Both the position numbers and the translations under genes were made by a program. A model generated the notes under the pieces. That model saw only the letters and a program-made list of their open reading frames with translations. It made no database searches and was not told the DNA's origin. Positions 1-37,935 of a stretch of DNA of 37,935 nucleotides are shown piece after piece (within the stretch, counting starts at the first letter, position 1; each line of letters begins with the position of its first letter). The stretch lies in the IMG/VR virus record IMGVR_UViG_3300036546_000028, positions 1 through 37,935 of that record; one strand, 5' to 3'. This stretch comes from a virus. Lineage: Duplodnaviria > Caudoviricetes.

Positions 1-492
1 ATTCCGATATACTTCCGCTGCGTTCTTTGCATCGACAGCCTGAGAGATATTAGTCTCAGGTGCTGTTTCAACCCAGTGACGTGTAGCAACGTCTTGAGGG
101 GCGATCGGGTCAGCGACATTTGAAATGATTTTGCCGAGAGCATTGAAGTTTCCAGTTGCATCGACCTGTATCTGTTCTGTAAGGTCGTCGTAGGTCTCCT
201 GTACGATATAGAGAAGTTGCAGCGCAGAGTTGTCGAGTTCTTTTTCGGTGAAGTTCGTGCCGTTCTGGAAATCAACAAGACGCTTATCACGAGGTGTAGT
301 GCGCTGTATTTTTATGATAGCACCAGGTGCAGGGGCGTTTGTAAGTTGAATAGCACCATCGCTGATCCATTCTACGGATTCTTCAACACCGTCCACATAT
401 ACTGTTATGTGGCTTTTTTCGATGTATGGGAGCGTAACCTGAAATATTTTATTGCTCCCATCACCCTCATGTAGATTGTAGCTGTAAGCCAT
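1..492 (-). CDS. Tail fibre protein (T7 gp17-like N-terminal adaptor), runs off the window edge
   Basis: Not in the ORF track. Translated by hand from ATG at 492 with GGAGG SD: MAYSYNLHEGDGSNKIFQVTLPYIEKSHITVYVDG...IQRTTPRDKRLVDFQNGT...LDNSALQLLYIVQE, a typical gp17 N-terminal pattern. Follows the gp16-like gene. Confidence 0.9.
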   Translation of the reverse strand, partial: MAYSYNLHEGDGSNKIFQVTLPYIEKSHITVYVDGVEESVEWISDGAIQLTNAPAPGAIIKIQRTTPRDKRLVDFQNGTNFTEKELDNSALQLLYIVQETYDDLTEQIQVDATGNFNALGKIISNVADPIAPQDVATRHWVETAPETNISQAVDAKNAAEVYRN

Positions 493-513
493 CAGTACCT
501 CCGAATAAAAGTA

Positions 514-546
514 AGGCCCAGTGTATCCTTAGTTACACCAGGGCCT
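514..546 (-). other. Intergenic stem-loop (possible RNase III site or terminator)
   Basis: aggccc..gtgta / tacac..gggcct inverted repeat between the gp16-like stop and the tail fibre SD. Confidence 0.35.
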
Positions 547-550
547 CTAC

Positions 551-3500
551 TTATTTACCGTAGTTTATCAGTTCCTGTACTGGATTACCTCGTTTGGCTC
601 TTACAGCTTCACTTCTGGATTTGCGAAGCTGTGCCGCCAGTTCAGGATGATTGTCTAACAGTTCACGTTGAGCAACCTTACGGTATGCTGTAATCCACTT
701 GCGTACCATAACGACACGTCTTGACGTGTACTCGTCAGACGAATCTGCATAGCGTTCACGGTTTATATCATATGCGTTCGACTTCATCAGCTTTTCAAGA
801 CGCTCATGCAGCGTGTACCTTCCTATGCGTACAGTTCCGTGAAGACGGCAGAACTCTGAATACTGGGAAGAATCCAGTTCCACCTCACCACCGCCGCTGG
901 AGAGCTTCTTGGGAGGAGCTGTGAAGCCATGCCCAAGGCGAACAAGTTCGTCAAGTACAGGATCATTCTTGTCCTGCCAGACAGTAAACGGGTTTACAGT
1001 ACGGCTGAAAGCACCTCCGTATGAGATAGGTTCACCAGTCAGCCAGTCGTGCCTTGCAGGGAGATTGTCAGAATAACCAGGGATGCGGTTCTTAATGGCA
1101 TCAACAACACTCCAAACCTCACGCATGTTCGGATCAACGCCATTACGCATCATCGTCATGCCTGAACTGAACGGAACCCATGAGGACACGAAGTTATTCG
1201 CCCAGTATTGTGCTTTCCGTTCAGGTTCGTTGAAGGCATTGATGACGTCTACGAGACCACGGAGGTACGTCTTGGAGGTGATGTTCCGGCTCACTGCCGT
1301 AATCATCATTCCAGCCAGTTCACCGAGTTCCGCGTCGGTCATCTCCTGGCCGATCTCATGGAGGTCTGCGGCGAGTCCGAAGAACGAACCCCAGGGGTCA
1401 GCACGTTCGAAAGACACGTAGGTGTCACCAAACTTGAATGAGTACGGTTGCCAGCCGGAACGTATGAGGTTCTGACGGAGGTTAGTGTCTTTGGGGCCAC
1501 CGCCAGTGATCATACCGTTTGCAGCCAGCATGAAGCCACTGGCCCACAACATACCACCTACACGCTCTGCCCCCTTTGCCAGGGCAGCACGTTCGCCTCC
1601 CTCTGCCATCGCTCCGGACCACCGTTTTGTCATTCGGGCTACGACTGGAGTATGATCCACTACGTCCCGAATGATGTTGGTGGGAGTTCTGATGAACGGT
1701 AAGATGATGCGGAGAGTTGGATGCTGCGATGCTCCCTGCTGAAGCCACTTGCCGATGCCGTACTCCAGGTCTTGGGTATAGGTGGATTTACGCGCCCACT
1801 GAAGGGAAGCTGCGGCAGGAAGTTCATTATTTTCAGTGAGATACTGAGCGAACTCCTTGTCAATGTATTTTTGGAGAGCCTCGCCTTTTAGCTCCAACCG
1901 CTGTCCTCGTGAGTATATTTCTGAGTACAGATGAGACCGATAGTTCAACTGTTTGAAGAACTCGTCAGATGCCATCAGGAGTCTGGAGGGGATACGGACC
2001 ACCTGGCCCAGGCCATCCACGAAGGACGCCTTCCAGCCTTCCTGGACACCAAGGTTCTGCGACGTGATGGCATACATCGGCGCATCCTGAACCTTATGCA
2101 TGGGGTCGAGAATGTTCTCTTCCATGCGGAGAGCTTTTCCTGCCATATGCCACGCATCACCCAGGAACTTATGCATGGAAATCAACTGACGCTGGCCTTC
2201 CATGAACATTTCCTTATCGATGCCTCCGCGTCCGATGGAGCCTACCATTTTCTCGACAGGCATCGAGACGGTCTTCGCTGCGTTGAGGAGGTTGACCACA
2301 TGGGTCTTCACACCAGACAGGAGGGCATTGATGTAATATTCCATAGATACATCAAAGAGCTTGCCCTTCCAGCCTTTACTGAGGAGCTTGTTCATTGCCT
2401 TGGGGTCATTGCCAGCCGCTTCGAGCATACGAGCGAAACGCTGGACGCGTTGCGGTCCTCCGACCTTCTGAAGTGTATCGTTGATGAGGTCGATGTCAGC
2501 CGTCTTGATTGCATCCCAGGTGGCGATCCTACCAGCCGTGGTTGCACGGGCGGCTTCAGTCTGTATCACCTTGAGAGAACGCTGGAACTCAGAGGCTTGG
2601 TCGATGAGCTTCACCAGTCGAAGCTGATCCGCTTCTGTCGGCTTGAGGTTGATCCTCTTGGCGACCTGGGCGATCTCCGTGGTGTAGCCCTGAAGCAGCA
2701 TCTTGCCAGCCACCAGCTTGCGGGAGAGTTCATGAACGCCTTCTGCTGTTTGTCCAAGAGTAGCGGCAAGGGTGTCCCTGTCTTCTCCGACCATTTCTGC
2801 CAGATCGTTCAGAGCCTCTTCCTTGATCTCTTCAAGCTTTTTGACACCGCCAGCCTGTTCGATCACGTCGTCAGCGATGTTGTCTTCAATGACCTTCATG
2901 GCCTTCATGGAATCTGCTGCACTCTCCATTTTTTCAAAATTGAAGAATCGAGACTCCATGTCAGGATTGGCTTCACCTTTAGCGGCTTTCAGGAGATGCT
3001 CCTTGATGCCTTCCACGTCCACGTCAGGTCTGGTAGCGATCTCCTGACGTGCTATTGCACGCGCTTTTTCGTCACCATCGATTGCAATGCCAGTTTCAAG
3101 TTCACGCCGTTCAATTCTCGCTAACTCAGTATCACCTGTGGCGATCTTCTTAACTGCCTCGTCAGCTTCTTCAACGCCTTCTTTGAGAATCTGCTCCTGA
3201 GCCTCTTTTCCGACCTTTCCTGCCAGATGGGTCGCTCCCTTCTTCATGGCCTTCAGAGAAGCTACGAAGCCGTCTGTAGCGGCACCGAGGACGATACCTT
3301 CAAGAGCATTCTTGAGGCGTCCTTCAGCAGCACTGTCGTTCTGGTCGGCTGCGAGGTAGTCGGTGATAGGGTTCTGGAGTGAGGGGTATTGTTCGATGAG
3401 GTTGGAGAGGCGTTCCTGGTGAGGGTCCATGACCACGGTATCAGCCATAGCTCCCTGCACCATGCCACGTGCCAGGGACATGCCCTTCCCTGCTCCTTGC

Positions 3501-3874
3501 AGCACCTTCGCTGCCTTCAGGAACTTTCCGGCACCGACGAAGCCAGCAACAAACTGGGTAACGTCCCTGGTGATGTTTCCGGCTACAGTATTCGTTTCGA
3601 TGTTACCGAGTGTCATCCACTCAGGTGTTTCATCGTCCAGGAGGTCTTCGTCAATGAAGTCAGAGGCCCCTTCAACGATGTCATAGCCGAAGTTTATTGT
3701 TTCCTGGGCGGCGTCACGGATACCACCAATGACGCCTTTCCCCATGTCTATTGCGTAATCGATGAGACCAGGGTCGCCCTCGACGTTGACATCTACTGAT
3801 GGAGTGTCAGCGGGTTCAGGCGGCAGAAGCCCATCCTCACGCATTTTATCGTAGTCGATGACGACCTTCGCCAT
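551..3874 (-). CDS. Large internal virion (ejection) protein, gp16-position
   Basis: 1107 aa, helical and Ala/Gly-rich. Synteny: last internal virion protein before the tail fibre. Confidence 0.75.
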   Translation of the reverse strand: MAKVVIDYDKMREDGLLPPEPADTPSVDVNVEGDPGLIDYAIDMGKGVIGGIRDAAQETINFGYDIVEGASDFIDEDLLDDETPEWMTLGNIETNTVAGNITRDVTQFVAGFVGAGKFLKAAKVLQGAGKGMSLARGMVQGAMADTVVMDPHQERLSNLIEQYPSLQNPITDYLAADQNDSAAEGRLKNALEGIVLGAATDGFVASLKAMKKGATHLAGKVGKEAQEQILKEGVEEADEAVKKIATGDTELARIERRELETGIAIDGDEKARAIARQEIATRPDVDVEGIKEHLLKAAKGEANPDMESRFFNFEKMESAADSMKAMKVIEDNIADDVIEQAGGVKKLEEIKEEALNDLAEMVGEDRDTLAATLGQTAEGVHELSRKLVAGKMLLQGYTTEIAQVAKRINLKPTEADQLRLVKLIDQASEFQRSLKVIQTEAARATTAGRIATWDAIKTADIDLINDTLQKVGGPQRVQRFARMLEAAGNDPKAMNKLLSKGWKGKLFDVSMEYYINALLSGVKTHVVNLLNAAKTVSMPVEKMVGSIGRGGIDKEMFMEGQRQLISMHKFLGDAWHMAGKALRMEENILDPMHKVQDAPMYAITSQNLGVQEGWKASFVDGLGQVVRIPSRLLMASDEFFKQLNYRSHLYSEIYSRGQRLELKGEALQKYIDKEFAQYLTENNELPAAASLQWARKSTYTQDLEYGIGKWLQQGASQHPTLRIILPFIRTPTNIIRDVVDHTPVVARMTKRWSGAMAEGGERAALAKGAERVGGMLWASGFMLAANGMITGGGPKDTNLRQNLIRSGWQPYSFKFGDTYVSFERADPWGSFFGLAADLHEIGQEMTDAELGELAGMMITAVSRNITSKTYLRGLVDVINAFNEPERKAQYWANNFVSSWVPFSSGMTMMRNGVDPNMREVWSVVDAIKNRIPGYSDNLPARHDWLTGEPISYGGAFSRTVNPFTVWQDKNDPVLDELVRLGHGFTAPPKKLSSGGGEVELDSSQYSEFCRLHGTVRIGRYTLHERLEKLMKSNAYDINRERYADSSDEYTSRRVVMVRKWITAYRKVAQRELLDNHPELAAQLRKSRSEAVRAKRGNPVQELINYGK

Positions 3875-3877
3875 TGT

Positions 3878-5692
3878 TTACTCCTGTTCTATTCTTATGT
3901 ACTGCTCAAGTCCGAGAGCCTGTGCTTGCTGTGCGATATAGGCGTTCACATTGTTTACTCCAGCTTGCTGTGCCAGTGTTGTCAGCGCAGCTACGTCGCC
4001 GTCACTATAAGCGTTAAGAGCCTGGATAAACTGGTCTCTCGAAAGCTCTTGCCTGATGGTCTGCGGTGATTCAACAGGACGTCGTGTACCGTCTTCGTTC
4101 TGGAACCTCTTCATCTTGAGGATGTCCTCTTCAAGCTCGTAGGCTCTCAGGCGTACCTCACGAGGCGACGGGGTGTTTCCATTGTGTTCCTCGGTGTACT
4201 GGTCCATCCATGACATGAGACTGTCGTGGAAGTAGTTCCTGGCCTCTACTGCCCGAAGTTGGTTCTCAGGAGACACCAGTCCAGCTTCATCAGCCATGCC
4301 AACGACACGGTAGATGTCGTTCGCCACACCATTGACGGCACTGTCGCGCAACTGGTTCTCGTAGCGCATGGTGGAGTCGTAGTCGTCCATCAGTGCCTTG
4401 AAGGTTGCGTAATCGTATTTCGTCATCAGGCCCTCACGTATTTCATCAGGCGAGATGTCGAACTGGGCAATCCTGAGACGGTAGTCGGCTGCGGTCTGTA
4501 GAGACTCATCGTTCATGGTGAACTTAGTGGATTGTGCAGAAATGACGCGATCCTGAAAGCCAATCATGGAACGTGCTTTGGCAGGGTCCAGACGGGTCAA
4601 CTGGCGATACAGATCGTTCTGCGTGTAGTCAGCCGCAGGGTTATCAAGCATCTGCATCTGTATTTGTGACATCAGGCTGTTTGCCTGTTGTTCCTTCACG
4701 TGCGCTTCACGGCGTCTCTCGAAATCCCACTGCTTGATCTGCTGGTTCTCAATAAGGTCTTCGATTTGTTCTCTGATTTTAGCGCCGTAGCCACCTCCAC
4801 CGAGTGTTGCGATAGGTTCGCCTTTTTCGTTCCTGGCGGTGACTACGTAGTCAAGTGTTTGCATTATTTCAGCGTTATTGTACTCACGCGCAACAGAGGC
4901 AAGCTCATCGACAACCAACCTGTTCGCTTCAGTGGCAGACAGGCCGTTGGCGATCATCTCGTCAAGTTGTGTCTGTATTTGCGAGGCAAGCCCACGTGCT
5001 GACTGAACGATGCCAGAAGAGGTTTCCCAGTCACCAGACAGGCTGTACTTATCTGCCATCCGGTTGACAAAACCGCCGAGTTCCGTTTTTGCCCTCTCGG
5101 TGTTTGCCGCCATACGCCACTGGTTATGTCTGGAGAGGATTGAACTGAGAGCCTGGTGCATAGGCTTCTGGAGACCTTCTGCAAGCAGGTCGTCATCAAG
5201 CTTGCTTTCCCCGAACTCACGTTCCATCCACTGCTTGGAGAACTCATTCATGCCCTTGTTGAGAGCGGTAAGGTCGTTCGGGTCAACCTTATTCCGGTTA
5301 TCCTCCCACCAGCCGTTAAGTTCAGACTCAAAGTCCAGACCTTTGTTCTGGAGCCAGGCCAGGGTGTATCCACGCTGGAGATGAGGGTTGGCACCTGCAA
5401 AATCAGGGTTGGCCTCTGTGAACGCCTTCCAGTCCATTCGGTTCTTCTGAAAAAGGGCGACACCCTCGGCAAGCTGGTCGGATTTCCACTCCTCGTGTTT
5501 ACCATCGAGGAAGCGGGTCAGTTTAGGTTCTACGGTAGAAAGGGCCTGGGCAAGCTGTGACCAAGCCCCTGTTTTCATGTCAGGACGCCCCACAATGTTC
5601 GGAAGCTGGCGCACGTAGCTGTCTGCTGCACGAGCATTGACTGTGGGGCGAAGTCCCTGTCGCTGTTGGAGTTGCTGTACTACACGAGCCAT
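3878..5692 (-). CDS. Internal virion protein, gp15-position
   Basis: 604 aa, helical. N-terminal QLAQALSTVEPKL motif typical of this position; synteny. Confidence 0.7.
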   Translation of the reverse strand: MARVVQQLQQRQGLRPTVNARAADSYVRQLPNIVGRPDMKTGAWSQLAQALSTVEPKLTRFLDGKHEEWKSDQLAEGVALFQKNRMDWKAFTEANPDFAGANPHLQRGYTLAWLQNKGLDFESELNGWWEDNRNKVDPNDLTALNKGMNEFSKQWMEREFGESKLDDDLLAEGLQKPMHQALSSILSRHNQWRMAANTERAKTELGGFVNRMADKYSLSGDWETSSGIVQSARGLASQIQTQLDEMIANGLSATEANRLVVDELASVAREYNNAEIMQTLDYVVTARNEKGEPIATLGGGGYGAKIREQIEDLIENQQIKQWDFERRREAHVKEQQANSLMSQIQMQMLDNPAADYTQNDLYRQLTRLDPAKARSMIGFQDRVISAQSTKFTMNDESLQTAADYRLRIAQFDISPDEIREGLMTKYDYATFKALMDDYDSTMRYENQLRDSAVNGVANDIYRVVGMADEAGLVSPENQLRAVEARNYFHDSLMSWMDQYTEEHNGNTPSPREVRLRAYELEEDILKMKRFQNEDGTRRPVESPQTIRQELSRDQFIQALNAYSDGDVAALTTLAQQAGVNNVNAYIAQQAQALGLEQYIRIEQE

Positions 5693-5694
5693 TT

Positions 5695-6276
5695 CTATTT
5701 GCCCTTCTTGCTGAAGTACTTGTATTGGTTATTAACAGCAGACGCACCTATAGACAGACCAGTTGCAAGCAAGTTGGGACTGCTTACAGGCGACGGGATA
5801 TACTGCTGATAGCTTGAACCACGGTTCTTAGCCTCACGTCTGAAACCCTGAATCTGGATGTCATTCTGCACGGCCTCCATCTCCAGGTTGTGACGCATGG
5901 CATCACGGTATTTCGCTTCCTGCCTGTAGAAGTCAGCCATCAGATTCTCGAAAGAGACACCTGCTGATTCACTTGAGGCGACTGCTGTCCCTGCTTTCTG
6001 GAGACGCTCTATCTGGAGGTTCTGCATCTCCTCTGCTGTAGCTTCCTGCTGCTGCATAAGTTCAATGTTCGCAGCCGCAGCCTGTTCAACGTAGGTCTTA
6101 TTAGCAATCTCGGCGTTCTGAAGCATGGCCTGATTGTTAGCTTCTGCCATTGCCCTTTGATAATCAGCCTGTGCGTTGGCCTGTTCCTGCTGCATCATGT
6201 AGTTCGCCCCTGCCGATGCCGCACTCATCGCCATTGCGGTCCAGAACATGGTGGTTGCACTTACTGCTTCACACAT
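5695..6276 (-). CDS. Internal virion protein B (gp14-like)
   Basis: MCE... start, hydrophobic Ala-rich N-terminus and Q/A-rich coiled coil; synteny. Confidence 0.8.
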   Translation of the reverse strand: MCEAVSATTMFWTAMAMSAASAGANYMMQQEQANAQADYQRAMAEANNQAMLQNAEIANKTYVEQAAAANIELMQQQEATAEEMQNLQIERLQKAGTAVASSESAGVSFENLMADFYRQEAKYRDAMRHNLEMEAVQNDIQIQGFRREAKNRGSSYQQYIPSPVSSPNLLATGLSIGASAVNNQYKYFSKKGK

Positions 6277-6740
6277 GGGCGAATCCTCACGAACTCGTAG
6301 AAGGGCATCCTGCCCTCCCCGTATGTTGGGTGATAGTTAATGAACTTGAAGCCAGTCCATTTAAGCCATTTGATATGGACTGTGTTTCTGGCATCAACGA
6401 AGTTGAAGAGTAGGTCGTAGGAGTCATGGAGGCGGTCTGCGCCTTCACGACACCTGCGTAGAAATTGGAAGGGGTATTTGACGAGATCATCTGTGCAGTG
6501 CATCCATACAGCCCCGCTGTTCAACTGGACGGGATTCGGGACAACGCCGTAGACACCGACGAGTTCGCCTTCTTCCCCGACCATGACGTAGCAGGGGTCG
6601 GAGGCACGATAAGCCTGTTCGAGGTAGGCCACCGAGTAGAACCCGATGGCCGCTCTGACCTCTTCTACGTCTGCCGTGCGAAGCCGTGGGGCCAGCACCT
6701 TGATGTCCTTAAGCGTAGCCGGTCTCACATACTTATTCAT
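6261..6740 (-). CDS. Internal virion protein A / gp13-like GNAT-fold protein
   Basis: LRTAD..E, FNFVDARNTVHIKWLKWTGF motif; located after tail tubular B. Confidence 0.8.
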   Translation of the reverse strand: MNKYVRPATLKDIKVLAPRLRTADVEEVRAAIGFYSVAYLEQAYRASDPCYVMVGEEGELVGVYGVVPNPVQLNSGAVWMHCTDDLVKYPFQFLRRCREGADRLHDSYDLLFNFVDARNTVHIKWLKWTGFKFINYHPTYGEGRMPFYEFVRIRPCVKQ

Positions 6741-9127
6741 TACAGACGTTTACTCCTTATTGTGTAAAGAGCTTCCCATTCGGCAGACAGGAATTTGCTC
6801 GGAAGGAAGCTGTCGTTTACGAGATCGACCGTCACTTGGTCGTTCTTTGACATGATGGGGAATCTGAAGTTTCCATCCTCCAGCGGCATCTCACCGATCA
6901 CGTTGGCACCTGAGCCAAGCACACGGCCTGTGAAATCGTACCGCTGCGTCGGTCTATATAAAGGTGTGACCTCTGCACGGAAGTACCCAGTACCTGCGTA
7001 GATGACAGTCCAGAAGCGAACCTGAAGACGTCCTGCTCCGACAACGGCCTGTCCGCCTCCAAGTGCCTCTTCTTTGATGACCTGGGTGGAGAAGCGGTAA
7101 CGCATGGTGTAAGGGACGCCGATGAACACCTTTGAGGTATTCCACTGACCGAACACTGAAACAGTTGTCGGTGTTCTGTCGGTGATGCTCAGTTTCTTGC
7201 CCGGGACGTCCGCACCGTGCCTTGTGACGATGTGAAGGTCTCCTTCGTATGCATAAGGAAACGTGAAGGTTGTTCTGTTCGTCTCATGGTCATAGACGAC
7301 TGTGCATTGGGACTCTGTGATCTTCCTGTCGAGATGGTACTCGAACGGTGCGTCCTCATCCTTATGCCCAGGCTCTACATCCATGACCTCCATGTACACA
7401 CCGTCGTCGTACTGGATGACCAAGTAGAGCTTTGTGTCGAGGAACTCTGCATTCAGCACATCACCGACGAAGGTCCAATGGGACCACGCACTCTGGAGCT
7501 TTTCAGTTCCTGACCAGTAGTATTTATACACGTAGATGCTGGACGGCTCATCTTCCGTAAGAACGGTAAGGATGTCCTCGTTGGTTGCTACAGAGAGCTT
7601 GTGGACGCCGCCAGGGATGTACTGAGGAACATGCGCAGTGATCTCTGCCGCGTCCTTTGAGTTGGTATCGTCGATGATGTAGTATTCACGAATGCCGGAG
7701 AAGCGTCCCTTGTTCACAGCAAAGAAGACGTTCTTCCCTGCACCTACAGGCTTTGCATCGAGGGACGCCTCGAAGTCCGTAAGCTGCTTGACGGATGCCG
7801 TCTGCGGCGAAAGAACGTCACCGCTGTCCAGGGTGAACTGGGTTTGGTCTGAGAACAGGAGAAGCTCCTCGTTGAAGGGTATGGCGTGATAGAGGATGGA
7901 TACCTTAGTGTGACTTGCAGCCACATCAATAGGGTCTGAGTCGATTATGGTGGTAACAGTTGCAGGAAAGAACTCGAAGAACTCGGATGCCCTGGACAGT
8001 ATGCAGTTTTCATCCGAAAGGAATCCAAGGCGGTTCCGGTAAAAGAAGATGTCGTTCAGGCGGCGGCCAACAAAAGACGGATCGACTGCGCTGTATTCGT
8101 CACCGACTTCACGTTTTCCCCATTCTACAGACTTGAATGTGAATGTGCCGTCAGCTTCGCGAACCAGCGTGTGCGGCATAGTGTCACTTTTGAACTGCCA
8201 CGGAATTCCGGGGGCGACTGTCTCTTCCCACACACCACTGTCAAAGTCGACTGTCTCGTCATCGTTGTTCGGCACGAACTTTACGTAATAGTTGTCGAAG
8301 TTTGACGTCTGGTCGCCGACAACCTCAACTGTGAAGTCACGCGGTGCTACGGTAGGAAGATCACTGAACCGCTGCACCCTGGATTTCGCCATCGTCGTGT
8401 GCGTATTGGAACGGCTGTCTTCTACCGAAAGATTGAAGTCACTGCCGTCGTCCTTTCGTATCCACAAAGTGGAATGTTTGACTGTCAGAGCGAACCCTGT
8501 CAGATTATTCGCAAGGTCAGCTTTGAGGGTTTCTGCGATGGTTGTCGTTTCAGCAGGATGTTTACCGTCGTCCAGTTGGTTTGTATCAGGGTCTATGTTC
8601 CCGTTGCTTGTTTCTACAGTGGCTGTGTAGCCGTCAACTGTGACGGAGTAAGTGGTACTGTAGCTTGCCTGTTTGATGAAGACGATGGCTTCCACACCTC
8701 TGGTAGGCGAAAGGTTCTCTTCATCCATCTCCACCACGGTTGCCGTGTTCACGATGAACGTGTGGTCCGCAATGGTAATGGCGCGGAACTGCTTTGAGGC
8801 GTTCTCAGCGGACAGGTACGTTTTGCCTTCAGTGAAGTTTACTGTCTTCTCATTGCCGTCCAGATCGAACACCTTGAGGTCTTCGTTTGAAATGACCACC
8901 AGATACCGCTCGTTCTTGTCACGGTTGATAAGGTGGGTGTAGGCGTTGCCCATCTGCCCATCCATGATCTTTGCGATGTGACGTGTGGCAGGACGCTTGC
9001 GGAGGCCCTCAACGACACTGGAGTATGCGTTCTCCTGGAGTTCACACTGGGAAGCCAGACGCAGCGCATAGGGCTGCTGGCTAACTCCGTTCACCATGTT
9101 AGGGATAGAGGTGGAGATAATGGGCAT
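6740..9127 (-). CDS. Tail tubular protein B (nozzle, gp12-like)
   Basis: 795 aa; SIPNMVNGVSQQP, GLRKRP, FYRNRLGF, QSAWSHW motifs. Confidence 0.95.
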   Translation of the reverse strand: MPIISTSIPNMVNGVSQQPYALRLASQCELQENAYSSVVEGLRKRPATRHIAKIMDGQMGNAYTHLINRDKNERYLVVISNEDLKVFDLDGNEKTVNFTEGKTYLSAENASKQFRAITIADHTFIVNTATVVEMDEENLSPTRGVEAIVFIKQASYSTTYSVTVDGYTATVETSNGNIDPDTNQLDDGKHPAETTTIAETLKADLANNLTGFALTVKHSTLWIRKDDGSDFNLSVEDSRSNTHTTMAKSRVQRFSDLPTVAPRDFTVEVVGDQTSNFDNYYVKFVPNNDDETVDFDSGVWEETVAPGIPWQFKSDTMPHTLVREADGTFTFKSVEWGKREVGDEYSAVDPSFVGRRLNDIFFYRNRLGFLSDENCILSRASEFFEFFPATVTTIIDSDPIDVAASHTKVSILYHAIPFNEELLLFSDQTQFTLDSGDVLSPQTASVKQLTDFEASLDAKPVGAGKNVFFAVNKGRFSGIREYYIIDDTNSKDAAEITAHVPQYIPGGVHKLSVATNEDILTVLTEDEPSSIYVYKYYWSGTEKLQSAWSHWTFVGDVLNAEFLDTKLYLVIQYDDGVYMEVMDVEPGHKDEDAPFEYHLDRKITESQCTVVYDHETNRTTFTFPYAYEGDLHIVTRHGADVPGKKLSITDRTPTTVSVFGQWNTSKVFIGVPYTMRYRFSTQVIKEEALGGGQAVVGAGRLQVRFWTVIYAGTGYFRAEVTPLYRPTQRYDFTGRVLGSGANVIGEMPLEDGNFRFPIMSKNDQVTVDLVNDSFLPSKFLSAEWEALYTIRSKRL

Positions 9128-9130
9128 TGT

Positions 9131-9736
9131 TTACCTCACAAGAATTTTACCTACGCTCCATGTGGAAAGGATGCCTGGGGTATCACCGAAGATGGTCGCG
9201 TCAGCACTCTCGGTCTGGTAGTCCACGAGAATTGCCCTGGCCTTCAGTTCGTCCTTCTCGTTGAATTTGTGGAGGGTGTCGGAACCAACTGCTCTGTCCT
9301 GGTAGATACGCGCAGCGCGGACGGTGATATAGCGACGTGCAGCCTCAGGGATTTCCTCGAATGGAAGCAGGAGCGTAATGTCTGCATAAATTGTTTCATT
9401 GAATTGATAGCTGTGTTCTTTGCGGTCATAGAGACGCTTTCCGCGCACAACGATGTCCCTGTCAGGGTACTGCCTGGGGTTCAGATCAGCATCCACGCAG
9501 TTCTGCGGGAGGAAGATGTTCTTTGAAACCATGTCAGGCACCAGCGGGTAATCCTCTTCAGTGTTGAAGTGCCATCCTTCTGTCTGCACCTCTCGACTGA
9601 CTTCGTGCAAAATGTTCTGCGCAAGCACAGCATCCACAGTCATCTGGTCGCCGAGACTTGAAACCGGAGATTCCCCGATTGTTGAGAGGATGGTGTTCAC
9701 GGCCTCAAGCTCAGTTGTTGGGATATTACGGAGCAT
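9131..9736 (-). CDS. Tail tubular protein A (gp11-like)
   Basis: TELEAVNTILSTIGESPV, QTEGWHFNTE, YITVRAARI motifs. Confidence 0.95.
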   Translation of the reverse strand: MLRNIPTTELEAVNTILSTIGESPVSSLGDQMTVDAVLAQNILHEVSREVQTEGWHFNTEEDYPLVPDMVSKNIFLPQNCVDADLNPRQYPDRDIVVRGKRLYDRKEHSYQFNETIYADITLLLPFEEIPEAARRYITVRAARIYQDRAVGSDTLHKFNEKDELKARAILVDYQTESADATIFGDTPGILSTWSVGKILVR

Positions 9737-9753
9737 TGGTTTACCTCTGGAAC

Positions 9754-9795
9754 AAAAAAGGGAGGACTCCCCGTTTGAATGAAGAGTCCTCCCTT
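9754..9795 (-). terminator. T-phi-like intrinsic terminator after the capsid gene
   Basis: Minus strand AAGGGAGGACTC...GAGTCCTCCC followed by TTTTTT. Confidence 0.85.
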
Positions 9796-9814
9796 AATGT
9801 CAGCTAATGCTGGT

Positions 9815-10188
9815 TTAAGCCGCAGCCTTGGAGATTTCCACGCTGCACTCAGGGCGCAGGATGCCGTGGCCCATAGCGTACTTGGCGACGAACAGGGTAC
9901 CCTGGTACATCACCTCGAAGTCGTTGCCGGTCTTCTGGAGAGCCAGGTCTTTCAGCTTGACGGTGCCGATAGCCTGTTTCTGTATGGCGATAGCAACGGT
10001 GTCGGTGAAGTCACCATAGTAGGGGTTGTTCTCGCCTGCGGTAGCAGCGGCGATGTTCTCGCCAGCAGGCACGTTGTTGGACTTCACGATGGAAAGTCCT
10101 GCAACCTTGAGGATTTTACCGTCTGCGTAGACACCGGAGCCTCCCCAGTCACGGTTCAGCAGTTTGGTGGTCTGCGCCATAAGGTAAT
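9815..10188 (-). CDS. Major capsid protein, exon 2
   Basis: KSNNVP, AIGTVKLKDL, KYAMGHGILRPE is the gp10 C-terminus. Joined to exon 1 it gives ...KPAQ-Y-YLMAQ..., 326 aa in total. Confidence 0.93.
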
Positions 10189-11121
10189 CGAATTGGATTG
10201 CGCCAATTTAGACTATCGCTTCCTCCGAAGAGGCTCTCTCATTTAGTCGTTGCTGGTGCATTGCTAACAGTTGTTCTGCTTTATGGCGTTTAATTTGTAG
10301 GTGTGGAAGGATGTACTTGATGAAGTTCTTACCACTTGGGTTCAGTAATTGCTTACCTCCAAGTGAAAGGCGGTATTGGCTTACATAAGGATTGTTCTTC
10401 CAGAGTCCGTGATACACGTTTCCTCCAAAAGCCTTCTGTATAAGCTCAATTGCGCAAATATCTTGCACATGGAACGTGACAGTAAAAAGTTTTTGTCGCG
10501 CCCCAATATGAAGACACCCGTCTCCATCAGCATAACCAGCCAACCATGCAGCAGAAGGATAGTTCTTAGGTTTCAACGGCCCTGTGTCCGCTCTGGACTG
10601 TTTGAGATTCTGCCGAAACCAAGTGAGTTCTTGCTGTGTATATTTGTTACCTTTTATATCCTTGAACCAGTCATAAGACCGTTTGAAGTGCTGGCCTTTA
10701 ATAATCAGATACTTCATGATACGCGGCAGAAACAATTCAAGCTCATTAGACGCACTTATGCACCAAGAGCATGTACGCGCTCTATTGCCATTTGCTTCTG
10801 TGTAATTAAGCCGACCTAGCTTTGTTTTTTCATGCAACGATGTGATGAGTTTGAAATCTTTATCAATAGACTCAGCTTGCACGATTTTAAAAGTCAGAGA
10901 CGGTCTAAATGTTCCGTCAGAATATTTTGCAGCAGACAAGGAAAGAGAACCGTCTGCATCAGTAAGACCAGCAATATACTTAGCAAGAGTTTCCGTAAAC
11001 AATCTGTTAGCCATAGCATCTACCTTGCACCTTCTGGTGCTGTTTCAAGAGTCTATAAATGCTTCCATCTGGTTCCCTTTCGGGTTCCAGTTATTTAGAG
11101 AGAGTTACGCAGCATTACTCT
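10189..11121 (-). mobile_element. Group I intron (933 nt) in the major capsid gene
   Basis: 5' exon ends in U and intron ends in G. P1 GCGCAGU/GCUGCGU with U.G pair; P10 GUAAU/AUUAC; P3 CUCUCUC/GAGAGAG; P7 GACUA/UAGUC; P8 UUCG hairpin; P9 AAUUGG/CCAAUU. Removal restores the frame (607+374=981 nt). Confidence 0.93.
10208..11014 (-). CDS. Intron-encoded double-motif LAGLIDADG homing endonuclease
   Basis: Two motifs, YIAGLTDADGSL and WLAGYADGDGCL; basic, AT-rich; lies inside the intron. Confidence 0.9.
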   Translation of the reverse strand: MANRLFTETLAKYIAGLTDADGSLSLSAAKYSDGTFRPSLTFKIVQAESIDKDFKLITSLHEKTKLGRLNYTEANGNRARTCSWCISASNELELFLPRIMKYLIIKGQHFKRSYDWFKDIKGNKYTQQELTWFRQNLKQSRADTGPLKPKNYPSAAWLAGYADGDGCLHIGARQKLFTVTFHVQDICAIELIQKAFGGNVYHGLWKNNPYVSQYRLSLGGKQLLNPSGKNFIKYILPHLQIKRHKAEQLLAMHQQRLNERASSEEAIV

Positions 11122-11728
11122 ACTGCGCTGGTTTCACGATGAAGTAACGCTCGTTCTCAGGAACGTCTTTCTCATCGAAAATCTGGTTGGCGTCAAAGGC
11201 CATACCAGCCAGCACCTCACCGTCAGAAGCGGCAGAGGCGTTCTTTACGACGGAGCCGCCGAAGCCTCCTTCGACGGTGGCTGCTTCACGTGCAGCAAGG
11301 ATAGCCACACGGAGGCACTTCTTGTCGAACTCACGTGCCAGAGCAGCACCAAGCTCCTTGGTGTAAATCTGGCGAACGTCATAGTGGTTCTTGGCTTCGT
11401 CCAGGTCGTAGATGAACACATCAGAGATCAGAAGATCGTCGATCTTGATGATGCGCTCTGCGTGTTTGATCTGGTTCTGGCCAAGAATCGGGGTTCCAGG
11501 CGTATGGTAACGGGCAGACGCCTTCCAGGTTGCAGGGAAGGACGCAGATTTACCGTGGTTGATTGTCCTCATCAGGTGGAGGTCTTTCATCACGTTGGTT
11601 TCCTCGAATGCGGTCAGCACTTCACCAGTGAAGACCTTGAGGAACATAGCGTTTTCCTGCTCCCAGGAACCGTCAGTCTGCGCGTTAATCCAGCCAGGAT
11701 TGGAACGGATAGCATCGTTCACTGCCAT
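11122..11728 (-). CDS. Major capsid protein, exon 1
   Basis: ATG at 11728 after AAGGAG; AMFLKVFTGEVLTAF, RTINHGKSASFP, IDDLL, YDVR..Y..ELG.ALA gp10 motifs. Confidence 0.95.
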
Positions 11729-12056
11729 TTGTAGAACTCCTTGTGCGAAAAAGGTGGGATTATGAGGGATGTTTCCCCTCGTGTTTCCACGCTCTTCAGC
11801 GGCAAGTTGTCCGACGCATCGGGCTTGGCTTACTACGCGAGTCACACGTTGAGGGAGTAGTTGCCTTAAGAGGCGTCATAACTTTCCATGCTGAACAAGG
11901 AAAGAAAAGGAGGGCTTACAGGCGTTGCCATGCCTCCCGATGGATTACTTTACATTTGAACAAAAGGACGCTGATTTGCCACGCGGGTTCAGCGTCCGAG
12001 ACCTCGATAGATTCAGTGCCGATAGGCAGTGAATTCACCTGTTATTTAACGATGGA
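11729..12056 (-). promoter_or_regulatory. Structured non-coding leader upstream of the capsid gene
   Basis: Two hairpin+U-tract elements (11959-11997, 11901-11937), a 14-bp direct repeat and further hairpins (e.g. 11803-11827). Confidence 0.5.
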
Positions 12057-12461
12057 TTACTTTTTGAAACGTCCGATGAAGTCTTTAAACAGCCATCGGA
12101 GACCGAACGCAGCCACGATCTGCCCAACGATGGCAAGTTCGAGCCACCAGGGGGATTCTTTTAGAACCCTGAATCCATCCTTCATGTATGGCTGGATTTC
12201 AGGCACGAAGCAGCCGACCAGCATGACGAGGGTGGCGGCTGTCCAGGCTTCGTCAATCAGGCTGTACTCCCGCTGCCGCATGGCCTCGGTGTCCCAGTCG
12301 ATTGCCGCCTCCTGCGCCTTCTCCGCTCTTTTAATGGCGGCTTGTGCGTTCAGCTTCTCGATTTCGAGTTTGGTCTCTTCACGGACTTTCTTGCGCTCAA
12401 CCCATCCTTTTACCGGCGAAGCGATGAGGTCGATGAGGGGTCCGATGAAGGGGATGTTCAT
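12057..12461 (-). CDS. Membrane protein, putative holin-like (3TM type)
   Basis: Coiled-coil N-terminus, WD..A...YSLIDEAW, two hydrophobic segments ending in FGLR and a basic tail. Confidence 0.55.
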   Translation of the reverse strand: MNIPFIGPLIDLIASPVKGWVERKKVREETKLEIEKLNAQAAIKRAEKAQEAAIDWDTEAMRQREYSLIDEAWTAATLVMLVGCFVPEIQPYMKDGFRVLKESPWWLELAIVGQIVAAFGLRWLFKDFIGRFKK

Positions 12462-12466
12462 GTGTC

Positions 12467-13357
12467 TTACCTCGTGGACTGGAAGACATCAGAACGTGCG
12501 ACCTTCTCTTCGACTTCCTTGGTATAGGCGGGGTCTCTGCCGTAACGCGGGTCACGCATTGCATCGACCACTTCCTGAGTGGACCGGAACGCGTCTTTAC
12601 CAGGGGAGCCTTTACTACGGCCACCGACCAGATTGGGGTCGATACCATAGGCAGCATCGTAACGGGCCTTGAGACCAGCGACAGTCATCTTGATGAGGTC
12701 CAGGTCTCCACTGCCCATGATCTTGTCATAGCGGTCCTGTTCAACCTGGGTGAGGTTGGTCTTTGCCCACTGCATAAGCTTGGAGTAACCTTCGTCACCG
12801 CCGACGGTGCCCTTCACTTCATTGATCTGGGCTTCTGCAAGAACCTTACTTTCTGTGTAGTTCTCCTGCGAACCACGGAGGTAGCTGTCCACGATTGCAC
12901 GAGAGATGCCCTGTTCCTCAAGGGCAGCATAAGCCTCTTCAGGGAACTTTCCAGTTTCGTAGTAGCTCTCAGAGAGTGCTTTCGCGTCAATCTTTGCTGC
13001 ATCGAAAAGCTGAGACAGGGCAGTGCCATACGTTTCACGTTCATATGTACGCTGCTCTTCCGTCTTTTCAGCTACGATGAATTTCGGCTGTTCTGCCTTT
13101 TCTTCAGGCTTCTCTTCATGGACATCTTCAGGCTGATCTGCGCCATCTTCCGATGCGTCAGGTGCAGCATCAGGGGCCTTACCGCGCTGACCAAGAAGTG
13201 ACTGGAGTTCCTGATAGGATTTCTCCAGGTCTTCAACACTCTTGAATTTGCCAGCGTAGAGAGTCTCCTCGCCACCCTTCGGGTCTTCGGTAGGGGCGTC
13301 AGGACCAGTCACGTCAGCAGGGATTTCGACGAGATTAGGATTTTCAGTGACAGACAT
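12467..13357 (-). CDS. Capsid scaffolding protein (gp9-like)
   Basis: YAGKFKSVEDLEKSYQEL, VGGDEGY..LMQWA, AMRDPRY..DPAY..EV motifs; start placed at the ATG after AAGGAGG. Confidence 0.92.
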   Translation of the reverse strand: MSVTENPNLVEIPADVTGPDAPTEDPKGGEETLYAGKFKSVEDLEKSYQELQSLLGQRGKAPDAAPDASEDGADQPEDVHEEKPEEKAEQPKFIVAEKTEEQRTYERETYGTALSQLFDAAKIDAKALSESYYETGKFPEEAYAALEEQGISRAIVDSYLRGSQENYTESKVLAEAQINEVKGTVGGDEGYSKLMQWAKTNLTQVEQDRYDKIMGSGDLDLIKMTVAGLKARYDAAYGIDPNLVGGRSKGSPGKDAFRSTQEVVDAMRDPRYGRDPAYTKEVEEKVARSDVFQSTR

Positions 13358-13374
13358 GATCGGTCCTCCTTGCA

Positions 13375-13518
13375 TTAATAATCAACACGGACGGTGCCGC
13401 CAGGGAGCTTGGTCACTGTGCCTTTGGGAGCAGCGGGAGATTTCACACCAGGCTTTGCGGCTTCGATCCTGTTTTCAGTTTTCTGGGTTTCAGTTTCTTC
13501 TTTATTCTTCTTGGCCAT
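13375..13518 (-). CDS. Small hypothetical protein (47 aa)
   Basis: MAKKNKEE...KLPGGTVRVDY; GGAG SD; exactly fills the portal-scaffold gap. Confidence 0.7.
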   Translation of the reverse strand: MAKKNKEETETQKTENRIEAAKPGVKSPAAPKGTVTKLPGGTVRVDY

Positions 13519-13521
13519 GAA

Positions 13522-15099
13522 TTATTCTCCACGCATGGTTTGGTTCATATTGGGGAGCTTACCGTTTGAAGCCATCTGGCTGAACGCCTTGATTGCATCA
13601 GGCCCAAGCTGCTGCATCATGGCTTGCATCTGCATTGTCTGCTCTTGCTGTGCGATCTCTTCCTTCGTCTTGATGAGACCGTCTGTCTCGATACCGTCAG
13701 ACAGTGCCAGACGAGCAGCCGCTTCATCCACGTTGACGTATGTCTTGAGAACGTCAGGCCCCAGAGCCTGGCCCAGTGTCGTGAGGTAGTTCACCAGCTT
13801 GTTCCTGTCGTGACCACGACCAAGAGCTTCCAGTCCGGTTGTGATGGTCGGCTTAACGAGGTCTTTGGGGAGCGCAGGGAGAACACCCTGCTTCTGGAGC
13901 TTGACCATCTTCCGGCGCACATATGGCAACTGGAACTCCTGTGTCAGTATGGAGTAGATGCCACCCAGTGCATCTTCCAGTTCACCCGCCATGTATCTGA
14001 CCTCTTCAGCAGTGACGCGCTCTGCGTTACGTTGGATAGAGGTGTTCAGGAGGAAGGCGAACGACAGACGCTCGGTGAGCATCTCGATTACCTGGAAAGT
14101 GACACGGAAGTCAGGGAACTTGTCAGTACGCAGGATAGAGACGTCATCTGCTCTACCTTCGCGCACTGCACAGTTAGGGGCTTTTTCGATGGTTTTGGCA
14201 CGTGTGGTGCCGTTGGGGTCTACCAGGAAGAGGAGTTTTGCAGCCGCAGCAGAACCTTCGACAATAGCTTGCATGAGTGCTTCAAGCGACTTGAGGTCGC
14301 CGAGATACTCTTCGACATAGCTTCGCCCGTAATCTTCGCCCTCAATACGATTCAAACGCAGCGGAATCCAGGGACATGCATCAAGCGGATACGTACCTGC
14401 TGTGTCAGGAACGCGTTCACCAAGACACTCCTGGTAAACCGTCCACTTATCCTGCTTACGCTGGACGTGGGTGTAGATGGAAAGCGTCTTTGCGCTGCCC
14501 TTCTTATCATTGGTCGTCTTCAGCTTACGTTTGATTTTCTTGTAGAAGTCTTCAGGCAGAGCGTCAGGGGATACCGTCTCATGAACGATTATTTCCAGAG
14601 GGTTCCCCATAGGGTCTCTGCGGCAGACGAAGCGGTCAAGATGAAACACACGGAGGCCATCATCTTCGTCATGGAGCAGGACGTTTCCGCCAACAAGAAG
14701 ATGCTTCAGCCCTTCAAAAACAGAAACGCGGTCAGCCGACGTTTCAATGTCGGACATGACCACGCGCTCCTGTTTTGCAAGTGCCTGTTCAACTTCTGTC
14801 TGCATGTCTTCGTCTACATCAGCTTCGTCGTATGCGGAGTCTGCTATGTTGAGACGGAAGAACGGACTATTGGGAGGGAGAAGTGTGATGAGCAGCTTAG
14901 ACGACAGGTTGTTTACGCCACGCGCACCTATGCCTTGGAAAGGCGTACGCAGCTTTGACGTCCCGTTGTGCCCATCAGGAGGGATTAAGCTCGGAATAGT
15001 GTATTTAGCGCACTCACGCGCACGATTGAGGAAAGGCTCTCTGTCGGTCTCCAATTCCCGATAACGACCTTCGGCAGGGCCGAGGGACGTTTTGGTCAT
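13522..15099 (-). CDS. Portal / head-tail connector (gp8-like)
   Basis: PFQGIGARGVNNLSSKL, EDYGRSYVEEYLGDL, ERVTAEEVR, TGLEALGRGHD motifs. Confidence 0.97.
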   Translation of the reverse strand: MTKTSLGPAEGRYRELETDREPFLNRARECAKYTIPSLIPPDGHNGTSKLRTPFQGIGARGVNNLSSKLLITLLPPNSPFFRLNIADSAYDEADVDEDMQTEVEQALAKQERVVMSDIETSADRVSVFEGLKHLLVGGNVLLHDEDDGLRVFHLDRFVCRRDPMGNPLEIIVHETVSPDALPEDFYKKIKRKLKTTNDKKGSAKTLSIYTHVQRKQDKWTVYQECLGERVPDTAGTYPLDACPWIPLRLNRIEGEDYGRSYVEEYLGDLKSLEALMQAIVEGSAAAAKLLFLVDPNGTTRAKTIEKAPNCAVREGRADDVSILRTDKFPDFRVTFQVIEMLTERLSFAFLLNTSIQRNAERVTAEEVRYMAGELEDALGGIYSILTQEFQLPYVRRKMVKLQKQGVLPALPKDLVKPTITTGLEALGRGHDRNKLVNYLTTLGQALGPDVLKTYVNVDEAAARLALSDGIETDGLIKTKEEIAQQEQTMQMQAMMQQLGPDAIKAFSQMASNGKLPNMNQTMRGE

Positions 15100-15109
15100 T
15101 GATTACCTC

Positions 15110-15340
15110 CTACCCACGAGGGATGTTAAGGCCGTTGCCTCCAGGTTGAGCGAGATTGAGGTCGATGCGCAGGGACTGAGTACCCTTACGCTTGCTGGTC
15201 TGATCCTGACTCTGTGCAGCAGTACGTCCTTCACCTTCTGTCACAGGAGCTTCTGCAACAGGTTCAGGGGGCGGTGCAGCAGGAGCGGGTTCAGGAACTT
15301 TTACAGGTTCTGGAGCTTTGACCTTAGGAGACGAACACAT
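15110..15340 (-). CDS. Small virion assembly protein (T7 gp6.7/7.3 position)
   Basis: MC..PK, Pro/Ala-rich, KRKGTQSLRI; directly upstream of the portal gene. Confidence 0.7.
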   Translation of the reverse strand: MCSSPKVKAPEPVKVPEPAPAAPPPEPVAEAPVTEGEGRTAAQSQDQTSKRKGTQSLRIDLNLAQPGGNGLNIPRG

Positions 15341-15349
15341 TGAATCCTC

Positions 15350-15550
15350 CTATAAAGTGTTTTCCTGCTGTCTCTCAAACTGTTCAATGAGGAACTCTAC
15401 CAGTTGTCTCTTGCCGACATACGTCCATATTTCACGTTCACTGTCTGTTACTTTAGGACACTTAGGTGGAAACCTTGTATCTAAGGCTCTAATAAGTTCT
15501 TCATCTAAGGGAGGGATAACAGGTATTGATTTTTCTTTTACCTTCGCCAT
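15350..15550 (-). CDS. Hypothetical protein (gp6.5 position)
   Basis: LIRALDTRFPPKCP...G.RQLVEFL pattern; first gene after a phage promoter; GAGG SD. Confidence 0.65.
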   Translation of the reverse strand: MAKVKEKSIPVIPPLDEELIRALDTRFPPKCPKVTDSEREIWTYVGKRQLVEFLIEQFERQQENTL

Positions 15551-15560
15551 TACAGCCTCT

Positions 15561-15581
15561 CTTATCAAGTGCGTCTTAATT
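15561..15581 (-). promoter_or_regulatory. Phage RNAP promoter (late/structural)
   Basis: AATTAAGACGCACTTGATAAG, a variant of the repeated 21-mer, at the start of the structural block. Confidence 0.85.
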
Positions 15582-16025
15582 ATTCACACGGTGGATGCAT
15601 TGGTTGGCAGACGCCAGTTGCACACCGTGCAGGACGTAATCTTCCACTTTATGATTCGCGTCGTAACGCCCTGTTTTAACACAAGAACAATAGCGCAGGA
15701 TGCTTTCAGGAACCTCGTCTATTTCCCTGCGTGTGAATAGCCAGACAGGACGAAGGCCCTGAAGGAAAGCCAGAAGCTCCTCCAGGGCCTTGTGATCCTG
15801 GTCCAGCGGTTCACCGCCGAGAACCCAGACAGCCTTGATGAGGTCAGGAAAAGCGTTCACCTTATGCCTGATCTCGTCGAGGATATGGGGTGTGATTGGA
15901 TTTCCCTGGTTGAAATCCCATGTTTCAGGATTGTGACACCCAGGGCAGTGAGGGCCTTTGCATCCGGCGAGGTAGAGTTCCAGCGCGTTATGCTTGAGGC
16001 TGAACTCAGTCGCCAGTATGTTCAT
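15576..16025 (-). CDS. nrdG: Anaerobic ribonucleotide reductase activase (radical SAM)
   Basis: GC....CPGCHNPETW, LGGEPLDQ and SANQ motifs; next to nrdD. Confidence 0.9.
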   Translation of the reverse strand: MNILATEFSLKHNALELYLAGCKGPHCPGCHNPETWDFNQGNPITPHILDEIRHKVNAFPDLIKAVWVLGGEPLDQDHKALEELLAFLQGLRPVWLFTRREIDEVPESILRYCSCVKTGRYDANHKVEDYVLHGVQLASANQCIHRVNN

Positions 16026-16046
16026 ACTACTCCCACGGACAGTCTA

Positions 16047-16226
16047 TTAAAGTCCCCCCCACCACTGTTTCCATCCGTGTTTTGTGAACAGTTTCTCAGT
16101 GATATTAAGGCGTCGCCATCCTTCACCGAAACAGATCAACGGCAGAAACATGATGTAAACAAGTGTGAAACATATGAAGAGAAAGGACCACACTGTCCTG
16201 ATGGTCGCCTTCTTGACTTTCTCCAT
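16047..16226 (-). CDS. Small membrane protein (59 aa)
   Basis: Hand-translated MEKVKKATIRTVWSFLFICFTLVYIMFLPLICFG...WKQWWGGL; AAGGAGG SD; fills the nrdD-nrdG gap. Confidence 0.65.
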   Translation of the reverse strand: MEKVKKATIRTVWSFLFICFTLVYIMFLPLICFGEGWRRLNITEKLFTKHGWKQWWGGL

Positions 16227-16229
16227 TAT

Positions 16230-18146
16230 TTACACCTCCTTGTAGAACTGTCTGTTAGGCCAGTCGTGTTCACGACGTACCTTGTGCCAGTTCTTGGTGT
16301 TCGTCAAGAAGCCGACGACACGTGTGTATTCTTCAACGATCTTGTCCCCACATATTGTACAGAACGGTTCCTTACCAACCGTCATGTGCCCTTGTGCGCA
16401 CTGCTTGAGGGCATAGTTGATGGCCCAGTAGACCACTCCCTGCTTGGCGCAGGATTTGATGAGGTCCACGATCTTCTCAGGGTCTTTGATACGCTCGGCC
16501 ACGTTCAGGTGACAGATGGCACCACCGGAGAAGTGACGGTCGAACAGTCCCTGGAGACGTATTCGGTCTAGCATGTCCGCCTTTACAATCAGTGGTATGA
16601 ACTGGTTTGAGTAGTACGGATGGCCGCAGTCGTAGCCCATCAGTTCATCCTTCGCTGCCAGCTTGATACTGGAGTTCTCGGCAGGAACCTGTTCGCAGTT
16701 GTGTGGCGCATTGAACACGCCTTCCATAGCGTCGTTGGTGGCGTTGATGCACTTGAGTATCTTGAGGACGAACTCCTGCCCTTCATCGGTAAGGATGTCG
16801 TAGCCCATGATCGCACAACACTCGTACAGACCAGTGACACCACAGGTGCTGTACTGCTGCTTCAGGTCCATGAAGCCGAGATCGTAGAGCGGCAGTACAC
16901 CGTCACGGATGCGTTTTGACAGGAACGTGCGCTTGGCGTTGTTTACTCCAGCAGCGACACGTACCAGTGCAGCGAGATCAGCGAAGAAGGTCGATTCATC
17001 TGCTCCTCTCTGCTGTGCCTTCATAGCCAGTCTCGGAAGGTTCAACGTGACCACACCGAGGGAGCCGATCTTGGACGAACCAGCACCGAAGCTGTTGAAG
17101 TATTCGCTCTTGCGGTCTGAGCGCAAACGACAGCAACTTGAGAGCGTGGAACTGGGACCACAGTAGATGTTGATGAAGCCGAACTCGCAGTTTGCTTCGG
17201 CAACCTCTCTTGCGAACTCCTCGTCCTGAATGTTTCCGTCATCGTCCACTGCGAAACAGGCGGTCGTTACAGGAAACGTCAGAGGCGCACGTCGAAGCTC
17301 CTCGTTCATCACCTTGAGGAACTCTTTCTGCACATTCCACACGGTTTCAATGGCCGGAGACTTACCGTCGACGATATACTCCGGCACCATCTCTTTCAGA
17401 AACTCCCTGTCGTAGACACTCACGTTCGTGAAGGGTGACTGGTTTCCACGGAACTGCCAGTTGAGCGTGTAGACCAGTGAGGCCAGCACCTCGTGTACGT
17501 AGCTCCAGGCATCAGCCTGAGTTGCAAAGGTGTAGTGATGGTCACGGAAAGTACCGTCCTCCTGGGACATGTTGTCCACGTACCAGGATATCATGATAAG
17601 CAGATCAGCAAGGCCGGTAGCACCAAGCGTCGAGTTGGCTGCATAGACAGTGAACTGCTCCACCTGTCGGATGAACGCATACAGCGACTTCGGCGGCACA
17701 GGCTTCACCTTGTCGCCCATCTGAAGGCCGCCAAGGGCAATGTCATAGGTCGAATAGTTGAAGCAGTACGGGCGGCCTACGTCCCAGGCATCGTTGATGT
17801 AGATGTCACCAGTGATCTGCATCTCGATGATCTGGTTCGCAGTCTCAAGCCCGTGGGCTTTCTTCAGGTATTTCCAGAGGTTGTAGTAGGAGTTAAGCTT
17901 CTTGAGAGCTTTATCGATCTCGAAGTTGTAGTTGATGACCGACTTGTCAGCCACGTTAGCGTTCGAGTCGATGCTCGTGTCGGCGACAGCAGCGACGTTG
18001 TTGAAGAAGCTCTTCGACGCCTCGTGCATGTCCAGCTTTCCCAAGCCAATACCGTCGATGTCGAACAGTTCGGCAGGATACTTAGCACGAAGGTGCATCA
18101 TCAGGTCGCAGAACTCCTGGGGATATGAGTGTCCAACGTAGAGCAT
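16230..18146 (-). CDS. nrdD: Class III (anaerobic) ribonucleotide reductase
   Basis: QSPFTN, LTFPV, SSCCRL, GSLGVVTLNLPR, QVPAEN, C..GH....C..CG zinc site and YTRVVGFL glycyl-radical loop. Confidence 0.95.
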   Translation of the reverse strand: MLYVGHSYPQEFCDLMMHLRAKYPAELFDIDGIGLGKLDMHEASKSFFNNVAAVADTSIDSNANVADKSVINYNFEIDKALKKLNSYYNLWKYLKKAHGLETANQIIEMQITGDIYINDAWDVGRPYCFNYSTYDIALGGLQMGDKVKPVPPKSLYAFIRQVEQFTVYAANSTLGATGLADLLIMISWYVDNMSQEDGTFRDHHYTFATQADAWSYVHEVLASLVYTLNWQFRGNQSPFTNVSVYDREFLKEMVPEYIVDGKSPAIETVWNVQKEFLKVMNEELRRAPLTFPVTTACFAVDDDGNIQDEEFAREVAEANCEFGFINIYCGPSSTLSSCCRLRSDRKSEYFNSFGAGSSKIGSLGVVTLNLPRLAMKAQQRGADESTFFADLAALVRVAAGVNNAKRTFLSKRIRDGVLPLYDLGFMDLKQQYSTCGVTGLYECCAIMGYDILTDEGQEFVLKILKCINATNDAMEGVFNAPHNCEQVPAENSSIKLAAKDELMGYDCGHPYYSNQFIPLIVKADMLDRIRLQGLFDRHFSGGAICHLNVAERIKDPEKIVDLIKSCAKQGVVYWAINYALKQCAQGHMTVGKEPFCTICGDKIVEEYTRVVGFLTNTKNWHKVRREHDWPNRQFYKEV

Positions 18147-18147
18147 A

Positions 18148-18642
18148 TTACTCCTCGTAACAGGGTTTCAGTTCATGGCACCCACCCCGATACTCGCAGT
18201 TCTTGACCATGCACTTGGCAAGCGCATGGTCTACTTTGGCAATCTCATCGCGCAGTGCAGACATGATACGCTGGACTTCGGGGTGTGCTTTCTTACAGAG
18301 ACGCATACGCGCCATATTGACGAGTGACTGGGCATTGATGAACATACCGTGGTTCACCGGAGTGTTCCGATTTGCTTCACCATTGCCGCCTCTGTCTTCG
18401 CGATTGGAAAGGACGAAGTGTTCTACACCTACCTTATGGCGAACGAGGTGGACGCTGGCGAACGTGGGAATGTCACGGAGTTCGATCCAGAACACCTGGG
18501 TGCGCATAGGACTATGCTCTGCTCGGTACATCTTCTCCAGGCTGACCTTCGATTTCCCACGGAAGGTCATCTCGCAAGCCCGACGCATAAGCATCGCATT
18601 CGTAAGTTTCTTCACTTTGATCTTCACTTTCGTGTTCCTCAC
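18148..18642 (-). CDS. thyX: Short ThyX/Thy1-like flavin-dependent thymidylate synthase
   Basis: EHSP.R, HLVRH......SNR and MARMRLC..AH.E motifs; exact start uncertain. Confidence 0.7.
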   Translation of the reverse strand: MRNTKVKIKVKKLTNAMLMRRACEMTFRGKSKVSLEKMYRAEHSPMRTQVFWIELRDIPTFASVHLVRHKVGVEHFVLSNREDRGGNGEANRNTPVNHGMFINAQSLVNMARMRLCKKAHPEVQRIMSALRDEIAKVDHALAKCMVKNCEYRGGCHELKPCYEE

Positions 18643-18723
18643 ATGGAAAAGGGCGAGGCCCCTTGTAGAGACACGCGCCCGTATATGAATGTTCGTGTAC
18701 GCATTTCATGCCGTAGCACATAG

Positions 18724-19605
18724 TTACTTGTCCCACCTTGACCGTTTGAAACGCGGATGGCGAAGGCTCCCGTCCTTTGTCTTGGACTTGAAGAGCACCT
18801 CGATCATCAGCGGTCTTTCTTCTGGTTTCTCCCACCAGTGCCGCAACTGGTCATGAGTAGCGCGACCAGGGGCTACCTCAACAACACCATTGGGTGCGCC
18901 AGGAAGGGCACATACGAATGCGCCTACGCATCCTTTGAGCTTGCCCTTCCCTTCCACAACGTGGCTGACTACGAGGTCCAGGGTTTCATCGAGAACACCT
19001 TTCACCCACTCGTTTGCTGCCTTCTTGCCGAACAGGTAATGTCCGTCCCTCCGCTTGAAGACACAGCCTTCATAGCCTCTGTCGTTCAGCTTCTTGACGA
19101 ACGCCTCAAGGTCTTCAACAGAGTCGAAGTGAGGGCAGGTTTCGGCAGGAACTAACCGGAGCAACTTTGGCCTGACTTCCTGAAAGGCGTGGACAAGCAG
19201 CAGGTGCCGCTCAATCCACGTCAGGCCCGGGCAGGTGAAGTCGAAGACGTGGTAAAGCAGTCCGCTCATATCCACGTCTGACTCACGGAACAATTGTTCC
19301 ATCACGGACGCGAAGACCTCGCCGGACATCTCACCATCCAAGTGGAACATGCCGCTCCCCACACGCCGCGCTATGGCAGCGTGAAGGGCCACTGCTTCGT
19401 CCTGGAAGATGTGGAAGTTCGGGTAGACCTTCGCGTTCCGTGAATAGAACTGGAGGTGTTCAGGGTCGAACAAGGTGCGGACGCCATCGTGCTTTATCTG
19501 CCAGATGTAGTCCTGAAAGTTCGCCTGTTTGACGAACCTTTCGTAGTCGGGATGGGGCTGTTGGGTTTTGATGGGAGAAGCAGCAATCAACTGCTTCTTT
19601 GCCAT
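18724..19605 (-). CDS. ATP-dependent DNA ligase
   Basis: KHDGVR (motif I), LDGE, FDF, EGCVFK, GKGK..G..GA, SLRHPRF; start set at MAKKQ. Confidence 0.9.
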   Translation of the reverse strand: MAKKQLIAASPIKTQQPHPDYERFVKQANFQDYIWQIKHDGVRTLFDPEHLQFYSRNAKVYPNFHIFQDEAVALHAAIARRVGSGMFHLDGEMSGEVFASVMEQLFRESDVDMSGLLYHVFDFTCPGLTWIERHLLLVHAFQEVRPKLLRLVPAETCPHFDSVEDLEAFVKKLNDRGYEGCVFKRRDGHYLFGKKAANEWVKGVLDETLDLVVSHVVEGKGKLKGCVGAFVCALPGAPNGVVEVAPGRATHDQLRHWWEKPEERPLMIEVLFKSKTKDGSLRHPRFKRSRWDK

Positions 19606-19615
19606 TATCCAATCC

Positions 19616-19963
19616 CTATCGGTTGTCTCCATTCCCACGAATGACACCACGGTCCTTGCGGTCATAGAGTTTCTGGATGTTCTTTTCGGCCACCTCGTGG
19701 AGAGTAAGACCGTGGAGACGCGCAAGCTCAGAGACGAACCACAGGACATCACCGAGTTCCTTGCAAACCTCGTCTTTCGAAACAGGTGCCTTGTCACCAC
19801 GGAAGACCTTGCCGATCTTTCCGCACACCTCGCCAGCTTCACCGGACAGGCCGGTGGTCAGGTAGGCAAGTGCGGTTTCTTTAGGATAGATTGCAGTGCC
19901 AGAAGCCAGTTTCTGGTATGTGTCGAAAGCGGATGCTGTCGGAATTATGTGTGTATTTGTCAT
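19616..19963 (-). CDS. mazG: MazG-like nucleotide pyrophosphohydrolase
   Basis: GLSGEAGEV..K..K..R, KELGDVLWFV, N..KL.DR..RG.I.G.GD.R. Confidence 0.9.
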   Translation of the reverse strand: MTNTHIIPTASAFDTYQKLASGTAIYPKETALAYLTTGLSGEAGEVCGKIGKVFRGDKAPVSKDEVCKELGDVLWFVSELARLHGLTLHEVAEKNIQKLYDRKDRGVIRGNGDNR

Positions 19964-19974
19964 TATTACTTGCC

Positions 19975-20598
19975 CTATCGTTGCATCATTGAAGCTGTTA
20001 CAGCGTGTTCAGGGAGAACCGGAGGGAACTCAGTCAGAGTATTGTGTGGCCGGTCATCGAACTCCGTGTTCAGACCACGGCACCAGTAGGTGTAAAGAGC
20101 AATGGCGCACCATGCCACAGACAGCAGGTGATGCTGGTGGTCATCCGGTGCATAGTCCTCTCCGGACATCCATGCCCATGCATGTCGCTGCATGGCACCG
20201 AACAGGCGCGTGAAGCCCATGCCTTTCTCCCAGTTGCGGTCAGCGTATTTAGCCGCTCCCATGCGGTACAGTTCTGCCAGGCCAAAGAGAGCCTCAGGCG
20301 GAATGAGGTCAAACCGAGGTTTGCCGTTGTCGTACTTGGTGCCACCACCTTCGCGTTCTGCTTTCATCGGAGTGTTCTCTACAGCAGCCTCTTCCTTGAC
20401 AGGTGTGTTTGCGTACACAGGAATGATTGTGAAGCCGACGGCATTAGGATGTGTGAAGAAGAACGAGCTGATCTCACTGTGTACCGAGGCATCAGCAAGC
20501 CAGCAGCCGGAGGCACGGCCTTTTCCCTTACAGATTGGGTCTGTTACGTCTTTGTCTGCGCAGTTATCGCAGTATTTATATATGGTTAAGGCTTCCAT
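19975..20598 (-). CDS. dATP/dGTP diphosphohydrolase-domain protein (DUF5664-like) with Cys-rich N-terminus
   Basis: KYDNGKPRFDLIP, GAAKYADRNWEKG, AMQRH..AW..GED....HHL, DDR. Confidence 0.82.
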   Translation of the reverse strand: MEALTIYKYCDNCADKDVTDPICKGKGRASGCWLADASVHSEISSFFFTHPNAVGFTIIPVYANTPVKEEAAVENTPMKAEREGGGTKYDNGKPRFDLIPPEALFGLAELYRMGAAKYADRNWEKGMGFTRLFGAMQRHAWAWMSGEDYAPDDHQHHLLSVAWCAIALYTYWCRGLNTEFDDRPHNTLTEFPPVLPEHAVTASMMQR

Positions 20599-21380
20599 AA
20601 AATCGGTCTCCTGTTCTTGAAGTCGTAATCTGATGCACGGAGAATCCGCGCCACACGCGCCTGTGTCAGTGCCTCTTCTTCGCCAAGCTTTGCCTTTTCA
20701 AAAGCGGCGACGACGGTTGCCCATGCTTCCCCCAGAGAGGTCGTCATGAAAATACCGTCGTCGCTCACGTCAAAGTGTTCAGCCAGAAGTTTCTCGGCCT
20801 TCACAGGGCCAATTCCAGGGCATCCAGGGTAGCCGTCAGTGGTGTCCCCAGTGAGCGTCTGGATGAGATGCCAGTAGTCGGCCTCGTCCTCGCTGATTTC
20901 AACGATGCCCTTCTCAGGTTTTCCGAAGTTGTAGAAAAGACCAGGTATGGTCTTCATGTCCTTATCCAGAGAAGCGATGATTCTCTCCTTCGCCTTTACG
21001 ATCACCTTGGATGTCGCAAGTATGCCCTGCACGTCATCGCCTTCCAGACCAGGACGTCGGAAGGTATCGAACTCTTCCATGAGGAACGCTTTCAGGACAG
21101 GCAGTAGCATCGGCTTGCGCTTGTCCACACGGTTCGACTTGTATGCGGGGTACACATCCTTGCGGAAGTTATGGTCGTCGTCGGACAGGGCGATGATTAC
21201 TTTGTCTGCTTCGACAGCATCCTGAAGATTGAGGACGCGCTCCTCCAGGGCGACTTCTGCTGGCCCTTGCTCAACGTGAAGTGTCCAGAAGCCGTCGCCC
21301 CAGTGGATCGGTTTCTCTTCTTTTGCAGCGATCTGGTAGGCGAGGATGTCACCGTCGATGATGACCACTCGGTCCAGCAT
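20586..21380 (-). CDS. 5'-3' exonuclease (gp6-like)
   Basis: IDGDILAY, NFRK.V.P.YK.NR, LEGDDV.GI, DKDMKTIPG, GDTTDGYPGCPGIG, QARVARILR. Confidence 0.95.
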   Translation of the reverse strand: MLDRVVIIDGDILAYQIAAKEEKPIHWGDGFWTLHVEQGPAEVALEERVLNLQDAVEADKVIIALSDDDHNFRKDVYPAYKSNRVDKRKPMLLPVLKAFLMEEFDTFRRPGLEGDDVQGILATSKVIVKAKERIIASLDKDMKTIPGLFYNFGKPEKGIVEISEDEADYWHLIQTLTGDTTDGYPGCPGIGPVKAEKLLAEHFDVSDDGIFMTTSLGEAWATVVAAFEKAKLGEEEALTQARVARILRASDYDFKNRRPILWKP

Positions 21381-21541
21381 TACAGCTTCTCTCCCTTCTT
21401 TAAGGCTTTCCACCAATCTCGATAAACCTCGTGCAGCGGTTCTTCCTTCCACAGTTCACTCACAGCTACCCACAGCCAGTAGAAGGGGAGAACAGGAGCG
21501 AAACAAACGCAGAACACACGGAACTTGATACGGTCCAGCAT
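21380..21541 (-). CDS. Small membrane protein (53 aa)
   Basis: Hand-translated MLDRIKFRVFCVCFAPVLPFYWLWVAVSELW...; TAATG overlaps at both ends; GGAGG SD. Confidence 0.7.
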   Translation of the reverse strand: MLDRIKFRVFCVCFAPVLPFYWLWVAVSELWKEEPLHEVYRDWWKALKKGEKL

Positions 21542-22311
21542 TAGATCACCTCCGGAACCATATAACCACGCTTGCAGAGAGCCTGAATCATGAACTTTGC
21601 ACCAGCGGGTGTGAAGTCGTAGTCAACTCCGGTACGCGCTCCTTCACGGTCTACCACCAGACTTGCACGGTAGGCGTTAGAGGTGGGAACGTATCGCATT
21701 TCAAAGTCCCACACGCCGCCACAGTCTTTTTTCACGAGGAGACCTTCTGCCATTGCCACTGCACGGAAGGTGGTGTAGGAGACCTTCAACATGCCAGCCA
21801 GCACAGTCGGCTTGAACCGCTGCATTTCACTGGTGAGGTTGTCGGTGCAGATGACCTTGGGTTTTGCTTCGGCAAGCTGCTTGTTCTTCTCAGCGATCTC
21901 CAGGTTCTTCTGCTCGATGATGTCGGCCATCTCACGGAGGAACTCAGGTGATGCCACGTTCTTGTTGATGTAGGCACCGTGCTTGCGGATGGAAGGCAGG
22001 ACTTCGGAAGTCACCCACTTCTTGAACTTCTTGGCTTCCGGTTTGCGGGACCGGAGGACCAGGGAGTACAGGCCGGATTCGTTGATGATGGAAACCGCAC
22101 GAACCTGATCCGTATACTGTACGGGGCAGGTCGAACGCTCATCATCATCCAGCAGTTTCGAGAGGTTGCTGGTATCAATAGTAAGCGCGTCACACACGTC
22201 CTTGGCGACGAACCAGATTTCACCGTCGTTACCCTTAAGAACGCGGATAACGCCAAACATTTCGTGATTGAACTCAGCCGGTACCATTTCGTTAAACTTG
22301 TTCTCGCTCAT
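21541..22311 (-). CDS. BRO-N domain antirepressor-like protein
   Basis: WFVAKDVCDAL, INESGLYSLVLRSRKPEAKKFKKWVTSEVLPSIRKHGAY, coiled coil then AKPKV. Confidence 0.9.
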   Translation of the reverse strand: MSENKFNEMVPAEFNHEMFGVIRVLKGNDGEIWFVAKDVCDALTIDTSNLSKLLDDDERSTCPVQYTDQVRAVSIINESGLYSLVLRSRKPEAKKFKKWVTSEVLPSIRKHGAYINKNVASPEFLREMADIIEQKNLEIAEKNKQLAEAKPKVICTDNLTSEMQRFKPTVLAGMLKVSYTTFRAVAMAEGLLVKKDCGGVWDFEMRYVPTSNAYRASLVVDREGARTGVDYDFTPAGAKFMIQALCKRGYMVPEVI

Positions 22312-22345
22312 TCCTTTCTCCTTTTGAGCCTTGATGTTTCTGAAA

Positions 22346-22385
22346 CGAGAAAAGGACAGGCCAACCTAATGACCTGTCCTTCTCG
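22346..22385 (-). terminator. Terminator-like hairpin in the antirepressor leader
   Basis: Minus strand CGAGAAGGACAGGTCA-TTAGGT-TGGCCTGTCCTTTTCTCG. Confidence 0.6.
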
Positions 22386-22451
22386 CTTGTTGTGTTGAAT
22401 GAGGTGTTCATGCTTAGAACTCTTCACCTCACCCATATGGCAGCCGTGGGG

Positions 22452-22472
22452 CTTATTCAGTGCGTCTTAATT
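22452..22472 (-). promoter_or_regulatory. Phage RNAP promoter
   Basis: AATTAAGACGCACTGAATAAG, identical to the copy at 32774-32794. Confidence 0.9.
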
Positions 22473-22511
22473 CTAAGACATTGGTTTATCTGTGGTGGAA
22501 CCTAATTGAAT

Positions 22512-23047
22512 CTAGTGTGTTTCCGCCCAGTTACTTCCTATCTTGTATTCGCCGTCCAGAGGGCAGCGGAAGTTGAACGACTCACCTGCCTTGCGGATGG
22601 CGTTGACGGCAGTTTCACCGACCACATGTGCAAGATGCTCACGTGCGATTGTCTGGTATTCGTCATGGACGTGAGCGGCTTGCCATACGTCAACATCATA
22701 AGGGGCAAGTGCAGGGTACTGCGGAAGCACGAGATCACCTCGGTCTTCCAAGTCACGCCACAGGATGACCGTGGCTTCCTTCATGATGAGCGCACCCGCT
22801 GACTGGAGCAGTGTGTTTAGCGCGGAGTGTTCCGACCGGACATGGAGGTGTCTTCCGTCAAGTCCGACGAGGTAGCCGCGTTTCTTGACCGCTGCCTTCA
22901 CGTCTTCAACAAGACGTTTGAGTGCTGGCATGGAGTCCAGGAAGGTCTTTCGCAGCTTTGCACCTATCTTCCGCTTTTTCTCAGGAGAAGCGTCAGGCTC
23001 CAGAAGTCCACCAAGGAGTTCGTCCCCTGCGCCATACAAGAATGCAT
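22512..23047 (-). CDS. DNA polymerase (family A, gp5-like), exon 2
   Basis: AFLYGAGD, GLDGR, ALNTLLQSAGA, HVHDE (motif C), NWAETH. Confidence 0.95.
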
Positions 23048-23763
23048 CGTTAGTGTTCAAGGAGGGACGCCACACCCTCCCCCGCGCCTTTACGCGCTGC
23101 TTACTGTCACCAGTAAGACCAGACTATATCATCACCCTAATAGGGGCCACGCGCTTCGACCGACAGTAGCTTTCGGCCTACTCCTTTCGGATAGTCGTTG
23201 CACCTTCCAAATACTGAATAGCCGTTGATAACGCCTCCGTGTTATCATTAAACAAACCGAGTGCGCGGTTACAGTTGTGACGCAACAGTCCACGTACTTT
23301 ACCTGTTACATGACAATGATCTACCACCAGCTTTATCTTGTGGCGTTCCTTGTTCATAAGGAAACCTTCACCTCCACAAATAGCGCAACGGTGATTCTGC
23401 TTTTCAAGCATCTCTTTATAGTCAGTTAACGAGATGCCGTATGTGCGTCTTAGATAATTGTCTGTGTGCACTTGCTCTGTGCATTCGTCAGAGCAATACA
23501 AGTGAGACGGGGCAAGCGGTTCAAACATCTTGCCGCACAAGCGACAAGGTTTAGGATTGAACCGTTTCTGAGGATATTTAGCAGGACGTGCTGTATAAGA
23601 ATCAGCACCAGGGTTGCCACGAGCGTACAAATGTAGCTACCTCCTTTGGAGGCGTTTCGTGACATTCAGTATTTGGCTTGGCTCAGGATTGTCTCAATGA
23701 GAGTTTCCCTGAGTTCACGTGGTTTTTGTCATCCAAGTTACCTTGGAAGTCATCCGTGCTTTC
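23048..23763 (-). mobile_element. Group I intron (716 nt, IA2-like) in the DNA polymerase gene
   Basis: Exon ends in U and intron ends in G. P1 UCAUCU/GGAUGA; P2 UCCAAG/CUUGGA; CUCAGG/CCUGAG pairing in the P4-P5 region; R GCAACGACUA; S GAUAUAGUCU; P7.1/P7.2 and P9/9.1/9.2 hairpins. Splicing gives KRFI-Y-AFLYGAG (1351+536=1887 nt, 628 aa). Confidence 0.95.
23178..23630 (-). CDS. Intron-encoded endonuclease VII-type (His-Me/HNH-related) homing endonuclease
   Basis: YGISL..Y..ML..Q..RCAIC, VVDHCHVTGKVRGLL..NCN.ALG; N-terminal C..C/CS..C zinc finger; TTG start after AGGAGGT. Confidence 0.85.
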   Translation of the reverse strand: MYARGNPGADSYTARPAKYPQKRFNPKPCRLCGKMFEPLAPSHLYCSDECTEQVHTDNYLRRTYGISLTDYKEMLEKQNHRCAICGGEGFLMNKERHKIKLVVDHCHVTGKVRGLLRHNCNRALGLFNDNTEALSTAIQYLEGATTIRKE

Positions 23764-25114
23764 AGATGAATCGTTTCGCGATCTTGTTACGTGCCCAGTT
23801 GTGGTGGTCGTTATCTTCGTCGCGCTCGGTACCTTTAGCCACCAGTCCCAAAGCCTGGGTGTTCGCCCAGTGGATGTCACCGTTCAGGATCACTTCCACG
23901 TAGGCACCGCCGTCATACTTTGCGACGTAGTGCCCCAGGCAACGAAGCTCCAGGCCGGATGCGTCACACCCCACCACCACGTAACCAGGAGGAGCGTGAA
24001 AGAGTTCCCTGCACTCATGGCCGTAAGGGACGCCTACACTCGGCACCTGGGCCACGTTAGGTGTGGAATGGGTGCATCTTCCTGTCACTGCGCCGTTGGT
24101 GATGACACGTCCGTGGATGCGCCCGTTGCGCTCCAGCTTGAGCCACCCGTTCTTTCCTTCAGCAACCTGTCCGATACGCTTCTCAACCATCAGGTATTCA
24201 TTCAGGAGCTTCGCCTCTGGGTAGTCCAGTGTTTTGAGAATCTTTTCTGATACTTCCGGCTGTCCGGCAGGAGTGAATTGCGTAGGCTTCCATCCGTATC
24301 TCTGCTTGAGCCTGTCAGCTATCTGCTGTCTGCTACCAGGATTGAACGGGACGATCTTCACCTTCTCTGTTGGGACGCCTTTAACGTATCCAAGCTTCCT
24401 GTTGTTTGCCTTGGGGACGAACGGTGTCCTTACCTCTTGCGGAGGGAACACACTCTGGAGTTCCTGTTCAATCGCCAGTCTGCGCTGTACAAGCGTAGCG
24501 TAGAGTTCCTGTGCCTTCTGAGTACGGAAAGGAAAACCGAACACTTCCTGAAGGTTCAGTATAAGTTTGAAATCATGCTCCAGTTTGATGGAACGCTTGC
24601 TGTATTCCTTCGCAACGATCTTCTGCCAGAGCAGGTCTGTAACTTCGACGTCCTGTTCACAGTATGCTTGCATCTCAGGAGACCAGTGTTGCCAATCGGT
24701 CGTCTTACCGAACTCTCCTTTACGGTCTCCCAAACGGTAGCCCCATGCTTCGAGTTTGTGCGAACCGATGAGGTTCTTAGGGAACCATTTGTGTTTTCTG
24801 GCGAACCTGAAGTCACGGTCTTTCAGGTCGGGCCATATGAGGCGGGTGCAGACAATTGTGTCTATGATCTCGCCACGTGGAGACCACCCAGGATAAATCT
24901 TGGCAATGGCAGGTATATCGAAGTCGATGATGTTGTGACCTATGATGAGGTCTGCGTATTCAAGTTTTTCCAGTGCCTCCTCAAGACACACCTCGGCTCC
25001 ATGATCGTGGGCAGAGATGCGCTCCTGTGTCACAGGGTCTTTCATACAGAGCGAGTGCATGGTGTCCGTGACATCAAGAAGGCCATTCGTTTCGATGTCG
25101 AACACATAGGCCAT
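23764..25114 (-). CDS. DNA polymerase (family A, gp5-like), exon 1
   Basis: FDIETNG exonuclease motif, GHNIIDFD, YCEQDV, TGRCTHS.PN..QVP, DASGLELR (motif A), DIH; start at MAYVF after GGAGG. Confidence 0.95.
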
Positions 25115-25147
25115 GTTCCTTCCTCCAAAAAGAAAGAGGCCCACGGC

Positions 25148-26812
25148 CTAAAAGTCCGGTGAGCCTCCCTCGTTGGGTTCGTCTGATTCAAACGGGCAAT
25201 CGTCCCAGGAAAGGAGACGCCCCGTATCGTGGTTGTATTTTACGTATCCCGCCTCACCGAGCTTTCCGATGGGACGGTTCTTTAGGATTCTCAGTGTAGC
25301 TACGTCAGGGTCATCGCCCTGCTGGTTTCGCTCCAGTGCCACTACGATGTCCGACAGTTGCTCCAGTGAACCTGAGCCACGGAGATCGGACAGTGCCACC
25401 CTGCGCCCTTCATTGTAGGATTTGCCCATACCAGGCCGTTTGAGGTGAACGACGGCCAGGACACCTACGCCAGTGGCTTCGACCAGGGAACGGAGACGGG
25501 TCATGAACTTATCGATAACCTTACGCTCTGATTCCTCTTCTTCGTCGAGGCCGGAGACCACGATGGAGATGTGGTCAAGGATAATGAAGTCACACCCCAG
25601 GCCGACGATCATGTACCTGATCTTGCCCAGGAGTGTGTCAATGTCGGTGGAACCGAAGTGGTTGTAAATCCAGAACCTACCGCTGCCCATAGTGGCATCG
25701 AAGGCGTCCTTCAGTTGTTCCTCTGAGATGCCTTCACGCGTGATGTGGATGGGCTTGTTGAGATAGATTCCGGCGTACCGCTCTGCCGTCCGCTTGGCAC
25801 TCTCTTCAAGTGCAAGGATGCCAAGTGACAGGCCGTGGCGATTAAAGAGTTCATAGGCCAGTTCATTTACGAAGGTGGACTTCCCGATACCGGAGCCAGC
25901 CGTGAACAGGACAAGCTCCTTCTTGCGGATGCCGAATACCTTTTCGTTGAAATCAGGGTACGAGACTTCGTAACCTGGGACAGGCTCCTTCTTGAACTCG
26001 TCCCACAAATCTGCGCCATTGATGATGCCGTCAGGACGGAACACCTTGGCTCCCCACATGGCGTCAATCACTTCCTTTCCACGGCCAGCGCGAAGGCAGT
26101 CGTTCGGGTCTTTGAGCGGCAGTACGGCGATCTTTGCCTTGCCTGGAGTGATCAGCATGGCGCATTCTTCAGCGGCCTCGCGCCCAGGGTCGTCCATGTC
26201 GAAGCAGAAGATCACGGACTCGAACCCTTCGAGCCACTCGATGTTCTGCCTGATATATTTTGCTGCGCTCTGTGCTCCATTGGGCACGGAGACCACAGGC
26301 CACTTGTTACCCTGTAACTGCGAGACGGTCATACAGTCGATCTCGCCTTCACAGACGACCACCATTTTTCCGCTGTCACGCCACAGGTGCTGGCCCCAGA
26401 GTTGGAGTTCCTTTGCCTCACCACGCCATTTGAACTCTTTGTCTGGAGTGCGGATGTGCTGTGCGGCAAGTTTCCCTGAGTGGTCCCTGTAGGCAGCTAC
26501 CTGTACTGTCGTTCCGTTGTGCTTGCCGACTGTGTAGCCGAACTTTCTGCACGTTTCTTCGGTGATCCCGCGCTTTATGAGAGGACGGACTTCTCCAGCG
26601 TCGATGAGTTTGGTTCCCATCTTCTGCCTCTTCCTCGTTTGCGGTACTTCCTCTCCATCAGCCGGAACGTAATGCCCACAAGCGTGGCAATATCCGTGAC
26701 CATCTGTGTAGACAGCTAAGTTGTCTCCATTCAGGTCGCCTCCCTTCTCCTGACACGCAGGACATGGAGCGTGATGAGAGAAAGCACTGTCGTTTTCGTT
26801 GTGCTGCTTCAC
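25148..26812 (-). CDS. Primase-helicase (gp4-like)
   Basis: N-terminal C..C/C..C zinc finger, EGEID TOPRIM, FDMD, AGSGIGKST Walker A, ILDHISI, DLRGSGSLEQLSD. Confidence 0.97.
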   Translation of the reverse strand: MKQHNENDSAFSHHAPCPACQEKGGDLNGDNLAVYTDGHGYCHACGHYVPADGEEVPQTRKRQKMGTKLIDAGEVRPLIKRGITEETCRKFGYTVGKHNGTTVQVAAYRDHSGKLAAQHIRTPDKEFKWRGEAKELQLWGQHLWRDSGKMVVVCEGEIDCMTVSQLQGNKWPVVSVPNGAQSAAKYIRQNIEWLEGFESVIFCFDMDDPGREAAEECAMLITPGKAKIAVLPLKDPNDCLRAGRGKEVIDAMWGAKVFRPDGIINGADLWDEFKKEPVPGYEVSYPDFNEKVFGIRKKELVLFTAGSGIGKSTFVNELAYELFNRHGLSLGILALEESAKRTAERYAGIYLNKPIHITREGISEEQLKDAFDATMGSGRFWIYNHFGSTDIDTLLGKIRYMIVGLGCDFIILDHISIVVSGLDEEEESERKVIDKFMTRLRSLVEATGVGVLAVVHLKRPGMGKSYNEGRRVALSDLRGSGSLEQLSDIVVALERNQQGDDPDVATLRILKNRPIGKLGEAGYVKYNHDTGRLLSWDDCPFESDEPNEGGSPDF

Positions 26813-26843
26813 GACTTCTCTCTGTTTATTGGGCGTTAAACGC

Positions 26844-26883
26844 AGAGAGGCCGGACGCCACCTGAGTGATGTCCAGCCTCTCT
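26844..26883 (-). other. Long intergenic hairpin (putative RNase III processing site)
   Basis: AGAGAGGCTGGACATCAC-TCAG-GTGGCGTCCGGCCTCTCT with no U tract; lies between the amidase and primase genes. Confidence 0.5.
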
Positions 26884-26903
26884 AAGGAAGGGGAATGAAA
26901 CGC

Positions 26904-27329
26904 TTACATGCCTACTTCAGCCATCCATTCATGCACATTAAAACTCGGACACGCTTTGTGCGGGTTCACGTCACGGTGTCCGATGATCTTTGCGTCAGTG
27001 TATGTGGCTTTAAGTTCTTGCAGCAGCGTGTACAACGCCTCCATCTGTTCGGAAGTGAAGTTGTTTTCCGGTGTCTTCTTATCCTCGGCAACACCACCAA
27101 CAAGACAGACACCCACACTTCTGGAGTTGTATCCTTTCGCATGTGCTCCAGGCTCTTCCAGGCCGCGCCCAGGCTCCACCGTTCCATCTCTGCGGATGAC
27201 GAAGTGGTAGCCGATTTTCAGGAAACTACGGGCGCGGTGCCAGCGGTCGATTTCCTTGGCACCTATGTCCATCATGGGAGGCGTGGCCGAGCAGTGGACA
27301 ATGATAAGATCAGTCTTAGCTCTCGCCAT
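26904..27329 (-). CDS. N-acetylmuramoyl-L-alanine amidase (T7 gp3.5 lysozyme-like)
   Basis: VHCSAT, IGYHFVIRRDG, GAHAKGYN, GHRD, KACPSF. Confidence 0.96.
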   Translation of the reverse strand: MARAKTDLIIVHCSATPPMMDIGAKEIDRWHRARSFLKIGYHFVIRRDGTVEPGRGLEEPGAHAKGYNSRSVGVCLVGGVAEDKKTPENNFTSEQMEALYTLLQELKATYTDAKIIGHRDVNPHKACPSFNVHEWMAEVGM

Positions 27330-27831
27330 TTAGGTAAACCTCTATTGCTTTCAGTCTTTTCTTTGTTGGTTTTTCCGTAAGCCATGCGGCAGGAACGGTA
27401 CTTTTTGCGTATTGGAATCCGTTCTTTTCACACCACATTGCATACGTGGTTTTACTGCGGCTGCTGATTCTGGTGTTCGGGTTTGAGAACACGAACCTTA
27501 TGTCCAGATCAGGGAACTGGTCTTTCACCAGCAGGTGCTTTTGTCTGTCAGCCGTATCGAAACGGCCTTTGGCTTCGATGATGATGCCTTGCTTCTTGAG
27601 AACGAAGTCAGGTGTGTACCGCGCCTTCCGCGCTGGCTTGAGGTATACCAGAGGCTTAGGCTCGTAGGCGTAATCAACACCTTGAGCCGTAAGCTCCTCT
27701 GCCATAGACACCTCAAGGCCAGAGCGGAATCCGGTTTCTTTACGTGTTTGAGCGGATCGTCGGTACGTACGCTTTCGAGGTGACAGGCTTGAACGTGAGA
27801 CAGGAGCCTTGTTCGGGTCGCCGACGATCAT
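27316..27831 (-). CDS. Endonuclease I (gp3-like Holliday junction resolvase)
   Basis: FRSGLE, YTPDF, IIEAKGRF..ADRQKH, LDIRFVF, TTYAMWCEK; start uncertain. Confidence 0.93.
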   Translation of the reverse strand: MIVGDPNKAPVSRSSLSPRKRTYRRSAQTRKETGFRSGLEVSMAEELTAQGVDYAYEPKPLVYLKPARKARYTPDFVLKKQGIIIEAKGRFDTADRQKHLLVKDQFPDLDIRFVFSNPNTRISSRSKTTYAMWCEKNGFQYAKSTVPAAWLTEKPTKKRLKAIEVYLNGES

Positions 27832-27844
27832 CCCGCGTTTGGGT

Positions 27845-28516
27845 TTAGAAATCTTCTTCACCCTCCTGCCCTTCTTCGCCGTCGTAACCTTCTTCACCGT
27901 CGTAGCCTTCTTCCTCAGTGAAGCCGCCGGTTTCTTCAGCAGCCTCGTAGCCGTCCTCTTCACCGAAGCCGAGGTCGGAAGCGGACTTGCCGCCACCGGA
28001 TACCAGTTCGATCACCTGAACACCTTCGAGGCGCAGCGACACACCTGCACCGAGAGCGGGTACGTAATACGGTTCGGCTGTGTAGCTGACCTTGATGGTT
28101 GAGCCGCCCCAGATTTGCGTCTTGTCAGGGTCGATGCGGTTGGTCTTGGCATCGAACAGTGCGGGTTTGCGTTCCCACCGCTTGCCTGTCTTCTTGCTGA
28201 CGCCGCTGGCCTTCATCTTGAACTTGAAGCCGATCTCTCCAGTCTCGTCCTCGTTCTCATCGAGAACCTCGAAGTACGGGAGGTCGGCCTCTTTGGGTTT
28301 CTTCTTGCCCTTGATCTTTTCCTTAGCCATCGCCAGGGCTTCTTTCTTTGCCGCTTCGATGATTTCGATCATGGCCCGGGCTTCTTCACCTTCGAGGGCC
28401 AGTGTGACGGTATAGACGCCATCCTCGTCGAACTTGGTGTCCGGCTCGTTCAGCTTGGGGAAGATGGCACGGCCAGCAGGGGTAACAGAGGGTTTCTTCT
28501 TTTTGTTCTGAGCCAT
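27845..28516 (-). CDS. ssDNA-binding protein (gp2.5-like)
   Basis: TP.G.A.FP.L..PD, IWGGS, GVSLRL..VQVIEL; acidic tail ending in F. Confidence 0.92.
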   Translation of the reverse strand: MAQNKKKKPSVTPAGRAIFPKLNEPDTKFDEDGVYTVTLALEGEEARAMIEIIEAAKKEALAMAKEKIKGKKKPKEADLPYFEVLDENEDETGEIGFKFKMKASGVSKKTGKRWERKPALFDAKTNRIDPDKTQIWGGSTIKVSYTAEPYYVPALGAGVSLRLEGVQVIELVSGGGKSASDLGFGEEDGYEAAEETGGFTEEEGYDGEEGYDGEEGQEGEEDF

Positions 28517-28530
28517 TAAATTTCTCCTGT

Positions 28531-28552
28531 ATCATATCCACTTATGGATGTT
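28531..28552. promoter_or_regulatory. Operator-like site
   Basis: ATCATATCCA-CTTA-TGGATGTT, immediately upstream of the SSB SD. Confidence 0.7.
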
Positions 28553-28565
28553 TTAAGGCAAAAAA

Positions 28566-28679
28566 TTAGGCAGCGTTACGTTCGAGTGCTGCCACGTCCA
28601 CCCCGTGTCCCAGAAGTCGGGCGGTCAAATCGACCGGAAGTGGTTCCCCTTTCTTTATAAGGCGTATAGCCAGTGTCAA
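28566..28679 (-). CDS. Small hypothetical protein (37 aa)
   Basis: TTG start overlapping the upstream TGA; ...IKKGEPLPVDLTARLLGHGVDVAALERNAA. Confidence 0.55.
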   Translation of the reverse strand: MTLAIRLIKKGEPLPVDLTARLLGHGVDVAALERNAA

Positions 28680-28933
28680 AAGGCGGTTACGGGAATACCC
28701 TTCGAGTGACGCTTGAGGAATTTGCACTTGCGCCTCCGGTTATCTGTAATGATTGTATGGGTTACGCAGGTAACAGTGACCATCTTGAGGTTGCCATTGT
28801 TATCCATCTCAAGCGGACGTTTGGGCATCTCGATCTCACGCTCTCTGCGGTTGGTCAGGAAGTAGCTGCGGTTACGGTAGTCCTGCTTTTTGTAGACTGC
28901 CTTGCGGATTGCTCTTGCTTTGCGTCCATTCAT
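28676..28933 (-). CDS. Hypothetical basic protein
   Basis: MNGRKARAIRK...; ATGA coupling with the upstream gene. Confidence 0.65.
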   Translation of the reverse strand: MNGRKARAIRKAVYKKQDYRNRSYFLTNRREREIEMPKRPLEMDNNGNLKMVTVTCVTHTIITDNRRRKCKFLKRHSKGIPVTAF

Positions 28934-29226
28934 TTTTCCGGCATCTCCCATTGGTTAGCGTCTTCGCAGACAAGACACGGCATTTGCCATGCCTGTGCCT
29001 TTACGTAACGACAGTTGAAACAACAGCGGTCCTCTTTGCACGGCGGCATGGGGATCACGACATGGAAAGTTTCGATCACACGGATGTCGCTTACGTGCAT
29101 GTCATTGGGGTTTACGTGTGCGAGGATAGACTCCTCCACGTCCTGCTTCATGGCTGCGAAAGCCTGGATGTCGCCCAGGCTCTCGAAGTCCATTTCCACA
29201 GCGAACACGATGGTCGCTCTGTGCAT
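28930..29226 (-). CDS. Hypothetical protein with C-terminal Cys cluster
   Basis: GGAGG SD; CCFNC...PC..C....WE. Confidence 0.7.
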   Translation of the reverse strand: MHRATIVFAVEMDFESLGDIQAFAAMKQDVEESILAHVNPNDMHVSDIRVIETFHVVIPMPPCKEDRCCFNCRYVKAQAWQMPCLVCEDANQWEMPEK

Positions 29227-29228
29227 TG

Positions 29229-29495
29229 CTACCTCCCGAACAATTCATGCCGCATGTAGGCTTCAGCAGCTTTGAACTCAGGCCGCTTACCCTCTGCATG
29301 GTGCATCATGTTTTTCACGGCACACATCACGTCAGACAGGGACATGCCGCTCTGTTCCACCATCAGCAAAAAGGCCGCTCCGAAGGCGGCCAGTTGTTCA
29401 TGGTTAGGGCGGTCCTGCACTGCGTCCACCAGCTTCATTGCGGAGGTGGACACAGCCTTGAGGTTGGTGTTCATAAAGAGGTCACGGTTAAGCAT
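29229..29495 (-). CDS. Hypothetical helical protein
   Basis: MLNRD... after GGAGG; overlaps the upstream stop; PEFKAAEAYM. Confidence 0.7.
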   Translation of the reverse strand: MLNRDLFMNTNLKAVSTSAMKLVDAVQDRPNHEQLAAFGAAFLLMVEQSGMSLSDVMCAVKNMMHHAEGKRPEFKAAEAYMRHELFGR

Positions 29496-29880
29496 TGGAA
29501 ACCTCCACAATGAACGCGGCAAGTTCTTCAGGGTCCAGACGGTTGTCAGGATATGCGTTCTTGACGCGTTCGCCGTAAGCAGTGGTCTCTACGGCGGTGA
29601 AGAAGTCGGCCATGTTCAGCTTGAAGCAGTCAACATCGGTGGGACGATAGCCAGCATCGTCATGGTGCTTGGGCCACGTGAAGTCGATCAGCGTTACATC
29701 TACCTTGGGGATGTCATTCTCAGGTGAGGTATCAGTCTGCCCCGTGTAGAATATGGAAGCGAAGATGCCAGCCAGAATTCCATCGGGGAGGTTGATCTCC
29801 ACTCTCTCGCCACTGTCGGCTGCTGCTGTTGCGCGGGTCAGGTCCCTGTTCAGTGCCATTTTGAGCAGAAAGTTCATCAT
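29488..29880 (-). CDS. Hypothetical protein
   Basis: ATG after AAGGAG; first gene after the tandem phage promoters. Confidence 0.7.
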   Translation of the reverse strand: MMNFLLKMALNRDLTRATAAADSGERVEINLPDGILAGIFASIFYTGQTDTSPENDIPKVDVTLIDFTWPKHHDDAGYRPTDVDCFKLNMADFFTAVETTAYGERVKNAYPDNRLDPEELAAFIVEVSNA

Positions 29881-29935
29881 GGTAATTCTCCTTCGGGTTG
29901 AATTGGTTTGTTGTTCCACAGCACCATGCTGCTTG

Positions 29936-29956
29936 CTTATTCAGTGCGCCCTAATT
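29936..29956 (-). promoter_or_regulatory. Phage RNAP promoter
   Basis: AATTAGGGCGCACTGAATAAG. Confidence 0.9.
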
Positions 29957-30084
29957 AAAGCGGCTCCCTTGCCTTGAGGTTTTCGCTCCTCTTGCATGGC
30001 TTGCTTGGCTTCACTTAACGGGTCCGTATTGGGAGTGGTGCCACCTACGAAGTGCCGGACCAACGACCTCCGTTCCGCCTGTCA

Positions 30085-30105
30085 CTTATTCAGTGCGCCC
30101 TAATT
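30085..30105 (-). promoter_or_regulatory. Phage RNAP promoter
   Basis: AATTAGGGCGCACTGAATAAG, identical to the copy at 29936. Confidence 0.9.
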
Positions 30106-30131
30106 CCAAACACATGGTTTTCTTCCATTTT

Positions 30132-30153
30132 ACATGGCAAACTTGGATATGAT
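30132..30153. promoter_or_regulatory. Operator-like site
   Basis: Reverse complement ATCATATCCA-AGTT-TGCCATGT, between the RNAP stop and a phage promoter. Confidence 0.7.
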
Positions 30154-32720
30154 TAGGCAAAAAAGAAGTCCGACTTCAGCACCTTGGTGATGTCGAGGGT
30201 GCCTCTTTCAGGCATAGCCGGAATCTCTACAGCCGCCTCTTCTCCAATCATTTCCAACACATCTGCACGGAACTCAGCGAGAACGTCATGTTCTGTAAAC
30301 ATATTCACGAACACTTCGCGCAGGGTACGTGCCATGAGTGCAGCATCTGCGGCAGGGACGCCGTAGCTGTCATGCACCATAGCGAACGAGTGGATGCCAC
30401 GATGTGTTGCGTCGTAGACCGTCTTCATAAGCGCGGCTGCGTCCAGAGAGTGGACAAAGTTCGGGCTGATGCCGTTTGCCTGCCGCCTTTTGTCGATCTG
30501 GTCTGTTTCTTCCACCAGTGTGAGGTCGATTCTGGTGCCCTCACCGATGTGTGTCTTGATGCGTTTCTTCTTTATGTCAGGGTATGCCTGAAGCACAGGG
30601 AACCCGACAGGAGTTTTCCACGTTACAGGGAGACCTTCACGCGTAACGACACGTGCCACCTTCTGGAGCCAGTCCATAGCCTGACGTGCAGCGATGACCG
30701 TTTCACCGATGGCTTCCCATATGAGCTTCGACAGGAAGTTCGACGGCACGAACAGCTTGTCTCCCCAAGGGTGAAGCCCAGATATGTCAGCCTTAGGGCC
30801 GTGAACAGAACGGTATTCCTCCTCTTTGTCCCTGATGTACTGTTCAGTGTACTCACGGCAGGAGAACACCGTGCCACCGTAAGGCAGCACCATGACCTGC
30901 CGCTTGGTGGTTTTGCGGTTGATACCGAAGTCCAGCCACTGCTGTGCCAGTGCGACTTCCTCGTCGGAATAGTTGGCAATACTGGATGTGATAAGACGCA
31001 ACTTTGCCAATACCTTATCAGCGACAACCTGATAAATGTCGGCTGGCTTCTCGGAAGGCAGCAGGTTCACAGCCTCACCGCCTACCTCATCCCGCAGCAT
31101 GAGGCTGAATATCTGGAGGCCGTTGCAGGAGCCATCCATTGCGACCGGAAGACAGCTTACATAGCCGTAGCCATCCCTCACGAATCCTGCCCACTCGAAG
31201 CAGAATGCGAGGAACTGCCACGGTTTGTCTGCGTGTGCCCATTCGGTGACATCGAGCGGGTTGTCAGCAATGGCGAGAATCATTTCCTCGTGCTCCTTTA
31301 CCCACTTGTAACGGTCGTCCAAGCTGCACTTGTCCTCGCCCCACACGTTGGCACCGTGAATAGCCAGCCAACGGGCAGCTTCCTCGTCAACGATAGGCTT
31401 ACCGTCTGCAAACAGGAGGAGGCCCTTTGAAGCGTCGTTGCCTTGCGGGTTGAGGTACTTCGGTACTGCGTAGATGCGCCCACGGAAATCCAACTGGTGC
31501 GGGAAGTAAATACGAGGGTACTTTGCATACTTCTCTGCAATCCAGATGACCTTTGCAGCTTGCAGCCGCTTGGAGAACAGGCTGTGATTGCGTACATGGA
31601 CAGCCCTGGCAGCTCTTCTCCATTCACGGAGTGTGTTATACTGGTCGTCAGTCCATGTGTCCCTGTCTTCAGGCATCGTGGGCGGCGTGGGCACAGGCTC
31701 GTCGTCACGTGCAGGGAGACCGCCCATGTTCCCTCCGCTGTCCCAGATTTCACGCATTACATCCAGCACCTTTACGTTCACCTTGAAGGCAGTCTCTTGA
31801 AGTGCATTGATGGCATCGTAGACAATTGGCATCTCGTCAACGCGGTTTGAAAGTTCCTCAATGTACTCAGCGTGGCGTGTCTTCACCATCTTCAACTGGG
31901 GGACGGCTTGGGTGTAGTATCCGCCTTTAGTCGCAGTTGTCCAAGGGCGCGGCGGAACGACGCAGGGCATGTACACCGGAGACAGCAGCTCACAACGCGC
32001 CATGCGCCTGTTAATCCACTCCATGCACTCCTGCGTAGGCTGGATGTGTATAGGCGTGTTCTTCTTACCTCTGGACTCATCTGTGTACGTCTGGAACAGG
32101 CCGGTAGAAGCTATGCACAGGTCAATGAGCTTGAGACCAAGCTGGACCTTGTGCGTTTTAGACCACGGCTCCCACTCAATGCCCTGTTTGTGCATGTAGT
32201 GAACCATGACACGCGTCTTGCGGAAGGTGGTGCTGTATTCGTCCGCTTCATCACGTGCCCTATCGTATGCGTATTTGTTTTCTGCCCTGAATTTCGCAAG
32301 GCGGCACTCGTCCTCGATGGATGTGCCGATGCCGTATGCTACGTTCTGCATGGTCTTATTCACAGCGATGCAATCGAGGATGATCTTGATCGTGAGAAAC
32401 GCAGCGATCTTAGGGTCAACCTGACGGAGATACTTGAGTGCGATATGTCTGCGTCCTGCCTTTCCTGTAGCCTCTTTGATGAAATTTTCTATAGCCTCTC
32501 CGAAGACGGGAATAGTGGATGCCATCATTGCCGTGCCGTAATCTGTGCGGGATTCTCTGCCCTTCTCACGGCTCTTCTGGATACGTGAGCGGTACGCTTC
32601 GATGCCCATGCCCTGCATTTCCTGTTCGAGCTTGACCTGTTCAGCCAGCATGTCATCGTCAAGGTCAGTCACCATGTCCAGAGCGTGAGCCAGTACACTT
32701 TCTTTCAGCTTATCTTCCAC
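30153..32720 (-). CDS. Single-subunit T7-like RNA polymerase
   Basis: DFRGRIY, AMDGSCNGLQ (A), R...KRQVM..PYG (B), PNFVHSLDA, VHDSY (C). Confidence 0.99.
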   Translation of the reverse strand: MEDKLKESVLAHALDMVTDLDDDMLAEQVKLEQEMQGMGIEAYRSRIQKSREKGRESRTDYGTAMMASTIPVFGEAIENFIKEATGKAGRRHIALKYLRQVDPKIAAFLTIKIILDCIAVNKTMQNVAYGIGTSIEDECRLAKFRAENKYAYDRARDEADEYSTTFRKTRVMVHYMHKQGIEWEPWSKTHKVQLGLKLIDLCIASTGLFQTYTDESRGKKNTPIHIQPTQECMEWINRRMARCELLSPVYMPCVVPPRPWTTATKGGYYTQAVPQLKMVKTRHAEYIEELSNRVDEMPIVYDAINALQETAFKVNVKVLDVMREIWDSGGNMGGLPARDDEPVPTPPTMPEDRDTWTDDQYNTLREWRRAARAVHVRNHSLFSKRLQAAKVIWIAEKYAKYPRIYFPHQLDFRGRIYAVPKYLNPQGNDASKGLLLFADGKPIVDEEAARWLAIHGANVWGEDKCSLDDRYKWVKEHEEMILAIADNPLDVTEWAHADKPWQFLAFCFEWAGFVRDGYGYVSCLPVAMDGSCNGLQIFSLMLRDEVGGEAVNLLPSEKPADIYQVVADKVLAKLRLITSSIANYSDEEVALAQQWLDFGINRKTTKRQVMVLPYGGTVFSCREYTEQYIRDKEEEYRSVHGPKADISGLHPWGDKLFVPSNFLSKLIWEAIGETVIAARQAMDWLQKVARVVTREGLPVTWKTPVGFPVLQAYPDIKKKRIKTHIGEGTRIDLTLVEETDQIDKRRQANGISPNFVHSLDAAALMKTVYDATHRGIHSFAMVHDSYGVPAADAALMARTLREVFVNMFTEHDVLAEFRADVLEMIGEEAAVEIPAMPERGTLDITKVLKSDFFFA

Positions 32721-32773
32721 TTTAGTTCTCCTTTAGGTTCCCTATAGTTTCCCTTTAGACGCTCCCTGTACTG

Positions 32774-32794
32774 CTTATTCAGTGCGTCTTAATT
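32774..32794 (-). promoter_or_regulatory. Phage RNAP promoter directly upstream of the RNAP gene
   Basis: AATTAAGACGCACTGAATAAG, about 54 nt before the GTG start. Confidence 0.88.
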
Positions 32795-32820
32795 ACAACT
32801 TCCTGAAACCACTACGAATA

Positions 32821-32842
32821 ATCATATCCAAAGTTGAGTCTC
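32821..32842. promoter_or_regulatory. Operator-like site
   Basis: ATCATATCCA-AAGT-TGAGTCTC, 26 nt upstream of the phage promoter. Confidence 0.65.
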
Positions 32843-32898
32843 ACCATTTGCACCAATTCAGGCCCCAATTAAATCCCATGTGAGAATTTTTAACGAGG

Positions 32899-32919
32899 AA
32901 TTAGGGCGCACTCATACGA
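32899..32919 (+). promoter_or_regulatory. Divergent phage-promoter-like site
   Basis: AATTAGGGCGCACT matches the consensus 14/14, then CATACG instead of GAATAAG; opposite orientation to the other copies. Confidence 0.6.
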
Positions 32920-32972
32920 GCGCACCAATAAATTGGGACAAAATTGGTACTGGGCTGTACCAACTGAAAAAT

Positions 32973-32994
32973 CCCATGCATTTGTGGGTATGAT
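32973..32994. promoter_or_regulatory. Operator-like site (variant)
   Basis: Reverse complement ATCATACCCA-CAAA-TGCATGGG. Confidence 0.45.
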
Positions 32995-33033
32995 AAAATA
33001 AAAAGAAAGGGACCAGCCGTTAAGCCAGTCCCT
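32995..33033 (-). terminator. Intrinsic terminator between the tRNA and the RNAP gene
   Basis: AGGGACTGGC-TTAACG-GCTGGTCCCT followed by TTCTTTTTATTTT. Confidence 0.85.
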
Positions 33034-33049
33034 GCGGGGTTTTGTGTGC

Positions 33050-33071
33050 TGTATTCAGGAGTGGATGTAAT
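33050..33071. promoter_or_regulatory. Operator-like site (variant)
   Basis: Reverse complement ATTACATCCA-CTCC-TGAATACA. Confidence 0.45.
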
Positions 33072-33141
33072 GTGTGCGGGTTTTACGTCAGATTTTAAAT
33101 CAATTTTTGGTACTGAATTGTACCAATTTGATGTTGGTCTG

Positions 33142-33230
33142 TGGTGCCGGAGGTGGGATTCGAACCCACACGATCAATAATGATCTTCGGATTTTAAGTC
33201 CGATATGTCTACCTGTTCCATCACTCCGGC
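33142..33230 (-). tRNA. tRNA-Leu (anticodon UAA)
   Basis: GCCGGAG/CTCCGGC acceptor stem + ACCA, anticodon arm TCGGA-CTTAAAA-TCCGA, long variable arm, T arm GTGGG-TTCGAAT-CCCAC. Confidence 0.95.
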
Positions 33231-33340
33231 GAATCCCTTGTATCCACTCTTTTCAGCATTCGATTGGTACAAATTGGGACAAATTGGGGCAGATTGGGGA
33301 TGTACCAAAAAGAATGAAAGCACACAAGATTTAATTTAAA

Positions 33341-34414
33341 TTAACCGTTTGCGACAGCACCCCACCTGCTGCCTCTTTCCTCCAGAACGGCTACGCAGGA
33401 GTCAAGGTCAGTTGGCGCAAGGTGCCCGTACCTCATGGTGGTCTGGATGCAGGTGTGTCCCATCCACCTCATAACGTGCGGCAGCGGGGTTCCTCCCTGC
33501 ACCATGCGGGAACAGCAGGTATGCCTGAGCACATACGGGATAAACTGCGGGTCATTCTCAAAGCCCAAGATAGCCCGTACACGGTCCCAACCATTGCGGA
33601 ACCATCCGTTATCATAGGGGAACAGGCGTTCGTCCTCGTACTCTTTCATACGACGGGCGATGATCTCCTTTACCCTTTTTGTCATTGGGATGGAGCGCGG
33701 GATGTCCGTCTTGTTCTGCCATATGGCAATCTTAGACGTGGCCCAGTGGATGTCCTTACCACGTAGGTTCCATAACTCACTCATGCGCATTCCGGTGTCT
33801 ATGAAGACCACGGTCGCATCGTAGTGGTCGTGCTTTTCAAGCTGTTTCATGGTTGCGAGAAGGCGAACCTCTTCCTCATCAGTGAGAAAGCGGATACGTC
33901 CCTTCCCTTCTTTCCTACGGGACAGCTTCGGCTTGACCTTCATCTTCCCGCGCTCAATGGCGCATGACATAACTTTAGACAAGGCAGACAACTTGCGGTT
34001 GATAGTCGCGTTGCTGTTTCCGATCTCTTGGAGCCATTCCACGTATTCGTCTATGTCATCCGTGGTAATGGTATGGATTGCCCTGTCTTCTCCGAAGTGC
34101 CGGAGAGCGAACCTTATGTTTTTAAGTGCTGCGGTTTCGCCTCGCGTCCCCTTCCAGTATGTTGTGTGGGTACGGTCGACAGCCTCTTGAAGCGTCCACG
34201 TATCTTCTGGAGCGCGTTCTGGTACTCTGGATTGAACTTGTGGGCCTTCGTATGCATTCCCTGAAAGCATGGCCTCTTTTAGTTCTGCTTGTTTCTCCAT
34301 TGCTTCGACAAGTGTCTCACAAGTGACATACTTCCGTTTCCCATTGTGATACACATTGACTAAGAACTTTTCCCCTCTTCTGCGGATACCTCGTGGAAGT
34401 CTCGATTTTCCCAT
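33341..34414 (-). CDS. int: Tyrosine recombinase / integrase
   Basis: ATINRKLSALSK, DTGMRMSEL, K, YVLRHT, MGH..IQTTMRY; N-terminal arm-binding-like segment. Confidence 0.95.
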   Translation of the reverse strand: MGKSRLPRGIRRRGEKFLVNVYHNGKRKYVTCETLVEAMEKQAELKEAMLSGNAYEGPQVQSRVPERAPEDTWTLQEAVDRTHTTYWKGTRGETAALKNIRFALRHFGEDRAIHTITTDDIDEYVEWLQEIGNSNATINRKLSALSKVMSCAIERGKMKVKPKLSRRKEGKGRIRFLTDEEEVRLLATMKQLEKHDHYDATVVFIDTGMRMSELWNLRGKDIHWATSKIAIWQNKTDIPRSIPMTKRVKEIIARRMKEYEDERLFPYDNGWFRNGWDRVRAILGFENDPQFIPYVLRHTCCSRMVQGGTPLPHVMRWMGHTCIQTTMRYGHLAPTDLDSCVAVLEERGSRWGAVANG

Positions 34415-34452
34415 AGCACCTCCTTATCATTCGCAAAACCATTCCCGCACAA

Positions 34453-34779
34453 TCATTCAATCGCTTCCAGTCGTTCAGCGAGGCGTTGCCCCTTAGATGT
34501 CAGTTTGATGATTTTCTGACGCCAGTCGTCAGGGTCAATCTCCGTTGTGACGAGTCCCAATCCCTGCTTATTCTTATTCCAGTGGTGATCTGAAAGAGCC
34601 GCTACCTGTCTGCTTGTTGCAGACTGTGGAAGATCGAGAAATGTCGCAATCTCCTTCATGGTTGCGCCTTCTTTGCCCTTCTTAGCAATGAACAAGAAAG
34701 TGAGGCATAGGCGGAGAGGCATAACAGGGTCTAGAACGTAGAACTGTTTCACCGCGTCAAACGTACTGGATAATTTCAT
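34453..34779 (-). CDS. MarR-like winged-helix regulator (putative repressor)
   Basis: TMKEIATFLDLPQSATSRQVAAL...GLV....DPDDWRQKIIKLTSKG; ATG after AAGGAG; adjacent to the integrase. Confidence 0.85.
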   Translation of the reverse strand: MKLSSTFDAVKQFYVLDPVMPLRLCLTFLFIAKKGKEGATMKEIATFLDLPQSATSRQVAALSDHHWNKNKQGLGLVTTEIDPDDWRQKIIKLTSKGQRLAERLEAIE

Positions 34780-34790
34780 TTTAACTCCTT

Positions 34791-34985
34791 TTATAAGATT
34801 TTCTGCGGACACCACGTTGGTGGCGTATAAATGATAAGGGTTTTACGGAAGTACAGAACGTACTCGCCATCTCTATGCTCAAAGTAGCAAGCCCTCGGGC
34901 ATTTTACAACCGAATTTGTTTCTAAGTATAAGCTCCCCAAGAGTGGTACAGAAGCGTAGAAGTAGCGGCTTTTGGCAGAACTCAC
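34791..34985 (-). CDS. Hypothetical protein (64 aa)
   Basis: GTG start after a strong AAGGAGG SD; first gene of the repressor/integrase block. Confidence 0.65.
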   Translation of the reverse strand: MSSAKSRYFYASVPLLGSLYLETNSVVKCPRACYFEHRDGEYVLYFRKTLIIYTPPTWCPQKIL

Positions 34986-35041
34986 TGAAATTCCTCCTTT
35001 TTAGAAGTACAGGGTAACGCTTGATTAATTTCGGAGAAGGA

Positions 35042-35070
35042 ATTAATAAGCATCCAAAATGTGATGTCAA
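35042..35070 (-). promoter_or_regulatory. Putative sigma70 promoter for the repressor-integrase block
   Basis: Perfect TTGACA, then TATTAAT 16-17 nt downstream; the spacer holds an operator half-site TGGATG. Confidence 0.5.
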
Positions 35071-35156
35071 TATTGTTTTCTTTCGTCTACCTACATACTC
35101 TCATTCGGAGCCACCAGACGTGGCCTGATGACTCCTCGGAGGGTATGAGGGTTATA

Positions 35157-35414
35157 TTATGCCGCGTTCAGTGCTTCCCATGTAATATCCTGAAATGTGC
35201 CGTCAGGATTACATTGAACAGCCTTGAACATACCGCTGTCACCTTCAGCGCATCTTCCGGCTGTACTTAGAACATCCAGAAGATCGGCGAGACCTGTGTA
35301 GTCTGTATATGTCCACGTGCTTGGTACAATGTGAAGCGCGTTATTACGCATTGCTTCATCTGCATTCGTGTACTCGCTGCGGTAAATCCCAAGAACGATT
35401 TCGGAAGTAGTCAT
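35157..35414 (-). CDS. Hypothetical early protein
   Basis: AAGGAG SD, 85 aa, co-oriented with neighbours. Confidence 0.65.
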   Translation of the reverse strand: MTTSEIVLGIYRSEYTNADEAMRNNALHIVPSTWTYTDYTGLADLLDVLSTAGRCAEGDSGMFKAVQCNPDGTFQDITWEALNAA

Positions 35415-35537
35415 GGTCGCGTTCTCCTTTATCTATTTGAGTTATGTTTTCTATGAGGACCGGACGGTTCCCATCCGGCCCCTATGAATGCACAACAGCT
35501 TTTATCGAGAAGTTTGATAGTTAAGGGCGCAAGTGCC

Positions 35538-36077
35538 CTAGTTACGCCAGAAAACATAGAACTCGCCGTCTTCACCGTGTTCGCCGTACATATCCGTAAT
35601 GAACAAGTCTCGGGCAAACTTTTCATAATCGAAGTAGTTCCTGACGGTATCCGGTACGTTGTTGAGGTGGCCAAGCTCGTCTATCAGCTCGTAAGCAAAG
35701 TCCACTTCATCCTTGTACGTTCCGCGATAACTATCCTCGAAGTCACTTTTATTCGCGTATTCGCTTCCAACGAAGCCGACATACACTCGCCAAGCCTCGC
35801 CGTATTCTTCCAGCATTTCAGCGTGTTTGATAAATGTCTCAAAGTCATCCCATTCGCCTAAACCTAAGCCGTGAAAGCCTTCGTAGTCATGCACAGCCCA
35901 TTCTTCCGCTTTATCGCCATATTCCATTGCCGAAGGCGATTCGGCCAGCATTTCATTTACTTCGTCCATCACGTCTTCAACCGTTGTTGATCCGTCTATA
36001 TCAATCCAACGTCCGTGAAGGACAGCTTTGTTATAGTCTGAAAGGCTTGCAACGTAGATTCTGTACTCACTTGTCAT
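35538..36077 (-). CDS. ardA: Antirestriction protein ArdA
   Basis: IYVASL..YN...LHG.W, EEWAVHDYEG, NYFDYEKFARDL; highly acidic. Confidence 0.93.
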   Translation of the reverse strand: MTSEYRIYVASLSDYNKAVLHGRWIDIDGSTTVEDVMDEVNEMLAESPSAMEYGDKAEEWAVHDYEGFHGLGLGEWDDFETFIKHAEMLEEYGEAWRVYVGFVGSEYANKSDFEDSYRGTYKDEVDFAYELIDELGHLNNVPDTVRNYFDYEKFARDLFITDMYGEHGEDGEFYVFWRN

Positions 36078-36091
36078 GGCTTTTTCTCCTT

Positions 36092-36280
36092 TTATGGCAG
36101 CTCTACTGCTGCGGTATAGGCTTCTACAAAGGTTGGGAAAGGTCCGACATCGTTGTCAGGCTTGCCGCTTTCGTCGTAGAACCACCATCCCTTATCTTCT
36201 GGGACGATATCGCCGAGGTTGTAGTAAATAAGATACTCTTTGCCGGTCTGGTTTATTGCGTGTCCGACGAAAGGTAACAT
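36092..36280 (-). CDS. Hypothetical early protein
   Basis: AAGGAG SD; GWWF......VGPFPT..EA pattern. Confidence 0.7.
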   Translation of the reverse strand: MLPFVGHAINQTGKEYLIYYNLGDIVPEDKGWWFYDESGKPDNDVGPFPTFVEAYTAAVELP

Positions 36281-36351
36281 GGCGCTTCTCCTTAGGTTTA
36301 CGGCAGGGACGCTTTACACGTCCCCGCCCGTTTACTTGGCATAACTGATAT

Positions 36352-36373
36352 TATTGGCAAGCGTGGATGTGAC
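36352..36373. promoter_or_regulatory. Operator-like site
   Basis: Reverse complement GTCACATCCA-CGCT-TGCCAATA. Confidence 0.7.
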
Positions 36374-37017
36374 TAGGCGCAATTGTCTTTAATTACCTTT
36401 GCCATAGACCGCCCATGTGCTACGTAGGCGACAACATTCACGCCTTTGTCCCAACATGCGCGACATCCTGCGCATTTACCGTTGCGCTCATAGGCTCCGC
36501 ATATGTGCACTTCGGATGGAACCTCGGTGTCATATGTGGGGACAACGGTCGAACCATGCAGCCCACTTTCATAACTGCCGTCAATGCCAAGAGCGGAGTA
36601 TCTGACACAAGCGTTCGGCAGGGCTTTAATTTCATCCAGTATGGGACGGATAGCGGCAACGCGGTATGATTTAGTCGGCAACCAATGTTTCACATGAGGC
36701 GTCCGTTTAATCACTTCCTTTATCTTTACGGCAAGCTCACGGCAATATACGTCGCCGCTATCGAACCAACGGAAATATTCAGCTTTATCAAGGGCCTTTA
36801 CCATATCATCAACCCATGCATCGCGTTTCCAATCCTGCTTATTTTCTTCACGCGGAGCTTTTACGTTTGGGAAGCGGTAGTTACCGGACGCCGCCTAACA
36901 GCCTTTACATACTGGACAAAGCTCTCCATTGATAAATGAGCCTGGGCATGTTTCACGAGCGGGAAGTGACCACGACTTAATACCGTCAAGCTTTGAAACC
37001 TTTGAAATTCGAATCAT
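36373..37017 (-). pseudogene. GP88-like Cys-rich protein interrupted by an in-frame TAG
   Basis: SWSLPARETCPGS...CPVCKGC*AASGNYRF...YFRWFDSGD...HWLPTK...C..CRACW....VAY..H is one continuous frame apart from TAG at 36895-36897. Confidence 0.75.
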
Positions 37018-37040
37018 TTTCATTCCCCTTTTTTGTTTTT

Positions 37041-37062
37041 TATTGGCAAGGCTGGATATGAT
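37041..37062. promoter_or_regulatory. Operator-like site
   Basis: Reverse complement ATCATATCCA-GCCT-TGCCAATA. Confidence 0.72.
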
Positions 37063-37121
37063 AAGCCCTAATTCAAGCCGCGAACCGCGTAGGCTCACGG
37101 CTTGTCAACGGCAGACCATGT

Positions 37122-37343
37122 TTATTGGTGCAGACCGTCAAGCGTTGCTATCAGGTCAGAAAAGGCCGCTGCCGTGTGTTCCTTTGCTTCCCTCATGGAC
37201 GTATACCAACGGCCAAAGGTGTCACTTTCGTAAAGCGTCCGCCCTTTGCGGGAACGCTTCCAGACGCCTTGTAACGTGTTTCCATTGTATTGCAGCATGA
37301 GGAAGTTACCGTGTTTGACCGTTTTAATGTCGTTTGCTTTCAT
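37122..37343 (-). CDS. Hypothetical early protein
   Basis: 73 aa, AAGGG SD, co-oriented with neighbours. Confidence 0.6.
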   Translation of the reverse strand: MKANDIKTVKHGNFLMLQYNGNTLQGVWKRSRKGRTLYESDTFGRWYTSMREAKEHTAAAFSDLIATLDGLHQ

Positions 37344-37359
37344 GGCCTTATTCCCTTAT

Positions 37360-37560
37360 TTACCTGACACGCCACACGCTGCCGCGTTCACGTGTTATTT
37401 CATTTTCAACGAACTCAAGACGCCCGAGGTAGTACCAACCTTGCCCGCTTTCATGCCCGTAAACTGCACCTTCGCTACTAATACGGTAGTTTCGAGGTCC
37501 GAAGTAAGCGCGGAGCTTGCAACGTAATTCCGCCTTTGTAAGACTATCAAAACTGGTCAT
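37360..37560 (-). CDS. Hypothetical early protein
   Basis: MTSFDSL...FGPRNYRI...GWYYLG; first ORF after the host promoter. Confidence 0.6.
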   Translation of the reverse strand: MTSFDSLTKAELRCKLRAYFGPRNYRISSEGAVYGHESGQGWYYLGRLEFVENEITRERGSVWRVR

Positions 37561-37585
37561 TTTCTTTCCCCTTTTTTGATTTTCT

Positions 37586-37607
37586 ATTATATCCACTATT
37601 GGATTCG
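37586..37607. promoter_or_regulatory. Operator-like site
   Basis: ATTATATCCA-CTAT-TGGATTCG, near-palindromic. Confidence 0.6.
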
Positions 37608-37765
37608 ATTAGCTCCAATAAAAGCGAGGAACGATATTTGATTTAGTGTTCCCCGCTTCTATGGGACTACTCGTTTAATCTTGTTTAGTGCGCTATTTGA
37701 TTTTCAAAGAACCTGCGGGCGGCCTTGTGTCTGGCCTTGTGGCCTTCCCCGTCGTCGTTGAGTGA

Positions 37766-37794
37766 AAAGTATCCAAGCTTGCCAAGTATGTCAA
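37766..37794 (-). promoter_or_regulatory. Host sigma70 early promoter with overlapping operator-like site
   Basis: TTGACA-N17-TACTTT with an upstream A-tract; the spacer and -10 contain AAAGTATCCA-AGCT-TGCCAAGT. Confidence 0.8.
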
Positions 37795-37935
37795 GCCATC
37801 GCAGAAGTTTTTTTTTTGGTACTTTTTGAAAATTTTTAATGAATGCTAGTGTTTTCAATTGGTTATGAACGAAAAAAATAAGTATGTGTTTGCCGCTTCT
37901 ATACGTATATACGTATGAAAAGGAAAACGTGACAA

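Follow-up and report, generated by a model that had tools for sequence, protein, structure and literature searches.

A lysogeny cassette with predicted att core, and candidate operators, in a probably temperate T7-like phage

Introduction

How is a self-amplifying T7-type RNA polymerase (RNAP) kept off in a prophage? The published model comes without mapped operators or an att site. The question is raised by a 37,935-nucleotide stretch of viral DNA (IMG/VR record IMGVR_UViG_3300036546_000028; the whole stretch is called the window here), in which a regulator gene, an integrase gene and a tRNA gene precede the gene for a phage RNAP. An earlier note on this locus had proposed that integration itself rewires the circuit, with recombination at the tRNA separating the polymerase from all phage sigma70 promoters. 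We analysed the locus together with those of its relatives.

Results

Parts of the cassette

The window is T7-like in having a single-subunit RNAP and a T7-like gene order, with genes for gp2.5, endonuclease I, amidase, primase/helicase, DNAP, exonuclease and a head-tail connector besides the RNAP gene, and it carries a MarR-like gene directly before a tyrosine integrase gene, upstream of RNAP. We read these parts as the lysogeny cassette of a T7-like phage that is temperate and whose host is probably of Desulfovibrio type. Its parts all lie on the minus strand in the order that the earlier note had given: sigma70-like promoter, small ORF, marR, int, tRNA-Leu, terminator, autopromoter and RNAP. 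The labels attached there to the genes, tRNA, terminator and promoters hold in that order. 'tRNA/att' and 'operators' were not confirmed as they stood, the core more likely lying 3' of the tRNA and the strong repeats there looking like Int arm sites.

35042..35070, minus strand: predicted sigma70 promoter of the small ORF-marR-int(-tRNA) operon (TTGACA-16/17-TATTAA/ATTAAT, 10/12)
34791..34985, minus strand: small conserved gene with a homolog family, predicted five-strand beta protein (model pLDDT 85)
34453..34779, minus strand: MarR-fold winged-helix regulator, likely repressor (PHROG 9665, E 4e-24)
33341..34414, minus strand: intact tyrosine integrase (PF00589, E 1.7e-21; alignments)
33142..33230, minus strand: tRNA-Leu(TAA) (ARAGORN, Rfam, cloverleaf fold)
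32995..33033, minus strand: intrinsic terminator, predicted insulator at attL (11-bp stem 33008-33033 and U tract)
32899..32912, plus strand: antisense phage-promoter core, predicted to be aimed at tRNA/int/marR (downstream bases unlike those of the sense promoters)
32774..32794, minus strand: predicted autopromoter, a phage-RNAP promoter just before the RNAP gene (same sequence as the copy at 22452-22472)
30153..32720, minus strand: T7-type single-subunit RNA polymerase (PHROG 414, E 5e-288)
21541..22311, minus strand: BRO-N/KilAC antirepressor-like gene, accessory, behind a phage promoter

At the position equivalent to the 35070-35042 promoter the closest relative, G001, has TTGACT-16-TAGATT, and promoter P3 of phage LUZ100 is its measured equivalent (PMC10134795). 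The 35070-35042 promoter is absent from the list of a stricter promoter scan. Homologs of the small ORF were found at 47 of the 153 loci with at least 1.2 kb of upstream sequence, and 45 of these 47 also carry marR. Searches of Pfam, NCBIfam, Atlas (best 0.84), Foldseek and VIA (best Z 4.7) gave the small ORF no family or clear fold match, which is not evidence of a new fold.

The regulator has a MarR winged-helix fold. A profile search matched 38 PDB sequences, nearly all MarR-type, and the model (pLDDT 95.7) had MepR/MarR as its top Foldseek matches (prob 1.00, E 4.5e-5). The Pfam MarR_2 score is 26.2 bits, slightly below the cut-off of 27; the product is likely a repressor. The integrase, 71% identical to the provirus integrase P0003, has R210, K235, Y294 (replacing His), R297, H320 and Y329, and no excisionase was found among the small ORFs scanned. 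The RNAP is 78% identical to that of G001 and 46% to that of LUZ100 (best RNAP match). Five sense copies of the phage promoter and one antisense core were found, six against 0.07 expected, and phi1 of LUZ100 is the measured equivalent of the predicted autopromoter (PMC10134795).

The earlier note had also drawn the antisense site and the BRO antirepressor into a switch unlike lambda CI/Cro. The last point stands, the genes of the region being co-oriented and the ORFs scanned giving no CI/Cro match. The antisense site is present in the window, but a general occurrence is not supported, as it was not found in LUZ100 or G409, and neither is a core role for the BRO gene, since tblastn matched it in two of eight relatives and in neither G001 nor LUZ100.

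Position of the att site

Junction mapping in integrated relatives, the check that the earlier note had suggested, placed att between int and RNAP as claimed: seven of the eight prophages examined have a mappable junction there, and G001, the closest provirus, is complete, carries the same cassette and is permuted, starting at RNAP and ending at int. G406 yielded no core. Searches of 401, 1 and 301 genomes did not turn up the host flanks of G001, nor did the 80 loci retained from genome contigs. The window phage's own integration junction did not appear in eight sequencing runs, for which contigs show presence only; the two well-covered runs contain its free form. Among viral contigs, close relatives were sought with the integrase (0 found), the promoter pattern (0) and marR (1 distant locus). 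A first metagenome scan for relatives gave none, and those from a second did not exceed 47% identity. Several full prophages were located in assembled genomes. The int-then-RNAP layout is general (68/122 loci), with or without marR.

Five prophages split a host tRNA-Leu at the anticodon arm by a core of 12-17 bp, and a phage tRNA of the same anticodon was present in all five. Where a tRNA follows int in mapped prophages, the core lies outside that tRNA (4/4). Of 27 free forms, 14, the window among them, carry an anticodon-arm mimic no more than 150 nt past the tRNA, against 1.2 expected.

33091..33101, minus strand: predicted attP core, a tRNA-Leu(TAA) anticodon-arm mimic (GATTTAAAATC; inferred from relatives)

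The distance from mimic to U tract is 77-81 nt in nine of the 13 forms having both and 91 nt in the window, where a core in the tRNA's own loop would put it at about 190 nt. The 33091-33101 mimic is atypical in its weak 2-bp stem, in standing 43 nt from the tRNA (versus 12-14 nt elsewhere) and in having T as the first base of its loop; the corresponding T32-type arm pattern matches 6 of 301 Desulfovibrionaceae genomes. Counting against the mimic reading, one genome has a tRNA 90% like that of the phage with an identical anticodon arm. The isotypes of phage tRNA-Leu(TAA) and TAA mimic match, and the short core does not rebuild the host tRNA in the five relatives, as is predicted for the window at 33091-33101. 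From the relatives we infer that the window's attP core is this mimic. Recombination would then not take place at the tRNA, as the earlier note had it, but 3' of it; the phage tRNA would probably be a spare copy rather than att, and likely replaces the host tRNA broken on integration.

Two classes of repeat

The operators of the earlier note had no coordinates, and both repeat classes of the region, here class A and a dyad, were therefore tested. Class A repeats, TTGG[T/G][A/G]C, form clusters on both sides of the predicted core.

33264..33308, unstranded: left cluster of class A repeats, likely Int arm sites, between int and tRNA
33107..33126, unstranded: inverted pair of class A repeats adjoining the predicted core
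32847..32963, unstranded: right clusters of class A repeats (32847-32868 and 32922-32963), likely Int arm sites

Twelve of the 29 genome copies fall in 32800-33340, against 0.25 expected. The repeats, mostly tandem 10-mers rather than one dyad, straddle the core in 8/8 elements, an arrangement reached in 0/300 shuffles, and one of the eight, ProddE, has no MarR but a CI-type repressor. Straddling of the core in every element, including one lacking MarR, makes Int arm sites the likely identity of the prominent repeats that precede the autopromoter. The earlier note had read those between terminator and autopromoter as operators; their presence in the int-tRNA interval as well, together with the straddling, tells against this.

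A separate dyad resembling TATCCA-N-TGGATA stands inside the spacers of early promoters and directly behind the RNAP stop.

37766..37794, minus strand: early sigma70 promoter TTGACA-17-TACTTT, with a dyad at 37769-37786 in its spacer
37589..37606, unstranded: best-scoring dyad (rank 1), abutting TATAAT of a second early promoter candidate
33051..33068, unstranded: weak dyad between core and terminator (rank 12, window-trained matrix; like site in LUZ100 at 3939)
32974..32991, unstranded: weak dyad just after the terminator (rank 14, G001+LUZ100 matrix; like site in LUZ100 at 3995)
30133..30150, unstranded: dyad right after the RNAP stop, before tandem middle promoters (rank 3)
28534..28551, unstranded: dyad upstream of the SSB gene (rank 4; like place in G001 at 38665 and LUZ100 at 6965)

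The dyad is found in promoter spacers and at corresponding positions in each of three phages, namely the window, G001 and LUZ100. Its position in the 37766..37794 spacer recurs in G001 and in LUZ100 P1/P2, and its place after the RNAP stop in G001, LUZ100, G409 and many marR-bearing relatives; Pasto and G152 have no dyad there. Near the autopromoter the copies are weak (ranks 12, 14 and 143). In the same three phages the dyad also emerged from de novo word counting, which did not show it clearly in G535, G536, G537, G152, G409 or G405. The post-stop dyad scores higher at 32 loci with marR than at 12 without (Mann-Whitney p 0.002, uncorrected for kinship); a threshold version of the comparison gave a Fisher p of 0.059, likewise uncorrected. 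These places and the association with marR make the dyad a likelier candidate for the MarR operator than the class A repeats. Two other identities of the dyad were considered. A sigma54 promoter was rejected, as there are 3 nt between TGGCA and TTGC where sigma54 promoters have 6, and a set of antisense sigma70 promoters was not supported, as the next hexamer is often other than TANNNT.

Separation of RNAP from host-type promoters

As related prophages are cut between int and RNAP, integration would likely strand RNAP away from host-type promoters. For the window this part of the earlier claim survives, the interval between predicted core and RNAP having no good sigma70 promoter (the top-scoring candidate, at 8, overlaps the terminator). 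It is not universal, because G005 has CTGATA-16-TATAAT between attL and RNAP and no terminator there. The window's terminator stem at 33033-33008 has a folding energy of -17.3 kcal/mol (z -3.4). A terminator follows attL in 4/4 prophages whose host tRNA points at RNAP versus 0/2 of those reversed, and in free forms terminators occur in 13/17 with a co-oriented mimic versus 10/32 without a mimic. This pattern fits the proposal that the terminator at 32995-33033 insulates RNAP from the host tRNA promoter.

Discussion

The account we favour, with somewhat better than even confidence, is of a temperate T7-like cassette with a mimic core, dyad operators and arm repeats, in which integration likely locks the silent state rather than deciding it. 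In the free phage, host RNA polymerase would transcribe the cassette with a slight leak through the terminator into the phage RNAP gene, and RNAP would then amplify itself from 32794, as in the published LUZ100 model. In lysogeny, MarR would sit on TATCCA-N-TGGATA-type dyads in the spacers of early sigma70 promoters and behind the RNAP stop, with weak binding around attP, and Int would bridge the class A arm repeats and recombine the 33091-33101 mimic with the anticodon arm of the host tRNA-Leu(TAA). The prophage would carry terminator, autopromoter and RNAP at one end and promoter, marR, int and tRNA at the other, a separation by which the leak path would be cut, with the terminator blocking the host tRNA promoter. 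The phage tRNA, last in the marR-int operon, would stand in for the disrupted host tRNA, and induction would need both loss of MarR and an excision that rejoins the leak path.

Two alternatives concern the sites themselves. The wiring could be the same with the crossover inside the phage tRNA itself, at its anticodon loop (33190-33200), yielding two hybrid full-length tRNAs and making the 33091 mimic a chance match or relic. A 35-bp exact match over the anticodon arm with a tRNA-Leu(TAA) of Desulfovibrionaceae genome L189, the mimic's atypical stem and offset, and the 13 of 27 free forms that have no mimic speak for such a crossover, but it sits poorly with the cores outside the tRNA in 4/4 mapped prophages and with the core-to-terminator spacing, which suits the mimic better; moreover, the similar tRNA in L190 lies next to a host tRNA that is split, so an element can carry tRNAs of this kind. 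We consider it unlikely. Quite improbable, in our view, is the circuit of the earlier note, in which the terminator-autopromoter repeats are repressor operators gating the autopromoter and the BRO gene and antisense promoter are core parts of the switch. MarR sites flanking the RNAP promoter were proposed by Boeckman et al., as cited in PMC10134795, the antisense promoter core is real and weak dyads do occur in the interval; yet the repeats extend to the other side of the tRNA, straddle every core, occur without MarR and are mostly tandem rather than one dyad, and BRO is absent from the closest relative.

The others concern what integration does. The att position may carry little regulatory weight, MarR alone setting lysogeny, the terminator simply ending the int operon and the integrated RNAP restarting through weak read-through or a weak promoter. 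The G005 promoter-like site without a terminator before RNAP, a CI gene between att and RNAP in ProddE, the generality of the layout irrespective of marR and the location of strong dyads at early promoters instead of at the autopromoter all agree with this possibility, to which we give well under even weight, because terminators follow host tRNA orientation, the window's core-RNAP interval has no good promoter and the same logic is proven in Tn916 (PMC11658703). That the phage integrates only transiently, with no stable lysogenic state, seems very unlikely. T7-like cyanophages have been shown to behave in this way (PMC8776855), stable lysogens of LUZ100 were not obtained and the free form was present in the two well-covered runs; against this, the closest relative, a provirus, is complete and has the same cassette, full prophages occur in assembled genomes and the cyanophages tested reportedly lack a repressor.

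Beyond the locking account, we put forward only tentatively, as a conjecture that may well be wrong, that MarR-type temperate T7-like phages share an undescribed three-layer switch. In it the MarR dyad would silence early host-type promoters and guard the RNAP gene exit, integration would sever the sole path seeding the self-amplifying polymerase, and the spare tRNA-Leu, sitting last in the repressor operon, would tie the lysogen to repressor transcription; the conserved small beta protein encoded ahead of marR would fill the vacant role of sensor, antiterminator or directionality factor. A lysogen so dependent on continued repressor transcription would have to run its induction through excision.

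The design is real and largely described, with the operator map a useful addition, and the surprise is limited because the cassette is common and already described. A literature search, outside which Boeckman et al. 2022 lay, returned no paper stating for T7-like phages that integration severs RNAP. The analysis supplies coordinates, for the cultured LUZ100 as well (13 candidate dyads, a core mimic near 3916-3930 and arm repeats), separates arm sites from operators and, by inference, brings T7-like prophages from several bacterial groups into the range of tRNA-dependent lysogeny.

Comparison with known systems

The novelty of the wiring was overstated in the earlier note, since LUZ100 has a MarR/int/terminator/autopromoter/RNAP feedback model, with the order P3, small ORF, MarR, int, terminator T4, phi1 autopromoter and RNAP and with read-through, positive feedback and MarR repression proposed (PMC10134795). 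Small ORF family, dyad and core-straddling repeats are common to both phages. LUZ100 differs in its tRNA-Leu, which is encoded on the opposite strand between marR and int, and the available part of that paper contains neither 'attP' nor 'attachment' nor 'operator' and does not discuss the effect of integration on the circuit. Pasto and ProddE are likewise temperate T7-like phages with int upstream of RNAP (GenBank records; PMC10134795). Pasto has an HTH/MarR-like gene and tRNA-Leu (GenBank record) but lacks the dyad after RNAP, and ProddE has a CI-type repressor and an annotated excisionase (GenBank record).

The att placement is not new either: attP lies between int and RNAP in all 12 HTVC019P-type pelagiphages, with the core mid-tRNA (10.1101/410191). 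In HTVC011P and HTVC025P a tRNA-Leu after int substitutes for the disrupted host copy, and HTVC025P shares the Tyr-for-His integrase of the window; the hosts differ, and the source as available offers no regulatory model, operator or insulator. Mycobacteriophages with tRNA-dependent lysogeny use a short core at a host tRNA without reconstructing it, carry a phage tRNA of the same isotype and flank the core with arm-type sites (PMC10865867). They are siphoviral actinophages, and the tRNA requirement is proven there but inferred here.

For separation with an insulating terminator the precedent is Tn916, where integration parts the main promoter from downstream genes, excision rejoins them and host promoters are shut out by a terminator at the end of the element (Porf7 and terminator T1; PMC11658703). 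The sequences of relatives point to the same geometry, promoter and target at opposite ends with an end terminator. Tn916 is an ICE with a dedicated antiterminator, canT, and no autocatalytic phage polymerase; by analogy it appears to work alike, but it belongs to a different family.

The cassette and its relatives

The cassette, which lies among T7-like genes on the minus strand of the 37,935-bp window, belongs to an already known kind. The observation is real, mostly as the earlier note saw it: the elements are present in the order proposed (sigma70 promoter, small ORF, marR, int, tRNA-Leu(TAA), terminator, phage promoter, RNAP), with att and the operators reassigned below. The best named match of RNAP is Pseudomonas phage LUZ100 (46%), and the closest integrase (P0003, 71%; its source names Desulfovibrio oxyclinae) is 100% identical to that of the closest relative, the provirus G001, which shares 65–86% DNA identity with the window across most of the window's length. 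A script reported no terminal repeat for the window ends and ∼6 kb of the G001 late region has no counterpart in the window, which therefore probably represents part of a phage genome in its free, non-integrated state. A near-identical phage occurs in one independent sequencing run, its att region uninterrupted. Further features of the window are:

15576-18146 (−), NrdD-like and activase genes (anaerobic ribonucleotide reductase), suiting an anaerobic host
23100-23774 (−), likely group I intron splitting the DNA polymerase gene (Rfam RF00028, E 7e-9, 41 bits, below the 50-bit cut-off), missing in G001
23178-23630, endonuclease VII-type ORF within the likely intron
35538-36077 (−), early-region ArdA antirestriction gene, as in the temperate T7-like phages ProddE and Pasto

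The phage promoter core occurs six times in the window (0.07 expected), the terminator folds with z −3.4 and the regulator has a predicted MarR fold. Homologues of the small ORF occur at 47 of 153 loci, and marR is present at 45 of these 47, which indicates a real conserved gene. No excisionase was found among the ORFs scanned. The BRO gene, proposed as a core switch part, is accessory (2/8 relatives); LUZ100 has a KilA-N gene at another location. The antisense promoter core at 32899, another proposed part, is real in the window and was not found in LUZ100 or the prophage G409. Between int and the tRNA there is neither a strong hairpin (z −1.25) nor a good promoter, so that the tRNA is likely transcribed from the marR-int promoter. 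In a host with only one tRNA-Leu(TAA), lysogens would then depend for their survival on transcription of the repressor operon.

A second element matches window 34151-35404 (runs X3, X4 and X5; X13 and X14 partially) at ∼98% identity over the promoter, small ORF, marR and first ∼88 int codons, with unrelated sequence beyond; the control module appears to be common to both through recombination, with the integrase truncated or swapped. Phage promoters of the window (32774-32794) and G001 (40096-40116) have a common AATTA(A/G)(G)CGCACT-type core, followed by a one-base spacing difference (GAATAAG versus AGTAAG), and the two RNAP-promoter sets are possibly near-orthogonal.

Position of the attachment site

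G001 runs from RNAP first to int last but, since its record is trimmed at gene ends, gives the att interval and not the core. We therefore compared DNA upstream of RNAP with that downstream of int in eight genomes carrying both on one contig in prophage order. A core lay within 1.5 kb in six (G002, G005, G405, G408, G409 and G413); G152 had a 23-bp tRNA end ∼2 kb upstream, and the same comparison found no core in G406. In all but G413 of the six, a 12–17-bp core splits a host tRNA-Leu at the anticodon arm, and each of these five prophages carries an intact tRNA-Leu of the same anticodon, 6–20 nt before the core in four and upstream of int in G409. At locus L190 (G044:C19) the 5′ half of a host tRNA-Leu(TAA) is broken at the anticodon loop, with an intact tRNA 86% like that of the window phage ∼200 bp beyond; judged from sequence, this is another element with a replacement tRNA. 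RNAP follows int within 6 kb at 68 of 122 loci (duplicates included, many incomplete), making this layout common.

These junctions bear out att between int and RNAP in the relatives; for the window, its proposed position at the tRNA gives way to a likelier core 3′ of it. Among 27 free forms, picked for the order int, tRNA-Leu, RNAP and including the window, 14 carry an anticodon-arm mimic within 150 nt past the tRNA (1.2 expected): ten at 12–14 nt, the window's at 43 nt, and three weak and reversed. The predicted core is:

33091-33101, GATTTAAAATC, anticodon-arm mimic, predicted attP core from relatives

The window's mimic is atypical among these, and the alternative is the tRNA's own loop. 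The mimic lies 91 nt from the terminator (77–81 nt in 9/13 forms), the loop ∼190 nt. We consider the mimic a fairly probable attP core; the wiring is the same with either.

Probable arm sites and candidate operators

The strong repeats before the autopromoter had been taken for operators. These class A repeats, TTGG[T/G][A/G]C, a pattern selected after the region was inspected, have 12 of their 29 genome copies within 32800-33340. Repeats flank the core on both sides in 8/8 elements (shuffle p 0 to 0.043, the best shared 6-mer being picked afresh for every element), among them ProddE, whose repressor is of the CI type and which gave no marR match. Such flanking of the core is the textbook placement of tyrosine integrase arm sites. 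Arm-type sites likewise flank the core in the mycobacteriophages of PMC10865867. The strong repeats are thus better read as Int arm sites.

Class B is a dyad with the ideal form TATCCA(A/C)-N2-(T/G)TGGATA. It occupies the early sigma70 promoter spacer in the window, G001 and LUZ100 (P1/P2), and in all three is found again immediately downstream of the RNAP stop codon and upstream of the SSB gene. A matrix built from 7 G001 and 12 LUZ100 sites, of incomplete independence as G001 is close kin, ranks the window sites 37589, 37769, 30133 and 28534 first to fourth; the LUZ100 genome has 13 dyad-like sites, two within the P1/P2 spacers. We also scored the 30 nt following the RNAP stop, in a set from which near-duplicates, the phages used for training (three) and 8 loci whose marR status was unknown had been removed. 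Dyad scores were higher at 32 marR loci than at 12 loci without marR (p 0.002, kinship ignored). Scores of at least 5 occurred at 12/32 versus 1/12 (Fisher p 0.059, kinship ignored) and at 0/32 marR loci in a control window; all 12 high-scoring dyads sit at offset 5–7. The class B copies that the window carries in the att-RNAP interval are all weak (33051, 32974, half-site 32824); LUZ100 has dyads at comparable places (3939, 3995). The proposed operators are thus best split into arm sites, which are strong, and operator candidates, weak here and strong at early promoters. Two other sites touch on this class:

30972-31011, two inverted dyad-like sites in the RNAP coding sequence, the first kept in G001 (40984)
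32965-32999 (+), extended −10-like site TG-N-TAAAAT, facing tRNA/int and overlapping weak dyad 32974

Proposed insulation and mechanism

A terminator lies 65–76 nt inside attL in all four prophages whose host tRNA faces RNAP and in neither of two reversed ones. In free forms, by a crude detector and in small numbers, it follows a co-oriented mimic in 13/17 and a reversed one in 3/6, and any terminator occurs in 10/32 without a mimic. In the window, the stretch from the core to RNAP holds no good sigma70 site, yet such a site is present in G005, where a terminator is missing, and in G409, where it precedes the terminator; separation of RNAP from sigma70 promoters is therefore likely in the window, and from these sequences not universal.

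Beyond the order, folds, repeats and relatives' junctions described here, we infer the following mechanism. Leak through the terminator would seed RNAP, which would then amplify its own expression, and MarR would silence promoters carrying the dyad. Integration would sever the leak path, with the terminator shielding RNAP from the host tRNA promoter and the spare phage tRNA rescuing the host; induction would require derepression and excision. Because integration comes after Int expression, it more likely locks the decision than makes it.

Comparison with known systems

In the literature searched we found no published statement that integration severs RNAP in T7-like phages; parts of the operator map may already have been published. 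The available text of PMC10142737 adds nothing further on wiring, that of PMC8776855 cautions that integration is not necessarily lysogeny, and tRNA-dependent lysogeny is defined in PMC10865867. LUZ100, as far as the accessible text of PMC10134795 goes, has the same order, measured P3, T4 and phi1 and a feedback model, and its description there lacks attP and operator. In its genome we noted an unannotated candidate attP:

3805-3845, 3916-3930 and 3939-4055 (LUZ100), tRNA-Leu(TAA) anticodon mimic and straddling repeats

Pelagiphages have attP between int and RNAP together with replacement tRNAs (10.1101/410191), and promoter separation with an insulating terminator is proven in Tn916 (PMC11658703).
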